Virus genome (UHGV): UHGV-0070660
Length of the DNA: 64,000 bases
Reading direction: 5' to 3' (one strand)
Source of the DNA: a virus
Shown: piece by piece, positions 1 to 64,000 of the stretch
Position numbering within the stretch: position 1 is the stretch's first letter
Layout: every line of letters starts with the position of its first letter
Translations under genes and position numbers: made by a program
The notes under the pieces: generated by a model
The model's input: the letters and a program-made list of their open reading frames with translations, nothing else
What the model was told of the DNA's origin: nothing
Databases searched by the model: none

Positions 1-38
1 GTGCTCAACAGGGGGATCTTTTCACCGCTGGTACCGAG

Positions 39-64
39 TTCTCTTAAACCAAGGTTTAGGATTG
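39..64. other. cix-like recombination crossover site for Cin (imperfect 12-bp inverted half-sites around central AA)
   Basis: TTCTCTTAAACC-AA-GGTTTAGGATTG resembles hix/gix/cix core AAACCnnGGTTT; overlaps cin 3' end. Confidence 0.55.
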
Positions 65-616
65 AAATGATGACGCCGGAAACTTCTTATAAAGCGTGGA
101 AACAGCCACATCATAGATGATTGCAACCTGCTTACGGGGGATGCCCTTCTCGAGCAATCGCCGCATTTGCTGCCATGTTTCTTCTTGGTATTTAGGCCGA
201 CGTCCACCTATACGACCTTCTGCGCGAGCTGCATCAAGTCCAGCGCGTGTACGTTCAACGATAAGCTCACGTTCCATTTCTGCCAGCGCCCCCATTACGT
301 GAAAGAAAAAGCGCCCCATTGGTGTACTGGTGTCGATGGAGTCAGTGAGACTCCGGAAGTTAATGCCTCTGTCACGCAGCTCTTCCACCAGCACAACTAA
401 GTGACGCATGCTGCGCCCAAGACGATCTAACTTCCATACGACTAGGGTGTCACCTCTGGAAAGCATACGGAGAACCTTTTTTAACCCAGGGCGTTCAGCC
501 TTTTTGCCGCTCGCCTTGTCCTCAAAAATTAGCTCACATCCTGCGCTTTCAAGAGCGTTTCGTTGTAAAGCAGTGTTTTGTTCATTTGTTGATACGCGTA
601 CATAGCCTATTAGCAT
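56..616 (-). CDS. cin: Cin DNA invertase (serine recombinase)
   Basis: 186 aa, MLIGYVRVST N-terminus with catalytic Ser, Gin/Hin/Cin family; adjacent cix-like site. Confidence 0.9.
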   Translation of the reverse strand: MLIGYVRVSTNEQNTALQRNALESAGCELIFEDKASGKKAERPGLKKVLRMLSRGDTLVVWKLDRLGRSMRHLVVLVEELRDRGINFRSLTDSIDTSTPMGRFFFHVMGALAEMERELIVERTRAGLDAARAEGRIGGRRPKYQEETWQQMRRLLEKGIPRKQVAIIYDVAVSTLYKKFPASSFQS

Positions 617-743
617 ATTTTCTGCTCACTATCGTTATTTATAGCAAGCTGCGGATTTTAATTAACAAAAACCAGTATGTGTGGAAATCACAAAGTACAT
701 ACCGTTTCCCAATGATATTTAATTCACTATTAAGGAAATAGTT

Positions 744-1025
744 ATGTGTGATTTCACAATAATGCTCCTCTCCATCCTTGGCGGGGTGCATTCGTTTCTG
801 AATGGGGTTCGTGAAAAACGTTACGAAGCGTCATGCAGGCAATTGATGGCCGAGTGTATTGCTGCCGTACTTGCAGGCTTTATAGGCATGTATTTCGCGG
901 AATATAAGGGTATGGATGAAAGTCTTCAGAATTGCGTGACTATTATTTGCAGCATCAATAACAGGCTCATTCTTGAAAAGTTACAAAGGATTATCGATTC
1001 GCACCTCAATAGAAATGCCTCTTAA
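744..1025 (+). CDS. small hydrophobic protein, possible lysis accessory (lydC-like by position)
   Basis: 93 aa, two hydrophobic stretches, AAGGA RBS before ATG, upstream of holin gene. Confidence 0.4.
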   Translation: MCDFTIMLLSILGGVHSFLNGVREKRYEASCRQLMAECIAAVLAGFIGMYFAEYKGMDESLQNCVTIICSINNRLILEKLQRIIDSHLNRNAS

Positions 1026-1092
1026 GCAACAAATGACCGGTTGAGAAGTTACTTTGCATACCATTACCTCCTGACAACGTAGGAGGGAACTT

Positions 1093-1422
1093 GTGCTTGA
1101 CACACAGGAATTAGCTCCAGTTGCTATTGCGCTCCTGCTTTCAGTAATTGGTGGGATAGGCACGTTCCTGATGGATGTCCGAGACGGTCGCCAGTCTGGC
1201 AATTTGTTGGGATTGGTTACGGAGATCTTTGTTGCAGTGACAGCTGGCGCGGTGGCGTACCTATTGGGGCAACACGAGGGCTGGGAGTTATCAATTACGT
1301 ACTTAATGGTAACGATAGCCAGCAATAACGGTCATGAGGTGATTTCAGGGATGAAACGAGTGAATATCGATAGCATTCTGAATGTTCTTACAAGTTTGGT
1401 GAAAAAGGGAGGCGGGAAATGA
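1093..1422 (+). CDS. lydA: holin LydA
   Basis: 109 aa with two TM segments, GTG start after AGGAGGG RBS; position upstream of lydB/darA operon as in P1. Confidence 0.6.
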   Translation: MLDTQELAPVAIALLLSVIGGIGTFLMDVRDGRQSGNLLGLVTEIFVAVTAGAVAYLLGQHEGWELSITYLMVTIASNNGHEVISGMKRVNIDSILNVLTSLVKKGGGK

Positions 1423-1862
1423 TTGGCTGGGGTGTATGCGTTCTTGCGTTAGCCTTAGCCGATCGCTATTTGCTAAAACGCAAGGACATCACGCATTTAG
1501 AACTTGGTGATGTGGAAATTAAACCGGGTTTCATCCGGGTGCCGTTCAAATACCGGTCTAAATTCCCGTTTTTGCGCGGCGCAACGGTCAGATATTGGAT
1601 CCGCGATGTTCAGAAGCCGACGACAGTGATTGAAGGCGAACAACGTTGTCTGACGTCGGCTGAACAGGGCGAAAACAGTGAATGGTTGTACATACCCACT
1701 GAATATATGGGTAAAGGAGAGCGACTGTGGCATTTCAACGTCATGGTTACGCATGGCGACTCGTTCATTAACCCGTTGTATCGGATTTTCCCTGTTACTC
1801 AGCAAATCCGCAGAAGTTACGTAATAAATCTCGCACAGGATGTGTCAGATGACGAAAAATAA
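1419..1862 (+). CDS. lydB: antiholin LydB
   Basis: 147 aa, 4-nt overlap with lydA; P1 gene order. Confidence 0.55.
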   Translation: MIGWGVCVLALALADRYLLKRKDITHLELGDVEIKPGFIRVPFKYRSKFPFLRGATVRYWIRDVQKPTTVIEGEQRCLTSAEQGENSEWLYIPTEYMGKGERLWHFNVMVTHGDSFINPLYRIFPVTQQIRRSYVINLAQDVSDDEK

Positions 1863-2451
1863 GTATGCAACGGTCGATTTTGACCAGGTTAATGAAAAGG
1901 GGCTGAAATCCCTTATCGCGGCGATCAATAAAACCGGGGTTACGGTAATTGAGGTTGACTCCAGCAACCGCGCAACAACGAAAGATGGCGTTAAAGTTAA
2001 AACCGCAAAGCTGGTTCTTAACGACGGACAAATTCTTGCCATACAGGTAAACGATACTGGCGATATATCGTCTGTGAAACTGAATGGAAAAGCTATTCCT
2101 AACGCTCAGTCGCCGGATATCAAGACGCTTGGTACCGTCATGGGACAGGCGGCTCGCAAAAACTCCGCAAAATTCCAGAAATCACTGATCGCCAAAGCGA
2201 AGCGTGTTGCCAATCCGGTAGACAAGAAACCGGCAGTTAAATCCAACTTTCAGCGCCTGCAAGAAGCAAAACAGCGGAATGCTCAGGTGGTTGCCGCTTA
2301 TAAATCAGCTCAGAACTCGGTGTCTTTCAATCAACAGCAGATCACTGATTTGCGGGCGAAGCTGGATAAGGAGACAGGCCGACTCAATAACGAAAAGGCC
2401 CGAAATGGCGAACTCAAACGCCGTCTTAAGCAACTGAAAGCAGGAAATTAA
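1849..2451 (+). CDS. hdf: Hdf, first gene of darA antirestriction operon
   Basis: about 200 aa (track ORF 203 aa from 1840; ATG at 1849 has better spacing to AGGA); size and position match P1 hdf. Confidence 0.55.
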   Translation: MTKNKYATVDFDQVNEKGLKSLIAAINKTGVTVIEVDSSNRATTKDGVKVKTAKLVLNDGQILAIQVNDTGDISSVKLNGKAIPNAQSPDIKTLGTVMGQAARKNSAKFQKSLIAKAKRVANPVDKKPAVKSNFQRLQEAKQRNAQVVAAYKSAQNSVSFNQQQITDLRAKLDKETGRLNNEKARNGELKRRLKQLKAGN

Positions 2452-2452
2452 C

Positions 2453-4372
2453 ATGGAACAGTTCAATATCAATAAAGGGGTGACGATCAAGCCTGGGCTT
2501 GACGTGCTTCCCCCGCCAGTGACTGATGATGAATATCGCGCATTAATGGCCGGTGAGGACCGCTATCTGATGACGGAATCCAACACCCTGGAGGAAATCG
2601 AGGCTACGTTCTTCTATGACACGCCGATCCACTGGTGTGCTACGGATTTACTGGAGGCGATTAGTTCTACTCGTTTGCAGTTACACCGGACCATGCAGGC
2701 ATTTGTCCGGGCATTGAACCAGAAGCTGAATGGTACCGGAATCTCTGCGGGGAGTGATAAAACGGGGGATGTGGCCCAGAGCGGCGCGCGCGCGATCGGC
2801 GGCGCTGAAATTGGCCGGGCACGTAACGTTAACGGGCTGCCGGTCCTGCCAGCCATTATTCCGCTCAGTGATGGTCAGACTATCAGCATTCTGTTTCATA
2901 GCCCGACAGCGGAAAACCGGATCACCAATAGCGATACGCTGGTTGCTTTCCAGTTCTTACTGAATAAAAAAGACGTTACTCACACCGTTGCTCCGATGAG
3001 TGGACGTGATATGACGCTGGCGCAGGTCACCATGAAACTTGCCAACCTTGCAGAGAAAAACTCGGCAAAATTCCAGCGTGCGCAGAAGAAGAAAAAAGCC
3101 CTTGTTGATGAAATAACCCAACTACAGGCTGACAGTGACCAGAAAGAGGATGCCATGAGCGACCTCGCGGATCAGGTGGCAGCGGTAGAAGGGCAGAAGG
3201 TAGATCTGGAGCAGAAAATTAACGCTGTTGCATCGGAAGCGGATTCTCTTTATGAAGAGAATGAGCGTTTGCAGACGGAGATTGATCAGCTCAATCGCAC
3301 AGGTGGGCGCGATACCATTGATCCAGCGGGGATGACTGGTGGGCACTCGCGCGCGCTGACGGATCGCCTTGCCAGTATCAAAAATCGTATGCATATGAAC
3401 GGGGAAGTGACGCTCAGTAATGGAGCATCAATGAAGCAATTCATTGGGGGCGGCGAAGGGTATATCCAGTTAACCGATCCGGATGGCAGCGTATACATGA
3501 TCAAGGCTAAATCCATACAGGGTGTGGACATGGCAGATGCGATCGGCAAGCTGTTTAAAGCCTATAAAGCGGGTAATGTATCGGAATACCTGGTCCAACC
3601 AGAAGAACATAAACCGGAAAACGTCGAACCTGAACCAGCGGAGGATACCGGTAGCTCTTCGCCTGAACCAGAAGTCTCTGTAGGTGCATATCGATATGCC
3701 CTGCAAATGCGTCCGGCGGCCCCTGGCGCAATACCTGAAGGTAACAAAGCAATTCTGCCGCGCCCTGATGAAGGTGACCCGTATTATGAATATGCACGCT
3801 ACGGCATTGCTACTTACGATACCCCGCTTTCTGATCAGCAAATGAGTGAGTACGACCTGAAGTTATTGCCTCGCGAGGATTCTTTCGACTTCCTGGCGAA
3901 GACACTTACTAATGGTCCGTTTGGCAAATATGCACAAAAAGCTCTGGAGCTGGCCACCAGCTCACCAGACGAGTTCCGCGTAATGCTGAAAACTCAGTTT
4001 CAAAAAACTTTCCCCAATATTGCGTTTCCTGGGGGCGCTGGCACCGAGAAAATGGTGCAGAGCATGATCAATGCATTGCAGGCCGAAGTCGGTGAGATTA
4101 CTCAGCCAGAACCGGCCCCGGCACAGCCTGATGAAACGGTTAGCGAAGCAGATGCAGAGGCTAATAAAGCCATTGAATATCTCAATAACGTGATGGATAT
4201 ACAAAGCACTGACATGGCGGAGATCCGTAACGCCCGGGGCAATGTCCGGGAAGCGATTGCAGCCCTTCAGGCTGCCGGACGTTTTGAGGAAAACGAAGAG
4301 CTGGTTAACGGCGCAGCTCGCCACCTGGCTGATCTGTTGGTAGCAATCCAGAAAGCGGGGGTAGCGGCATGA
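2453..4372 (+). CDS. darA: DarA defence-against-restriction internal head protein
   Basis: 639 aa, immediately follows hdf, 4-nt overlap with next gene; size and order match P1 darA. Confidence 0.75.
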   Translation: MEQFNINKGVTIKPGLDVLPPPVTDDEYRALMAGEDRYLMTESNTLEEIEATFFYDTPIHWCATDLLEAISSTRLQLHRTMQAFVRALNQKLNGTGISAGSDKTGDVAQSGARAIGGAEIGRARNVNGLPVLPAIIPLSDGQTISILFHSPTAENRITNSDTLVAFQFLLNKKDVTHTVAPMSGRDMTLAQVTMKLANLAEKNSAKFQRAQKKKKALVDEITQLQADSDQKEDAMSDLADQVAAVEGQKVDLEQKINAVASEADSLYEENERLQTEIDQLNRTGGRDTIDPAGMTGGHSRALTDRLASIKNRMHMNGEVTLSNGASMKQFIGGGEGYIQLTDPDGSVYMIKAKSIQGVDMADAIGKLFKAYKAGNVSEYLVQPEEHKPENVEPEPAEDTGSSSPEPEVSVGAYRYALQMRPAAPGAIPEGNKAILPRPDEGDPYYEYARYGIATYDTPLSDQQMSEYDLKLLPREDSFDFLAKTLTNGPFGKYAQKALELATSSPDEFRVMLKTQFQKTFPNIAFPGGAGTEKMVQSMINALQAEVGEITQPEPAPAQPDETVSEADAEANKAIEYLNNVMDIQSTDMAEIRNARGNVREAIAALQAAGRFEENEELVNGAARHLADLLVAIQKAGVAA

Positions 4373-4734
4373 CACTATCAGCTATTGAGTTAATGGATCT
4401 CAGCGATAAGTTGGATGCTCTGATGTCCAAAGCGGCTACCGCGAGTGGCATGGAGTTGCTGGATATCAGCGATGAAATTGACCAGATCATGCAACAGATG
4501 GGGTACGGTGTGTCCGGCGGCAGTAGTGGCGAGGAAAAACAACCTTCGGTACATGATGGTGTGCCAAAACTGGTTGCTGATTTCCTGGCTGATAAATTCG
4601 TCGATCAGAGCACCGATGCATTTATCGGTACGTTGCAGGACTTGAGTCAATATGTTGGCACATACATCGATCTGGACCAGGTTAAACAGCACACGGCGGC
4701 ATGGATAGCCGCCAACATTAAAGAGGCAGAGTAA
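4369..4734 (+). CDS. ddrA: DdrA
   Basis: 121 aa, translationally coupled to darA; P1 operon order. Confidence 0.65.
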   Translation: MTLSAIELMDLSDKLDALMSKAATASGMELLDISDEIDQIMQQMGYGVSGGSSGEEKQPSVHDGVPKLVADFLADKFVDQSTDAFIGTLQDLSQYVGTYIDLDQVKQHTAAWIAANIKEAE

Positions 4735-4746
4735 GGCGTAACAGGG

Positions 4747-7734
4747 ATGAGCTTAAGCGATCAGGTGGTAATGGCCACCAGCATAGAAACGCTGATCGAG
4801 CTGCTAAAAAACCTGCCCAATTACGGGCGGGTTTCGTATGTGGTGACAGCGAAGGGAGACGAGGTAAAAACAGCGTTTGATATCGTCGATGCCTCAGCTC
4901 TTTTGGTATCCAATACTCTGGACGGGAAAATTAACCCTGACTATCCCCAGGAACTTCAGCCGCGCGACCGGACCCGCGCATCCAGTCTTCTTCAGGTCAA
5001 CCAGATATCCAAGGATTTGCGTCCTGCCCAGCTTACCGATTCCGGTTTATCCAGCCATGGCGCGCCGATAATTGGTGAGGACAATGCCGTTGAGTCAGGT
5101 AATGGACGGACCATGGGGATCATCAAAGCCTATCAGGACGGCAATGCGGATCGGTATCGTGAGTACCTGATTGATCATGCGACCGAATTCGGCATACGAC
5201 CTGAAAAGGTTGAATCAATGGCGGCTCCGGTACTGGTGCGCCGCCGGTTAACTAAGGTTGACCGCGTTCAGTTTGCCAAGGACTCAAATATTTCTGATCT
5301 TCAGGAAATGGCAGCCAGTGAAAAGGCTTTTGTTGATGCTGACAGCATAACTCCGGCGATGATGGCGCTGTTTAACCCATCAGAAAGCGGAGATCTGCTT
5401 AGCCGCAGTAATGACGCGTTTATTCGCGGATTCATGACGCAAGTTGGTGCCACACAGGCTGCTGGCCTTGTAACGGAAGATGGGCGACCAACACGGCAAC
5501 TTGTAGACCGTATACAAAACGCGATCTTTGCCAAGGCATATAAGGATGCGCGCCTGGTAAGGATGGTTGCAGAAGAACCTGATCCGGATATGCGTAATGT
5601 TCTGACGGCGCTTAATGCGGCAGCCAATGATTTTGTCCAGATGCAGGCTTTATCAGGAGAAGCGCACAAGCAGGCTGTGACAACTATTGTTGATGGTATT
5701 GAGACAGCGGATAGTCTCGATAAAAAGGCGCTGGCGGCATTGAAAGATGCGGTAGACCTGGTAAGGCAATCGAAGGAGTCAGGCCAACATATTATCGATG
5801 TTATTGCTCAGGGGGATATGTTCAGCGAAACAGCCCCGGAAGTGAAAGCGCTCGCGTTGTTCATCGTCGCGAATAACCGTAGCGCGAAGCGTATGGCCAC
5901 CGCCTTTAAATTGATGGCTCAACGTATCAATGATGAGTTACAGCACCAGGGCCAGGCGCTGGGGGATATGTTTGGCGGTGGTGATGTGTCGTTACAGGAT
6001 ATCCTTCGCCAGGTGTCTCAGGAACTGGAAAACGAAGGCATGCAAGGGATATCCGGCGGTCTTTTCGAGTCCGTTTCCGGCGGTAGTTACAACGGTGTTG
6101 CTCCGTATACCAGTTTGCTATTACATCGGGCATCCGGCATCAAAGACATTATTCATCTGATCAGGCTGCTTTCCCGCACAGATCCCCAGGATGAACAGCT
6201 TGTACAAGTGCTTGCGCATTTTGTTCGAATGCCTGTTGCCGACGTGAAAAAATGGTGCCGATTATTCGGTATCAGCAATTCGTTACTTCGCGGCTTGTTA
6301 AATCACGCATCCTCCCTTGGGCGCGATGGCTTTGACGAGATAGCGCAGGCGATAAAAAACGGAGATATGCCACCAGCTATTGACTGGTTTTCCATTCGCC
6401 CAACCAGGGTGAAAGCATTCCTTAGCGCGGCGCATTCGGCATCACCATTGGCAGAAATGGTTCAGAGGTTGTCGCTCATATTCACAGACCATACCGCGTT
6501 GGGTGATCTGACTCTGGACGAGATGAAAGAAGCCTCCATTCAGTGGGCCGATCAACAAAATGAGGTTAACTCTGACTTCTTGCCAGCATTCAGGAAGGCC
6601 GTTAGTAAAGCTGATGATGCCCGTGGAATTCTGAAGGCATTTAAGGCATTGCAAAGTCAGGTTAATAAACATGTCGGTGATATCGATGGGGTAACGGCGG
6701 AAGGCAGGGATATCCTTAAAGAGCACGGCATAACGCCAGAGTTTATTGATGAGATCAGGACGGATATGCAGCGTGAGGTCGTATCGTCCCTGCAAATCGT
6801 AGCCAGAGCGTTGGCGGATGCTAATCCGAAGAGTGCGGCCATTGTTAACCGTGTTATTGGTGATATTGAAGCATCGGAGGGCATGGGGGCGCTGAAACTC
6901 TTCCTTTCGCGAGCGTTTAATCCTAACGGCAATATTCTCCCTGGCATTATTGGTGAGGCTAAAAAGCATGTCAGTGAAGAAGAACTTGAGCAGCTTGACC
7001 AACTACTTAAGCGATTCTCATATAACCCGCAGACACGCTGGCAAATGAATCAGCGAAGTATGGGTTCGGTCCACGAGAAAGTGTTATCTGCCATGAACAG
7101 TGCGATCGCAAACTCATCCGTATCTGAAGAAAAAGCTCTTGAGTGGGCCGACTCTTTTATCACGGAAGAAGTGGAAGAAGCTCGCGCTGGACAGAATGGT
7201 GGGATAGACCTGCGCAAGGAACTTGCTGATATTTATCGCCTGACCGGCGGGAAAATATCGACCTTATCAAAGGTAGTTCACCACCAGGGAAGGGCATATG
7301 CAAATCTAAATGGTGTTGTTGCTGTCAATTTGAACGATGAAAATGCAAGTGCACTGTGGCACGAGCTGGGTCATCATCTTGAGTACAGTAACCCTGGTTT
7401 GTTAGAGAAAGCCCGGTCATTCCTGAAGGCCAATGTTGAAGGGGATAAGCCATCTTTCGTCAATATCGGTGGGCGTGGCAAGCCTGAATGGTGCTTCAGA
7501 TCTCGATTGAGTAATATTTATATGGCGAAGGTATACCCGCCAGCCTCAGTAAGTAACACCGGGAAAATTCGGCAGAAATCACCGACTATTTCCAAAACGT
7601 CAGCAACGGAAGTATTCTCTATGGCTCTTCAGTTGTATCATGACAAAGAGGCCGCTGCCGCATCACTGATGAATGGTGACGGATTGCTGGAACTGTTATT
7701 AGGTGTGGCAAAGGAGCTAAATAATGCAGATTAA
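4747..7734 (+). CDS. ddrB: DdrB large antirestriction/head protein
   Basis: 995 aa; size and order match P1 ddrB. Confidence 0.7.
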   Translation: MSLSDQVVMATSIETLIELLKNLPNYGRVSYVVTAKGDEVKTAFDIVDASALLVSNTLDGKINPDYPQELQPRDRTRASSLLQVNQISKDLRPAQLTDSGLSSHGAPIIGEDNAVESGNGRTMGIIKAYQDGNADRYREYLIDHATEFGIRPEKVESMAAPVLVRRRLTKVDRVQFAKDSNISDLQEMAASEKAFVDADSITPAMMALFNPSESGDLLSRSNDAFIRGFMTQVGATQAAGLVTEDGRPTRQLVDRIQNAIFAKAYKDARLVRMVAEEPDPDMRNVLTALNAAANDFVQMQALSGEAHKQAVTTIVDGIETADSLDKKALAALKDAVDLVRQSKESGQHIIDVIAQGDMFSETAPEVKALALFIVANNRSAKRMATAFKLMAQRINDELQHQGQALGDMFGGGDVSLQDILRQVSQELENEGMQGISGGLFESVSGGSYNGVAPYTSLLLHRASGIKDIIHLIRLLSRTDPQDEQLVQVLAHFVRMPVADVKKWCRLFGISNSLLRGLLNHASSLGRDGFDEIAQAIKNGDMPPAIDWFSIRPTRVKAFLSAAHSASPLAEMVQRLSLIFTDHTALGDLTLDEMKEASIQWADQQNEVNSDFLPAFRKAVSKADDARGILKAFKALQSQVNKHVGDIDGVTAEGRDILKEHGITPEFIDEIRTDMQREVVSSLQIVARALADANPKSAAIVNRVIGDIEASEGMGALKLFLSRAFNPNGNILPGIIGEAKKHVSEEELEQLDQLLKRFSYNPQTRWQMNQRSMGSVHEKVLSAMNSAIANSSVSEEKALEWADSFITEEVEEARAGQNGGIDLRKELADIYRLTGGKISTLSKVVHHQGRAYANLNGVVAVNLNDENASALWHELGHHLEYSNPGLLEKARSFLKANVEGDKPSFVNIGGRGKPEWCFRSRLSNIYMAKVYPPASVSNTGKIRQKSPTISKTSATEVFSMALQLYHDKEAAAASLMNGDGLLELLLGVAKELNNAD

Positions 7735-8035
7735 AATCGCAGCGCCATTAGGTGGAGATGCCATTATCGAATTTGATGATAATGAAGAAGTTTCCGGGCG
7801 TTTAAGCATTATCTCCGGTGACATTACCGAGGACATGATCGCTGAAGCCATAGCTGGGGCAAATCCCAATAGCTATATGGGATTCGTTAACACCCTTGAT
7901 GCTCCCGCAAGTGATGTTCTCCGAACGCTGCATCTTTACGCTGGCTGGTTTGTTGATTGGCCAGCAGTAGATGGTGGCGATGAGGACGACGACGACGATG
8001 ATTTTGGTGATCATGTAGACCAGATCGTATATTGA
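7724..8035 (+). CDS. highly acidic small protein with poly-Asp tract (DNA-mimic-like)
   Basis: 103 aa, about 24 D/E versus 3 K/R, run GDEDDDDDDFGD; overlaps ddrB stop by 11 nt. Confidence 0.5.
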   Translation: MQIKIAAPLGGDAIIEFDDNEEVSGRLSIISGDITEDMIAEAIAGANPNSYMGFVNTLDAPASDVLRTLHLYAGWFVDWPAVDGGDEDDDDDDFGDHVDQIVY

Positions 8036-8037
8036 AG

Positions 8038-8067
8038 AAATCCCGCCAGTCGGCGGGATTTTTTTTA
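8038..8067. terminator. rho-independent terminator (bidirectional)
   Basis: AAATCCCGCC-AGTC-GGCGGGATTT stem-loop followed by T8. Confidence 0.8.
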
Positions 8068-8847
8068 ATCGCTTTCCACTTCTTCCGTGGTGTTTTCTTG
8101 CAGTTCTGTTAATGCAGCACGACATAGGTTCCGGGCATTGGCTATAGCCACACTTTTGACTTCATCCGTCATCGTGCAGGTAATGTACTGATCGAGTTCT
8201 TCAGCGCGGATGATGCTTTTGCCAATCAGAAACTGTATTTGCCAGAGCAGATCGGCATCCATAATCAGAATTTCTGCCGGGCCTTCAGGGCCAGCCGGGA
8301 AGGAAACATAAGACTGTTTGCCCAGCCCGACAACTCGACAACTTGCTTCAAGAATTGCGCGCTTGAGGTCTGACTTTATAACGGAAACAGGTTGATTTTC
8401 ACCAGTGATTACGCCGTTGACATGGAAAGGCATGTAGCTTGAAATACGCTCTACTTTCCACACGCCAGCAAGCGATCCTTCATGCAGCACAATGGGGGTA
8501 ACCGCGAGTTTCATCTCACCATATAACTGCTGGCAGATAGCTGGATTGCTGAATACATCTAAAGGCTCACATTCAAACAGCGGCGCAATCTGCATGAGGT
8601 CCATCATGGTCATCCCTGGGGTACGAGCAGTAATGAATTTGCGCATACCAGTATCCATTGCGCTCCAGATTGCTACACCATGCTTTTTGCTCACTTCTTC
8701 AGTAAAGCCAAGGTGGCACATGATGGTTTTTTCGATAGCCAGATCAGAGATAGAAACTTTTTCGCCAGGTACTCCATCATTATTGATGGTCACTTCGACA
8801 CTCTGACCATTACGCAGGCGGTATTGAATTGCTTTAGTATTTTCCAC
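8065..8847 (-). CDS. hypothetical protein
   Basis: 260-aa ORF, no recognised motif. Confidence 0.4.
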   Translation of the reverse strand: MENTKAIQYRLRNGQSVEVTINNDGVPGEKVSISDLAIEKTIMCHLGFTEEVSKKHGVAIWSAMDTGMRKFITARTPGMTMMDLMQIAPLFECEPLDVFSNPAICQQLYGEMKLAVTPIVLHEGSLAGVWKVERISSYMPFHVNGVITGENQPVSVIKSDLKRAILEASCRVVGLGKQSYVSFPAGPEGPAEILIMDADLLWQIQFLIGKSIIRAEELDQYITCTMTDEVKSVAIANARNLCRAALTELQENTTEEVESD

Positions 8848-8853
8848 GTTAAA

Positions 8854-9531
8854 TCACTCCACTACAAACCAGTCACATGCCAGTAAGTCGCCTACAGAAG
8901 GAACCCACGGAACAACTACACCTTGTGCATTTTTTAAGGCGAAATAAGCACCATACGGAACGAGGTCGCCGGGGAAATATCCCTTAATGGCTTCCATTCG
9001 TGCCGGGTACTGTCCTTCAGGAACCAGCCAGCAGAATTGGTTTTCGCCGTTCCACCCGCGTCGGGCAACTTTCTTGCCATCCTTCAGCCACATCAGCGCG
9101 TCAGAAAAGTCGGCTGCTTCAAGGTCGATTTCTTCTTGTAGAGTAGCGATACCGCCAGCAGAAATAGTTACGTCCCTGGCTGTAATGAATGTCACCCCAT
9201 TGTGACCTTCAATGCTGAGCGATACCCCATTTTCGAAGAAGTCGTTAGTCCGACTAAAGCCTTCTTCAAATGTTTTTTCTGGTGAATAGGACAGAGATCC
9301 GTCCTCATAAGCGACCAGATATCCGCCAATTTCTGGTCGGTGTTTTTGCAAAAATATTTTATCAACATGGACTTTTACCCCTTCTGGCTCAACGACTTCG
9401 ATGTTGCAAAAAAGGACCACATCCATTAGGGCGATAATTTCGATATCTTTGATTTTTGAGGCGCGAACTGTTTTATGGCTTTTGTATTTTGGAAGTGCCG
9501 TAAAAAGCTCTTTCGTTGTCATGTTATTCAT
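8854..9531 (-). CDS. hypothetical protein
   Basis: start chosen at ATG 9531 (MNNMTTKELF) preceded by AGAGGAAAG RBS; track ORF extends to 9699. Confidence 0.45.
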   Translation of the reverse strand: MNNMTTKELFTALPKYKSHKTVRASKIKDIEIIALMDVVLFCNIEVVEPEGVKVHVDKIFLQKHRPEIGGYLVAYEDGSLSYSPEKTFEEGFSRTNDFFENGVSLSIEGHNGVTFITARDVTISAGGIATLQEEIDLEAADFSDALMWLKDGKKVARRGWNGENQFCWLVPEGQYPARMEAIKGYFPGDLVPYGAYFALKNAQGVVVPWVPSVGDLLACDWFVVE

Positions 9532-9728
9532 AGTCTTTCCTCTGCTTAAAACCTGATGTATTGCGCCTTCAGGTGGGTCAGGAATGTTTTCCCACCAGCG
9601 AACGCAATATCTCGGGGTGTTCTTTTCGTGAAAAGCGCGTGCCATTGCCAACTTTGGCGTTTGTTTGCGAGTTCGTGCTTTTGTCGGCGTCTGGACCACC
9701 GCTTTTCTTTCAGTCGTTTTTTACACAT

Positions 9729-10217
9729 TCAAAACGGAATATCGTCGTCAAAGTCCATTGGAGGTTCGTTATTGGCGTTGCTCTGAGGTTTACCGCCACC
9801 ACTGTATTGCTGGTGGTTTTGAGGTTGGTTTGATTGCCCCCAGCCATTTGAGGACTGTGAATCGTCACGGCGAGCGCCGATCATTTGCATGGTGCCGCCC
9901 TGGCTGACGATAATTTCCGTCGTGTAACGTTCTACACCGGCGTCATCTGTCCACTTACGGGTTTTAAGTTTCCCTTCGATGTAGACCTGAGAACCTTTTC
10001 GTAAATACTCACTCGCAATTTCAGCAAGTTTTCCGAACAAAACGACTTTATGCCATTCTGTTTGCTCTTTCTGTTGGCCCGTTTGCTTGTCGCGCCATGA
10101 TTCATTCGTTGCGATGCTGAGTCTTCCGACCGCTCCGCCATTTGGTATATACCTGATCTCCGGGTCTTGCCCCAGGGTACCAATCAGGATGACTTTGTTT
10201 ACACCGCGTTGTGCCAC
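9729..10217 (-). CDS. ssb: single-stranded DNA-binding protein
   Basis: 162 aa, OB-fold SSB N-terminus, Gly/Gln-rich linker, C-terminal DFDDDIPF tail. Confidence 0.9.
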
Positions 10218-10236
10218 TTATCTTACCTAATAAAAT

Positions 10237-10253
10237 AAATTAATTAGAGCAAT
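10237..10253 (-). promoter_or_regulatory. C1 repressor operator-like site
   Basis: 16/17 match to ATTGCTCTAATAAATTT on minus strand. Confidence 0.6.
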
Positions 10254-10275
10254 AATGTATATCTTTGAAACGTAG

Positions 10276-10300
10276 CTAACAAGTGATTTGCATTATCCTG
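10276..10300 (+). promoter_or_regulatory. putative late promoter (AACAAGTGA box plus -10)
   Basis: TAACAAGTGATTTGCATTATCCT; box shared with three other sites upstream of late-type genes. Confidence 0.45.
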
Positions 10301-10386
10301 TGCCTTCTAAAGGGATCGAGTCAGTCGGTATTGGCTGTGAATGGGTGTTTGTCCTGGAGCGTAAAAAATTCGCTTATGAGGTCTTT

Positions 10387-10944
10387 ATGAAGGGAAAAAC
10401 AGCCGCAGGAGGCGGTGCAATTTGCGCTATCGCGGTGATGATTACCATCGTGATGGGTAATGGCAATGTGCGAACCAACCAGGCGGGGCTTGAGCTGATT
10501 GGTAACGCTGAAGGTTGCCGACGTGATCCATACATGTGCCCGGCAGGGGTATGGACTGACGGGATCGGTAATACACACGGGGTAACGCCGGGTGTGCGAA
10601 AAACAGACCAGCAAATCGCCGCTGATTGGGAAAAGAATATCCTGATCGCTGAACGCTGTATTAATCAGCACTTCCGGGGCAAAGACATGCCCGATAATGC
10701 CTTCAGTGCAATGACAAGCGCGGCATTCAATATGGGATGCAATAGTTTACGGACCTACTACAGCAAAGCGCGAGGCATGCGAGTAGAAACGTCCATCCAC
10801 AAGTGGGCGCAGAAAGGGGAGTGGGTGAATATGTGTAACCATCTCCCTGATTTCGTGAACAGTAACGGCGTGCCCCTGCGAGGTTTAAAGATTCGCCGTG
10901 AAAAAGAACGCCAGCTTTGCCTGACGGGGCTGGTCAATGAATAA
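10387..10944 (+). CDS. lyz: SAR endolysin (T4-lysozyme-like)
   Basis: 185 aa from MKGKTAAGGGAICAIAVMITIV (signal-anchor-release segment), catalytic E...D/C...T region ELIGNAEGCRRDPYMCPAGVWTDGIGNTHG. Confidence 0.85.
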   Translation: MKGKTAAGGGAICAIAVMITIVMGNGNVRTNQAGLELIGNAEGCRRDPYMCPAGVWTDGIGNTHGVTPGVRKTDQQIAADWEKNILIAERCINQHFRGKDMPDNAFSAMTSAAFNMGCNSLRTYYSKARGMRVETSIHKWAQKGEWVNMCNHLPDFVNSNGVPLRGLKIRREKERQLCLTGLVNE

Positions 10945-11191
10945 ACTCCGGCAGCTCCGCCGACTTTCGACAATGAAGTTATCGCTGGCGGCGATAGTTT
11001 TCGACTCGATTTTCATGGCGGTATATGTGCTCAATGAGACGTGGCCACTGGAACCGCTATTGTATGCTGGGCTTCGGCTGTGCCTGACATTTTTGAGCAT
11101 GGCTGCAAGATTGATGCAGCAGAAAGAAACCGCTTCAGATTGTCCACGCCGCGCGGTGCGCAAATATATGGCACGCAGGCGAAGGCGATAA
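10937..11191 (+). CDS. small membrane protein, possible lysis accessory
   Basis: 84 aa, TM segment, Arg-rich C-terminus, start overlaps lyz stop. Confidence 0.35.
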   Translation: MNKLRQLRRLSTMKLSLAAIVFDSIFMAVYVLNETWPLEPLLYAGLRLCLTFLSMAARLMQQKETASDCPRRAVRKYMARRRRR

Positions 11192-11202
11192 TAGTTAACG
11201 AG

Positions 11203-11231
11203 AACCCCGGCATCCGCCGGGGTTATTTTTG
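11203..11231. terminator. rho-independent terminator
   Basis: AACCCCGGC-loop-GCCGGGGTT followed by ATTTTT. Confidence 0.75.
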
Positions 11232-11235
11232 GTGG

Positions 11236-13966
<2,731 letters not shown>

Positions 13967-13984
13967 TTAATTAGAATAATTCGC

Positions 13985-14021
13985 ATCGTGTTTGAACGGA
14001 ATTTAACACTAGTCACTTGTT
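13985..14021 (-). promoter_or_regulatory. putative late promoter for prt-pro
   Basis: minus strand AACAAGTGACTAGTG followed by TTAAAT -10-like hexamer, about 30 nt upstream of prt start. Confidence 0.45.
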
Positions 14022-14032
14022 AAGGATTACCA

Positions 14033-17000
14033 ATGAACAAGCTATCTATAGGGGTGTTTCGCTGTTCAAGTGTCAGCGAAATATTGAAATACATTAGGGC
14101 AATAACATCTCACCGAGCGCCGATTAGATACGGCGTGGAAAAGGTGGAAGGCAAAAGCTATGACCGACTACGCCGGGAGGCGAATCAGAAGGCGATAGAT
14201 TTGCTTAATTCGCTGGTGGACGGCGCGACACTGACAGATGAACAGCGCCAGATCCTGGCTGGGTACACCGGCGAAGGCGGCATTGGCGGGTCCGTCTCCG
14301 AATATTACACACCAAAGCCGATCGCTGAAGGTGTCTGGGAGATCATGAAGCTCTACGGCGCGGACGTAGGTAACACTCTGGAACCATCGGCGGGAACCGG
14401 CGTTTTTAATGAGACAAAACCGGTTGGTACGGTGATGACCGCGACTGAGATCAGCAGTGTTTCCGGTCGTATAAACCAGCTGTTGCACCCGGAAGACAGC
14501 GTACAGATTTCTCCGTTCGAACAACTGGCTGTAAGCACGCCTAACGATTCATTCGACCATGTTGTGGGTAACGTTCCGTTCGGTGGTCGTGATAACACAC
14601 GCAACATCGATAAGCCTTACGCAGAAGAAACGGACATGGGTTCTTACTTCATGCTCCGCATGCTGGACAAGATAAAGCCAGGCGGATTCATGTGCGTGAT
14701 TGTGCCGCCGTCCATTGTTTCAGGTTCAAACATGAAGCGGTTACGCCTGCGCCTATCACGGAAAGCTGAATTTCTTGGTGCCCACCGCTTGCCTACCGGT
14801 ACTTTTGACGCTAACGGGACCAGTACGGTCGTAGATGTGGTGCTGATGCGCAAACATCCGGCAGAGATGGCTGAGAAAATCCCCCTGGTGGATGAAAGCA
14901 CTCTCGAATCGGCAAATGTGCTTTGGTCAACGTTTATTTCTGGCAAGTGGTTTGAAAAGGATGGCCGCCGGTTTGTTCATGGCACCCAGGAAAAGGGCTT
15001 CCAGGGGCGTATTGAGGTTCGTGCCGACGGTCAGATTGATAACCAGGCTCTTAAAGCGAAGCTGATTCATCGTTTCGAAAGCCGTATCGACTGGTCTTTG
15101 CTCGATATGGCTGAACCGTCACCGACCGCAGACGTTGTTGGTGAAGGGGAAATGCGCCTGATTAATGGCGTATGGCAAAAATATGCTGGTGGTCGCTGGA
15201 TTGAAGCTGATGCAGGGAAGGAACTTAAGATCGATGCTGCCAGTTATGGCGCGGATAGCTGGGAGGCTCTTCAGCGTAACCTGACTACAACAGAAGGCCG
15301 TCTCGGCATGACATTTACCCAGATGGCAAATGTCCGCGATAAGTACACCACATCAATCAGCGACGATATGGTGCAGCTGGTGGACTGGATTAACAGCCAG
15401 CCTGAAAAATACCGTGAACGCTTGTATCGCGGGGCGATGATTGGCCGGATGTTAATTGAATATCAGGACATGAAGGCCGCCGGGCATAGTGCTGAACAAA
15501 TCGAACAGCAGCGCCTTTCTCTGGTATCCCGTTTGCAGGCAGAGATTGACCGTTTTGGTAACCCCGGTCGCGGTCCGATAGCGAAATTATCGGGGAGCGG
15601 TGCGCGCGCCTGGTTTGCTTTCCGTGGTGCAATTAAGCTGGATGGCACTATTTCTGACGAGCTGACAGGAAAACTGGTTACGCATGATTCCAGCGCCAGT
15701 TATGACTCCACCAGCTATCAGGACACCCTGCGTTATCTCTACAGTGATCTCACTCGCGATCCAATCCAGCTCGATGATTTCCGCCTTGCGTTTACCGGCG
15801 AACTGCCAGCCAGTGATGAAGAGTTGCTTAATTTATTGGCCAGCACCCCTGGTATTGCGGTTTCACCGTATGGCGGGATTGTTCCGTTCGCCCGCGCCAC
15901 CAGCGGCGACATTAACGAGATAGTGGCTCCAAAACAGGAATTCCTCGCCACGCTCCCCGACGGTCCAGTAAAGAACAACGTCCTTAATCAGCTGGCAGCG
16001 ATCGAAGAGAAGCGCATCAAGACGCCAGCAGAGAATATCCGGTTTAAGCTCAATAGCCGTTGGTTCGACCGTTCCGTCATTCTGGAATTTTTGCAGGAAG
16101 ACGGCTATCCGGATCTGCGCTATGTGCAGTCAGTGCAGCTTGAAGGCGACGAAATGGTTTCTGACACCTATCACGGTGGTGATGGTCTGTTCGTCGGGCA
16201 CCGATACGGTGTCGTCCAGCGCAAGGATAAAGAAACAGGCGAGATCCGCTACGAGTGGGACCGTAAATCAGGTGAAAACGCGACCGGGTTCCCGGCACAG
16301 CTGGAAAAGTATCTCAATGGTGCGCGTATCGGTGGCAAAGATAGCGCGACGGCGAACGGCTACCGCGAGCAGATGGCACTGCTTGAGGACCAGTTCAATA
16401 AGTGGATCAAGACGCACGATCGCTACGATGAGCTGGTTGCCAAATACAACGATGTTTTCAATAGCAATATCCCGTATGAACACTCTGGCGATCCGCTTGG
16501 GTTGAAGGGATTAAGCGGTAAGCGACAGCCATTTGATTACCAGAATAGCGAGGTGCGCCGACTGTCCGAAGATGGGCGCGGCATCCTGGGCTTCGGTACC
16601 GGGCTGGGTAAAACCACGACCGCGCTGGCGCTTGAGGCGTTCAACTATGAGAACGGTCGTTCCACCCGTACTGCGTATGTAGTGCCTAAATCAGTGCTGG
16701 AAAACTGGTATTACGAAGCAAAAGAGTTTCTGAGTGAAGAGGCATTCAGTAACTACCTGTTCGTCGGTCTTGATGTGCTGATGGATGGCGATCAGATTCG
16801 CCAGGTGCCGGTGCTCGATGAGAACGGTAAACCTGTCGTTGGTGCAGATGGCACTCCCGTTATGCGCGATGCCCTTAAGCTGGCAGATGAAGCCACTATC
16901 ACGGCGCGGATGAACGCGATCCCGCACTCAAACTACCGTGCAGTCGTGTTTACCAAAGAACAATACGCCCGCATTCCGCTACGTGATGACACCGTAGATG

Positions 17001-20000
17001 AGCATGCACAAGACATGCTTTATGACTTCGTTGCTGCCGGGCGTGTGGCCAGCGCAATGGACTCCGATTCCCATCGCAAAGAGGCGGCGCGTCGCCGGGT
17101 ATTGTCGGAGTATTCAGATACCGGTACCGAAAAAGCAGAGAAGTATCCGTACTTTGAGGATATGGGCTTCGACAGCGTGATTGCTGACGAAGGCCACAAC
17201 TACCGCAATAGCTATAAAAATGGTCGCGAAGCGTCACAGCTGGCCTATCTGCCCACCAGCGCGGTGGCGCAATCGGCGCGAGATATGGCAATCAAAAACG
17301 CGTACCTGATGAAAAAGAATGGTGGGCGTGGACCGGTTCTCCTGACTGCAACGCCAGTCGTTAACACCCCGATCGATGCATACAACATGCTTTCTCATGT
17401 TCTGCCGAAGGAATACTGGCAGAAGATGGGGATCTACGGTCCTGATGACTTCGTTAAATTCTTCGGCAAGACCAGGCTGGAAACGGTACAGAAAATCAGC
17501 GGTGAAGTTGAAGAAAAAATGGCGCTGGTGGGCTTTGAAAACCTTGATGCGCTGCGCGGCATATTCCATCGCTGGACAACGCTTAAAACGGCGGAAGACG
17601 TTAAGGATACCGTGGAGATCCCGGAACTGGACGAACACCAGCAGGATGCACCACTTACTGAAGAACAACTGGCGGCGTATGAAGAATTGCGTCAACAGGC
17701 GGAAGCGGCAGCAAAAGCCAACAATGGCGTAACGACCTCGGTTAATGAAGACGGCGTGATTGAGCACGAGAAAGCCCGTCCGATCTTCTCAATAATCAGG
17801 GATATGGACCGCGTATGTACTGACATGGACCTGTACTATCGCCGGATCACCTATCGTTTCCTGCCGGAGTACGCCGATGCGGTGCAGCAGCTGGCGGACA
17901 GTTTGCCTAAACAAGCCACCAGCGAAGACGACGACAGTGATGATTCAATCACGCAGCAATCGCAATACTCCCTGATAGATAAGGGCGAGTTTATTCAGTT
18001 GCAGGTTCCGGAAGCGTTCGAGCAGGAAGTGAATAAGCGCCTGGCCAAGTTTGGCATTGACGAACAGACCGTAACTCACCCCGTTACGCCCAAATACGTG
18101 AAGCTGATCGCCACGCTGAAGGAGTTTTTCCCGGAAGGTAAGCAAATCATCTTCACGGACGAAAAAACGCAGCACCAGAAGCTCAAGCGCATTATCTGCA
18201 ATGCTCTTAACCTTGAACCTTCAAAGGTGGGGATCCTGAATGCTCAGACGGTTGCCGAGGCAGGTAAAACCGGTAAGAAACTGAAAGCGGTTAAACCGCC
18301 GAAAGAGTTACCGGATGAACCAACAGATGCACAGATAGCGAAATACAACGAGCAAATGGCTCTGTATGACGCCTATATCGCGCAGCAGAATGAAATGTCG
18401 TTGGGCGGTCTGGAAAAGATTGCAGCCGACTTCCAGGAGGGCCGGACTCCGATCATCATCTGCAACAAAAAGGCAGAGGTGGGTATCAACCTGCATCGAG
18501 GAACGACTGACATCCATCATCTGACGTTGCCATGGACACCAGCCAGTATCGCACAGCGTAACGGTCGCGGTGCCCGAGTTGGCTCCAACCGTGCAAGCGT
18601 TCGCGTTCACTACTACTGCGGCAAGGGTTCTTTCGATGAATACCGACTGAAGACGCTGAAGCGTAAAGCAGGCTGGATCTCCGATATCCTCCGTTCAGAT
18701 AAGTCAGAAATGGAGAACGCCGACGCCAACGATATGATCGAAATGCAGATGTATACCGCTAAGGATGATGGCGAACGTCTGGCAATGATGCAGGTTCAAA
18801 TGGATAAGGCGAAAGCCGCGCAACGCGCTCGCCAGAAAGAACAGGCTACTATCGACCTTCAGAACTACATCAAGGCGCAGCACGCAGCTGGCGAGGATGT
18901 GGAGGTACTTACCGCTGAATTAGAGCGAAGCAAAGCGGAACTTGAAAAGACCACCGCCGAGGTAGCTAAATTCAAACAGGCGGTAATGGCCAAAGCAGCT
19001 GATAACGCAGACTGGAAAGCCCGCTGGGGTAGCGTCCATCACACAGACCGTACGTTGTTAGCACAGTATCGCGCGTCGTTGAAAAGCGCCATTCAGCGCA
19101 AGGCTAATATCTCTCAAGCCATCTCCCGCTATGAGAAATTATTGAACCGTACTCAGAAGGCCGCGACGGATATCAAACGCCTGCGCCCGCTGGTGGAGGA
19201 TGCAATAAATAAAGGCATTCTGGATGTTGATCCTGACCTGGTTAACCATGCGAGTGAGTTCCTTGTTATCGGCGATCGCTCATGGCGTGTAGGCCAATAC
19301 TACGATTGTGCCGGTGATATCGTTCGCATTAAGTCGCTGGACTTCGACAGCCAGCGCGCAGACGTGGAGATTATCTTTACCTTCAAAGGTACCAAATCGG
19401 GTAACTGGGATGTGAAGACGCTGGATAAACAGGTTGATGTAACTCCCGATGAAGATGCTGTTATGCAGAAAATCAGTGGTGGCGTCTCCATCGCCGGGAT
19501 TAACGACATCATTTCCTGTGACGATTTCTACCGTTTCCAGCAGCGCGGCATGATCAAAATCACTGACTCATACGGCGTTCAGACTACAGAGTCAGGCTAT
19601 AGCATCGATTTTGTTGGTACCTATTCGGACCCACTGAAGCATGCGGTTTACCCGGATCGCCGTGACGGCGCGCTGAAGTCGTCAATTGCAAAATGGGTGC
19701 TTGGTATGATGTCGGAAGGGAATAACCGCCAGATCCGTTCGGCAGAAACATTCCTGGTTGAACTGTTTGGCTCCAATTATGGCGATGTAATCGCGTCATA
19801 CGGAGATACGCTATCCCCTGAAGCAATTCAGGAGAAAATAGCGGATGCGATCGCCAGAATGCCGGAAAAAACAAGCCAGGGGGCTACTCGTAACGGGGAT
19901 TCTGAACTTGAAGTCACCAATGCCATTTTCGGTACCAATGAGTTCCGGGCGTCAGATTATGAGATCACCACAGCACAGTTTGGCACCATTGGCATTTACA

Positions 20001-20800
20001 GCAATAAAGACGAGATCAAACAGTCAATGGACGCTGCAAGCGCGCGCATTGCAGCAGAACGCAAAGCCAATCTGAATCATGCAGTTTCCGCGCTGACTCA
20101 ATCGTGGGTAACAGCAATCAGGGAGGCCGCCACCACAGGAAAAATCACACCGGCAATTGCGGATGTCGTAAACGACGGCTCTAAATTTATGGATGCCTAT
20201 AAAATGGATGCGGTGCAGTTGCCATCAGCCTATGGTCAACTCAGCTATCGCATGACCTACAACCTGGTATCAATGTTTTCCGACCTTGCCATCCTTGGGC
20301 TGGTGGATCTTAACGAGGTTACGCCGGAATTGCTCAGCATGCGCAAGAATCATGTGGAGATATTGCAGAGAATTAACACGGTTCTTGCCGGGCGCACCGA
20401 TGAAGAGAAACAGGCCGACGCTGATCGGATAAACCTGGCCCTTGGCAACATCACGGAGGAAGAGATTGCCGCCAGAAACGAGAAACAAGAAGAGTTATCA
20501 TCAATACAGGGTGATGCCACCAGCATAGCTCAGTCTCTTGGTCTGAATTATCGCGTATCCACCGCCGACCTGAAGATGATGTACGCACCAAAATTCGCCG
20601 CTGGCGAGGTATTTGGGCTTCAGGAAGCCTCAGGCATGAAAGGCGTTCTTTTCCGTGCGAAAGACGCAATCAAGGCGAAATTCGGCGCTCGCTGGCTGCC
20701 AGCGAAGGCGAAGAACAGCGATTTCCCGGGTAACTGGTGGATTATCGAGACAAAACACAACGTGGCGGACGTTCTGGCCGTCATCCAACAATACGCATAA
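14033..20800 (+). CDS. darB: DarB antirestriction protein (N6-adenine methyltransferase plus helicase domains)
   Basis: 2255 aa; GNVPFGG MTase motif IV-like; Walker A GFGTGLGKTTT and DEGHNYRN helicase motifs; size matches P1 DarB. Confidence 0.85.
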   Translation: MNKLSIGVFRCSSVSEILKYIRAITSHRAPIRYGVEKVEGKSYDRLRREANQKAIDLLNSLVDGATLTDEQRQILAGYTGEGGIGGSVSEYYTPKPIAEGVWEIMKLYGADVGNTLEPSAGTGVFNETKPVGTVMTATEISSVSGRINQLLHPEDSVQISPFEQLAVSTPNDSFDHVVGNVPFGGRDNTRNIDKPYAEETDMGSYFMLRMLDKIKPGGFMCVIVPPSIVSGSNMKRLRLRLSRKAEFLGAHRLPTGTFDANGTSTVVDVVLMRKHPAEMAEKIPLVDESTLESANVLWSTFISGKWFEKDGRRFVHGTQEKGFQGRIEVRADGQIDNQALKAKLIHRFESRIDWSLLDMAEPSPTADVVGEGEMRLINGVWQKYAGGRWIEADAGKELKIDAASYGADSWEALQRNLTTTEGRLGMTFTQMANVRDKYTTSISDDMVQLVDWINSQPEKYRERLYRGAMIGRMLIEYQDMKAAGHSAEQIEQQRLSLVSRLQAEIDRFGNPGRGPIAKLSGSGARAWFAFRGAIKLDGTISDELTGKLVTHDSSASYDSTSYQDTLRYLYSDLTRDPIQLDDFRLAFTGELPASDEELLNLLASTPGIAVSPYGGIVPFARATSGDINEIVAPKQEFLATLPDGPVKNNVLNQLAAIEEKRIKTPAENIRFKLNSRWFDRSVILEFLQEDGYPDLRYVQSVQLEGDEMVSDTYHGGDGLFVGHRYGVVQRKDKETGEIRYEWDRKSGENATGFPAQLEKYLNGARIGGKDSATANGYREQMALLEDQFNKWIKTHDRYDELVAKYNDVFNSNIPYEHSGDPLGLKGLSGKRQPFDYQNSEVRRLSEDGRGILGFGTGLGKTTTALALEAFNYENGRSTRTAYVVPKSVLENWYYEAKEFLSEEAFSNYLFVGLDVLMDGDQIRQVPVLDENGKPVVGADGTPVMRDALKLADEATITARMNAIPHSNYRAVVFTKEQYARIPLRDDTVDEHAQDMLYDFVAAGRVASAMDSDSHRKEAARRRVLSEYSDTGTEKAEKYPYFEDMGFDSVIADEGHNYRNSYKNGREASQLAYLPTSAVAQSARDMAIKNAYLMKKNGGRGPVLLTATPVVNTPIDAYNMLSHVLPKEYWQKMGIYGPDDFVKFFGKTRLETVQKISGEVEEKMALVGFENLDALRGIFHRWTTLKTAEDVKDTVEIPELDEHQQDAPLTEEQLAAYEELRQQAEAAAKANNGVTTSVNEDGVIEHEKARPIFSIIRDMDRVCTDMDLYYRRITYRFLPEYADAVQQLADSLPKQATSEDDDSDDSITQQSQYSLIDKGEFIQLQVPEAFEQEVNKRLAKFGIDEQTVTHPVTPKYVKLIATLKEFFPEGKQIIFTDEKTQHQKLKRIICNALNLEPSKVGILNAQTVAEAGKTGKKLKAVKPPKELPDEPTDAQIAKYNEQMALYDAYIAQQNEMSLGGLEKIAADFQEGRTPIIICNKKAEVGINLHRGTTDIHHLTLPWTPASIAQRNGRGARVGSNRASVRVHYYCGKGSFDEYRLKTLKRKAGWISDILRSDKSEMENADANDMIEMQMYTAKDDGERLAMMQVQMDKAKAAQRARQKEQATIDLQNYIKAQHAAGEDVEVLTAELERSKAELEKTTAEVAKFKQAVMAKAADNADWKARWGSVHHTDRTLLAQYRASLKSAIQRKANISQAISRYEKLLNRTQKAATDIKRLRPLVEDAINKGILDVDPDLVNHASEFLVIGDRSWRVGQYYDCAGDIVRIKSLDFDSQRADVEIIFTFKGTKSGNWDVKTLDKQVDVTPDEDAVMQKISGGVSIAGINDIISCDDFYRFQQRGMIKITDSYGVQTTESGYSIDFVGTYSDPLKHAVYPDRRDGALKSSIAKWVLGMMSEGNNRQIRSAETFLVELFGSNYGDVIASYGDTLSPEAIQEKIADAIARMPEKTSQGATRNGDSELEVTNAIFGTNEFRASDYEITTAQFGTIGIYSNKDEIKQSMDAASARIAAERKANLNHAVSALTQSWVTAIREAATTGKITPAIADVVNDGSKFMDAYKMDAVQLPSAYGQLSYRMTYNLVSMFSDLAILGLVDLNEVTPELLSMRKNHVEILQRINTVLAGRTDEEKQADADRINLALGNITEEEIAARNEKQEELSSIQGDATSIAQSLGLNYRVSTADLKMMYAPKFAAGEVFGLQEASGMKGVLFRAKDAIKAKFGARWLPAKAKNSDFPGNWWIIETKHNVADVLAVIQQYA

Positions 20801-20833
20801 CAGGAGCGCCCGGTTCGCCGGGCGTCGCATAAT

Positions 20834-21274
20834 ATGGCCACACTATCTGATACAATAAAACCGAATAAAACATATCTTGAGGCGGTACTCCGTACAGCGT
20901 TGTTAGGAAAGACAGAAGACGAATACGTTGATTTCTTCCTGTCAGGGCTACGCGGGCGATTACTGAAAAATCCCCGCCTGTACCGCAGCTATGGCCCATA
21001 CTGGCCGGAAATTAAAAAATTATTACTGGAGCGCGGTTATGGTAATTTCGGTCGTCTCGTTGACCGTGACGTTCGCAAAATTTACCGTTATGACCGCCCG
21101 GCGCTGACGCTCATAGCTGCGACGCTCTACAGCCAGGAGCGTTTTGATAATGGTCAGATATACTCAGCCTGGCATTTACTGCCAGTGCCTGAAGAGGTTG
21201 ACGACCAGGACTATGAGTTTGAGTCTTACGATTTGGAAGTTGAAGCCTTGGCACAGGCTGGAGAGAAAACTTGA
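20834..21274 (+). CDS. ulx: Ulx (upstream of lxc)
   Basis: 146 aa, position between darB and lxc. Confidence 0.45.
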   Translation: MATLSDTIKPNKTYLEAVLRTALLGKTEDEYVDFFLSGLRGRLLKNPRLYRSYGPYWPEIKKLLLERGYGNFGRLVDRDVRKIYRYDRPALTLIAATLYSQERFDNGQIYSAWHLLPVPEEVDDQDYEFESYDLEVEALAQAGEKT

Positions 21275-21519
21275 AGAAGCGATACTACACAGTAAAGCAT
21301 GGGACGCTACGAGCATTGCAAGAGTTTGCTGATAAGCATAACGTTGAGGTGCGCAGGGAAGGGGGAAGTAAAGCTCTGCGCATGTACCGTCCTGACGGAA
21401 AATGGCGGACGGTCGTCGATTTCAAAACTAACAGTGTTCCCCAGGGCGTCCGCGACCGGGCATTCGAAGAATGGGAGCAGATCATCATAGATAACGCATT
21501 GCTTCTGAACGCTGATTAA
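21271..21519 (+). CDS. lxc: Lxc/Bof modulator of C1 repression
   Basis: 82 aa, 4-nt overlap with ulx; size and position match P1 lxc. Confidence 0.55.
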   Translation: MKKRYYTVKHGTLRALQEFADKHNVEVRREGGSKALRMYRPDGKWRTVVDFKTNSVPQGVRDRAFEEWEQIIIDNALLLNAD

Positions 21520-21571
21520 TAATCATTTAAAGCCCATATGATATGGGCTTAAACAACAGGATCGATATACA

Positions 21572-22612
21572 GTGTTAGTTAAATATATAGGCGAGAGTTA
21601 TATGGAAAAACCTTGGCCGGGCATGCACATTAGAACATCTTGTCTGGAGGATGGTTTCTTTAGAGCAACGCAACCAAAGTATCTTAATGATCCGTCGAGT
21701 GAGTCGCGACTTCTTCCATTTTTTAATAAATTTTCACCAGCCGATTACGCATGGGCTAGAAATGAATTTAAGAAAATGCAACGAGATCCATCTTATGTCC
21801 CATCTATACAAGAGTTAGAGTATTATTTAAAACCTTGCGGGAAACGATACGGAGAGGATTTTCCACACTTGTTAATCAATGAAGGTTTTACCTCAATGGA
21901 TTCATATGATGAATCTAAACTCCAAGAAATAGTAACGTACCTTAACGATTATTTAGTAGAAGCCGTAAGCTGTCATCTTGGTGTATTCTCTCTATCAAAA
22001 AGTGATTGCAATCTACACATGTGGACTCATTATGCATCGATAGGAAAGGGGTTTGCTGTAGTTTTCGATGAAACACACGATTTTTTTAAAATATATCGGC
22101 CGTGTGATGTTAGTTATAATCCAGAAGATAGAGCATCTGTAACCTATTATAAAGGCGCTGTGCGATTTAATGGCTATCCTGCGCCATCGAGGAATATAGA
22201 TATAAAGAATAAAGATAATACATTGCATGGGATCTTAAATCGAGATCCAGTTCGCGAGCTTTTTATTAATAGGCTTCTTTATACAAAAGGTGAAGAGTGG
22301 CTTCCTGAAAATGAAAGTAGAATTATTTTTCCATTGGCTGATTGCGAGAGAAAAATAGGAAGCATTGTCTCTCCATCGATTGATGATTGCCTATTGAATG
22401 AGTATCCTGATGTTTTTCATGACTATCATGAAATTAACTTAAAGAAAATTCCTTTTTCTGCATTCAAGCAAATTACCTTAGGGTATAACATGACTGAAAA
22501 AGATAAAAATATAATTTTAGATAAAGTTAGTTCGAATAAAGAATTGTCTCACGTCAACGTATTACAATCAAAACTTGATATATACGGAAAGGTTGTGGTT
22601 AAGCCCATGTAA
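21572..22612 (+). CDS. DUF2971-like protein, AT-rich cargo gene
   Basis: 346 aa (GTG start; first ATG at 21602); motif GVFSLSKSDCNLHMWTHYASIGKGFAVVFDE resembles DUF2971 signature; markedly AT-rich versus backbone. Confidence 0.5.
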   Translation: MLVKYIGESYMEKPWPGMHIRTSCLEDGFFRATQPKYLNDPSSESRLLPFFNKFSPADYAWARNEFKKMQRDPSYVPSIQELEYYLKPCGKRYGEDFPHLLINEGFTSMDSYDESKLQEIVTYLNDYLVEAVSCHLGVFSLSKSDCNLHMWTHYASIGKGFAVVFDETHDFFKIYRPCDVSYNPEDRASVTYYKGAVRFNGYPAPSRNIDIKNKDNTLHGILNRDPVRELFINRLLYTKGEEWLPENESRIIFPLADCERKIGSIVSPSIDDCLLNEYPDVFHDYHEINLKKIPFSAFKQITLGYNMTEKDKNIILDKVSSNKELSHVNVLQSKLDIYGKVVVKPM

Positions 22613-22709
22613 TAATACGCTTATGTCTACACTTCATGATAAATACCTTCCTTAACTTAGGAAGGTTAGTTGTGGGTTTACGCAGAAAGTAACAAATAAC
22701 CTTCGTAGG

Positions 22710-23351
22710 TTATAGAATATTATTCTTTCCGGTGAGTATTCCTTGAGGAACTCTAGCGCATCCCATAATTTGAGTTTTCTTGATGATGTTTATATATGAC
22801 GCTATCAGCGATGAGTCATCACGACTATCCACTTCAGAAGCCATTGCCCTGATGTACTCGGCGCTGGCAACGTTGTTGTATTCCGTCGCAAAGCAACATA
22901 GTAACGTCAGAACATGCTCTGTCGTTATTTCGCTCCAGTTGATGTTGAAAAATTCATCGCCTTTTTTATCGTGTTCGGAATCGAAGATGCTTTGGTGGAG
23001 GATGTATTTGCCGGATTCCTTGCGCGGTAACTTGATCGCTTTCTGGCGTTCCAGCTCCTTGTAAATCTGCATTGCTTCAATCAGTACCGGCCTGCCGTTC
23101 ATGAAGGGATCGCGCAACCTTACACGCTGGCCAACTCGACCAGTAATAAAGCTGTTTTCCTCTTCCACCAGCACGATAAAACCCTTTTCCTCTTTTTCTC
23201 GCAATTCGCGCAGCAGCTGGAGTTCCATATCGCGGCGGCGTTCAGGGTAGCTGGTCCGCTCAGCCATTATCAGCTCGTTATTGATCCATGCAGCAGTCAT
23301 TGACGCCGGTTTGCCGACGCTCATCGAAACAACGCATATTTTCTTATCCAT
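22710..23351 (-). CDS. hypothetical protein, possibly Mat by position
   Basis: 213 aa from ATG 23351 with GGGGG RBS (track ORF extends to 23498); backbone-like GC. Confidence 0.4.
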   Translation of the reverse strand: MDKKICVVSMSVGKPASMTAAWINNELIMAERTSYPERRRDMELQLLRELREKEEKGFIVLVEEENSFITGRVGQRVRLRDPFMNGRPVLIEAMQIYKELERQKAIKLPRKESGKYILHQSIFDSEHDKKGDEFFNINWSEITTEHVLTLLCCFATEYNNVASAEYIRAMASEVDSRDDSSLIASYINIIKKTQIMGCARVPQGILTGKNNIL

Positions 23352-23482
23352 AGCGCCCCCTACAAAAAAGAAAAGCCACCAGCGGCGGCTTAGCAATACA
23401 ACTGAAGGTAGCGCCCGGTACTCAGACTGTGCCGTCCATGGAATATTTGAAAAGGGATCCATCCGTACCGGGCGTGTGATGA

Positions 23483-23515
23483 TTCTGACTGAAGTCACTT
23501 GTCAGTTGTCAATCA
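23483..23515 (-). promoter_or_regulatory. putative late promoter-like element
   Basis: minus strand GACAAGTGACTTCAG box related to boxes at 10278, 14007 and 49014. Confidence 0.3.
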
Positions 23516-23540
23516 TTTATCATTAAAAATAATATATTTA

Positions 23541-23801
23541 TTAGTGCATGATGTTTGCCATCTCATAGGCGTCAGCCAGTAACTCCATCTCTGACTTGTT
23601 CAGCAAGGTGAATTCTTTCTTGCCTCCAACCACACCATCGGCATGAACAGGGACCAGCCAGGGGTATTTTTCTCTTACTTCAGCCGGTGCTGCATGCTGG
23701 TGGTGCCATCTACAAAGTGGCAACTGCTTTTTGTGACAACCCGGCGCGGTACGACCGGAGATATGGTGCAGAGACACCTCTTCAGATATTACTCCATGCA
23801 T
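23541..23801 (-). CDS. small HNH-motif protein, possibly the 3' remnant of ref
   Basis: 86 aa with LHHISG...GCHKKQLPLCRWHHQ HNH-like motif; starts 20 nt from Tn3 deletion junction with no RBS. Confidence 0.4.
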   Translation of the reverse strand: MHGVISEEVSLHHISGRTAPGCHKKQLPLCRWHHQHAAPAEVREKYPWLVPVHADGVVGGKKEFTLLNKSEMELLADAYEMANIMH

Positions 23802-24820
23802 ATAGCAGGCAATGCAGGGGAGAGCGCCAATGCAGATTTATCCAGATCCTTCAGCGAGCGGAGCCGTTTTTTCTGCCCAATCTTTCTGGCGTCACGGATG
23901 ATAACGGCCAGCATGGCGTCCAGAACGTCCAATGCATCATCCAGCGCCAGCGTTTCCCATGCAAGGACAAAGGCAACCAGAACCGCCATCCTTTTCTGCG
24001 GTGACATCCTGGCAATATTGAACACCGAAGTCATACCAGCATAACGTGCGAGATTTTTCAGGCGCACAGCCGGGAGTGTACTCAGGTTTTCAGCATGCAG
24101 GCCAAAATCGTTCAGAGTTTTCCAGCGTTCAATTGCTTCATTAAACGCCGGACCACTGATGGTCACAGGGCCCTTTTTCAGTGATTCCAGTAAAGACAGG
24201 CGGCTGCAATCAGTTGGCCCCAGCAGCATCTCCAGCTGTGAACGCTGTTCGGCTGACGGTATCAGTGCCAGTTTGTTCCACAGGCGCAACGTCGCCTTTT
24301 CCCTTACCTCTGAAATCAACCGGGTCAGCGTAGTGGCTCCGGGGAGAATAATACGATGTTGCATAAGCCACCCTGTCGCCAGATCGAAAAGCAGGCCAGG
24401 ACGTTCGTTGCTTATCCAGCTCCGGGTATATAAAAGACGGGTAAGGCGAAATGTCCAGGGCCAGGCAAATTCACGATACTGATAGTGCTGACGTATCAGC
24501 GCTGCATGCTCACGGCGGGTATTTTCCCTCTGACCGTATTCTGCAAGAACGGTGATATCACGAATCCCGAGCTGTCTGGCGGTAAAATGCCGGACGCCGG
24601 AAGGAATATGATTCATATCGGTGAGGAAGGTGCCCAGAAAACGGACACATCCAATTTGCAGGGCAATGCCCAGACGGTTGTGATCACCTCTGCTTTTTCC
24701 GATAAATTCCTTGTCTGCTTCATCAAGGTGAAAATATCGTGCCAGCTGAAGCTCATCCGGTTCACCGGTGAATCTGCCATAGCTTTCAGTCTGCTCAGTG
24801 GTCAGAAAGTCAACGGGCAT
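23789..24820 (-). pseudogene. tnpA: Tn3 transposase TnpA, N-terminal about 337 aa only
   Basis: begins MPVDFLTTEQTESYGRFTGEPDELQLARYFHLDEADKEF; Tn3 TnpA is about 1000 aa, frame ends after short junction-encoded tail. Confidence 0.85.
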
Positions 24821-25541
<721 letters not shown>

Positions 25542-25653
25542 TACGCCTATTTTTATAGGTTAATGTCATGATAATAATGGTTTCTTAGACGTCAGGTGGC
25601 ACTTTTCGGGGAAATGTGCGCGGAACCCCTATTTGTTTATTTTTCTAAATACA

Positions 25654-25681
25654 TTCAAATATGTATCCGCTCATGAGACAA
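25654..25681 (+). promoter_or_regulatory. bla P3-type promoter
   Basis: TTCAAA -35 and GACAAT -10 in TTCAAATATGTATCCGCTCATGAGACAAT. Confidence 0.7.
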
Positions 25682-25711
25682 TAACCCTGGTAAATGCTTC
25701 AATAATATTGA

Positions 25712-26584
<873 letters not shown>

Positions 26585-26693
26585 CTGTCAGACCAAGTTT
26601 ACTCATATATACTTTAGATTGATTTAAAACTTCATTTTTAATTTAAAAGGATCTAGGTGAAGATCCTTTTTGATAATCTCATGACCAAAATCC

Positions 26694-26731
26694 CTTAACG
26701 TGAGTTTTCGTTCCACTGAGCGTCAGACCCC
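26694..26731. repeat. Tn3 38-bp terminal inverted repeat (right end)
   Basis: CTTAACGTGAGTTTTCGTTCCACTGAGCGTCAGACCCC. Confidence 0.9.
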
Positions 26732-26755
26732 AATACAAACCCGCTCTTTTGTGCA

Positions 26756-26780
26756 GCCTGGCTCCTTGCCAGGCTTTTTT
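26756..26780 (+). terminator. rho-independent terminator-like hairpin
   Basis: GCCTGGC-TCCTT-GCCAGGC followed by TTTTTT; overlaps cra stop. Confidence 0.6.
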
Positions 26781-27090
26781 ATTTCATCATGGAAGCTGTT
26801 AACGCTTTGGATCTTGCTGAACTGATTGAAAGGGCATTGTTTACCTTACCCAGGAGTTCGCCAAATTCCGCCATCACTCTAGTAAGCCCGCGCCGCGCTT
26901 CCTCCTCCGTTGCATTCATCACAAAATGTTCAGCACTCCGCATGCTTTTAACGGGGAACGCAACAGATATCGAGTCGATATCAGGCATCCTATCGCTCAA
27001 CTTTACGGTGACAATGACAGATGGTGACTGAATTTGAGAGCTTACAGACAGCACCACATATTTTCCGTCTATTTTGAAATCCTTCCGCAT
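26779..27090 (-). CDS. cra: Cra (cre-associated function) by position
   Basis: 103-aa ORF immediately downstream of cre. Confidence 0.5.
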   Translation of the reverse strand: MRKDFKIDGKYVVLSVSSQIQSPSVIVTVKLSDRMPDIDSISVAFPVKSMRSAEHFVMNATEEEARRGLTRVMAEFGELLGKVNNALSISSARSKALTASMMK

Positions 27091-27106
27091 GTGTCACCAT
27101 AAATAT

Positions 27107-27123
27107 CAAATAATTAGAGCAAT
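27107..27123 (-). promoter_or_regulatory. C1 operator-like site upstream of cra
   Basis: 14/17 match to operator consensus, core TTAGAGCAAT. Confidence 0.5.
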
Positions 27124-27140
27124 CAAGCGTAAATAAACGG

Positions 27141-28172
27141 CTAGTCGCCATCTTCCAGCAGACGCACCATTGCCCCCGTTTCACTATCCAGGTTACGAAT
27201 GTAGTTCATGACAATATTTACGTTGGTCCAGCCACCAGCTTGCATGATCTCCGGTATTGAAACTCCGGCGCGGGCCATATCTCGCGCGGCACCGACACGG
27301 GCACTATGTCCAGACCAGGCCAGGTATCGCTGACCAGAGTCATCTTTTGCCCCGTAAATCAATCGGTGAGTTGCTTCAAAAATCCCTTCCAAGGCGCGAG
27401 TTGATAGCTGGCTGGTGGATGATGGCGCGGCAACACCATTTTTTCTGACCCGGCAAAACAGGTAGTTATTCGGATCATCAGCTACACCAGAGACGGAAAT
27501 CCATCGCTCGACCAGTTTAGTTACCCCCAGGCTAAGTGCCTTCTCTACACCTGCGGTACTAACCAGCGTTTTCGTTCTGCCAATATGGATTAACATTCTC
27601 CCACCGTCAGTACGTGAGATATCTTTAACCCTGATCCTGGCAATTTCGGCTATACGTAACAGGGTGTTATAAGCAATCCCCAGAAATGCCAGATTACGTA
27701 TATCCTGGCAGCGATCGCTATTTTCCATGAGTGAACGAACCTGGTCGAAATCAGTGCGTTCGAACGCTAGAGCCTGTTTTGCACGTTCACCGGCATCAAC
27801 GTTTTCTTTTCGGATCCGCCGCATAACCAGTGAAACAGCATTGCTGTCACTTGGTCGTGGCAGCCCGGACCGACGATGAAGCATGTTTAGCTGGCCCAAA
27901 TGTTGCTGGATAGTTTTTACTGCCAGACCGCGCGCCTGAAGATATAGAAGATAATCGCGAACATCTTCAGGTTCTGCGGGAAACCATTTCCGGTTATTCA
28001 ACTTGCACCATGCCGCCCACGACCGGCAAACGGACAGAAGCATTTTCCAGGTATGCTCAGAAAACGCCTGGCGATCCCTGAACATGTCCATCAGGTTCTT
28101 GCGAACCTCATCACTCGTTGCATCGACCGGTAATGCAGGCAAATTTTGGTGTACGGTCAGTAAATTGGACAT
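27141..28172 (-). CDS. cre: Cre site-specific tyrosine recombinase
   Basis: 343 aa MSNLLTVHQNLPALPVDATSDEVRKNLMDMFRDRQAFSEH... ending LEDGD. Confidence 0.98.
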   Translation of the reverse strand: MSNLLTVHQNLPALPVDATSDEVRKNLMDMFRDRQAFSEHTWKMLLSVCRSWAAWCKLNNRKWFPAEPEDVRDYLLYLQARGLAVKTIQQHLGQLNMLHRRSGLPRPSDSNAVSLVMRRIRKENVDAGERAKQALAFERTDFDQVRSLMENSDRCQDIRNLAFLGIAYNTLLRIAEIARIRVKDISRTDGGRMLIHIGRTKTLVSTAGVEKALSLGVTKLVERWISVSGVADDPNNYLFCRVRKNGVAAPSSTSQLSTRALEGIFEATHRLIYGAKDDSGQRYLAWSGHSARVGAARDMARAGVSIPEIMQAGGWTNVNIVMNYIRNLDSETGAMVRLLEDGD

Positions 28173-28590
28173 TTAACACTCAGATAATAGTTTTAAGTAA
28201 AGTGTACAGGATTGGCTCTGCCTTTACCTGTTTATGGTTCTCGTCATAGAAACGCCAGCGACCGCGCGTGCGTTCTATTTTCTCTTCACCGCGCGATAAT
28301 GACAGTTGGCAACTATCACGATCAAACCCTTTTGCCCGCCAGTAACCACGGTTTTTCTCAAGCTCAAGATGAGTGGACACTTTAGCAGCTGAATATCCCA
28401 TTTTTCACCTCTGATTGATTGGTGGTGCTAAGTGCGCTACGCGAAATCTGGAGCACTAACACTGCCAACATTTCGCAGATTTTACGTAGCGCAACCTTGA
28501 TCAAATGATCAAGTGATCACTATTTAACCTGATAAGGTATTGAACTGTATGGATTTACAGGTAAATTGATCATGTTCAATAACCCTTAAG

Positions 28591-28624
28591 ATAACTTCGT
28601 ATAATGTATGCTATACGAAGTTAT
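28591..28624. other. loxP: loxP site
   Basis: ATAACTTCGTATA-ATGTATGC-TATACGAAGTTAT, 13-bp inverted repeats with 8-bp spacer, in reverse of canonical orientation. Confidence 0.98.
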
Positions 28625-28667
28625 TAGGTCCGAAGAGGAGTTTACGTCCAGCTGCGCATAAAAATCA

Positions 28668-28684
28668 AGAATTATTAGAGCAAT
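28668..28684 (-). promoter_or_regulatory. C1 operator-like site
   Basis: 15/17 match. Confidence 0.55.
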
Positions 28685-28750
28685 AAATTTTGAGAGAAAA
28701 ATCCCACTCCACCAGCCAAAAACTGGATTGTTTTTCATTGTTGTTTGACA

Positions 28751-28767
28751 ATTGCTCTAATAAATTA
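28751..28767 (+). promoter_or_regulatory. C1 operator-like site
   Basis: ATTGCTCTAATAAATTA, 16/17 match. Confidence 0.65.
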
Positions 28768-29005
28768 TAGTTTTGCCGCCGTTTCGTAATACGACTTTGG
28801 ATTCACTATTTAATGTGTCTTCAGCGTTGTAGAGCGGCTCAGAAGGAAATGAGCAAACAGGGAAACCTTATACAACGGCATTACAGCTATGCATTGCTCA
28901 TCTTACACACAGCGCAATGTTGTTAGATTACCCCAGCATGGATCATGGGTGAAACAGTAGGTCAGAGCTTCAGGCTCTGTGTTGTCAATACAGTGAGGCA
29001 TAATT

Positions 29006-29215
29006 ATGGCTTTCATTCCACCAACCATCGACGACGTTAGACATTGCTCTAACGCTTTATCTGTAGACCCTGCCGAAACCGACGCTGCCCGCGCCATTGC
29101 TGAACACTACTCAAAGATATCCAATCAGGAGTACCGCATCACCCAAGACGACCTGGATGATCTCACTGACACAATCGAATATCTCATGGCCACTAACCAG
29201 CCAGACTCACAATAA
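29006..29215 (+). CDS. coi: Coi, C1 inactivator
   Basis: 69 aa MAFIPPTIDDVRH...; immediately upstream of c1. Confidence 0.85.
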   Translation: MAFIPPTIDDVRHCSNALSVDPAETDAARAIAEHYSKISNQEYRITQDDLDDLTDTIEYLMATNQPDSQ

Positions 29216-29231
29216 ATGCACTAATAAATCT
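29215..29231 (+). promoter_or_regulatory. C1 operator-like site between coi and c1
   Basis: AATGCACTAATAAATCT, 14/17 match. Confidence 0.45.
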
Positions 29232-29325
29232 ATTATTTTCGTTGGATCCTTCTATAATGGTGGCCAACAACTCCCAGTGTAATCCGCTGTGAGTTGTTGG
29301 CCATGTCAATTCTGGAGGAGGATCA

Positions 29326-30177
29326 ATGATAAATTATGTCTACGGCGAACAACTGTACCAGGAGTTCGTCAGCTTCAGGGATCTCTTTCTAAAAAAAGCT
29401 GTTGCACGCGCCCAACACGTTGATGCCGCCAGCGACGGTCGTCCTGTACGCCCGGTTGTCGTTCTGCCGTTCAAAGAAACGGACAGCATTCAGGCTGAAA
29501 TTGATAAATGGACTTTAATGGCGCGAGAACTGGAACAGTACCCAGACCTCAATATCCCAAAGACTATTTTATATCCAGTGCCTAACATCCTTCGCGGTGT
29601 GCGTAAGGTTACAACTTATCAGACAGAAGCTGTGAACAGCGTCAACATGACCGCTGGCCGCATTATTCATCTGATTGATAAGGACATTCGCATCCAGAAA
29701 AGCGCGGGGATCAATGAGCACAGTGCGAAATACATAGAGAACCTGGAAGCAACAAAAGAGCTAATGAAGCAGTACCCGGAGGATGAAAAATTCCGTATGC
29801 GTGTACACGGCTTTAGCGAAACAATGCTGCGCGTCCATTACATTTCCAGTAGCCCTAACTACAATGATGGTAAATCAGTTAGTTACCATGTGCCGCTGTG
29901 TGGTGTGTTTATCTGCGATGAAACTCTCCGTGATGGAATCATCATCAACGGTGAATTCGAGAAAGCAAAATTTAGCCTTTATGACTCTATAGAACCGATC
30001 ATCTGCGACCGCTGGCCGCAGGCAAAAATATATCGCCTGGCAGATATTGAAAATGTAAAAAAACAAATTGCCATCACTCGCGAAGAGAAAAAGGTCAAAT
30101 CAGCCGCATCAGTTACGCGCAGCCGTAAAACTAAGAAGGGGCAGCCAGTAAACGACAACCCCGAAAGCGCGCAATAG
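29326..30177 (+). CDS. c1: C1 immunity repressor
   Basis: 283 aa MINYVYGEQLYQEFVSFRDLF...; operator-like sites nearby. Confidence 0.92.
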   Translation: MINYVYGEQLYQEFVSFRDLFLKKAVARAQHVDAASDGRPVRPVVVLPFKETDSIQAEIDKWTLMARELEQYPDLNIPKTILYPVPNILRGVRKVTTYQTEAVNSVNMTAGRIIHLIDKDIRIQKSAGINEHSAKYIENLEATKELMKQYPEDEKFRMRVHGFSETMLRVHYISSSPNYNDGKSVSYHVPLCGVFICDETLRDGIIINGEFEKAKFSLYDSIEPIICDRWPQAKIYRLADIENVKKQIAITREEKKVKSAASVTRSRKTKKGQPVNDNPESAQ

Positions 30178-30201
30178 TTTCTATCCGGCATGGTTAATGA
30201 G

Positions 30202-31686
30202 TTATTCATTAAGCCATGCCAGAGCTTCATCAACCTGCGCTTCGTCTTCGACGCTAAGCACTTCATCCTGGGGAACATAGTTCGCCAACATAGCGAAACA
30301 ATATGTATCCCAATGGTCCGGTGAGTGCAGGTTGAGTTTTTTCTTCATATCTTCCTTTGACATCACCTTCCATTGACCTGCGGAATTTATCCCTACCGGT
30401 ATCTTTGATGCTTCCTCTATAGTCGCAGCCCCCTTATCAAGCCTCATACGCCCTGATTTTACAGCTTCTGCCGCCTGAATATTCGCGAAAGCGCGCATAT
30501 CGAAATAAAGGCTTTTATCTTCACGGCTGTGCATCTTTTTACCCCAGCGGATACGCTGGACGGTAATGCCATAGCGTTCGTACATTAGATCAGCCGTCGA
30601 TTTCCCCAAGCCATCGCCATCAATAGCTATGGTTATGTTCGGGAACCGTTCTGGGTTACATTCTGCGAAAATCTTGGCGGCTAACTGCGTTTCTGTAACG
30701 TCTGTGTATTCCAGCATACGATAGTTGATTACACGGCGTTTATTTCGCTGGCCGGACACCATCATGATATTAATAACGGACTTATCTCGTCCTGTGCCAC
30801 CAGCAACGTCAACACATGCAACCCAGCCCCATCCTTTGGCAATCTTGACCTTTCGCCGCGTCGCCCGCTCAACCTCATCACGACCAAGAAGAAAGCCATC
30901 TTGAGATTTGGGAAATTCACCACGTACTTTGATCATGTACATGGGGTTATCACGACCGCCATACTCCGCAAGTTTTGCTCGTATAAATTTTGCATCTACA
31001 AGCGGAGATTCTTCACTATTCAGTATTATCGCAGTAAACAATCCATCAGGATTTCCCGGGCGAATAGCTAGTCTGTGGTGTGAATCGTAGAAATAGCCTG
31101 AAGGTCGCGTAGGCTGGGAAAGAAGCAGAATACGGTTATCCTTACCGGTCAGCGCACCTGTTATCACACTGAATGCTTTATCACTCACACCCGACGCTTC
31201 GTCGATGATATACAAGAGATGATCGGCGTGTTCACCAGCCAACGCCTCCTCATTCCCGGGGCGACAGGACTTTATCAATATTGTCCAAACACCCTTGCCA
31301 GTCACCTCAAAAAAAGACGTTTCTGTAAGAATGAAATACTTTGACAACCACGGGAATCTGCTAACAGCAGTAGCCCAATTGCTCTTTATGTATTTGAAAA
31401 TACCATCAAGGACTTGCTGTCTTTTGTTAGCGACCAGAATGACGCGAGCGCCGGGGAAAAACATGATGAAGAGTATTGCAATGATACTCGTCATATCCGA
31501 TTTACCAGTACCATGGCCGGAGGTCACACTTGTCCAACTGCCGTCCTGCTGCGTGGACTCAATGATCTCATCCTGCTGCCAGGTTGGTGTCTTCCCAAAC
31601 AACACATCAGCGGCCGCAATCCAGTCATAACGATATAGCGCCACAAGCTCGCGCCAACGTGGGTCCGTTACGCAACTTCTGGCCAT
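30202..31686 (-). CDS. pacB: terminase large subunit PacB
   Basis: 494 aa, Walker A GHGTGKS, overlaps pacA stop. Confidence 0.8.
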
Positions 31687-32879
31687 TAATCATCATCCCC
31701 GTACAGTTTGCGGGTAACTTCTTCGTCTTCCTCCTCGTCTTCGTCCAGATCCTGTTCAAGCCATGCTTCGTTTGATATGCCTTCCGCATCGACATCACCA
31801 TAACCACCTGTATCGACGATATCGGCAATTTCTTCTCTACGATGCTCAATCCACAATGCGGCATCAGCGCGGCGGCTGGCGGCCCGTTCTCGCGCGATTT
31901 TATCCAGATCTTCAAGTGATGGAGCGCCAGATGCTGTTTGGTTTTCCTCATCATCGGTATTGGTCTTAGGAGCACGCAGATCGGCTTTGATTTGCTCCAG
32001 CATCAGGGGAGGCACTTTTCCTCCATGCGCCTCGATGAATTCAGCCGCTTCCAGCACTGACCAGTTATTTTCACGCTTTCGTTCGTATGCCAGCTTAACA
32101 ATGCCAGCTTGCCCCATAGATAAAGCGTGCTTTTCCGCCTCCCGGCTTTCTTTTCGATAGTTATTCCGGATGCTGTAAATGGTGTTGATCAGGCTGCTTA
32201 TCTGCGCGGAACAGCTGTTTAGCATGCTCGCGATACGGTATTCAGGCGGAGTACCTTCATCATCGTCTTTTTGCTGATCGCGCATTTCCTGCACTAGGCG
32301 AATACACGTATCCCTGGCGTTCTCCAGCATAAGGAGATGAGAAAGAGACTTTTCCAGAAGAGTGGTTTCCAGAACATCGGCCCCGGACCGACGCAACATA
32401 GCGCGCGCGGCCTTCCGCGCTTCAACGTTATCTATCAGGTAATCGCCAGCTTCGAATTCAAAGCGTTCACCATCATCATCCAGGGTGTCGCGTTCCAGGC
32501 GATCACGTAAGGTCCGGTGGGCGCGGGTGATCACGTCATGATCATCTGAACGATCATTTATGCGCTTATTTTGGCGCTTCGCATTCTCGACTGCGGCACT
32601 GACAACGGCATTAACTCTTTGTTTTTCCGCTATTTCAGCCGAAATGTGATCACCTGCATGTTGATCATTAGAGTGATCAATGATCATGCTTTTTAGTGGC
32701 TTCCTGACTGGCTTATTTGGCTTGCGGCTGTCCGTAGTCCTGGTGTCTTCTTTGAAGGCACGGAGATAACGACGTGCGGTATTAGGGTTAAGATTAAACT
32801 CGGCGGCATACTGTGCGATGGTGTAACCACCATCTCGCGCCAGGCGAGCAAAATTCTTCTTGTGATCGTCCCAGGTCAC
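31686..32879 (-). CDS. pacA: terminase small subunit PacA
   Basis: 397 aa, N-terminal HTH-like region, contains the pac hexamer clusters. Confidence 0.8.
32528..32686. other. pac: pac packaging site
   Basis: three plus four GATC-containing hexamers (TGATCA/CGATCA) flanking about 90-bp core within pacA. Confidence 0.8.
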
Positions 32880-32964
32880 TTATGCTTCCTTTCGTAAAAA
32901 CTCTTTTTGACGCGAGGGTAACGAAAGTCACATGTCAAAAGGCCCGGAACGGGCAAGCAATCAA

Positions 32965-33417
32965 TCAGATACGTGCGGATGTGGCATTACCGTAATGACG
33001 GTGCTGACGGGCCACCTTATTGAAAAGTTGACGCGCCATTACCCAAGGCTGGTGCTCCCGGCGTTCCTTTTCGTCCTGCGTCATATAGAGTTCGTTCTGG
33101 AGTTTTTCATCAAACCGGCGCGGAGCGCGGCTACGGCGAAAGAATTCAGGATTCAGAGAGTGGATCTGAAATCTACGTGGGCGTGTACTGTCATCTATCA
33201 AAACAGACGAATACTTAGACACAGCGATAGCCTTTAAGCGCAGATAAACATCGCGCTTATCGACATCCAGATGCGGGTATTCCTTTTCAAGAATTGCTGC
33301 GAGTTCTTTCGCTGATAGAAGAGATTTAGTGCGGATCATGTAATCCGCAATCTCGTACGATGTTATTCGTGAGTGATTTATTTCCATGAAGTGGCGTCCC
33401 TGCCAGTTAAGTAACAT
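32965..33417 (-). CDS. lpa: late promoter activator Lpa by position
   Basis: 150-aa ORF upstream of pacA with C1 operator-like site 70 nt upstream. Confidence 0.5.
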   Translation of the reverse strand: MLLNWQGRHFMEINHSRITSYEIADYMIRTKSLLSAKELAAILEKEYPHLDVDKRDVYLRLKAIAVSKYSSVLIDDSTRPRRFQIHSLNPEFFRRSRAPRRFDEKLQNELYMTQDEKERREHQPWVMARQLFNKVARQHRHYGNATSARI

Positions 33418-33487
33418 CCTGTCACCTACTGATTAGCCCATGTCAACTAATCAACGTGGAATATAATACCCTCGATTAAAGAAATAG

Positions 33488-33504
33488 CAATACATTAGAG
33501 CAAT
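33488..33504 (-). promoter_or_regulatory. C1 operator-like site upstream of lpa
   Basis: 14/17 match. Confidence 0.5.
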
Positions 33505-33505
33505 T

Positions 33506-34549
33506 TTATCTAACACTCGACGAATGACTTGTGATAACGCCCACTCCAAGCGCGTAATCAAAGAACAATCGTTGATGCATCGCCAACCTACCGTGCGTCT
33601 TCTCCCAATTATCGCGGTCACGCTCAATATCACGCTGGCATGACTGGCACAGAGGAATTGCGTAAATGTCATGCGCGCATAATCGACTATGACGAACGAT
33701 ATAAGGCGTAATGTGAGCGCCAGCTCCCGCAGCTCCACACCCACAGCATGGACGGGAAGCAACAAAGTCCATGTACTCAGGTAATTTTAGCGATTGCAGT
33801 TTTGGTATTTTGAAATGCGCCATGCCAGGGTCGGAGTCAACATCCACAGGGCATACTTTTGCACGCATCGGCGCGGCGCGTTCTTCCATCATCTGAACAT
33901 ATGCTGTAGCGCGATCGTCATACGGGCGAATATCCGCCTCTTTCAGAGGTCCGCTATCCTGCGGAGTAGCCTTCATCTTATTTATTGATATGCGGCAGAC
34001 TTCTTCCGGCATCAGGTGCATCATGTTGCGCATGAAAGCCCACCAGCACAGCTCCTGAATACTTAAATCATGGCTATTTGAAAGGCCCATTTCCTGACGG
34101 GCGACATCCAGTATCCAGTTAACGCGATTATTGTGCAGCGTTTCTTTCAGCTCATTAAAACCACGCATCCGGTAATGGTTATCGTGATGCCAGCACAACA
34201 ACACCGCGCTATTGTCTCGTTCAGCGTGGACAATATGGTTGTCACACCAACTACGATCTGCGGCCTGGCATTGACCCTCTTTCCTACGCAACCACGCCAC
34301 CAGCGCGTCAATTCCACCAATACGGCGAAACAGTTCATCGCTGTTAAAAAACGGCTGCAACGCCTCATTTGTTGCCATGGTTTGCTCGGTAACAACGAGG
34401 CCGTCTTCCATGTGCTCGATTAACTCACGCGGCACCGGCTCCATGATAAATTTACGGCCAGCCTCCACCAGTTTTCTGACCTCCTGATCCACTTTGAACG
34501 TGGCGAGGCCAAGCTCTTTCTGTACAAAGGGAGTAATTACGGCTTTCAC
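33506..34549 (-). CDS. hypothetical protein with Cys-rich C-terminal region
   Basis: 347-aa ORF, CCGCG...CQSCQ cluster. Confidence 0.45.
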
Positions 34550-34576
34550 ATCACACCTTTAATCACTGATTGGGCT

Positions 34577-34777
34577 TTATCTGCTGCCCGGCATTCTCTG
34601 TTTAAGCACAACCATTTCCTGACGGCATAACACAGCAATAGCGGTCCTGACTCCAATTTGCTTACCAACCAGGTATTGCTTTACCTTGCGGCGACTCACG
34701 CCATCAAGAAGCATCTTTAACGCTTCAAGGGACAATTTGTTGTATTTGCGTGCCATTAATCTACTCCGCAGAACCAT
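34577..34777 (-). CDS. small hypothetical protein
   Basis: 66-aa ORF downstream of doc. Confidence 0.25.
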
Positions 34778-35141
34778 ACAATCTACGTAACGTGTCGGCG
34801 ACAGAAGATACAGATATCTCGCCAGTCGCAGCGCCTACAGTAAGGTCTGCCAGTTCAGGTGAATCAAATACCTGCACCCCGTTACGGCGTAGAAATAGCA
34901 GCGCACTGTTTAGCGCGGTACGCTTATTGGCATCATTGAATATATGCCCTCTCGCTGTAGCCACCAGGTAGGTGGCGGAGACTTCGAAAAGGTCGGTGAT
35001 CTCTTCGTAGGCAACTCTGGCCTGAACTCTCCCGATAATGGCCTCTGCCCTACCCGGATCTGACATGCCAGGCAGGCCGCCGTAGCGGCTTATATTCGCA
35101 TCATGAAGCGCAACAAGTTCTTCCGGTGATATATGTCTCAT
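34761..35141 (-). CDS. doc: Doc toxin (Fic-family kinase)
   Basis: 126 aa [25 protein letters not shown]..., Fic motif region [11 protein letters not shown]. Confidence 0.95.
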
Positions 35142-35362
35142 TATCGGTTAACCAGTTCCTTGTTGGTGGAGTCCAGGGTGTCAAACAGGGATGCAAATTC
35201 AGCATCCAGCGCCGCTTTTTTGTAGGCTTCGAAAGTAGCCTTGCTGACAATTACTGCTGGCTCACGGCCTCTGCGGGTGATTTCAACCTCTTCCCCGGCT
35301 TCAACATTGTTGAGCACTTCAGAAAGGTTGCCACGCGCGGTACGGAAGTTAATGGATTGCAT
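35141..35362 (-). CDS. phd: Phd antitoxin
   Basis: 73 aa [39 protein letters not shown]...; 1-nt stop/start overlap with doc. Confidence 0.95.
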
Positions 35363-35434
35363 AAACACCTCGTGTACTCGTTATGTGTACACAATTATAA
35401 ACTTCACAGGCATAAAGCACCAGCACTTTGCAGC

Positions 35435-35824
35435 TTAAATAACCGGACAATCATCAAATTCCCCACTTCGGGCATCATTGATGACATGAGTGATCACACC
35501 AAAAACAGCATTACTGCCCGTGTATCCATCGTCATCTACTGGTAACGCCTCTTTCTTCCCGGTGCTTAAGTCCTCCAGGTGCTGGCGCGGATACTTCCTG
35601 TATCTCTTTATGCGATATTCACCCTCCATAGCGCACACAAGCAGAGAACCATCAACCGGAGTAAGCGAGGAATCAACCACCAGCAAAGCACCCTGCAATA
35701 TTCCCTCACGGTGATGGCTATCAGCTGCCCGCATGAAGTAGGTCGCTGAAGGATGTCTAATTATCTGCTGATCAAGAGAAATTCGGCTTTCAACATAATC
35801 CGCCGCAGGAGAAGGGAAGCCCAT
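35435..35824 (-). CDS. humD: HumD, UmuD' homolog (S24 peptidase fold)
   Basis: 129 aa, similarity to UmuD C-terminal domain. Confidence 0.8.
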   Translation of the reverse strand: MGFPSPAADYVESRISLDQQIIRHPSATYFMRAADSHHREGILQGALLVVDSSLTPVDGSLLVCAMEGEYRIKRYRKYPRQHLEDLSTGKKEALPVDDDGYTGSNAVFGVITHVINDARSGEFDDCPVI

Positions 35825-35947
35825 AGCGTTTTACCTCAATGATACTGTTTATTCATACAGTATACATTGAAAAGGCATAGTTTGTGAAAGCGGGGTTTGT
35901 AGGCGCGCCACGCTGGGGGCTAATCACATTTCTCCCCCATCTTGCCG

Positions 35948-36199
35948 TTATTTTTTTGGTGCATCCTCGTTCTGATACACCGGATCGCTCCCTTTTGGCA
36001 ACTGGAGGCTTAACTGCCGGTAGTGCCGTAGCCGTTCCATGAAATAGGCGCGCAGGTTTTCCGGTTGCTCACGGGCCACCTGCTCTGCAATCACAGGTAT
36101 ATTCAGCCGTTCTTTGTAAGCAACGCCGCTGGCGGCAAGGTCTACGTTCACCTTGTCTCGCTCTTCCTGGCTTTTAGCTGCTATATTTCGATCTGACAC
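35948..36199 (-). CDS. hot: Hot, homolog of DNA polymerase III theta subunit
   Basis: 83 aa, [36 protein letters not shown] matches HolE pattern. Confidence 0.8.
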
Positions 36200-36231
36200 A
36201 AGAAACCTCCAGGAGTTAGTGGATCAGGCAC

Positions 36232-36582
36232 ATGCACAATAACGTTCTCAATGTTAGCCGTTCAATTCAGACAATCAGAGACTGCACCAGTGTGGTGGCA
36301 TCAATCCCATTGCGGAACAGCATAGACGAACTGCAAATTCGTGTATTGAATCCGAATCAGGCTAATAAGCAATTGCGCTTTATTTTGACGCTGAAAAGTG
36401 AAACAGAGGGGATAAAGCACAGCGTAAAAGTGTTTTCTGAGGCCATTCTGCTTAATGGGAAGCTCCGGCATCTGGTAAGGCCAGAACGTCAATATCCTGA
36501 CGTCCTGGCGCGTGAAAAAGACCTTCTTTCTGAAGTTCAGGATAGGGTGATCGATTTCGTCAAATGCTATCCCCTGCATTGA
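36232..36582 (+). CDS. hypothetical protein
   Basis: 116-aa ORF on opposite strand to neighbours. Confidence 0.3.
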   Translation: MHNNVLNVSRSIQTIRDCTSVVASIPLRNSIDELQIRVLNPNQANKQLRFILTLKSETEGIKHSVKVFSEAILLNGKLRHLVRPERQYPDVLAREKDLLSEVQDRVIDFVKCYPLH

Positions 36583-36833
36583 GGGCAGGTGTTCCCTTCC
36601 GCAAAGTAGGGAAAATTGCTATCAAGTTCATCACACCATCTGCGTTGGTCGTAGCACCAAAACGCCTCCCACGGTGCACGGAAATACTTCATCCACCAGG
36701 ACACTCGATCAGGTATATCTGCTGGTGGCAGTTCTTCTGGCAATAATTTGCCTGATAATTCCCTTTCCGCCCGCGACAGCATTTTTTGAGGCTCGCGTTC
36801 TCTTTTTCAAGCTCATCTACGCGCACCTGTAAT

Positions 36834-37772
36834 TCAGCTTTCGTTGGCATGGTCCACCTCATGCTTTTCAGCCACCAGCGGCAATAAAGCCCTGGCCATC
36901 TTATGAACCAATAGTGCATCAATAATGCCAAGCGTATGCCCCGGCTTAATGTTTAATGCCGCCTCAAGGTGACACCTTTCCAGGTCACTTTTCTCGGCTT
37001 GTTTATGATGATCTGGTGTAATAACGTCGCCCAAAACACGGCTAATTCTTTCTCGTAATTGCTGGGTGCCAGCACACTTGATCGCTGTATCGTGGAGACG
37101 GTTAACCAGTTCGCGATAAACATGCGGCTTAATGCGGATACGTTCACCGGTGACGCCCTTTCCTGGCGCTGGCACCGAACTATCCGGAATATCCGGATAG
37201 TTGCCAGCCTCGTAAGCTACCCACAGCCAGTGCATGAATGTTTCAGTGGACACACAACCACAGTCCACATCGATTTTCCCGCGTTGCTGTTCCAGCCATT
37301 GCCCAAAATCCAACCTGTAAGTCTTACTTTCAAGTTCATCACCATTGAACTCGACTTTCTGCGACGCTATGAGAGCTGATTCGTATTGTTCGCGAGTGAC
37401 AACTGACTGGTATTCATCGCTATCAAGGCCACCAATTGGAAGCTCAATCTCACAACAAAAATTGCGCCCAAAGAAAGTGTCTTTTTTGTGGTCTGAGCCA
37501 AAAGCAAAAGTCGCGCATGGTGCCATTAAATTGACACTGGGTAGGTAACAATAACTCATTCCATCAGGCCACCCGCCGCACTTAGGCAGCTCCTTCACTA
37601 ACAAGTCGATAAGCTTCATTTTTTTATCATCTTTGCAAGCCGCCAAAGCCATTTGGGCAAGTGCCAATACTTCATCTGCCGTATATCCAGCACCGTGACC
37701 ATACATTTCGATACGGGAAATAATCTCTGATATACGCTCTTCAGTGATTCTGGTCATTTCTTTTTGCGCCAT
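36834..37772 (-). CDS. hypothetical protein
   Basis: 312-aa ORF. Confidence 0.45.
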   Translation of the reverse strand: MAQKEMTRITEERISEIISRIEMYGHGAGYTADEVLALAQMALAACKDDKKMKLIDLLVKELPKCGGWPDGMSYCYLPSVNLMAPCATFAFGSDHKKDTFFGRNFCCEIELPIGGLDSDEYQSVVTREQYESALIASQKVEFNGDELESKTYRLDFGQWLEQQRGKIDVDCGCVSTETFMHWLWVAYEAGNYPDIPDSSVPAPGKGVTGERIRIKPHVYRELVNRLHDTAIKCAGTQQLRERISRVLGDVITPDHHKQAEKSDLERCHLEAALNIKPGHTLGIIDALLVHKMARALLPLVAEKHEVDHANES

Positions 37773-38128
37773 TTCTTTTCACATTCCTTAGTCCATTTTT
37801 CAATGTTCATTTTGGCAATATCAGTCATTCCATCACCTAAGAAATACTTTTTCCGGTACGTCTTGCACTTAAACCACACTACAACAGCCACCAGCCAGAA
37901 AATAAAAGGCCATACGGCAATACCAACTCCAGCCGCGATAAAGCCCAATATCCATAAATGAAGCTCTCCAACTTCTGTTTCCGGCAATATTCTTAAAGAA
38001 TTAAACAGCAGGCTGAACGAATGGTCGTATGCATTGGCAGTATAAGACATGCAATCCATATAATTAAAGTCATAGCCTGCGGCTGCCGCCCATAATGGGC
38101 GGTCAAGAAAATGTTTTAGTGTCATCAT
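37754..38128 (-). CDS. membrane protein with Lys-rich C-terminus, AT-rich
   Basis: 124 aa, TM region LWILGFIAAGVGIAVWPFIFWLVAVVVWF, C-terminal KKWRKKK. Confidence 0.45.
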   Translation of the reverse strand: MMTLKHFLDRPLWAAAAGYDFNYMDCMSYTANAYDHSFSLLFNSLRILPETEVGELHLWILGFIAAGVGIAVWPFIFWLVAVVVWFKCKTYRKKYFLGDGMTDIAKMNIEKWTKECEKKWRKKK

Positions 38129-38134
38129 ATTAAT

Positions 38135-38428
38135 TTAAGGTTCAGACCAGTTATCTTCAATAGCAATGCTTAATCTTTGTAGCCATTCTGCTAATTTCAG
38201 CATTGCTTCTCTTTCGCTTAAACCACACGGAAAATCATCAAGCGATATTGTTGGCTTGAAGTTTCCCAAATTATCCATTTCAACGGTCAGATTTTGCTCC
38301 AGAACGGTATTTCTTACGCGGCTATTGTGCCGAAGCAAATATACTGAACGTGATTTATTGGTTTTGTGGTCGAACGTATATTCGGTAAGTATCATCTGAC
38401 TTCCGCCATGATTATTACCGCGCCACAT
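38135..38428 (-). CDS. small hypothetical protein, AT-rich
   Basis: 97 aa, GGAG RBS, 6-nt gap to downstream membrane gene. Confidence 0.45.
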   Translation of the reverse strand: MWRGNNHGGSQMILTEYTFDHKTNKSRSVYLLRHNSRVRNTVLEQNLTVEMDNLGNFKPTISLDDFPCGLSEREAMLKLAEWLQRLSIAIEDNWSEP

Positions 38429-38451
38429 AATTACTCCGTGTTAATTGAAAT

Positions 38452-38754
38452 TTAGCTATTAATCTTCACTTTTATCGCGAACACCTTTACCGGTTTATCA
38501 CCGAAGTGTGGATGTGTGATTGTTTTTATTTCATATCCGTTATACGGGACGTCAATTCTGCGACTGAAGTCTTCGCGCTTCGGATATCCCTTTGTGATAA
38601 TCAGGCGGTAATACTTACGGTTAACGAGGCGCTTATTCCAGTAGTCATTACACAGGCGATACTCTTCCGTTTTCTCCCCGCGAATCATGGCATCGAAGTA
38701 TTCACCTTTAACGGCAAGTTGCAGGTTAGCCATTACCTCACCTCCAGTCTCCAT
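38452..38754 (-). CDS. ASCH-like small protein
   Basis: about 100 aa, GEKTEEYR motif resembling ASCH GxKTxExR. Confidence 0.35.
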   Translation of the reverse strand: METGGEVMANLQLAVKGEYFDAMIRGEKTEEYRLCNDYWNKRLVNRKYYRLIITKGYPKREDFSRRIDVPYNGYEIKTITHPHFGDKPVKVFAIKVKINS

Positions 38755-38996
38755 ACCGCCTGACCAATCCGGCTGGCATGGGTATCTTTGGATACTGTTC
38801 CGTCTTTAGCCAGCTCCATAAGAATTTTGCGCAAATCTGCCGAACGCCATTCTTCATCAGGAAATTCCTTCTCCATTGCCAACCGCAGATTCCAGGTTGC
38901 CATCCTGAATGGATATTCCCCGCCGAGAGCTTTATCTTGCAGGGCAGCCCGGGAACGCATCACCTGCAAAACCTTCTCTTTTACATCCATCATTTC
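38733..38996 (-). CDS. hypothetical protein
   Basis: start set at internal ATG 38996 to give 4-7 nt overlap with upstream gene. Confidence 0.35.
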   Translation of the reverse strand, partial: EMMDVKEKVLQVMRSRAALQDKALGGEYPFRMATWNLRLAMEKEFPDEEWRSADLRKILMELAKDGTVSKDTHASRIGQAVWRLEVR

Positions 38997-39847
38997 GCCT
39001 CCTGCGGCGGTTCTGGTAGCGGCATCCAGAACAAGGCGTTCCCTAACCACGATAAAGTGCCGTCGCTCAACTCCACGTATTCCCCTTGTACCTGTCCTGC
39101 CATATACTCGCCGTGCTTTGAATAAATTAAAATCCAATCATCTTGAGGGGGCATTCGCTCACTACAGCTTATCCAACCATCCGGAGTTACCGGAGAGTTG
39201 CCTGCCAGTCTACGCAAAACAGCCTTAACAGCCTCAATACGGTCATCATCGTAACTTTCCGCCGTATCTATGCGGTCGAGCATGATGATTGCGTTATCAA
39301 TATCAGGATTGCCGGTCCACTCATTACCGCGATTGGATTCGGCAGCCTGGTTGCCGCGTACTGGTTGATTGTCGGCTTTACCCAGTCTGTCGTCGCTGCA
39401 TGAATGCCCTTCCAGCCAGGCCAATGCTTGTCGCATGAAATACGCAATATGTTTGCCGTGGTAATCGTCTTCATCGATGTGAAAAGCGATACTACGAATG
39501 TATTCAATTGCGTTTTCAATGGCCTCTAACGCTATCGGCGCTGGCGGAGTGGTATATAGTTTTCGACATTTGTATATCCAACCGGCATGGTCAGGCGTGT
39601 CTGTAAAACGCAAATCGTCTTCGTAGCACTCACGACTACGTTCTTTCCATTCCGTCCACGGAACACCGCTATTCCAGGTGGGGCGAGTGCAGGACTGATA
39701 CAGAACAGGTTCTGCTTCCAGCGATGCCAGCACGATACGCGCCAGTTCTTCCGCTTCTTCTGCTGGCAGTACAACGTTGCTATCAGGTCCGTATGTTTCG
39801 CGCCACTGCTTGATTGTCAGCAGTCGCTCTTTGGTAATAGTGATCAT
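38990..39847 (-). CDS. DUF551-domain protein
   Basis: 285 aa, C-terminal WISCSERMPP...WMPLPEPP typical of DUF551. Confidence 0.55.
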   Translation of the reverse strand: MITITKERLLTIKQWRETYGPDSNVVLPAEEAEELARIVLASLEAEPVLYQSCTRPTWNSGVPWTEWKERSRECYEDDLRFTDTPDHAGWIYKCRKLYTTPPAPIALEAIENAIEYIRSIAFHIDEDDYHGKHIAYFMRQALAWLEGHSCSDDRLGKADNQPVRGNQAAESNRGNEWTGNPDIDNAIIMLDRIDTAESYDDDRIEAVKAVLRRLAGNSPVTPDGWISCSERMPPQDDWILIYSKHGEYMAGQVQGEYVELSDGTLSWLGNALFWMPLPEPPQEAK

Positions 39848-40359
39848 GCCGCGTTTCCTTCTTTCTTATTAACAATTACACCGTCATATATTTCATTAAG
39901 GTGCCCTCTCAACTCCATGCGCCTTAATGCAGATAACATGTAATCGCATTCAACCTGCTTATTCCCAATAAAAGGTTTATCTTCAGGGTTACCCCAACAG
40001 CAATTACCCTTGGGCCACCCATGTACTTTCCGTACTCTTCCGTTAACAACGTGAAGTAATCCCCAGCCAGGTGGTAAATCCTCAATTGAAATAATTCCCG
40101 GCTCACTAATAAAGAATCGCCAGTCGCCCATTCCAAGAGACGGATTTTTACGAAAACGCTTTTTTCTATCTGCCAACAAATCAGCACGAGAACACTTCGC
40201 CTCTATCAGGCATGATGCTGAATTTCTGAACCCCATAGCATCTGGCTGTTCTCCGGTACTGGTTACAGCTATAAAGCGGTCATGAAAACAAACCTTGAAC
40301 CCGTTGCGCTTAAGGAACTTGTACGCAATCTGACAGAGTTCGCGGTGTGTTAACGCCAT
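39844..40359 (-). CDS. hypothetical protein with possible PD-(D/E)xK nuclease motif
   Basis: 171 aa from ATG 40359 with AAGGAGAG RBS; GEQPD...EAK motif. Confidence 0.4.
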   Translation of the reverse strand: MALTHRELCQIAYKFLKRNGFKVCFHDRFIAVTSTGEQPDAMGFRNSASCLIEAKCSRADLLADRKKRFRKNPSLGMGDWRFFISEPGIISIEDLPPGWGLLHVVNGRVRKVHGWPKGNCCWGNPEDKPFIGNKQVECDYMLSALRRMELRGHLNEIYDGVIVNKKEGNAA

Positions 40360-40360
40360 A

Positions 40361-40549
40361 TCACTCTCCTTTAGTGCGCAAATGGTTTTTCCAGCGGTTT
40401 TGCGCCGCGCTGGGCTTTTTGCAAAAACCACAATCCATCATCCCGTAATATTTCATCAACCCCATCCGTCGGTTGCTGAGTCTCACCCACTGCCAGACGC
40501 CAGGAGCGTTTCTACGAACTAACAGAATCTTTGCTTTACGGTTTTTCAT
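40361..40549 (-). CDS. small basic protein, paralog 1 (MKNRKAK start)
   Basis: 62 aa, stop abuts downstream gene start. Confidence 0.4.
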   Translation of the reverse strand: MKNRKAKILLVRRNAPGVWQWVRLSNRRMGLMKYYGMMDCGFCKKPSAAQNRWKNHLRTKGE

Positions 40550-40561
40550 CTTACTGCGTAC

Positions 40562-40732
40562 CCTTTCTTCCGCCTGTTCTGTGACGCAGTAGGCTTACGC
40601 TTTGCGGCAAAAGCCACCTGACCAAATGGATGGAGTACCGCTATCTTATGGTTGCTAATAACCAGCTCCACCACACGCACAGGTCGCTGTAAAAAAAGTC
40701 GTTTTGCCTTACGGTTTTTCATCGCTTTGCTC
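40562..40732 (-). CDS. small basic protein, paralog 2 (MKNRKAK start)
   Basis: hand-translated 56-aa ORF not in track; shares 15-nt start region TTACGGTTTTTCATC with paralog 1. Confidence 0.35.
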
Positions 40733-40986
40733 TCCTGCGTCTCTTTGCTGCTCGTCGTGCCGCTGCAATACCGGTATGGCGGCGCTTTGGTGCTGGGGTG
40801 ATGTTGTCAGCCATCAGGACCTGTGGCTTTGCAATTAGCGCAGAAGCCCAAAAACGAGTCGGGTACGGTAACAAGCCAATACATGCCACACGCACTACTC
40901 ACCTCCGTTGATGCGAATGCCTGTTGCAATGCTGTTTATGATGCTGTCAGTGCATGGGGTAGAAAGCTGGGCATCTCCAGCAATTT

Positions 40987-41250
40987 TCATGACATCAACA
41001 TCTGCATATCGAATACCGAGGTGTTTAGCCATGCGTCATTGCAATTCACTGCGTAGGTTCTGATGCTGATGCTCTCCCGCCCCTGACAGACGCCAGGCCA
41101 GTCAATAAAGTATCCGCAATGCCTACCCTCAGACGTGCGCGCAGGATAAATGCCGTTATGACCCGGCAAAATATATGCTACCCATTCATCTTGCGTTGCC
41201 TTTTCTGCCGCCTCACGCAGTACCTGATAGTCAATTGTCATTCTCGCCAT
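40987..41250 (-). CDS. hypothetical protein
   Basis: 87-aa ORF. Confidence 0.35.
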   Translation of the reverse strand: MARMTIDYQVLREAAEKATQDEWVAYILPGHNGIYPARTSEGRHCGYFIDWPGVCQGRESISIRTYAVNCNDAWLNTSVFDMQMLMS

Positions 41251-41882
41251 CCTTCACAGTTGTAATCACTACAGCCTTCAAAATCATATGGGCTGTACTG
41301 CCAGGTTATTTTTCCGCAATGCGGACAATTCCAACGCACCTTCCCGCTTCGCGACTTCTTTCTTCTGTTTTGCTTTTTCAACCAGTCAGGCATGACCAAA
41401 CCTGCGCCCTGAACCATTGTTCTGCGGTTAAAGTTATTGATATTGAACGTCCGGCGCTTTGCTGCATCAGCAATGGAAAATGGCAACCAAACTATTCCTG
41501 GTTCGTTTTTGTTGGCGACGCTAAAGATGGTCGCTTTACTGAAGTCATCTGTTGGCAATCCACCGTGTTGAAGCCAGTAAACATCGTTGCCGTTCCAGCT
41601 ACCTTTTTTGTAGGCCACATACGCAGTGCAATCTGACTCAATCAGGCTTTCTGTAGGGATGTACTGGCAATCAACGTGCCACACAGCCATTGCATCCACG
41701 CTATCAGCGCAAACAGGCTGATCGATATCTCGACCACAATTCCAGGCTTTTTGGGCTTCTTCCAGCGTGTAAACATGAGCGCGATCGATATCAGAACTGT
41801 AACCATTGCCGTTATGGCAATGGAATGAGGCGTTATTACCCACAGTTTCACGCAAGCACATCATGTAAAAACGGTTACTCAC
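41238..41882 (-). CDS. hypothetical Cys-rich protein
   Basis: 214 aa, C-terminal CPHCG...CxxYNCEG cluster. Confidence 0.45.
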   Translation of the reverse strand: MSNRFYMMCLRETVGNNASFHCHNGNGYSSDIDRAHVYTLEEAQKAWNCGRDIDQPVCADSVDAMAVWHVDCQYIPTESLIESDCTAYVAYKKGSWNGNDVYWLQHGGLPTDDFSKATIFSVANKNEPGIVWLPFSIADAAKRRTFNINNFNRRTMVQGAGLVMPDWLKKQNRRKKSRSGKVRWNCPHCGKITWQYSPYDFEGCSDYNCEGWRE

Positions 41883-42090
41883 TGGATGCCTCCCAGCAAA
41901 TTTGTCTTATATAAGAACTGTTAACGCGCTTTACTTTCCCGTCGAACTCCAGTTTCTTTAGACGACGCAAAACGTATGCCGTTTTGAGTGTGCGATATTT
42001 ATCCCTAAGCCAGTTGGTCACGACGTAAGTCATACAGCGCCCGTGTTCTTCCAACACCCGAACTATTTCTTCGTCGGTTGGCTTGCTCAT
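41875..42090 (-). CDS. hypothetical protein
   Basis: 71-aa ORF in operon context. Confidence 0.35.
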   Translation of the reverse strand: MSKPTDEEIVRVLEEHGRCMTYVVTNWLRDKYRTLKTAYVLRRLKKLEFDGKVKRVNSSYIRQICWEASSE

Positions 42091-42308
42091 TTTGTCGCTC
42101 CTTCAGCTTTCTCTACTTTCGCTGCCATGATTTCCAGCTTTTGTGCTGCCGATGCCGCTAACCTGTGAAATTCTTCATCTGTTTCAACTGGAATTGGTAC
42201 AAACCTGACACCAATTTGAGCAAGGCTATGCGCCATTTCGAGACTTGCTCTTAACTCTGCTGGGGATGCTTTATTCAGGCCGACTTCCTCACAAATAACT
42301 GATTGCAT
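42087..42308 (-). CDS. hypothetical protein
   Basis: 73-aa ORF. Confidence 0.35.
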   Translation of the reverse strand: MQSVICEEVGLNKASPAELRASLEMAHSLAQIGVRFVPIPVETDEEFHRLAASAAQKLEIMAAKVEKAEGATK

Positions 42309-42317
42309 ACGCTCGCC

Positions 42318-43043
42318 CTACTGAATACGCTCAAACTCGATTACCCAAACCCAGGGATTAGCACTCCAGCTTTCTTCGCCGTAGATGGATTCCCACAGGC
42401 GCTGGAACGCAACCTTGGCCATTGCGAAATCCCCCTTGGGAGTAAGGAATGTTCCCGGGTGATCAGGAAGCAAACTTCCAGCAGGCGGAATGCCCTCATC
42501 CCTTGCATCGCATTCGCTGATATCGTTCAACCGCTCAACGCGCACGTTGGTAATTTCCAACAGGATGCGTGATGCCCATCGCGGCATGTGAATTGATGGA
42601 CGCCACCCACCATCAAACTTTTCATTCACTGTGTGAGGTTTCCAGTCGGCATCATCTGGTATCGACCATAAACCGTAATCACCAGGCTTTTGCTCACAAC
42701 TGGCCCGATAAATCCTTGCTGCGTTCTTCTCATCGCCACGACAAAGGTTGTCGTTCCAGTCCACACTGCAACCATCTTCATTGCCTAATATCGCCCATGT
42801 TTCACGAACCCAAATTCGATCGCCGACGATACCAAAGGGGCAATTGAAAACACTGCTTACACCATCAGCCCCGTACCACTGAAAACCTGCACCAATTTTT
42901 CTAACCATCACTGGTGCTTCTGGACCAACTTCCGCAGGCTGATTTTTCATTATCCGCCGCGTCTGCGTTTTCCTTCCTTCGAGGATGGCCCGGACCATCT
43001 CATCGTTGAAAATCATGCCGCGCTCTTTCACTTCGCCTTTCAT
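42318..43043 (-). CDS. ASCH-domain protein
   Basis: 241 aa, ILEGRKTQTRR and HMPRWASRILLEITNVRVERLNDI motifs. Confidence 0.5.
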   Translation of the reverse strand: MKGEVKERGMIFNDEMVRAILEGRKTQTRRIMKNQPAEVGPEAPVMVRKIGAGFQWYGADGVSSVFNCPFGIVGDRIWVRETWAILGNEDGCSVDWNDNLCRGDEKNAARIYRASCEQKPGDYGLWSIPDDADWKPHTVNEKFDGGWRPSIHMPRWASRILLEITNVRVERLNDISECDARDEGIPPAGSLLPDHPGTFLTPKGDFAMAKVAFQRLWESIYGEESWSANPWVWVIEFERIQ

Positions 43044-43221
43044 GCATCCCCCTTACCCATGCGCGACGATGCCGCCAAAAGTGATAGAGAACAGCCAGAA
43101 ATAGATCGCGGCCATAATGATTTTGAATGCCGTGTTCATATTTTCAGCTCCTGTGATTGATTGGATACATGCCGCGCCTTGCGGCATGTTTTTATTTTCA
43201 CTTTCTCTGTTTTAAAAATCA

Positions 43222-43238
43222 AGATTTATTAGAGCAAT
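43222..43238 (-). promoter_or_regulatory. C1 operator-like site
   Basis: AGATTTATTAGAGCAAT, 16/17. Confidence 0.6.
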
Positions 43239-43744
43239 TATCGTTGATAAAGAAGCGCATTTTCATATTCCCTGACCATTAACGTAAGTACGCCGTGACT
43301 CCTGAAAACACGCGCCACTTCAATCTTATCTTCCAGCGCGAACGCAATTTTACTTAGACCAATTTTCTTCAGGATATCAATCTTTGCAGGGCCGTCATTT
43401 CTGTCATCGGTGGCAGGACGCATAGATAGCAAAGGCTCAGCCCCATTTGTTACGTGCTTACGCAACCAAGCTCGTGTTTTATCCCTGGCTATCTCACAGC
43501 GCCCGGTTACAAACCAGAGCGTGTAAATGCTGGACAACTGGCGCACCATATCAATAACTGGAGTGATGGGAGCATCAGTGTCACAGGCAAGGTTAAACTC
43601 GTTCCAGTGCTCTGTTAATGCACCTTTGCCAGGTGGTGGAAGTAAATGCAGCCTGTCTTCCGTTGCCTCTGATATCGTTCCATCAATATCTACTATGACG
43701 ATGTACGGACGTTCCTGGTGTGCGTGTTTATTGAAAATACTCAA
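43238..43744 (-). CDS. HAD-superfamily phosphatase-like protein
   Basis: 168 aa, motif I VIVDIDGTI. Confidence 0.5.
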   Translation of the reverse strand: MSIFNKHAHQERPYIVIVDIDGTISEATEDRLHLLPPPGKGALTEHWNEFNLACDTDAPITPVIDMVRQLSSIYTLWFVTGRCEIARDKTRAWLRKHVTNGAEPLLSMRPATDDRNDGPAKIDILKKIGLSKIAFALEDKIEVARVFRSHGVLTLMVREYENALLYQR

Positions 43745-43816
43745 ATGCCCTCCTCATTGGACGAAAAAAATGCTGGTGGGCGCACTCCACCAGCATTAAA
43801 AGTGACACTGTAACTA

Positions 43817-45010
43817 TCAGCGAACGTAAATAGTGCCGCCGTTCTCTTTTTCCCATGCATCGCTACGTGCATAGCAAACATCGAGAAGTCTTCTTGCCGC
43901 AGTTTCCTCTAAACCCAATTCGACAACCAACTGCTCATGACGGCGGGTAACCACATCAAACAGGGTATGCAGCCCTTTAGTTGCCAGATCATCAATGAAT
44001 TCCGGTTCGAACGGCAGCTCTGCATCTGCCAACATAACCTCTTGCGCCCACTCAACTCGACGGACCAGTTCCGGGCGGCGGCTTTCCATCTCTTTACAGA
44101 TCAATTCATGGAAGAACTCTACCCAACCTTCCGGCTGGAACTCGCGGAAAATTGCCAACGGCTGGAAGTTTGGCATCAACCATTCGTTGATTCGGATATC
44201 AATGGCATAGCCCATGTCGCAGCAGAACTGATAAGCAAAGTCCAGCTTAGAAACGATATAAGGACGCTCGTTATTGAACTCTTTAGGCGATGAGATCCCA
44301 TAAGCCAGGAGGCGCGGGAAGAAGGAGATTTGCCCTAACGTCGGATGAAGTTTGCTTGCAGGGAAACGGCGCTCAGTAATGCCATACATTTCCTTCTTGA
44401 GCGTCGCAAATTTGGCATTCTCATTAACCAGCGCGGTAACCTCTGCTTTTTTATTAGCAAATGCCACGCGCGCCTCGCTTGCATCTTTAATAGTTTTTTT
44501 GAGCTGTTGGTTAAGGTCGGCGACCTGCTTACGAAGTTCCTGTCGCTCGCTTTTAGCTTTGTTATAGCGTTTCTCAAGGTTAAAAGGATCAAGTTTCATG
44601 ATCTCTTTATATTGAGATTTTAGCGTTGAAATCTGTGAGTTCCGCAGTTCAACCATCGCGGTCATTTCATTGAGTTTTGTTTCCAGCTCAATGCTTATAC
44701 GTTCGGCATTATCAGCACGCTGGTTGGCGTCATGCGTCGCATCGTCGATCGCGTCCTGTTGCTGGCGTTTCAAATGTTCAATTTGCAGCTGAAGCTCTTC
44801 AATTTCTTTACCCTTCAGACCAAGATCCAACTGCATATTTTCAGCTGCATCTACCAGGGAGTTATGGCTATCAGCTTCTGCGTTATAAACATCAATAAGC
44901 TGTGCGTGAAGCATGAACCGCATTATCAAAAAAACGCGCTGTGAGGTCATCACAACTAACGCGGCGTTGCGCGGCCCGGATGTTCTGGATAACGGCCGGG
45001 ATACCGGCAT
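43817..45010 (-). CDS. coiled-coil protein
   Basis: 397-aa ORF (start uncertain), long heptad-like region in N-terminal half. Confidence 0.4.
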   Translation of the reverse strand: MPVSRPLSRTSGPRNAALVVMTSQRVFLIMRFMLHAQLIDVYNAEADSHNSLVDAAENMQLDLGLKGKEIEELQLQIEHLKRQQQDAIDDATHDANQRADNAERISIELETKLNEMTAMVELRNSQISTLKSQYKEIMKLDPFNLEKRYNKAKSERQELRKQVADLNQQLKKTIKDASEARVAFANKKAEVTALVNENAKFATLKKEMYGITERRFPASKLHPTLGQISFFPRLLAYGISSPKEFNNERPYIVSKLDFAYQFCCDMGYAIDIRINEWLMPNFQPLAIFREFQPEGWVEFFHELICKEMESRRPELVRRVEWAQEVMLADAELPFEPEFIDDLATKGLHTLFDVVTRRHEQLVVELGLEETAARRLLDVCYARSDAWEKENGGTIYVR

Positions 45011-45069
45011 TCAGGACGTCAGGGATAGATACATTTTCGATTGATTGGTTTTGTGCTGAAGTGATCATT

Positions 45070-45288
45070 TCAAAGTTCCGTATTAGCTTGTGCTTCGGTC
45101 ATTTTTCCTAAGTATGAAGGAGGAAGGACTACGCAATTTGTATCCAGTCCCTCACCTATGGCAGCCTGTAAAATTCTGGCTAAGGTGAGTCTCTTGTTGC
45201 GATACCTGGTGATGACATGCCTGATACCGCCGGTCGGCGTAACAAAGGCGATCAGCCAGTAGTGATATTTCCGTCGGAATGGCCACAT
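45070..45288 (-). CDS. small hypothetical protein
   Basis: 72 aa, C1 operator-like site 15 nt upstream. Confidence 0.35.
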   Translation of the reverse strand: MWPFRRKYHYWLIAFVTPTGGIRHVITRYRNKRLTLARILQAAIGEGLDTNCVVLPPSYLGKMTEAQANTEL

Positions 45289-45302
45289 AGTGCACCTTGT
45301 AG

Positions 45303-45319
45303 ATTGCTCTAATAAAAAA
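45303..45319 (+). promoter_or_regulatory. C1 operator-like site
   Basis: ATTGCTCTAATAAAAAA, 14/17. Confidence 0.5.
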
Positions 45320-45348
45320 CGTGATGAGTGTACATCACGTTTTAAAAA
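45311..45348. terminator. bidirectional rho-independent terminator
   Basis: CGTGATG-AGTGTA-CATCACG flanked by A/T runs on both sides. Confidence 0.65.
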
Positions 45349-45351
45349 TAT

Positions 45352-45368
45352 GGAATTATTAGAGCAAT
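45352..45368 (-). promoter_or_regulatory. C1 operator-like site
   Basis: 14/17, core TTATTAGAGCAAT. Confidence 0.5.
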
Positions 45369-45369
45369 A

Positions 45370-46071
45370 TTATTCTGATTCTCGCTCAAAAAATGAGCTG
45401 ATAAGGGGAAGCCAATCCTCTGACACTTCGCGAGGTCGCGGTTTGCCGTGGAAAAAGATTATTCGGCAGTCCTTTGGTAATGCCCCATTCCCCCTGGAGT
45501 AACGCGCGCTCGCATATTTTGAACCAGGTTCCACAACATCGGCCTTGTAACTTACAAACCATCCTGGATACAGATCCTGAAATGCTGGTGTATCATCGCC
45601 CATAACCTTCCGTAAGAACCCCTGATCACCCCAGCACTCAGTAGTGACACAACGAGAAATCCAACCTTCCGGATCTTGCCAGAATGAACTCCAGATATGC
45701 GCTTTTACACTATTTGGTATCCACAGGGCACCGCTACCACGATATTGTGGATGGTAAAAATCCCTAAGCATGGTGAAGCTGGTTGGTGGATTCTCAAGGA
45801 TTGGGCGTATATCACCGGCAATAACTGTGTCCAAATCCAGATAGAACAGATCATCTGTTATATCCGGTCGGAACAACTCGATTTTCGCCCACCAGCCACG
45901 GCACTTTTGCCACTGGTTGATCAATGGGACAACTTTGACGCCAGGTACATGTAAACGCTTCAGGTCTGTCAGGCAAATAATTTCATAGCCTTTTGGCAGT
46001 TGATTAACCAGCCACTGCACATCGGAAGCGTTATAGTCACCACCAGAGCGAAAAACTAAAGCAATCTTCAT
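45370..46071 (-). CDS. putative nucleotide-sugar transferase-like protein (DxD motif)
   Basis: 233 aa, [13 protein letters not shown]; weak assignment. Confidence 0.3.

Positions 46072-64000: not shown

Follow-up and report, generated by a model that had tools for sequence, protein, structure and literature searches.

The window, a stretch of 64,000 nucleotides of the virus genome UHGV-0070660, carries a darA operon in which lydA, lydB, hdf, darA, ddrA, ddrB and hxr are driven by the late promoter LPdar, the sequence of which is identical to that of P1. A promoter scan of the + strand found no sigma-70-like site inside the operon. Positions of the genes, the control elements and the two parts of the Hxr protein are collected in Table 1.

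Table 1. Features of the darA operon and of the hxr gene in the window
Feature	Positions	Strand	Description
LPdar late promoter	1046-1064	+	-22 box AAGTTACTT at 1046-1054, -10 TACCAT at 1059-1064; annotated in P1 (NC_005856)
lydA	1093-1422	+	Pfam Phage_holin_3_3; P1 annotation
lydB	1419-1862	+	Pfam LydB; P1 annotation
hdf	1840-2451	+	Pfam DarA_N; P1 annotation
darA	2453-4372	+	Pfam DarA_N and DarA_C; P1 annotation
ddrA	4369-4734	+	ORF list; P1 annotation
ddrB	4747-7734	+	995 aa; ParB-like N half, variable middle, C-terminal metallopeptidase module
Coupling junction	7711-7734	+	SD AAGGAG 7711-7716, hxr ATG 7724, ddrB TAA 7732-7734
hxr (ORFVIII, odaA)	7724-8035	+	103 aa, ATG start, member of PHROG 2292
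Hxr globular core	7724-7969	+	residues 1-82; AlphaFold model, 19-sequence alignment
Hxr acidic tail	7970-8032	+	residues 83-103 (DGGDEDDDDDDFGDHVDQIVY); predicted disordered, block pLDDT 36-52
Intrinsic terminator	8040-8066		hairpin ATCCCGCC-AGTC-GGCGGGAT and T8 run

The last gene of the operon is the hxr gene of P1. Sequence comparison shows its product to be 98-100% identical to the Hxr proteins of P1, SJ46, RCS47 and P7, and it shares with these its position, the overlap with ddrB and the terminator; it differs from P1 Hxr by one extra aspartate in the D-tract. The initial annotation took it for a possibly unrecognised anti-defence component. The gene is not unrecognised, having carried the name hxr from the time of the P1 genome annotation. 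It also bears that name in SJ46, is odaA in P7, and is entered as ORFVIII, with a terminator, in the 1998 darA-operon record AJ000741. A family profile search assigns the protein to PHROG 2292 (phrog_2292, E = 3.2e-60, residues 1-103 of 103), which is the only family that it matches and is itself of unknown function. Searches of Pfam and NCBIfam (E <= 10), PADLOC and PDB sequences gave no match, and we found no mention of hxr in those recent Dar papers that were consulted. Subfamilies of Hxr are linked through the homologue of locus L163 by profile comparison (E = 6.6e-10, 5e-17 and 7e-8). An exhaustive profile search returned only small P1-like Hxr homologues besides three repetitive giants (P0021, P0024 and P0026), which were rejected on inspection as spurious. 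One apparent orphan, P0010, lies beside dinI on a 2.7-kb contig and was considered as a sign of a life independent of DdrB; it was rejected because it resembles a collapsed form of P0015, a tandem-duplicated Hxr that follows ddrB, and because its contig is IS-rich and short.

The position of hxr at the end of the darA operon is supported. As previously claimed, the start of hxr overlaps the end of ddrB by 11 nt (ATGCAGATTAA), and its Shine-Dalgarno sequence (SD) lies inside the ddrB codons for K-E-L, 7 nt from the ATG. Seven diverged loci all have the AGGA, extended to AGGAG in six of them and to AGGAA in L006; their start codons drift between ATG, GTG and TTG at a constant position. Every informative context keeps the internal SD together with a start/stop overlap, which ranges from 1 to 17 nt, down to protein identities of ~20-30%. 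The strong terminator that had been reported is also present: a hairpin at 8040-8059, beginning five bases 3' of the stop codon, has a stem of six G-C pairs with A-U extensions, and its 3' arm enters a run of eight T (8059-8066). Its fold of -21 kcal/mol (z = -4.5) was equalled by 0 of 200 shuffles, and AJ000741 has its terminator annotated at the same place; omission of the 8040-8066 hairpin by a consensus terminator scanner was a miss of the tool, since folding confirmed it. The terminator is probably bidirectional, because it sits between hxr and a convergent gene on the - strand (8065-8847).

It is clear that hxr is a real protein-coding gene under purifying selection. The frame is intact in all 91 loci where the gene was found, a 92nd locus (L077) ending inside ddrB; indels in the D-tract are in-frame only, in multiples of 3; 22 haplotypes give a pN/pS of ~0.25 for codons 1-82; and the architecture is unchanged in homologues (95-107 aa) as distant as ~20-30% identity. 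The acidity described in the initial annotation is equally real. The protein has 18 D and 6 E against 1 K and 2 R, that is, 24 acidic to 3 basic residues, with a calculated pI of ~4.05 and a charge of ~-21, and the DEDDDDDD run occupies residues 86-93. Among the 115 ATG-initiated ORFs of the window that reach 80 aa it is the most acidic, with a net charge per residue of -0.20 (the next has -0.14). Acidity is also a property of the family, the members of which average 20.7 D/E to 5.2 K/R and have a net charge of at least -10 in 32 of 32 cases.

This charge is unevenly placed. The AlphaFold model predicts a core of the order beta-beta-beta-alpha-(beta)-alpha-beta, with block pLDDT values mostly of 83-90 (69 for residues 21-30), and the 21-residue tail that follows contains 11 of the 24 acidic residues. 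The poly-D run is restricted to the P1/A4-type branch, and even near-identical phages differ in its length (4-8 D). Conservation lies elsewhere: G53, V65, L66, R67, W75, W79 and P80 are invariant in the A4 (P1-like) alignment, and the C-terminal end, (I/V)-(N/Y), is conserved superfamily-wide, the last residue being N, Y, H or F in 32/32 members and the penultimate V or I in 27/32. Comparison of the model with PDB and BFVD structures found nothing resembling it. On this model, Hxr is an alpha/beta domain of ~80 residues without a recognisable relative, joined to a flexible acidic tail.

The neighbouring DdrB protein is a mosaic. A ddrB-ParB domain (Pfam PF18763, residues 36-167, E = 3.4e-39) lies within a highly conserved segment of residues ~1-440, which the conservation profile shows to be followed by a variable region (~440-810). 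The C-terminal part contains the HExxH motif HELGH (residues 872-876, nt 7360-7374) and has been assigned as a zincin-like metallopeptidase (MPTase; Iyer et al. 2017, PMC5512222). DdrB is reportedly cut down to ~76 kDa ahead of packaging, and the autoprotease role has been proposed for the MPTase (PMC5512222). A basic patch at +5 to +9 after HExxH is found in the P1/A4-type clade only and is lacking in the other subfamilies, so that electrostatic complementarity between Hxr and the MPTase was dropped as a general argument. A profile search with the MPTase domain beyond DdrB found two distant stand-alone relatives only. One of them is not followed by an acidic ORF; the other, L107, belongs to a Mu-like head module and has an 88-aa acidic ORF next to it, with no detectable homology to Hxr.

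The main new result of this analysis is the co-inheritance of Hxr with the DdrB metallopeptidase. We scored 73 DdrB loci for a C-terminal HExxH MPTase and for an Hxr-family ORF overlapping the ddrB stop. Both were present in 28 loci and both absent from 44, one locus had the MPTase without Hxr, and none had Hxr without the MPTase. The Hxr ORF thus accompanies 28 of 29 MPTase-bearing DdrB proteins and 0 of 44 that lack the module, the short ddrB genes having been inspected within +/-3-4 kb, so that an unlinked MPTase or hxr copy elsewhere on the element is possible. The single exception carries a different acidic ORF, of 127 aa, at the same overlapping position. On the tree of the N-terminal half, MPTase and Hxr switch together at least 8 times independently; the N-domains of L115, L127 and L158, all long forms, are 99.3-99.8% identical to those of short forms without MPTase and Hxr. 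Long DdrB proteins without HExxH also lack Hxr (L103, 700 aa; L160, 834 aa), and the 732-aa DdrB of L163, with a short middle region and an MPTase, has it. Pairwise identity of Hxr follows that of the MPTase domain, with r = 0.92 and, once the N domain is controlled for, a partial r of 0.91 (permutation p = 2e-4), whereas the partial correlation with the DdrB N domain is 0.18. As judged from these sequence comparisons, Hxr and the MPTase are gained, lost and diverge as one cassette, and the ParB-like N half evolves independently of it. The phyletic pattern establishes a cassette and not a contact, because physical linkage alone could produce co-inheritance and correlated divergence of adjacent segments.

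A role of Hxr inside the Dar system is likely, given that it is the last coupled cistron of the darA operon, with a conserved junction and family-wide acidity; as is usual for Dar components, it is encoded in a darA/darB operon. To that extent the initial proposal is supported. Its likening of Hxr to DNA mimics is not supported; Hxr tracks the MPTase and not anti-restriction genes generally. It is most likely, on comparative sequence grounds, that Hxr is a dedicated partner of the DdrB MPTase module and not a free-standing DNA mimic. To the whole reading, in which hxr is a real, coupled, late cistron that does not encode a repressor and its product is an MPTase partner and accessory assembly factor, we assign a probability of about 0.5. 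Hxr would be made late in the producing cell at a ratio of ~1:1 to DdrB and would bind the peptidase module, its acidic tail and C-terminal end perhaps taking up the substrate surface or a basic surface there. The bound protein would act as an inhibitor or a chaperone and so time the self-processing of DdrB from 108 to ~76 kDa; the N-terminal part of DdrB would then be packaged as a Dar head protein and Hxr left behind. Hxr would accordingly help to assemble the anti-restriction system, as an accessory factor, without being one of its effectors. Here we infer the physical binding, the direction of regulation (inhibitor, or else chaperone or activator), what the tail does and the stoichiometry, the last from the coupling.

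LC-MS/MS of P1 virions detected DdrB, DdrA, DarA, Hdf, Ulx and DarB, including the small DdrA (13 kDa) and Ulx (17 kDa), and did not list Hxr (PMC9024508). The absence agrees with Hxr being left behind but is weak evidence, because Hxr gives one convenient tryptic peptide only (residues 5-26; IAAPLGGDAIIEFDDNEEVSGR is the peptide for targeted MS). Knock-downs of hxr and ddrB had no plating phenotype on a non-restricting host, and hxr is recorded as non-essential on a permissive one (PMC10695390), a result that is uninformative for the partner model.

Several other explanations have been weighed against the partner model. The label in the databases, "possible repressor; homolog of Xre", is almost certainly wrong. 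Its sole source is the note in the original record, which gives 28% identity to Xre over ~58 residues, and an Xre-like transcriptional repressor can hardly be what hxr encodes: no HTH family in Pfam or NCBIfam is matched at E <= 10, the predicted core is a beta-rich alpha/beta fold and not the all-alpha five-helix bundle, and operator binding is implausible for a protein with a pI of ~4 and 3 basic residues. It is very improbable that Hxr is an immunity-like inhibitor of the ParB-like (nuclease/NTPase-type) N domain of DdrB that protects the producing cell. Small acidic proteins encoded directly downstream and coupled are found in many nuclease-immunity pairs, such as barnase-barstar and the colicin DNases with their Im proteins, and the acidic tail could fill a nucleic-acid-binding cleft; against this, the 44 loci that have the ParB-like half without the MPTase all lack Hxr, some of these Hxr-less N-domains are >99% identical to Hxr-associated ones, and the divergence of Hxr does not follow the N domain.

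The initial annotation had likened Hxr to DNA-mimic anti-restriction proteins of the Ocr or ArdA type, which would titrate type I R-M or another DNA-binding defence. Ocr (T7 gp0.3) and ArdA are, like Hxr, small, very acidic (pI ~4) and encoded by mobile elements in an anti-restriction context; the acidity of Hxr holds across its family, its small size is what one expects of a DNA mimic, its gene lies within an anti-restriction operon, and an orphan fold is compatible with mimicry, as mimics span many unrelated folds. We nevertheless consider such a mimic unlikely. Neither in sequence nor in fold does Hxr resemble Ocr, ArdA or any chain in the PDB: Ocr is an all-alpha elongated dimer, and Hxr lacks the ArdA Pfam domain and does not match its three-domain alpha/beta fold with a DNA-like charge helix. 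Structure prediction, which had been proposed as a check for a DNA-like charge distribution, instead places nearly half of the acidic residues in a disordered tail, not on a rigid DNA-shaped surface, and the poly-D run within it is clade-specific and length-polymorphic. No acidic residue is invariant; those that are (G, L, W, P and R67) have a hydrophobic or structural character. On entry, Ocr is expressed before any other gene, and the gene for ArdA is an early one in the leading region of plasmids. Hxr is made from the late LPdar operon, with no internal promoter-like site, which is too late for incoming DNA unless the protein is packaged, and its absence from the virion list, weak as this evidence is, does not favour packaging. 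Its presence strictly requires the peptidase module of DdrB, a dependence not expected of a free-standing mimic.

Delivery in the virion deserves consideration in its own right. Hxr could be Dar cargo, bound to DdrB on the way into the head or released by the peptidase; after injection it would be an effector in the newly infected cell, directed at a host defence or some other host target. All other operon products from hdf to ddrB are head-internal and injected, the tight coupling to DdrB would suit piggy-back packaging, and the conserved C-terminal end could serve as a signal for targeting or for cleavage. Hxr was undetected in the virion analysis that found proteins as small as DdrA and Ulx, however, and it tracks that part of DdrB which, by prediction, is removed by cleavage and stays out of the head, so that we regard this as unlikely. 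Quite unlikely, too, is a composite in which Hxr is a seventh Dar component of new fold, carried or released by the DdrB MPTase and delivered, with its acidic tail acting as a nucleic-acid or substrate mimic that blocks type I R-M or another DNA-targeting defence; if it were true, the MPTase and Hxr would form a swappable anti-defence module of P1-like phage-plasmids.

For the partner model the closest parallels are small proteins that adjoin and are co-expressed with a zincin-type metallopeptidase, presumably in a 1:1 complex. Protealysin-emfourin and serralysin-Inh are such co-operonic metallopeptidase-inhibitor pairs, and the propeptides of zincins act as chaperones and inhibitors in a comparable way. 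The strict co-occurrence and co-expression that mark a peptidase and its partner are found for Hxr and the DdrB MPTase, and by analogy we propose that Hxr works like an inhibitor or chaperone of this kind. It differs from these pairs in having no homology to any solved inhibitor, and the DdrB peptidase differs in forming one domain of a phage polyvalent protein, for which self-cleavage is presumed. A separate likeness concerns the tail. Bacterial SSB (...DDDIPF) and T7 gp2.5 also have a flexible acidic tail ending in conserved hydrophobic residues, and these tails dock into DNA-binding clefts or onto partner proteins. Hxr lacks an OB fold and is not similar to SSB, and the likeness, which is one of tail design only, is no more than a lead.

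No new kind of system is revealed here. The P1 Dar system is the classic example of anti-restriction proteins that are injected, and P1 itself is widely used in transduction and to deliver DNA. The last gene of its darA operon has carried the misleading label of an Xre-like repressor for twenty years. The Hxr/MPTase cassette provides a concrete hypothesis for the control of DdrB processing and packaging, and raises the prospect of trans-acting partners for other self-processing peptidases in the polyvalent proteins of phages and plasmids. The corrected annotation applies to several P1-like phage and plasmid records that carry the copied label.

The occurrence of hxr, which encodes the 103-aa acidic protein Hxr, follows that of one part of its neighbor ddrB. 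DdrB is composed of a highly conserved N-terminal half with the ddrB-ParB domain, a variable middle, and a C-terminal part assigned as a zincin-like metallopeptidase whose HELGH motif occupies residues 872-876; DdrB is reported to be processed to ~76 kDa before packaging (PMC5512222). DdrB loci were sampled from one genome per species and from IMG/VR, and each was scored for the peptidase module and an Hxr-family ORF; for short ddrB genes, the inspection covered a few kb on either side. Among the 73 loci, for which phylogenetic independence applies only to the at least eight state switches described below, 28 possess both the peptidase module and an Hxr-family ORF overlapping the ddrB stop codon, 44 possess neither, and none possesses Hxr without the peptidase. 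The single locus with the peptidase and no Hxr (L161) encodes a different 127-aa acidic ORF (26 D/E, 6 K/R) at the equivalent overlapping position. Hxr is missing from two long DdrB variants that lack HExxH (700 and 834 aa), and is present with a 732-aa DdrB that has a shortened middle but has kept the peptidase.

In P1-like elements (L093-L164), DdrB is dimorphic. The long form, of ~930-1080 aa (732 aa in one lineage), comprises the ParB-like half, variable middle and HExxH peptidase, whereas the short form of 437-460 aa, found in most of the 44 loci without peptidase and Hxr, is the ParB-like half alone. The long or short state has changed at least eight times on the tree of the N-terminal domain, and three long proteins have N-terminal domains 99.3-99.8% identical to those of short forms. 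Such switches between proteins with N-terminal halves more than 99% identical imply recombination at about DdrB residue 440-450. Because of the number of switches and the near identity of long and short N-terminal domains, sequence comparison indicates that the C-terminal half of ddrB and hxr are gained and lost as a single cassette.

Several of the partner ORFs lie beyond direct detection and are linked to Hxr by profile comparison. The protein from locus L163 matches the family of P1 at E 6.6e-10, that of Serratia at E 5e-17 and that of Pantoea/Enterobacter at E 7e-8. Compared directly with the P1-type profile, the Serratia and Pantoea/Enterobacter types give weak but collinear matches. The superfamily HMM behind the final counts includes these L163-linked sequences, and the counts describe distribution rather than independent evidence of homology. 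Hxr proteins diverge in parallel with their peptidase domains (r = 0.92 for pairwise identity; partial r = 0.91 when the N domain is controlled for; permutation p = 2e-4), which physical linkage alone could yield; the partial r with the DdrB N domain is 0.18. A distant relative of the DdrB peptidase exists as a 363-aa stand-alone protein between the Mu-type portal and MuF genes of a metagenomic Mu-like head module (L107 4001-5360). It is followed after 2 nt by an 88-aa acidic ORF (15 D/E, 5 K/R) without detectable homology to Hxr, which may represent an analogous pairing or a coincidence.

The genome is that of a P1-like (Punavirus) phage-plasmid. Positions 7400-8300 match Salmonella phage SJ46 at 100% identity and P1, P7, RCS47 and others at 97-99%. 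Upstream of hxr, lydA, lydB, hdf, darA and ddrB were confirmed by Pfam; ddrA has no Pfam match and takes its name from position and the P1 annotation. The P1 late promoter LPdar is unchanged, and hxr is, as the initial annotation had it, the last cistron of the darA operon, a late operon. Its claims of an 11-nt overlap with the ddrB stop, extreme acidity and a strong downstream terminator were also borne out. Of the proteins encoded by the 115 window ORFs that reach 80 aa, Hxr is the most acidic, with 24 D/E against 3 K/R (pI ~4.05). The terminator hairpin has a folding energy of -21 kcal/mol (z = -4.5), with no shuffled sequence equally stable; it was missed by a consensus promoter/terminator scanner and confirmed by folding alone. 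It also faces the stop of a convergent gene and is probably bidirectional. Elsewhere in the operon (1840-4734), Hdf is strongly basic (pI 10.2, +20), DarA is acidic (pI 4.75, -32), and DdrA (pI 4.1, -14) ranks third in acidity among the window ORFs.

Coordinates of features at and around hxr in the window
Feature	Position	Strand	Description
lydC equivalent	744-1025	+	second LydA-like holin ORF, 93 aa, Phage_holin_3_3, upstream of LPdar
LPdar	1046-1064		late promoter of lydA-lydB-hdf-darA-ddrA-ddrB-hxr
ddrB	4747-7734	+	C-terminal metallopeptidase module
Shine-Dalgarno	7711-7716		AAGGAG, within ddrB, 7 nt 5' of the hxr ATG
hxr	7724-8035	+	103 aa, MQIKIAAPLGGDAIIEFDDNEEVSGRLSIISGDITEDMIAEAIAGANPNSYMGFVNTLDAPASDVLRTLHLYAGWFVDWPAVDGGDEDDDDDDFGDHVDQIVY
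hxr Asp tract	7979-8002		codons 86-93, GAY codons
Variable segment	8036-9728		cargo/insertion hotspot
Terminator	8040-8066		G+C-rich hairpin, then T8
Convergent gene	8065-8847	-	
Tad2-like gene	8854-9699	-	281-aa protein, C-terminus Tad2-like (Thoeris anti-defence 2), Pfam, E 2.6e-22

Relatives keep the overlap, with the hxr start codon always 11-14 nt ahead of the ddrB stop: Cronobacter phage JK004 (46% Hxr identity), elements from Rosenbergiella, Klebsiella and Citrobacter, and metagenomic contigs encoding Hxr of 29-45% identity. Seven aligned junctions all carry AGGA, which reads AGGAG in every case but the Rosenbergiella locus L006 (AGGAA), and the start codon, at a fixed position, is ATG, GTG or TTG. 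This conserved anatomy points to translational coupling of hxr to ddrB. A P1-like contig (L012 8001-8555) encodes a 184-aa variant composed of two tandem Hxr domains, which still overlaps ddrB, by 17 nt; a 100-aa orphan homolog on L003 resembles a collapsed recombinant of this protein.

Homologs of Hxr are few, forming ~30 clusters among 5.8 billion proteins, each of 95-107 aa and all from P1-like elements of Enterobacterales. The hxr gene is real and under selection. In a set of 92 loci, 91 contain it, in every case intact, and the remaining one (L077) ends inside ddrB. The core is almost invariant in close relatives, and polymorphism in codons 1-82 gives a pN/pS of ~0.25. Near-identical P1-like phages differ in the length of the Asp tract, which has 4 to 8 Asp and always stays in frame; in some alleles the tail is replaced by ...DDDDDEEVFSDETVNQLLY. 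Invariant residues of the P1-like alignment (A4) are G53, V65, L66, R67, W75, W79 and P80, and at least 80% of the wider superfamily keeps a few glycine and leucine positions and W79-P80. No acidic position is conserved on its own in the superfamily, but the composition as a whole stays acidic (mean 20.7 D/E, 5.2 K/R), with a net charge of at least -10 in 32/32 members. The DEDDDDDD run is limited to the P1/A4-type branch. At the very C-terminus the kind of residue is preserved, with a penultimate V/I in 27/32 and a final N/Y/H/F in 32/32.

Searches of Pfam and NCBIfam with Hxr gave no family even at E <= 10, and a PDB sequence search gave no match. An AlphaFold model from 19 diverse homologs (mean pLDDT 76), identical in topology to an initial model from 5 sequences, predicts a beta-beta-beta-alpha-(beta)-alpha-beta core in residues 1-82 (pLDDT 83-90 per 10-residue block, except ~69 around 21-30) and a disordered tail in residues 83-103 (block pLDDT 36-52). 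Hxr consists of an orphan core and a predicted disordered acidic tail. SJ46, RCS47 and several plasmid records carry the label "putative repressor protein Hxr". Neither family searches nor the predicted topology revealed a helix-turn-helix, and an Xre-type repressor was rejected because of the three basic residues, the pI of ~4, the topology and the lack of a family match; the database label is wrong.

Our favored reading, with a probability of about 0.5, is that Hxr serves the peptidase module of DdrB as a dedicated partner; that it acts specifically as inhibitor or chaperone of the peptidase is a more tentative proposal. Hxr would be synthesized alongside DdrB late in infection, bind the peptidase module, and time DdrB self-processing ahead of packaging of the N-terminal part. 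A plug or tether would most naturally be provided by the acidic tail, which is flexible and has a conserved C-terminal end.

The initial annotation had instead proposed a DNA-mimic anti-restriction protein like Ocr or ArdA. Composition and genomic context are compatible with this proposal, and DNA mimics have many folds. However, hxr belongs to a late operon, much of the charge resides in a disordered, variable tail, no single acidic position is conserved, and the presence of Hxr depends on the peptidase module. A further, weak argument comes from LC-MS/MS of P1 virions, in which DdrB, DdrA, DarA, Hdf, Ulx and DarB were identified and Hxr was not (PMC9024508). No single one of these points is conclusive; we regard DNA mimicry as improbable, and the related idea of a delivered effector as doubtful. 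An immunity-type factor directed toward the ParB-like domain of DdrB is unlikely, because 44 loci encode that domain without Hxr.

The ORF is not unrecognized, as had been supposed: the 1998 GenBank entry AJ000741 ("Bacteriophage P1 darA operon") already contains it under the name ORFVIII, with an annotated terminator following it as the final ORF, and in P7 it is named odaA, function unknown. In the searchable literature, hxr is mentioned in just two papers. One has it in a gene table; the other is a genome-wide CRISPRi screen that found hxr, like ddrB and the remaining operon genes, to be non-essential on a permissive host (PMC10695390). A 2026 paper on DarA and Hdf structure counts six proteins of the Dar anti-restriction system and does not mention Hxr (PMC12810830). 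We found no description of the cassette relationship between hxr and the DdrB peptidase in the accessible literature, and it is this relationship that is new here.

The DNA past the hxr terminator differs in nearly every lineage, and the segment (equivalents in L001, L005, L006, L009, L012 and L169) is a cargo hotspot of P1-like elements. It contains isaB, IS1 and isaA in P1, an nmpC porin gene in P7 and L012, an MqsA/RelE-type toxin-antitoxin pair in a Rosenbergiella element, and in other elements DUF905 genes, with a ParE-type toxin gene further on, or a defence-like AAA_21/AAA_15 ATPase pair. In the window, the Tad2-like gene lies two genes downstream of hxr, within the variable stretch that separates the hxr terminator from ssb, and its product is a second anti-defence candidate adjoining the Dar operon.

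Follow-up and report, generated by a model that had tools for sequence, protein, structure and literature searches.

A recurrent box upstream of late operons in a P1-like phage-plasmid as the very probable -22 element of Lpa-dependent late promoters

Introduction

Is the short box that recurs upstream of late-type genes in a P1-like virus genome a regulatory element, and if so, is it the activator site of the phage P1 late promoters? The question is raised by positions 13,985-14,021 of a 64,000-nucleotide stretch of the virus genome UHGV-0070660, the whole of which is called the window here. According to the original prediction, which was derived from the letters alone, a conserved box followed by a -10-like hexamer fits the architecture of the P1 late promoters that depend on the activator Lpa.

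PMC10695390 describes 11 late promoters from which the host RNA polymerase transcribes the P1 late genes and in which a conserved 9-bp inverted repeat is the site bound by Lpa. In PMC3152322, Lpa is reported to bind a conserved sequence centred at -22 and to require the host co-activator SspA; the same source places the binding of the Mu activator C at -30 to -55. SspA is presented in PMC1891329, citing Hansen et al. 2003, as RNA-polymerase-associated and apparently without late-promoter DNA binding, Lpa being thought to act through it. The late-promoter consensus used in the present work follows the GenBank annotation and secondary citations.

Results and Discussion

Relationship to Phage P1

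The kinship of the window with P1 is readily apparent from BLAST comparisons. The 2-kb stretch round the flagged site is 98-99% identical to phages P1, JL22, P7, RCS47 and SJ46, and the whole window aligns with the P1 reference AF234172 as its reverse complement, from P1 ~32275 down via 1/94800 to ~63878. The identity amounts to 95-99% across most of the aligned range, with a few segments replaced. Judged by its sequence, the window is a P1-like phage (Punavirus), a phage-plasmid.

Among the replaced segments, a 2.9-kb Tn3 segment at 23819-26731, 100% identical to part of the Tn3 of phage P7, takes the place of P1 coordinates ~1879-2347, with loss of the 5' part of ref and of its promoters/operator. 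The features under this P7 match are tnp, tnr and the TEM beta-lactamase gene bla; the phage-plasmid therefore appears to carry blaTEM. At 21519-22839, between lxc and mat, ~1.3 kb of different DNA is found, and the EcoPI res-mod region of P1 (with IS5) is missing. The ~6 kb at 36200-42348 have no homology to the P1 reference and replace its upfM-upfO/LPhot region. This DNA is common to P1-like phages (MH422554, RCS47) and to lambdoid/Stx phages, the genes shared with the latter being Eaa, DUF551, ASCH and recombination-repair genes.

The Site Upstream of prt

On the minus strand, the flagged site reads cttaAC AAGTGACTA gtgt TAAATT ccgttc. Comparison with the P1 late promoters bears the prediction out: the whole promoter is base-for-base identical to AF234172 17251-17269, annotated there as 'late promoter LPpro' (Table 1). 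Over a 119-bp context, the identity to P1 is 98.3%, with zero changes in box, spacer and -10. The 9 bp of the box form a near-palindrome (type AAGTnACTT) with matches in three of its four arm pairs, and LPpro is the best match in the window to the weight matrix (PWM) described below (26.5 bits). Every feature of a P1 Lpa-dependent late promoter that can be checked on a sequence is found in LPpro. Very probably, its box is the Lpa-binding element of the prt/pro late promoter, and LPpro the promoter of the portal/head-processing operon prt-pro.

Table 1. Late promoters, candidate sites and associated genes in the window (box, spacer and -10 hexamer separated by spaces; distances in nucleotides)
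Feature	Sequence or product	Position in window	Strand	Relation to AF234172	Context
LPdar	AAGTTACTT tgca TACCAT	1046-1064	+	100% identical to P1 LPdar, 31212-31230	28 nt upstream of lydA (GTG at 1093); heads the lydA-lydB-hdf-darA operon
LPlyz	AAGTGATTT gcat TATCCT	10281-10299	+	homologous to P1 LPlyz, 20969-20987	upstream of lyz (ATG at 10387)
prt	portal protein, 569 aa, TTG start at 13957	12248-13957	-		predicted first gene driven by LPpro; start codon 42 nt after the LPpro -10
LPpro -10 hexamer	TAAATT	14005-14000	-	minus_10_signal of LPpro	
LPpro spacer	gtgt, 4 nt		-		between box and -10
LPpro -22 box	AAGTGACTA	14018-14010	-	identical to '-22 region of LPpro', 17251-17259	
AC dinucleotide	AC	14019-14020	-	outside the annotated 9-mer	directly 5' of the LPpro box
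LPmat	AAGTGACTT cagt CAGAAT	23500-23482	-	100% identical to P1 LPmat, 2678-2696	upstream of mat (ATG at 23462)
LPpac	ATGTGACTT tcgt TACCCT	32933-32915	-	100% identical to P1 LPpac, 90475-90493	upstream of pacA (GTG at 32879), directly downstream of lpa
lpa	late-promoter activator, 150 aa, intact	33417-32965	-	100% identical to P1 Lpa	
LPpmgL	TAGTCATTT gttg ATTATT	49025-49007	-	annotated as LPpmgL in P1, 78495-78513	upstream of pmgL (TTG at 48918)
LP26	AAATGACTA gcgg TAGAAT	49017-49035	+	homologous to P1 LP26, 78485-78503	upstream of the 26-25-7-24-6-5 baseplate/tail operon (gene 26 ATG at 49065)
Candidate in gene 7	caAC AAGTGACTG gtga TAACCT	50722-50740 (with flank 50718-50740)	+	no promoter annotation	PWM match; 49 nt after the gene 7 ATG at 50673
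Candidate before upfC	ccAC AAATAACCT aagt TAAAAT	62764-62782 (with flank 62760-62782)	+	AAATAATCT at this position in P1, 14.1 bits	PWM match; intergenic, co-oriented, 32 nt upstream of upfC (GTG at 62815)

LPpro sits in the 75-bp intergenic gap between prt and darB, a plus-strand gene with its ATG at 14033, and the box abuts the darB ribosome-binding site AAGGA (14022-14026). A sigma-70 promoter, PdarB, is predicted on the plus strand (-10 TAGAAT at ~13972-13977); it would fire the opposite way through LPpro, and from the coordinates the two appear to overlap physically (window 13947-14020). At their 5' ends the two transcripts would overlap by ~10 nt, and the leader of darB contains the Lpa box. 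With the two promoters opposed and the box so placed, the switching on of LPpro in the late phase could therefore disturb darB expression. A second -10 served by the same palindrome toward darB was considered and rejected; the hexamer at the right distance is AGGATT.

The Set of Late Promoters

The late promoters annotated in AF234172 number 11 (LPmat, LPpro, LPlyz, LPdar, LPs, LPsit, LP23, LP26, LPpmgL, LPhot and LPpac). Ten of them are laid out alike over 19 bp, with a 4-nt spacer between the 9-bp box and the 6-bp hexamer; in LPhot the spacer is 9 nt long. Seven of the 11 map into the window, which does not reach the stretch of P1 that holds LPs, LPsit and LP23. LPhot is missing because the DNA in front of the hot-like ORF has been replaced; no homolog of it is found in the window, and no box precedes this ORF. 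All seven window copies are intergenic, co-oriented with the following gene and located 19-88 nt upstream of its start codon. The genes that follow (lydA, lyz, prt, mat, pacA, gene 26 and pmgL) are intact and match their P1 counterparts in length. Over the 119-bp context, LPmat, LPdar and LPpac show no difference from P1; for LPlyz and LP26 the 19-bp promoter is identical and one base differs in the 119-bp context.

LPpmgL is the palindromic LP26 box read on the opposite strand, divergent from LP26. The palindrome allows a single copy of the box to work with two divergent -10 elements, as at LP26/LPpmgL. The LPpmgL -10 (49007-49012, minus strand) is ATTATT in the window and AATATT in P1. Among 77 P1-like contigs of IMG/VR, 29 carry the P1-type and 22 the window-type hexamer. 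Both forms are common, so that the constraint on this hexamer looks weak; and as the variation falls on a normally critical position, LPpmgL is less secure as a promoter.

The original prediction had placed the recurrent box at 10278, in the 14007 and 23494 regions and at 49014. These coordinates are right, the sites being LPlyz, LPpro, LPmat and LP26, and AF234172 annotates late promoters at all four, in keeping with the proposed combination of a -10 and an element near -22. The underlying 13-mer, AACAAGTGACTAG, occurs at 14009-14021 (minus strand) with 0 mismatches, and its relatives are found at 10278-10290 (plus strand, 2 mismatches), 49014-49026 (plus strand, 1 mismatch) and 23491-23503 (minus strand, 3 mismatches). 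A -10-like hexamer does follow the box, but not at the distance of 8-10 nt given for it: the -10 starts, in all of the sites, 3 nt after the 13-mer and 4 nt after the 9-bp core, and a value of ~9 nt is obtained only when counting from the box centre. Contrary to the statement that no copy precedes lydA, LPdar is located there; it was overlooked because its box, AAGTTACTT, differs from the 13-mer at five positions. LPdar, LPpac and LPpmgL were all absent from the earlier list. Overall, the interpretation is supported and the observation partly confirmed, with correction needed only for the spacing and the completeness of the list.

Promoter Architecture

We hold with high confidence that the late promoter consists of a 9-bp near-palindrome AAGT(G/T)ACT(T/A) preceded by AC, a 4-nt spacer and a sigma-70-type -10 of the form TAnnnT, with no -35. 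No usable -35 is present at 16-18 nt spacing in any of the seven window promoters.

It could be argued that these sites are ordinary constitutive sigma-70 promoters, in which the box is a conserved spacer without an activator, as a recognisable -10 hexamer is present at each site and LPmat shares its -10 with the predicted sigma-70 promoter Pmat, which it overlaps and which has a TTGACA -35 at 19-nt spacing. At the sites besides LPmat, however, no more than two of the six -35 positions match at 16-18 nt (two of six for LPpro itself), LPpro is not called by a sigma-70 consensus scan, and conservation is concentrated in the box and not at the -35 location. Moreover, dependence on Lpa and SspA is reported in PMC10695390, PMC1891329 and PMC3152322. 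Constitutive transcription from these sites is thus very unlikely.

It is similarly improbable that the box is an operator, bound by a repressor or another DNA-binding protein (C1, a late repressor) in place of an activator. Like many operators it is palindromic, and it lies inside the promoter core, the usual position of a repressor. The C1 operators, however, are annotated separately and have an unrelated sequence (of the ATTGCTCTAATAAATTT type), the box is found only at late operons needing positive control, and PMC10695390 and PMC3152322 assign it to Lpa.

Recurrence in the Window and in Diverged Relatives

Taken alone, the 13-mer is not enriched in the window at up to 3 mismatches (17 matches vs 13.6 expected), and the 9-mer box at up to 1 mismatch is barely so (44 vs 36). 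At up to 2 mismatches, the 13-mer gives 4 matches vs 0.92 expected, a count reached in 1 of 100 shuffles. When box, spacer and hexamer are combined, the outcome is different: the composite ACAWRTKAYT-N5-TANNNT yields 5 matches vs 0.06 expected (5 reached in 0/100 shuffles), and the 9-bp box at up to 1 mismatch with a 4-nt spacer and TANNNT yields 6 vs 0.4 (6 reached in 0/200 shuffles). A non-circular weight matrix was also trained on 3 P1 sites outside the window and 7 sites of Cronobacter phage JK004. Over ~128,000 positions, its top seven matches (18.9-26.5 bits) are six annotated promoters and one extra site, the expected number of matches at this score being 0.026.

Homologs of Lpa in the phage collection include those of JK004 (67% identity) and D6 (31%). 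A P1-trained matrix applied to JK004 (MZ188976) finds nine sites of at least 16.7 bits, each placed between two annotated genes and pointing toward the one that follows. Orthologs of the R, 23, 26, pacA, prt, lyz and pmgC/sit operons carry seven of the nine at their heads, the other two being additional. The JK004 prt site reads tcAC AAGTGACCA gtgt TAAATT, and that of a Pantoea element, whose Prt is 73% identical, reads tcAC AAGTAACCA gtga TAAATT; upstream of prt in both, box and -10 form a conserved island within diverging flanks. Equivalents of LP26 are present in four further diverged IMG/VR lineages. In phage D6, the ~5.4 kb round lpa carry no promoter features, and lpa overlaps pacA there.

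That the recurrence is a chance similarity of short, functionless A/T-rich intergenic sequences, as the near-background counts of the 13-mer at up to 3 mismatches and of the 9-mer might suggest, is refuted by the 15- to 80-fold enrichment of box, fixed spacer and -10, a count reached by no shuffle, and by the retention of the motif at orthologous positions in phages of ~70% DNA identity, and it sits poorly with the intergenic, late-gene-oriented placement of the annotated copies, so that next to no weight is left for it. In all likelihood, the recurrent box is the '-22 element' of the P1 Lpa-dependent late promoters, and nothing in the sequence contradicts this late-promoter explanation.

Extent of the Recognition Element

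The AC dinucleotide in front of the box is as conserved as the 9-bp box itself. In a compilation of 23 late-promoter sites (P1, JK004 and other lineages), which include orthologs and are not independent, A is found in 23/23 and C in 22/23; AC is present in 8 of the 9 compiled P1 sites of standard spacer, LPpmgL being left out. Box position 9 is weakly conserved (0.79 bit). Taking the two together, the information is asymmetric and ACAAGTGACT-like. The Lpa recognition element may accordingly be an asymmetric 11-bp ACAAGTGACT-like sequence and not a symmetric 9-bp repeat, and the AC flank belongs in motif searches for Lpa sites.

Candidate Additional Promoters

Two sites without a counterpart in the list of 11 emerge from the matrix search (Table 1). 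The candidate in gene 7 scores 22.6 bits with the out-of-window matrix, ranking 4 in the window, and its score is reached by 0.8% of shuffles. P1 has the identical sequence, as do 77 of the 78 P1-like contigs where the start of gene 7 could be located. A search of IMG/VR with the window gp7 gives 80 loci, which at 98-100% identity are uninformative on this site. In the four diverged lineages found by a scan with JK004 gp7, the AC flank, the core and TAnnnT are kept despite amino-acid changes; box positions 8-9 of these equivalents are CG, and their scores are low. A twelfth late promoter at this position is plausible but unproven; if real, it would start transcription of the distal tail genes 7-24-6-5 anew.

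The candidate before upfC is weaker than that in gene 7 (17.0 bits, reached by 8% of shuffles). The upfC-upfB-ppfA-mlp-upfA operon that follows has no promoter annotated in P1 (AF234172). Given the two candidates, the P1 late-promoter list may be incomplete. We nevertheless regard as somewhat doubtful, and put forward only tentatively, the joint proposal that, in P1 and its close relatives, one or two further Lpa-dependent late promoters exist besides the 11 annotated and that the Lpa element may be an asymmetric one of 11 bp.

Lpa and the Proposed Mechanism

The activator encoded in the window matches the Pfam family PF25716 BPP1_LPA with E = 3e-57, and no relative of it is found in the PDB. 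A single-sequence AlphaFold model is poor (pLDDT 51); only three N-terminal helices are predicted, an arrangement that would fit a helix-turn-helix.

In the scheme drawn from the P1 literature, sigma-70 RNA polymerase alone would be unable to use the -35-less late promoters. The early gene lpa would be C1-repressed in the lysogen. Once expressed, Lpa would bind the box in the spacer region and, together with RNA-polymerase-associated SspA, activate initiation. The operons for lysis, head, tail and packaging would thereby be turned on jointly. The dependence on Lpa and SspA, the binding of Lpa and the start sites are presumed to apply to the window, being carried over from the P1 literature and annotation by virtue of 98-100% identity.

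Conclusions

The late-promoter family described here is already known, and nothing new is added to P1 biology. An element recognised from sequence alone corresponds to a genuine, experimentally characterised regulatory element, and the map of seven promoters and lpa is applicable to this P1-like phage-plasmid.

The closest known system is P1 itself, which shares with the window the box, the spacer, the -10, the downstream genes and an identical lpa, and differs from it in the presence of LPhot and in the AATATT form of the LPpmgL -10. JK004 and other diverged P1-like plasmid prophages also have AC, the 9-bp box, the 4-nt spacer and TAnnnT at the heads of orthologous operons; their DNA is ~70% identical, the Lpa identity is 67% and box position 8 is often C, and the sites lack promoter annotation in their records.

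The C-dependent late promoters of Mu and those dependent on P2 Ogr/P4 Delta likewise use the host sigma-70 polymerase, have a poor or absent -35 and rely on a small phage activator. These systems are not known to be homologous to that of P1 Lpa. Activators of the Mu/P2/P4 type bind upstream, at ~-30 to -55, whereas P1 has its box within the spacer, at ~-22, and needs SspA.

Follow-up and report, generated by a model that had tools for sequence, protein, structure and literature searches.

Gene content of the lxc–mat interval

The locus lies in a window of 64,000 nucleotides from the virus genome UHGV-0070660, the whole stretch of DNA analysed here. Within the window, the order darB-ulx-lxc, variable slot, mat-ref is that of phage P1, in which the interval carries res and mod (the NC_005856 annotation runs cra-cre-c8-ref-mat-res-mod-lxc-ulx-darB). 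The initial annotation of this DNA had read the P1 gene order on both sides of the slot, in agreement with NC_005856, except that its ‘cra’, ORF 26779-27090, is c8. It had also stated that the interval holds no Res/Mod-like ORF and no IS1, and the interval indeed contains neither a Res/Mod ORF nor any IS; the P1 insertion element that it had in mind, IS1, lies elsewhere in P1, and it is IS5 that the reference P1 mod carries. When the window was compared with NC_005856 by blastn, homology broke off right at the stop codon of lxc (21519) and restarted at 22828 inside mat, 118 nt inward from the mat 3′ end. The replaced segment is therefore 21520-22827, corresponding to 6.4 kb of mod/res in P1, and by reaching 22827 it takes in the final 39 codons of mat.

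21520..22827, no strand: variable cassette without a P1 counterpart (blastn against NC_005856; GC 35.4% versus 51.8% for darB-ulx-lxc)
21271..21519, + strand: lxc, left conserved anchor (96% identical to P1 lxc)
21572..22612, + strand: gene for a DUF2971 protein of predicted ADP-ribosyltransferase (ART) fold (WP_029401522.1)
22710..22827, − strand: diverged mat-like 3′ tail of 39 codons that moves with the cassette (no DNA homology to P1 mat; GC 36%)
22828..23351, − strand: conserved part of the mat-like gene, right anchor (97% identical to P1 mat)

The cassette contains a 346-aa ORF with a GTG start (21572..22612, + strand), the product of which is RefSeq WP_029401522.1, annotated as ‘DUF2971 domain-containing protein’. 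Besides this ORF, the ORF list for the interval holds none longer than 71 aa, and 21572..22612 is the sole plausible gene within the cassette. Its GC content is 35.4% (GC3 28%), compared with 48.7% for the window (sd 3% in 1,041-bp windows) and 51.8% for the adjoining darB-ulx-lxc genes; no other kilobase of the 64 kb is as low in GC. A single 346-aa ORF with a GC content far below the backbone, as originally described, is thus what the interval contains. PGAP annotations include both the GTG start and an ATG 10 codons further in. Since the N-terminus MLVKY is almost invariant across 33 full-length homologues, we take GTG 21572 to be the real start and dropped ATG 21602. On the other side of the interval, phrog_1837 aligns to the mat-like ORF from residue 50, where PGAP places a 642-nt gene.

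Hairpins around the gene and its expression

Inverted repeats had been described as bracketing the gene. Both repeats exist at the positions reported, but they form two separate local hairpins and not a terminal pair.

21527..21553, + strand: perfect hairpin TTAAAGCCCATAT-G-ATATGGGCTTAAA (13-nt arms; inverted-repeat search)
21558..21561, + strand: AGGA at 10 nt from the GTG start, upstream of it, a possible Shine-Dalgarno-like element (read from the sequence)
22645..22666, no strand: stem-loop ACCTTCCTTAACTTAGGAAGGT in the gap where the DUF2971 and mat genes converge (8-bp stem; terminator scan)

The upstream hairpin begins 8 nt past the stop codon of lxc, and its end lies 18 nt short of the GTG. 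As RNA it forms a 9-bp stem (−12 kcal/mol) that is not followed by a U-tract. In each of the other slot variants that we read, the lxc stop is likewise followed at once by a GC-rich hairpin, one peculiar to that variant, and a plasmid that has lost the DUF2971 gene to IS1 retains the same 38 nt beside IS1. For these two reasons the hairpin looks like a structure of the operon boundary or the 5′-UTR, which it probably is. The downstream stem-loop is terminator-like on the minus strand, with a fold z of −3.5 for the region 22610-22715. A cassette borne by a transposon or IS was also considered and rejected, because the two repeats are unrelated in sequence and a transposase is absent; in addition, a search for a far-end partner of the upstream 17-mer, allowing up to three mismatches, returned none.

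A promoter scan of the + strand upstream of the DUF2971 gene gave no sigma-70 consensus, and for this reason expression in lysogens is an assumption on our part. In the P1 annotation, the lxc promoters are located upstream, within ulx, so that transcription reading through into the cassette is possible; we infer that the DUF2971 gene may be transcribed in this manner from the lxc promoters.

A DUF2971 protein with a predicted ADP-ribosyltransferase fold

The protein scores 27.3 bits with the Pfam model DUF2971 (PF11185), for which the cut-off is 22, and residues 150-251 align to profile positions 1-89 of 89. The match opens with the motif LHMWTHYASIGKGFAVVFDE, which the initial annotation had put forward as the DUF2971 signature. 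All 34 aligned homologues match PF11185 too, and a Pfam search of the 34 family members at E<=5 returned PF11185 alone, with DarT and AbiGi absent. Searching NCBIfam with the window protein gave no family. Four PADLOC HMMs of the candidate system PDC-S31 match the protein (PDLC04994, 2.1e-16; PDLC04990, 1.6e-14; PDLC04991, 9.4e-11; PDLC04992, 7.2e-6), these being raw HMM E-values taken without PADLOC's own coverage rules. A search of 5.8 billion proteins placed it in a 99%-identical cluster of 839 members, the next best relatives being just 53% identical; the latter are full-length proteins of ~350 aa from Klebsiella, Serratia, Salmonella, Vibrio, Shewanella and others. At E<=1e-3 an exhaustive profile search returned 8,487 cluster representatives, as against 39 at E<=1e-30, and the protein therefore belongs to a small subfamily within a very large family.

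We examined an alignment of 24 sequences that includes relatives down to 22-36% identity. The invariant positions are K4, R31, P35, D40, L141, Y154, G160, K239, W243, E248, R250 and G304, and E246, M150 and W151 are near-invariant. R31 is near-invariant in the alignment of full-length homologues as well. Judged by sequence order only, R31, Y154 and E246-x-E248 follow one another as do ART motifs I-III.

21662..21664, + strand: codon of R31, candidate ART motif I (F-R-x-T-Q-P..L-N-D; invariant in 24 sequences)
22019..22324, + strand: Pfam DUF2971 core, residues 150-251 (Pfam match coordinates)
within 22019..22324, + strand: candidate motif II, M-W-x-H-Y154-A, and candidate motif III, W243-x-x-E246-x-E248-x-R250 (ExE), from conservation

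A 2025 survey describes DUF2971 as an ART-like family, akin to DarT and AbiGi, that has a strict Tyr, an ExE motif, large helical inserts and a poorly conserved motif I (PMC12522546). The Y and ExE of this description are both present in the candidate R/Y/ExE set of the window protein. An AlphaFold2 model built from the 34-sequence alignment (pLDDT 91.2, pTM 0.85) has a predicted ART-like fold, nearest to DarT and Tpt1 with moderate fold scores, and displays large helical inserts together with an additional C-terminal region. The link to ARTs is thus one at the level of the predicted fold, moderate but consistent.

These features also bear on whether the protein could be inert, a non-ART protein or a neutral hitch-hiker that merely shares the ART scaffold. 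Such a reading would accommodate the moderate fold scores and the outcome of the Foldseek search, in which the model gave nothing significant against PDB and BFVD. It would likewise fit the fact that profiles from two family alignments, searched against PDB sequences, found no solved ART and no DarT, so that a sequence-level link to solved ARTs is absent, and that motif I has Arg where H-Y-E enzymes have His. Set against this, R31, Y154, E248 and R250 are strictly kept down to 22% identity, and the ORF is intact in 96 of the 99 plasmid hits obtained by tblastn against PLSDB. Two alleles differ by seven synonymous and seven non-synonymous changes (dN/dS ~0.26, from small numbers) that leave the conserved positions untouched, and the ART assignment of DUF2971 has been made independently in two publications (PMC12522546, PMC11381338). 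We regard an inert protein as unlikely. ART catalysis by the window protein is, in our estimate, a slightly better than even prospect.

The lxc–mat interval is a hotspot for exchangeable cargo

To see how the slot is occupied in related elements, we compared P1-like plasmids. The ulx-lxc flank is present in 699 PLSDB plasmids, and 90 of them (~13%), from E. coli, Salmonella, Shigella and Klebsiella, carry the DUF2971 cassette at 95-100% identity. Two “P1” phage records contain the cassette as well. Among 5,426 complete E. coli genomes, 63 have it, and 64 of its 65 places there are on plasmids. Whether the gene might be core in P1-like genomes had been posed as a check on the defence proposal; with 90 of 699 elements carrying it, it is accessory, and a core P1 gene is ruled out. 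The carriers are chiefly commensal, livestock or environmental E. coli plasmids, which argues against a virulence effector secreted or injected into eukaryotic cells. Moreover, neither the cassette nor the surroundings of the homologues contain secretion-system genes or signal features, and we regard such an effector as extremely improbable.

The comparison of the slot across P1-like elements that had been proposed revealed different genes, often for defence, between the same flanks. Among 12 other P1-like plasmids spread over the ranking, the slot holds a SIR2 gene in three, type III mod-res in two, a RelA/SpoT gene in one, a YaaC-family gene with a 169-aa partner in two and EAL with or without HTH in two, and it is empty in two. 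The SIR2 protein (434 aa) is PDC-S25/ThsA-like in PADLOC. The RelA/SpoT protein (373 aa) is 100% identical to the gene product of phage SJ46 and is thus CapRelSJ46, a validated single-gene anti-phage system (PMC9712102). The counts across PLSDB are 112 for type III R-M (50 of them at >=99%), 66 for SIR2 and 22 for CapRel. All six variants that were checked in sequence diverge at the lxc stop; P1 and the SIR2, CapRel, type III R-M and empty variants rejoin at 22828; in the YaaC and EAL variants, the right-hand junction lies 12-14 nt deeper into mat. The mat C-terminal peptide PQGxLTGKxNxL is kept in other slot variants despite diverged DNA. The shared junctions, together with a diverged mat tail that preserves its C-terminal peptide, suggest that slot contents are swapped via homologous recombination in the flanking genes.

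The lxc–mat interval is a hotspot for cargo, often defence-related, with fixed junctions. The res-mod region has been described as the low-GC “variable region 1” of P1-like phage-plasmids (PMC9603915). These data document the interval as a compact defence hotspot, with the YaaC pair and HTH/EAL among its uncharacterised occupants. In a recent survey, which examined P1-like elements on the basis of DefenseFinder, type III R-M, dGTPase, PrrC and CapRel are listed and the DUF2971 gene is absent (bioRxiv 10.1101/2025.09.12.675607). This survey thus omits a gene carried by roughly one in eight of the P1-like phage-plasmids from E. coli, Salmonella, Shigella and Klebsiella; it is frequent in clinically relevant phage-plasmids and has been overlooked by a standard screen.

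The type III R-M system that P1 itself carries in this slot doubles as an addiction module. An addiction role has also been noted for phage-plasmid R-M systems more generally (PMC10879196), and ART toxins like DarT belong to toxin-antitoxin modules (PMC12522546). The DUF2971 protein might by the same token be a selfish toxin that stabilizes the plasmid or excludes rival plasmids and P1-like elements, and not lytic phages. Post-segregational killing requires an unstable antidote, however, and an antitoxin or immunity gene is absent from the cassette, with none conserved beside the homologues. We consider a role in maintenance or inter-element competition very unlikely.

Homologues lie in prophages and an island, with no conserved neighbour

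The genomic surroundings of three homologues outside P1-like elements were inspected. Those in prophages sit at cargo sites of P2-like elements. The Salmonella homologue lies alone and in antisense orientation, with gpV and gpS of a P2-like prophage on either side, which is the orf30 moron site of P2. The Serratia homologue is found at the end of a P2/HP1-like prophage, beside smpB, and the Klebsiella homologue in an integrative island with AlpA, H-NS, Mrr, reverse transcriptase and MobA. No neighbour gene is conserved beside the three homologues, which suggests that the DUF2971 gene works alone.

The position of the gene in the window, on the same strand as and directly downstream of the darB-ulx anti-restriction genes and lxc, raises the question of whether the phage-plasmid uses the protein offensively. 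It would then be a counter-defence ART deployed against the host during P1-like infection or induction, in the manner of T4 Alt/ModA/ModB. Phage ARTs that modify host machinery are well established from T4 Alt/Mod. The protein matches phrog_1762 (function unknown in PHROGs), and phrog_1762 relatives are common across phage genomes, as such a role would allow. However, in sister elements the slot has R-M and CapRelSJ46, which protect the host, and the Salmonella homologue lies antisense to the P2-like late operons, as lysogenic-conversion genes do. Furthermore, 87% of P1-like plasmids lack the gene, which is therefore dispensable for the phage life cycle, and the sole family member to have been tested defends against phage (PMC11381338). 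An offensive function accordingly seems quite improbable.

Relation to known defence systems

The tested family member is Aristaios (pUCCL641_199, BioProject PRJNA1086404), a single 316-aa DUF2971 gene of a Lactococcus plasmid that confers phage resistance by abortive infection and for which an ART model has been put forward (Grafakou et al., NAR 2024, PMC11381338). According to a 2026 review, Aristaios interferes with phage transcription; its mechanism and escape route are listed there as unknown (PMC13064643). Like Aristaios, the system in the window would consist of one gene, coding for ~320-350 aa with Pfam DUF2971 and a predicted ART fold, and carried as accessory cargo of a plasmid. Aristaios differs in coming from a Gram-positive host, and the window protein, compared with it by description, exceeds it by 30 aa and falls within a small subfamily of gamma-proteobacterial proteins. 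Sequence identity between the two proteins is probably low. A tblastn search of PLSDB with the window protein gave no Lactococcus hit, and none of the ten distant relatives of ~300-318 aa that were looked up is lactococcal.

Other systems show more partial likenesses. PDC-S31 is also single-gene and matches through four HMMs (2e-16 to 7e-6), the best match spanning residues 120-183 and one HMM covering 118-332; PDC entries are candidates proposed from genomic association, and a literature search for ‘PDC-S31’ returned no paper naming it. In contrast to DarT of DarTG, the window gene has no adjacent DarG macrodomain antitoxin and its product has no DarT Pfam match; its ExE motif, its large helical inserts and a further C-terminal region set the protein apart too. 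The cassette contains no second gene that could encode a DarG-type antitoxin, nor is one conserved beside the homologues. CapRelSJ46 occupies the same lxc–mat slot as a single low-copy cargo gene and is a self-contained sensor-effector that aborts infection (PMC9712102). It differs in its unrelated RelA/SpoT toxSAS fold, in acting by tRNA pyrophosphorylation and in lying on the opposite strand of the slot. The EcoPI type III R-M system (P1 res/mod) has the same position, with mod in the same orientation directly after lxc, but it comprises two genes over 4.9 kb, cuts DNA and is unrelated in sequence and fold.

The initial annotation had held that DUF2971 is without assigned function and that the gene does not belong to a named defence system. 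Both statements are outdated, because Aristaios and the ART assignment have been published: DUF2971 is placed in the ART superfamily (PMC12522546), Aristaios is a DUF2971 abortive infection system (PMC11381338) and the protein matches PADLOC PDC-S31 at 2e-16. What stands of the proposal of an undescribed single-gene anti-phage system is the single gene, acquired horizontally as cargo in a slot that elsewhere holds type III R-M, CapRelSJ46 and SIR2; the kind itself has been described, as Aristaios. By its sequence, the gene is a putative member of this already described single-gene DUF2971/ART kind (Aristaios-like, PDC-S31).

A possible role in aborting superinfection

By analogy with Aristaios and with other occupants of the slot, the gene probably serves in anti-phage defence. 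On the other hand, location in the hotspot is circumstantial, and the slot also holds EAL/HTH and the YaaC pair, which carry no defence annotation. Relatives outside P1-like elements are no closer than 53% identical, and the cassette has no antitoxin; both points weigh against the defence reading. If the gene is an active defence, it would alter which phages, therapeutic ones included, grow on strains with these plasmids, which often bear resistance.

On balance, and by a narrow margin over the opposite, we favour a more specific proposal, namely that the DUF2971 gene encodes an NAD-dependent ART, expressed from the prophage, by which infections with other phages are aborted. According to this proposal, the P1-like phage-plasmid would bear a self-contained DUF2971 enzyme of ART fold as exchangeable cargo between lxc and mat. 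In the lysogen, the gene would be transcribed along with lxc or from just downstream of it, and the protein would be held inactive until triggered by a superinfecting phage. Once triggered, the enzyme would consume NAD+ and attach ADP-ribose to a target, which, like that of DarT, would most likely be nucleic acid. As a result, phage gene expression or replication may be blocked and the infection aborted, thus protecting the lysogen population and the plasmid. Among targets, nucleic acid is preferred on account of the nearest folds, those of DarT and Tpt1, and of the effect of Aristaios on transcription; taken by itself, a nucleic-acid target is a tentative assignment, less likely than not.

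How a toxic ART might be restrained in a cassette of one gene is a separate matter. We speculate that the family-specific helical inserts and the C-terminal region might keep a DarT-like nucleic-acid ART inactive without an antitoxin until a phage cue sets it free, making a single polypeptide both sensor and effector; we rate this idea as having a rather small chance of being right. If it were true, the control logic would be new for ART toxins, and the protein would provide a tractable model for the DUF2971/Aristaios family (>8,000 clusters at 50% identity). Only one member of this very large family has been validated, and with one that is native to E. coli and P1 the trigger, the target and the antitoxin-free restraint would become directly testable. 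DUF2971 and ARTs go unmentioned in the preprint on the NAP sensor (PANGU); the Klebsiella homologue is flanked by H-NS-like genes.

Homologues at other cargo sites

The DUF2971 gene has relatives well away from the interval between lxc and mat. A Salmonella homologue (L012, 10001-11050), 47% identical to the product of the window gene, stands alone and antisense in the gpV/gpS interval of a P2-like prophage, an arrangement found on at least 24 contigs (121 blocks in the index). The DUF2971 family is therefore housed at the cargo sites of temperate phages of at least two unrelated types. In Klebsiella, the homologue (L008, 9136-11614) is flanked on either side by H-NS-like genes, and the surrounding island also contains Mrr-like, reverse-transcriptase and MobA genes. 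Nucleoid-protein sensors able to switch on diverse effectors are the subject of a 2026 preprint; DUF2971 is absent from its text. A single chromosomal case of the cassette turned up in 5,426 complete E. coli genomes, in NCTC9040 (NZ_LR134247.1, 2156203-2157392); this copy may belong to an integrated P1-like element.

Alternative occupants and junctions of the slot

Two other gene sets recur in the slot of related plasmids, each seen at two loci.

L005, 349-1895, and L021, 308-1857: YaaC-family protein of 345 aa with a 169-aa partner
L007, 324-2647, and L023, 1252-1941: EAL-domain gene, sometimes accompanied by an HTH gene

PADLOC returned no match for either set, and by position both the YaaC pair and the EAL/HTH genes are further uncharacterized candidates. 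In E. coli H15 plasmid A (L017, NZ_CP010179.1, 4001-4800), lxc is followed by the 38-nt hairpin sequence of the window and then by IS1, with encapsulin/peroxidase genes downstream of the IS1 where the DUF2971 gene is missing. This plasmid looks like an IS1-mediated deletion derivative.

Immediately 3' of the lxc stop codon, most slot variants have a GC-rich hairpin whose sequence differs each time; the empty variant is no exception.

Window, 21527-21553: post-lxc hairpin region
L002, 264-300: corresponding region in a slot variant
L003, 298-330: corresponding region
L005, 291-320: corresponding region, in a YaaC-type variant
L006, 272-310: corresponding region

The presence of a distinct hairpin at the same place in most variants suggests a structural requirement after the lxc stop, for example a terminator for lxc or an element that stabilizes the RNA. 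At the opposite junction, the DNA of the mat 3' tail (window 22710-22827, minus strand, about 39 codons) is strongly diverged among slot variants (L002-L007), despite which the peptide PQGxLTGKxNxL is retained at the mat C-terminus. The divergence stops at window position 22828 in P1 and in four of the six variants; for the remaining two the limit is 12-14 nt deeper. A possible cause is the persistence of old allelic lineages, with a breakpoint of recombination at that point.

The ref region and minor open reading frames

Comparison with P1 revealed a 2.9 kb Tn3-family remnant in place of P1 1879-2347, the segment that carries the ref promoter/operator together with the opening 271 nt of the gene.

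23831-26731: Tn3-family remnant, containing an N-terminal tnpA fragment (minus strand)
24948-25541: tnpR
25724-26584: TEM-type beta-lactamase, which we take to be TEM-1

Since ref is intact in other carriers of the DUF2971 cassette, the insertion is private to the window element. The ORF at 26779-27090 (minus strand), which the initial annotation had labelled cra, matches P1 c8 (P1 1518-1829) instead; from the P1 annotation and the P1 comparison, cra is positioned beyond cre, on its far side. An antisense ORF of 71 aa (22013-22228, minus strand) runs inside the DUF2971 gene; it is probably a chance product of the high AT content there.

Follow-up and report, generated by a model that had tools for sequence, protein, structure and literature searches.

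The 64-kb window, by which we mean the whole stretch of DNA analyzed here (64,000 nucleotides), is a P1-like phage-plasmid in which the 3′ part of the ref gene is fused to the truncated tnpA of a Tn3-family blaTEM transposon. The fusion is very probably a two-step scar, in which a complete ampicillin-resistance (blaTEM) transposon inserted beside ref and a single 2,523-bp deletion then joined tnpA to ref. It is a routine pseudogenization scar, not a new kind of element, and events of this type are already known.

Genetic setting

The local gene order starts with darB (14033–20800), followed by a 146-aa ORF that is named Ulx in the closest relative, MH445380, and an 82-aa ORF called 'modulator protein' in the same record. 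The next backbone gene, mat (maturation control; 22710–23462, − strand), is intact, 97% identical to P1 mat and untouched by the scar. Its start, at P1 nt 2716, falls at window position 23462, and the Omat operator and the late promoter LPmat fall at ~23482–23550 when the P1 annotation coordinates are transferred to the window. Across the mat–ref stretch (22600–23830), the window is 100% identical to MH422554 and MH445380, which are 'Escherichia phage P1' records from the infant gut, and 97.5% identical to reference P1. Beyond the transposon remnant, c8 (26779–27090, − strand) and cre (27141–28172, − strand) are both intact, and the P1 backbone runs on past cre to lox at ~28607. A 283-aa ORF at 29326–30177 is, we presume, of the size and in the position expected of the C1 repressor gene.

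Between the 82-aa ORF and mat lies a 346-aa ORF on the + strand (21572–22612), which matches Pfam DUF2971 (9e-6) and the PADLOC candidate-defence family PDC-S31 (2e-16). P1 carries at least res in this slot, presumably together with mod (type III R-M EcoP1) and IS1, and plasmid NC_017653.1 has a SIR2-family gene in the equivalent position. The slot thus looks like a variable defence or cargo site of P1-like plasmids.

The ref remnant

The ref sequence retained in the window (23541–23830, − strand; P1 nt 2348–2637) comprises nt 272–561 of the 561-nt gene, that is, 290 nt spanning codons 91–186. It is 100% identical to ref of MH445380, and the homology stops exactly at 23830, or P1 nt 2348; nt 1–271 are missing from the window and from its source contig. 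Within the remnant, an 86-aa ORF (23541–23801, − strand) starts at the internal Met101 of Ref. The first-pass annotation had proposed that this HNH-motif ORF is what is left of the 3′ end of ref, lying in the orientation and position expected for the P1 gene, and the ORF does adjoin mat as ref should. It matches Pfam PF16786 (RecA_dep_nuc) over profile positions 22–102 of 103 with 131.9 bits, compared with a cut-off of 26.9, and it aligns end to end and without gaps with residues 101–186 of the P1 Ref crystal structure (PDB 3PLW, chain 3PLW_A; E = 8e-56). The two sequences are identical at 84 of 86 positions (98%), the substitutions being N107E and A114S, so that the outcome that would have told against the proposal, an ORF with no similarity to the Ref C-terminus, was not what we found. 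The HNH histidines His134 and His153 (P1 numbering) are kept in the 3PLW alignment; these are the residues mutated in Ref active-site variants (PMC4713147, PMC4330346). The ORF had no match in PADLOC or NCBIfam, and we rejected a defence function for it.

The remnant has neither a promoter nor a ribosome-binding site (RBS) nor a start codon of its own, since the C1-controlled promoters, RBS and start codon of ref all fall in the deleted P1 nt 1879–2347. Upstream of Met101, the ref-frame DNA still encodes residues 92–100 (G-A-L-P-C-I-A-C-Y) and then runs into an in-frame stop just inside the transposon DNA; back to that stop, the ref frame contains no ATG, GTG or TTG start before Met101. As had been noted for the RBS, the 20 nt preceding the ATG (23801) contain no Shine-Dalgarno-like purine-rich sequence. 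Ref without its N-terminal 76 residues loses DNA binding, and residues 77–186 form the globular domain (PMC4330346). Because these functions map to 1–76 and 77–186, a product that begins only at residue 101 would have neither the positively charged DNA-binding region (76 residues) nor residues 77–100 of the globular fold. Judged from its sequence, ref in this element is probably a pseudogene that has lost its function, and the 86-aa HNH ORF is probably a leftover reading frame, not an expressed gene.

The transposon remnant

The DNA adjoining ref belongs to a Tn3-family blaTEM transposon of the Tn902 type. Over nt 2038–4950 of the P7 Tn902 copy, 2912 of 2913 positions are identical, and the sole mismatch, at 23821, carries the ref-type base (A in the window; C in the transposon). 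Beyond the repeat that it shares with ref (see below), the transposon occupies 23831–26731 on the + strand (transposon nt 2050–4950) and contains tnpA codons 1–333, res, tnpR, blaTEM and the right inverted repeat (IR).

The truncated tnpA frame (23789–24820, − strand) encodes 343 aa, of which 333 are native (out of 1001 codons). The first-pass annotation correctly described a truncated Tn3 TnpA followed by a short tail, although it put the native part at about 337 residues; the ten-residue tail, SPALPAICME, is an out-of-frame reading of ref DNA that ends at a stop at 23789–23791. The only Pfam domain in this product is DUF4158, the N-terminal DNA-binding part (4.6e-53). Against the NCBIfam model for Tn3 transposase (NF033527), it scores 297.7 bits over profile positions 2–314 of 954, below the cut-off of 500 bits, and so falls short of a full-length TnpA; the catalytic domain is absent. 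The res/promoter region (24821–24983) has the same sequence as the P7 transposon across res in a whole-region comparison. The adjacent resolvase gene tnpR (24984–25541, + strand) is intact (Resolvase, 4e-41; HTH_7, 6e-12), and blaTEM (25724–26584, + strand) encodes a full-length class A β-lactamase that matches NF000531 over positions 1–286 of 286 with 668.1 bits (cut-off 625).

The right IR, a 38-bp terminal inverted repeat (26694–26731, − strand), abuts P1 DNA precisely. A search of the 64 kb for the 38-bp sequence returned this one match only, with 0 mismatches and 0 matches expected by chance. With one IR and no catalytic domain, the transposon is presumably immobile, which would leave blaTEM, tnpR and res fixed in the phage-plasmid. 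The DUF4158 part of TnpA and a single IR might together confer Tn3-type target immunity or hinder incoming Tn3-family elements.

A G+C-rich hairpin (AGCCTGG...CCAGGCT) followed by TTTTTTATTT lies directly outside the right IR, at 26746–26775 (+ strand). It reads as a + strand terminator, antisense to c8, and is kept in P1; the transposon insertion point adjoins it. In MH445380.1, where ref is intact, another mobile-element insertion (~10640–13772) starts inside the 3′ end of c8, a further cargo junction within the same few hundred bases.

Breakpoints and proposed origin

To define the breakpoints, P1 nt 1–5839 and the 4,950-bp P7 transposon were each compared with the window by BLAST. Three segments were obtained: P1 nt 2348–3350 matched 23830–22828, P1 nt 1–1878 matched 28607–26732, and transposon nt 2038–4950 matched 23819–26731 with the one mismatch already described. 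Apart from the IR repeat, these were the only matches of either query to the window. Missing from it are therefore P1 nt 1879–2347 (469 bp), which in the P1 annotation hold the C1 operator Oref, the promoters P1ref and P2ref and the ref start codon (nt 2077), and transposon nt 1–2040, which are also absent from the 96.7-kb source contig.

The switch from ref to tnpA takes place within a perfect 9-bp direct repeat, GAGCGCCAA (23822–23830), which is common to ref (P1 nt 2348–2356) and tnpA (transposon nt 2041–2049); 11 of 12 positions match if the repeat is extended to 23819. A three-way alignment of the window, ref and tnpA, the comparison that had been suggested for finding the exact breakpoint, matches ref upstream of GAGCGCCAA and the transposon downstream. 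At the opposite end, the P1 flank adjoining the right IR is AATAC (26732–26736; P1 nt 1878–1874), which is presumably the surviving copy of a 5-bp target duplication. No second AATAC is present at the ref junction, where the flank is GCCAA, in line with the expectation that the duplication would be incomplete; the partner is expected to be missing if the left flank was deleted.

We then assembled an ancestor in silico from the window up to 23830, 469 bases from MH445380, the assumed duplication AATAC, and the transposon from nt 1 onwards. In this construct, two copies of GAGCGCCAA lie 2,523 bp apart (9 for one repeat copy, 469 of backbone, 5 of duplication and 2,040 of transposon), and removing the interval regenerates the window base for base. 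Direct repeats of at least 9 bp are unremarkable by themselves: there are ~10 between the 764 bp on the ref side and the 3,040 bp on the tnpA side, compared with an average of 6.7 in shuffled controls. Nevertheless, given ~10 repeats and 764 × 3040 possible pairs, we estimate that only ~4e-5 of random breakpoint pairs would fall in such a repeat by chance. The anatomy of the locus, its two breakpoints, the microhomology and the sufficiency of one deletion are thus established.

The missing parts of tnpA and ref have not been relocated. BLAST of the full 4,950-bp transposon against the window recovered only nt 2038–4950 and the IR, with the remainder of tnpA found nowhere else. In IMG/VR, four contigs contain a 36-mer taken from the lost stretch of tnpA and 77 contain a 34-mer taken from the lost 5′ stretch of ref; the source contig is in neither set. 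An intact tnpA elsewhere, which would have spoken against a deletion, is thus found in neither the window nor the source contig, and we rejected relocation.

In the origin that we propose, a complete 4,950-bp transposon with the same sequence as Tn902 of P7 would have inserted at P1 nt 1878/1879, in intergenic DNA flanked by the c8 terminator on one side and the ref promoters on the other. Its orientation would have directed the left IR and 3′ end of tnpA towards ref and the right IR towards c8 and cre; the predicted left junction of this ancestor is GGATGCGGAATAC joined to GGGGTCTGACGCTCAG, and its right junction would be GAGCGTCAGACCCC joined to AATACAAACCCGCTC. One 2,523-bp deletion between the 9-bp direct repeats in tnpA and ref would then have removed one repeat copy, the left copy of the target duplication, transposon nt 1–2040 (the left IR and tnpA codons 334–1001) and P1 nt 1879–2347 (Oref, both ref promoters, the RBS and ref codons 1–90). 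This agrees with the first-pass annotation, which had described a Tn3 insertion followed by an adjacent deletion of the left IR, two-thirds of tnpA and the 5′ part of ref, except that the insertion site is placed upstream of the ref promoters and not within ref itself.

The order of these events and the mechanism of the deletion are what we infer from the two junctions. The clean boundary between IR and backbone points to genuine transposition of a complete element. The ref/tnpA boundary, on the other hand, suggests recombination between short homologies and not the action of transposase, because transposase would have ended at the IR; the likely mechanism is short-homology illegitimate recombination, by replication slippage or by annealing of short repeats. 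Intact copies of the transposon with target duplications, in ref of P7 and of the P1-like contig IMGVR_UViG_2778261457_000003, indicate that it does transpose into this region. In the window, with the left copy of the duplication gone, the two-ended nature of the original insertion can only be presumed.

Searches of INPHARED phages, PLSDB and 5,426 complete E. coli genomes found no ref/tnpA junction. Among public contigs, IMGVR_UViG_2617271072_000004 (96,725 bp) alone was found to have either junction; it carries both and appears to be the source contig of the window, so that there is no second, independent example of the junction. A pre-deletion ancestor, sought through the right-IR/backbone junction, was not found in PLSDB, GTDB genomes (representatives) or JGI metagenomes, and the predicted left-IR junction was not found in IMG/VR or GTDB. 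No record in PLSDB, IMG/VR, GTDB representatives or JGI metagenomes has an intact transposon at P1 nt 1878.

Alternative explanations

One-ended (aberrant) transposition, which is documented for the Tn3 family, would leave the right IR as the only terminus and a segment ending inside tnpA (nt 2040), and the transposon would never have been complete at this site. Both the single IR and the failure to find an ancestor with an intact transposon in PLSDB, IMG/VR, GTDB or JGI metagenomes speak for this route. We nonetheless consider it very improbable, as 469 bp of backbone are missing, whereas transposition produces a 5-bp duplication and not a deletion of the target, and as the internal end lies in a 9-bp repeat common to the target, the signature of a deletion guided by homology. 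A chimeric join between transposon and ref, made during genome assembly, is a slightly poorer explanation still. The occurrence of the junction in one contig would fit such an artefact, and so would the abundance of this transposon, copies of which are common enterobacterial repeats (1807 of 5426 E. coli genomes). Nine shared bases, however, are far below the k-mers that assemblers use, the join sits in the middle of tnpA and not at a repeat boundary, and the same contig has a clean IR/backbone junction at the other end of the transposon, with one contiguous deletion explaining the structure.

The scar could also have gained a function, if the TnpA fragment were translated from the tnpA promoter and ribosomes re-initiated at the ATG at 23799–23801 to make a miniature HNH form of Ref that affects the host. 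This ATG is 8 nt upstream of the stop codon of truncated tnpA (23789–23791) on the same transcript, a promoter-like site is present at 24920–24892 (− strand), His134 and His153 are kept, and the C-terminal domain of Ref has been reported to inhibit cell division (PMC4713147). On paper, then, translational coupling to truncated tnpA is geometrically possible, but nothing else supports it. The ATG is not preceded by a Shine-Dalgarno sequence. Missing from the product would be globular-domain residues 77–100, and with them the Cys96/Cys99 pair, as well as the entire DNA-binding region, which is needed for activity at normal concentrations (PMC4330346). In addition, a structure unique to one contig gives no sign of selection, and we regard such a gain of function as scarcely credible, much as we do an assembly error. 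Insertion of a complete transposon followed by one deletion is the explanation that we retain.

Consequences of ref loss

The scar is of little general significance, as both genes, the transposon and this type of event, a deletion by short homology beside a transposon, are all textbook material. For annotation, both the 86-aa HNH ORF and the 343-aa 'transposase' are best labelled pseudogene fragments. For epidemiology, blaTEM would be locked in a transducing phage-plasmid, leaving recombination or transfer of the P1-like element itself as its only routes of spread. The window also adds a further natural ref-null P1-like element, one that might form lysogens more readily and do less harm to its host during fluoroquinolone exposure.

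It is conceivable, although we think it unlikely, that loss of ref was selected and not accidental in resistance-carrying P1-like phage-plasmids, with Ref itself perhaps promoting the deletion between the 9-bp repeats in its own gene. Ref reportedly stimulates RecA-dependent excision between 9-bp repeats (Lu et al. 1989). The case for selection draws on the effects of ref on lysogens (PMC4713147), on the three transposon insertions at ref and on the partial ref found in about one-fifth of ref-matching PLSDB plasmids (see below). Lysogens of ref-deleted phage grow normally and lyse normally on thermal induction, ref-deleted phage lysogenize ~40-fold more often than ref+ phage, and ref raises the sensitivity of lysogens to ciprofloxacin (PMC4713147). 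The normal growth and lysis, together with the ~40-fold gain in lysogenization, explain why disruption of ref is tolerated.

Comparison with known ref disruptions

Compared with P1 Ref, a RecA-dependent HNH endonuclease, the window keeps residues 101–186 with their catalytic histidines at 84/86 identity, and lacks the promoters, the start codon and residues 1–90 at the level of DNA, or 1–100 in the ORF. The closest parallel is ref::Tn902 in P7 (AF503408, where the element is annotated 'Tn3'; historically Tn902), in which the same transposon lies in the same c8–ref–mat interval and ref is altered. In P7, however, the transposon is complete (4,950 bp with both IRs), runs in the opposite direction and lies 24 bp from the stop codon of ref, so that the insertion replaces only the C-terminal tail of Ref, whereas the window combines an insertion at nt 1878 with the deletion of 2.0 kb of transposon and the 5′ half of ref. 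Given the different site and opposite orientation, we rejected derivation of the window from the P7 insertion.

The P1-like contig IMGVR_UViG_2778261457_000003 has a 100% identical transposon interrupting ref, in the same orientation to the backbone as in the window. Unlike that in the window, this copy is complete (2851–7800), lies at P1 nt ~2501–2506 with a target duplication, and has no adjacent deletion. It was rejected as the ancestor, as it keeps less of the 3′ end of ref than the window does. The same blaTEM transposon has thus inserted in or beside ref three times independently, in P7, in IMGVR_UViG_2778261457_000003 and in the window.

We also surveyed PLSDB with ref of MH445380.1 (9942–10502) as the query. 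Of 649 records that match ref, 516 cover at least 80% of it in one place and 133 (~20%) do not. In one recurring group, all that is left of the gene is its 3′ 326 nt, for example in NC_017653.1 (p12579_1; 3001–3326), where, as in the window, a 3′ remnant of ref adjoins foreign cargo. In contrast to the window, 326 nt are kept rather than 290, the cargo encodes an MBL-fold hydrolase, an HTH regulator and an ester cyclase, and the truncation involves no Tn3-family element. The P1-like phage-plasmid family thus shows recurrent disruption of ref.

Follow-up and report, generated by a model that had tools for sequence, protein, structure and literature searches.

An AT-rich two-gene cassette as mosaic cargo at the pap-hot hot-spot of P1-like phage-plasmids

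The analysed DNA (the window, 64,000 nt of UHGV virus genome UHGV-0070660) was assigned by sequence to the P1-like phage-plasmids of RCS47/SJ46 type, its nearest records being the P1-like phages RCS47, 'P1' MH422554 and SJ46. Two small genes on the minus strand were examined, and both open reading frames proposed by the first-pass annotation, together with the 6 nt between them, were recovered. ORF97 (38135..38428, 97 aa) is preceded by a GGAG Shine-Dalgarno sequence (38434..38437, minus strand) located 5 nt before its ATG, with the upstream sequence acacGGAGtaattATG. The spacer ATTAAT (38129..38134) runs from the ORF97 stop to the start of ORF124 (37754..38128, 124 aa), which has no Shine-Dalgarno sequence of its own; because of this, coupled translation or re-initiation is suggested for ORF124. 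Upstream, a 23-nt intergenic gap separates ORF97 from an ASCH-like gene of phrog_625 (38452..38754, minus strand), and DUF551 and Eaa-type genes are also among the neighbours. Downstream, the final codons of ORF124 overlap the start of ORF312 (36834..37772, minus strand), by 19 nt if ORF312 begins at the ATG at 37772 or as an ATGA overlap if it begins at 37757. The PmgU of the reference P1 annotation corresponds to the C-terminal third of ORF312. An Rfam scan of the window returned three tRNAs only, all far from the cassette. The phd-doc genes lie ~2 kb from the cassette on the same element.

The stretch had been described as clearly more AT-rich than its neighbours, and this was borne out: GC content was 0.399 (39.9%) vs. 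a window mean of 0.487 (48.7%; sd = 0.033 in 675-bp windows), at the 2.2nd percentile; the lowest GC in the window (~0.33) occurs not here but at ~21-22.5 kb. P1-like alleles show purifying selection on both frames (dN/dS 0.16-0.30 for ORF124 and 0.08-0.34 for ORF97), which are therefore real genes rather than chance open reading frames.

ORF97 matched phrog_1258 over its full length (E 3.2e-49, residues 1-97 of 97), a family that PHROG labels 'unknown function'. The protein is acidic (pI 5.9), contains no hydrophobic segment, and was modelled (pLDDT 80.5) as four antiparallel beta-strands (residues 10-61) followed by a C-terminal helix (72-94). It is a soluble protein of the alpha+beta kind, and none of its relatives is informative. 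A DEDDh_C reading, raised by a weak match in two relatives (E 0.02), was rejected, as no exonuclease of the fetched loci matched the ORF97 profile. Scans against Pfam, NCBIfam and PADLOC, which took in five neighbouring genes as well, gave no family for ORF97 or ORF124. When every member of the two family alignments was compared with Pfam, only transmembrane noise was obtained on the ORF124 side.

ORF124 likewise gave a full-length match to a PHROG family of 'unknown function', phrog_2638 (E 6.6e-63, residues 1-122 of 124), and all of its aligned relatives (28/28) matched phrog_2638. The family is small, with 36 representatives among 1.84 billion proteins. Three parts of the protein were distinguished, and the strong transmembrane region and Lys-rich tail of the first-pass description were both found. 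The N-terminal domain (aa 1-55; 37964..38128, minus strand) is net acidic and is the best-conserved part of the family, with conserved residues F7, P11, A14, G18, Y19, D25 and Cys26. It is followed by 31 uncharged hydrophobic residues (aa 56-86; 37871..37963, minus strand; Kyte-Doolittle 19-residue maximum 2.38) with a central conserved P-F-x-F-W, predicted to form a single transmembrane helix, and then by a Lys-rich basic tail of net charge +9 (aa 87-124; 37757..37870, minus strand). K+R were more abundant on the C flank in 26/28 family members (mean 4.6 vs. 1.7), and the positive-inside rule together with a medium-confidence model (pLDDT 67) predicts a single-pass inner-membrane protein in N-out/C-in orientation, with the N-terminal domain periplasmic and the tail cytoplasmic. 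A monotopic hairpin with both ends cytoplasmic is also possible, because the 31-residue segment has a central proline. Neither a BFVD fold search, which gave no annotated match, nor a PDB sequence search was informative for ORF124.

Comparison with other P1-like elements placed the cassette in cargo, not backbone, in agreement with the proposal that this DNA is compositionally foreign. The two genes fall within a lambdoid ea/nin-type gene block of 5,132 bp (37216..42347, minus strand), which is absent from reference P1, where the sequence is contiguous across the junction. The block junctions are exact (37215/37216 and 42347/42348), and a search of its borders for repeats that could have served as recombination substrate gave only TT/TGGGT microhomology. 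The cassette is missing from both reference P1 (NC_005856) and P7, and was carried by 254/680 pmgS-positive plasmids (about 37%) and by 8/19 pmgS-positive phage records; of the E. coli copies, 314/318 were plasmid-borne. The status of a P1 backbone 'putative morphogenetic' (pmg) gene was considered and rejected, as the cassette, lacking in P1 and P7, is not conserved across P1-likes. The comparison points to pmgT and pmgU of textbook P1 being what a 5.1-kb deletion left behind.

The variable locus itself is already known. It is the pap-hot variable hot-spot of P1-likes, reported as 'variable region 8' (PMC9603915) and as 'RD-5 between pap and lxr' (PMC6906374), and the P1 genes that occupy the slot of the cassette are non-essential (PMC10695390). 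The cassette locus shares with RD-5/region 8 (pap-pmgT...hot-lxr) its position, its association with low GC and its gene-by-gene mosaicism; those papers describe only 'variable', hypothetical ORFs, and ORF97 and ORF124 are neither singled out nor characterised in them. No functional study of either gene was found in the literature searched. Given the absence of the block from P1 and the non-essential P1 genes at the slot (PMC10695390), ORF97 and ORF124 are probably dispensable accessory genes.

For regulation, the head of the operon (OpmgT operator, promoter and first gene) is conserved between P1 and the window. A C1 repressor operator, ATTGCTCTAATAAATCT, lies at 43222..43238 on the minus strand with 1 mismatch to the consensus and corresponds to OpmgT/Op88 of P1; it is overlapped by a sigma-70 promoter-like site (43237..43266, minus strand) at the position of the P1pmgT/P2pmgT promoters predicted in P1. 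Operator and promoter region together are ~96% identical to the OpmgT region of P1. Between the operator and the cassette no convincing minus-strand terminator was found, only weak sites at chance level, and a consensus scan of 37.7-39 kb identified no minus-strand promoter-like site; an internal promoter within the AT-rich DNA is nevertheless possible. ORF97 and ORF124 would thus be co-transcribed inside a ~6-kb minus-strand operon from the C1-repressed pmgT promoter, and the operon products would be expected after induction or infection, not in a stable lysogen. Going by the conserved P1 regulatory sequence, the cassette is probably expressed early in the lytic cycle and is probably silent in the lysogen because its genes sit mid-operon behind the C1 operator.

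Outside P1-likes, relatives of the two genes occupy early or nin-type regions in lambdoid, N15-like and Proteus phages. The identity of ORF97 is 58% to N15 gp44 and 44% to an SPN9CC ORF, and that of ORF124 is 31-59% to prophage ORFs with which nin regions begin. N15 gp44, phiKO2 gp43, SPN9CC_0035 and these prophage ORFs, from the phrog_1258 and phrog_2638 group, are true homologues: small early-operon genes with no assigned function. The lambdoid relatives are under lambda N/Q control, while the regulatory sequence here points to C1 control in a P1-type myovirus-plasmid.

Homologues of ORF124 outside P1-likes recur beside replication genes. They directly follow a Toprim-DnaB primase-helicase gene (L016, L018), lie one gene past DnaB or lambda P (L017, L009), follow lambda-P-like or DnaC-like genes (L014, L015), or lie between exonuclease and primase genes (Proteus, L028) or between exonuclease and Dam genes (L006, L008, L012). 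This recurrence, together with the Lys-rich tail, could be explained if ORF124 assisted phage DNA replication or DNA metabolism at the membrane, for example as a tether that holds replicating DNA by the basic tail in the manner of phi29 p16.7, an early membrane protein of small size whose gene lies with replication genes and which has a basic part in the cytoplasm. We regard this as unlikely. Some of this proximity is structural, as replication genes always precede the nin region in lambdoid phages; P1-likes do not have ORF124 beside replication genes; and the best-conserved part of the family is the predicted periplasmic N-terminal domain, the basic tail being poorly conserved in distant members. 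Neither p16.7 nor any DNA-binding domain resembled ORF124, and the architectures differ: in p16.7 the anchor is N-terminal and the folded DNA-binding domain C-terminal, whereas in ORF124 the transmembrane segment is central and the conserved domain N-terminal. No homology between p16.7 and ORF124 was found.

The same genomes bear on a role in lysis. Holin and endolysin genes are visible in L014-L017 as separate genes ~4 kb downstream of the ORF124 homologue, behind the antiterminator, and ORF124 itself is not part of a lysis cassette. In overall build ORF124 does resemble a holin- or antiholin-like protein that sets lysis timing, being small and having a transmembrane segment and a basic, highly charged C-terminus; with no holin family matched in Pfam or PHROGs either, such a function appears highly improbable.

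An envelope-acting role for ORF124 alone, early in infection, was given more weight, though it remains a tentative reading. It could, for example, block DNA entry of superinfecting phage as T4 Imm does. T4 Imm and Sp are small, non-essential, early envelope proteins encoded amid replication genes. ORF124 is likewise a membrane protein of small size, with predicted early expression and homologues among replication genes, and it shares with exclusion proteins an envelope location, by prediction only. The slot of ORF124 in sister plasmids also encodes small signal-peptide, lipobox or 2-TM proteins, which favours an envelope role. The likeness to Imm is one of functional analogy only: sequence or fold similarity between ORF124 and T4 Imm/Sp was not detected. 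Pfam/PHROG annotation of the 28 family members and the BFVD fold search gave no similarity to T4 Imm, P22 SieA, P1 Sim or HK97 gp15.

Early operons of temperate phages commonly carry kil-type genes, such as lambda Kil, Rac KilR, P1 Icd and SPO1 gp56. ORF124 is a membrane protein, small and non-essential, from a predicted early operon, and could be a host-takeover protein of this type that perturbs the envelope or cell division, with ORF97 an unrelated cytoplasmic modulator. No homology of ORF124 to known division inhibitors was found, and we consider this explanation quite unlikely.

The first-pass annotation had further suggested that the two genes act as a functional pair in toxin-antitoxin, abortive infection or exclusion; in such a module ORF124 would be the effector and ORF97 its partner or regulator. 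Several features of the P1-like copies fit such a module, namely the 6-nt spacing with an ORF124 that lacks its own Shine-Dalgarno sequence, the AT-rich cargo DNA, and the constant order of the genes, as no ORF124 was found in P1-likes without ORF97 upstream. Both families also co-occur in genomes of one Proteus phage group. Outside P1-likes, however, the pairing was missing in every context examined. None of the 10 non-P1 contexts fetched had an ORF97 homologue within 5 kb of the ORF124 homologue, and no ORF124 neighbour was present at N15 gp44, in phiKO2 or in the SPN9CC nin region. In the Proteus phage Isfahan, the two homologues lie in divergent operons. Among the contexts examined, the families are adjacent only in P1-like elements. 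The order found in Providencia prophages, where ASCH, a gene for a 100-aa protein, a gene for an 80-aa protein and an ORF124 homologue follow one another, was considered as a mirror of the ASCH-ORF97-ORF124 order and rejected, the 100-aa protein being unrelated to ORF97.

Within P1-likes the two genes are also separable. About 56 plasmids have ORF97 but no ORF124; at one locus the homology breaks coincide exactly with the borders of the ORF124 gene, at another IS1 is inserted within ORF124, and at a third an additional gene lies between ORF97 and ORF124. In sister plasmids the slot of ORF124 is filled by the other small proteins described above. Many contigs from several lineages carry, beside a 100% intact ORF124, a disrupted ORF97 allele with a 1-nt deletion (L025 and L026) or the nonsense change E74* (L027). 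This last argument is weaker than it appears, because ORF97-null alleles would be tolerable even with a toxic ORF124 if the operon is silent in lysogens, C1 repression masking the toxicity.

The cassette resembles type II toxin-antitoxin pairs, e.g., phd-doc, in that two small genes lie side by side on a plasmid prophage with a short spacer between them. Unlike them, it shows no conserved pairing, no detected promoter of its own and no family matches, and its downstream gene can persist when the upstream one is inactivated; a PADLOC-DB search of ORF97, ORF124 and five neighbours yielded 0 families at E<=0.1. With the separate distributions, the independent ORF124 exchanges and IS1 insertion, the lack of PADLOC, Pfam or NCBIfam matches and a position mid-operon behind the C1 operator, the functional pair was not upheld, and a two-gene module is in our judgement very unlikely. 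A functional link of some sort between the genes is possible, because the missing Shine-Dalgarno sequence suggests that translation of ORF124 may depend on ORF97 and because ORF97 is always upstream in P1-likes; an exclusion-like role for ORF124 alone, acting without ORF97, is possible as well.

The cassette is ordinary mosaic cargo. Taken as a whole, the explanation that we favour, and hold to be reasonably probable, combines independent accessory genes, the pap-hot hot-spot, an early operon and mosaic adjacency. ORF97 and ORF124 would be unrelated, non-essential accessory genes, each exchanged independently, such as populate the early nin/ea regions in lambdoid and N15-like phages, and their adjacency would have arisen by mosaic recombination and not from a two-component mechanism.

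The significance of these results is mostly at the level of annotation. Reading pmgT and pmgU as products of a deletion bears on how that region of P1 is annotated. A small protein followed by a membrane protein in foreign DNA has the look of a module, yet here the adjacency is mosaic, which calls for caution in scans that flag such pairs. ORF124, whose small family repeatedly adjoins phage replication genes, offers a simple target for toxicity and exclusion tests. More speculatively, and with rather low confidence, phrog_2638 may be an uncharacterised early inner-membrane family, confined to phages of Enterobacterales and tied to replication or DNA entry, either as an Imm-like blocker or as a replisome tether. 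If so, the P1-like copy of ORF124 would be a portable single-gene version of that function and directly testable.

Two minus-strand genes lie where the first-pass annotation had placed them, with the same 6-nt spacing. ORF97 (38135..38428; 97 aa, soluble and acidic) has a GGAG Shine-Dalgarno 5 nt before its ATG, and ORF124 (37754..38128; 124 aa, predicted membrane protein) starts 6 nt past the ORF97 stop and lacks a Shine-Dalgarno; its final codons run into the start of a further minus-strand gene, ORF312 (36834..37772). The reported AT-richness of this cassette was borne out (GC 0.399 vs. 0.487 for the window, 2.2nd percentile among 675-bp windows), though a segment at ~21-22.5 kb is richer in AT. 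That segment (~21000-22500, GC ~0.33) is the AT-rich maximum of the window and includes a 346-aa ORF (21572-22612, plus strand), shortly downstream of a 2,255-aa ORF (14033-20800) presumed to be DarB-like. Comparison of eight or nine P1-like alleles gave a dN/dS of 0.16-0.30 for ORF124 and 0.08-0.34 for ORF97, and both were therefore considered expressed, selected genes.

The window represents a P1-like phage-plasmid, and this region shares 99-100% identity with Escherichia phage RCS47 and the 'P1' records MH422554 and MH445380, and ~96% with Salmonella phage SJ46. P1 backbone genes flank the region: pacAB, lpa, pdcB, doc-phd, humD and hot to one side, pap, pmgS and pmgR to the other. Reference P1 carries pmgT-pmgU-pmgV-upfMNO at this slot, and these genes are non-essential (PMC10695390). 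Local alignment indicated that 37216-42347 (5,132 bp) is absent from P1, whose sequence is unbroken over the junction. The genes in this block are of the lambdoid ea/nin type (DUF551/Eaa, ASCH and others), and parts of it also occur in Stx phages. The locus has been described as a low-GC-associated recombination hot-spot, both as 'variable region 8' (PMC9603915) and as 'RD-5 between pap and lxr' (PMC6906374). Plasmid records with the full cassette numbered 254 and phage records 8, compared with 680 and 19 for the backbone gene pmgS; ORF97 without ORF124 occurred in ~56 further plasmids. The cassette was present in 309 of 5,426 complete E. coli genomes, and 314 of 318 copies were plasmid-borne. 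As the cassette is rarer than pmgS, and missing from reference P1, it is not conserved backbone with a morphogenetic role, and the earlier inference of foreign cargo was right. An Rfam scan of the window also returned three tRNA genes (56514-56586, 58217-58289, 58295-58367; minus strand).

A predicted C1 operator (43222-43238, minus strand) that departs from the consensus at one position directly follows the pap homologue, with a promoter-like site overlapping it. This stretch is ~96% identical to the annotated P1 OpmgT (former Op88), with its predicted P1pmgT and P2pmgT promoters. A tightly packed, partly overlapping minus-strand gene run leads from the operator through ORF97 and ORF124 to ORF312, and the gap between ORF97 and the ASCH gene upstream is only 23 nt. 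The promoter scan found no minus-strand promoter-like sites around the cassette, and terminator-like matches between operator and cassette were weak, at chance level. This arrangement most likely makes the cassette an internal segment of a C1-repressed operon, with expression expected on induction or infection but not in lysogens. On the plus strand, a strong GC-rich hairpin with a T-run (43167-43189) lies in the interval from the operator to the first operon gene; it would stop transcription in the opposite direction and not the minus-strand operon. A 28-aa hydrophobic ORF, MNTAFKIIMAAIYFWLFSITFGGIVAHG (43053-43139, minus strand), with a strong AGGAG Shine-Dalgarno, also lies between OpmgT and the first operon gene (pmgT in P1); P1 has the identical sequence, and neither NC_005856 nor RCS47 has a CDS annotated at this position.

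The two genes had been proposed to act as a pair, in toxin-antitoxin, abortive infection or superinfection exclusion; a two-gene module was not supported, as the families separate outside P1-like elements and are independently swapped or disrupted inside them. No ORF124 neighbour was found for the ORF97 homologues of N15 (gp44) and the SPN9CC nin region, and no ORF97 homologue within 5 kb of the ORF124 homologues on N15-like, lambdoid and other contigs (L006-L009, L012-L018). Proteus phage Isfahan has both families, ~6 kb apart in divergent operons. Among P1-like elements, homology to plasmid L005 ends precisely at the ORF124 borders (37757, 38135), with other small genes instead; in L020, ORF124 is split by IS1 and ORF97 is intact; L021 has a 54-aa gene between the two; and the gene upstream of ORF97 differs in SJ46-type elements. 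ORF97-null alleles also occur, through E74* or through a 1-nt deletion (seen on at least 19 contigs and in three diverged protein variants), and the adjoining ORF124, on contigs of 57-99 kb, is fully intact. These alleles argue against an antitoxin role for ORF97, although toxicity could go unseen if the genes are repressed in lysogens. ORF124 may act by itself in an exclusion-like role.

Neither protein matched Pfam, NCBIfam or PADLOC. ORF97 belongs to PHROG 1258 ('unknown function'), with numerous Enterobacterales prophage relatives (122 clusters) and a conserved C-terminal motif, FP.GLSERE.MLKLA.WL.RL...IEDNWS.P. It is modelled with confidence (pLDDT 80.5) as four antiparallel strands plus a long helix, and fold and sequence searches gave no lead to function; a weak DEDDh_C match was shown to be noise. 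The Isfahan homologue (gp19, L028 8301-8567) is mislabelled 'portal protein'.

ORF124 belongs to PHROG 2638 ('unknown function'), and its family is very small: a search of 1.84 billion proteins gave 36 representatives at E<=1e-3. Its relatives, nearly all stand-alone and ~105-130 aa, come from prophages of Yersinia, Providencia and Xenorhabdus and phages of Proteus, Morganella, Klebsiella and Yersinia, and are named 'hypothetical protein' in every source name recovered by cluster look-up. Two homologues are mislabelled, Yersinia phage P840 ORF53 (L012 3001-3360) as 'conotoxin' and Isfahan gp07 (L028 2156-2509) as 'ribonucleotide reductase large subunit'. The expected TM region and Lys-rich tail were recovered as an uncharged hydrophobic segment of 31 residues (aa 56-86) and a C-terminal stretch with a net charge of +9. 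Conservation peaks in the N-terminal ~35 residues (F7, P11, A14, G18, Y19, D25; Cys26 in 22/28), followed by the hydrophobic segment, with its central PF.FW, and the basic juxtamembrane stretch. Because Lys+Arg is higher in the C flank than the N flank in 26/28 members (mean 4.6 vs. 1.7) and the N-domain is acidic in most cases, ORF124 is predicted to be a single-pass N-out/C-in protein. The structure model was of medium confidence (pLDDT 67), and a cytoplasmic hairpin is a possible alternative topology.

In sister P1-like plasmids the ORF124 slot holds a 69-aa signal-peptide protein and a 58-aa two-TM protein, with a 134-aa lipobox protein nearby (L004 3767-3976; L005 3536-3745, 3825-4001, 4307-4711; at the ORF124 position or just upstream of ORF97), a pattern suggesting that small envelope proteins accumulate at this slot. 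In T4, the replication genes are interspersed with genes for small early envelope proteins that include Imm and Sp, which act in exclusion. By analogy, the first-ranked, tentative reading is that ORF124 acts early at the cell envelope, for example in Imm-like exclusion. ORF124-family genes repeatedly adjoin or sit within replication modules of lambdoid and non-lambdoid phages: homologues directly follow a Toprim-DnaB primase-helicase (L016, L018), lie one gene past DnaB or lambda P (L017, L009), lie downstream of lambda-P-like or DnaC-like genes (L014, L015), or are flanked by exonuclease and primase (Isfahan, L028); others are flanked by exonuclease and Dam (L006, L008, L012). A replication-associated membrane role, for which the membrane-anchored replication organiser p16.7 of phi29 is a precedent, was ranked second and would be less probable than the Imm-like role; a kil-type host-takeover role came third, slightly less probable again, and a holin-like role last.

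Identical sequences exist in public records, the hot-spot has been described earlier, and both PHROG families are catalogued though uncharacterised; the cassette is therefore ordinary mosaic cargo. The reference P1 locus (L003, NC_005856, 14489-15558) was compared with the 5,132-bp block and its border genes, ORF241 (42318..43043) and ORF312. P1 PmgT corresponds to the first ~232 aa of ORF241 and then continues, out of frame, into the middle of a gene of the ORF312 type; PmgU, with a GTG start, is the in-frame C-terminus of that gene, and the junction has TT/TGGGT microhomology only. As PmgT and PmgU appear to be fragments of these two genes, textbook P1 looks like a deletion derivative at the pmgT/pmgU locus.
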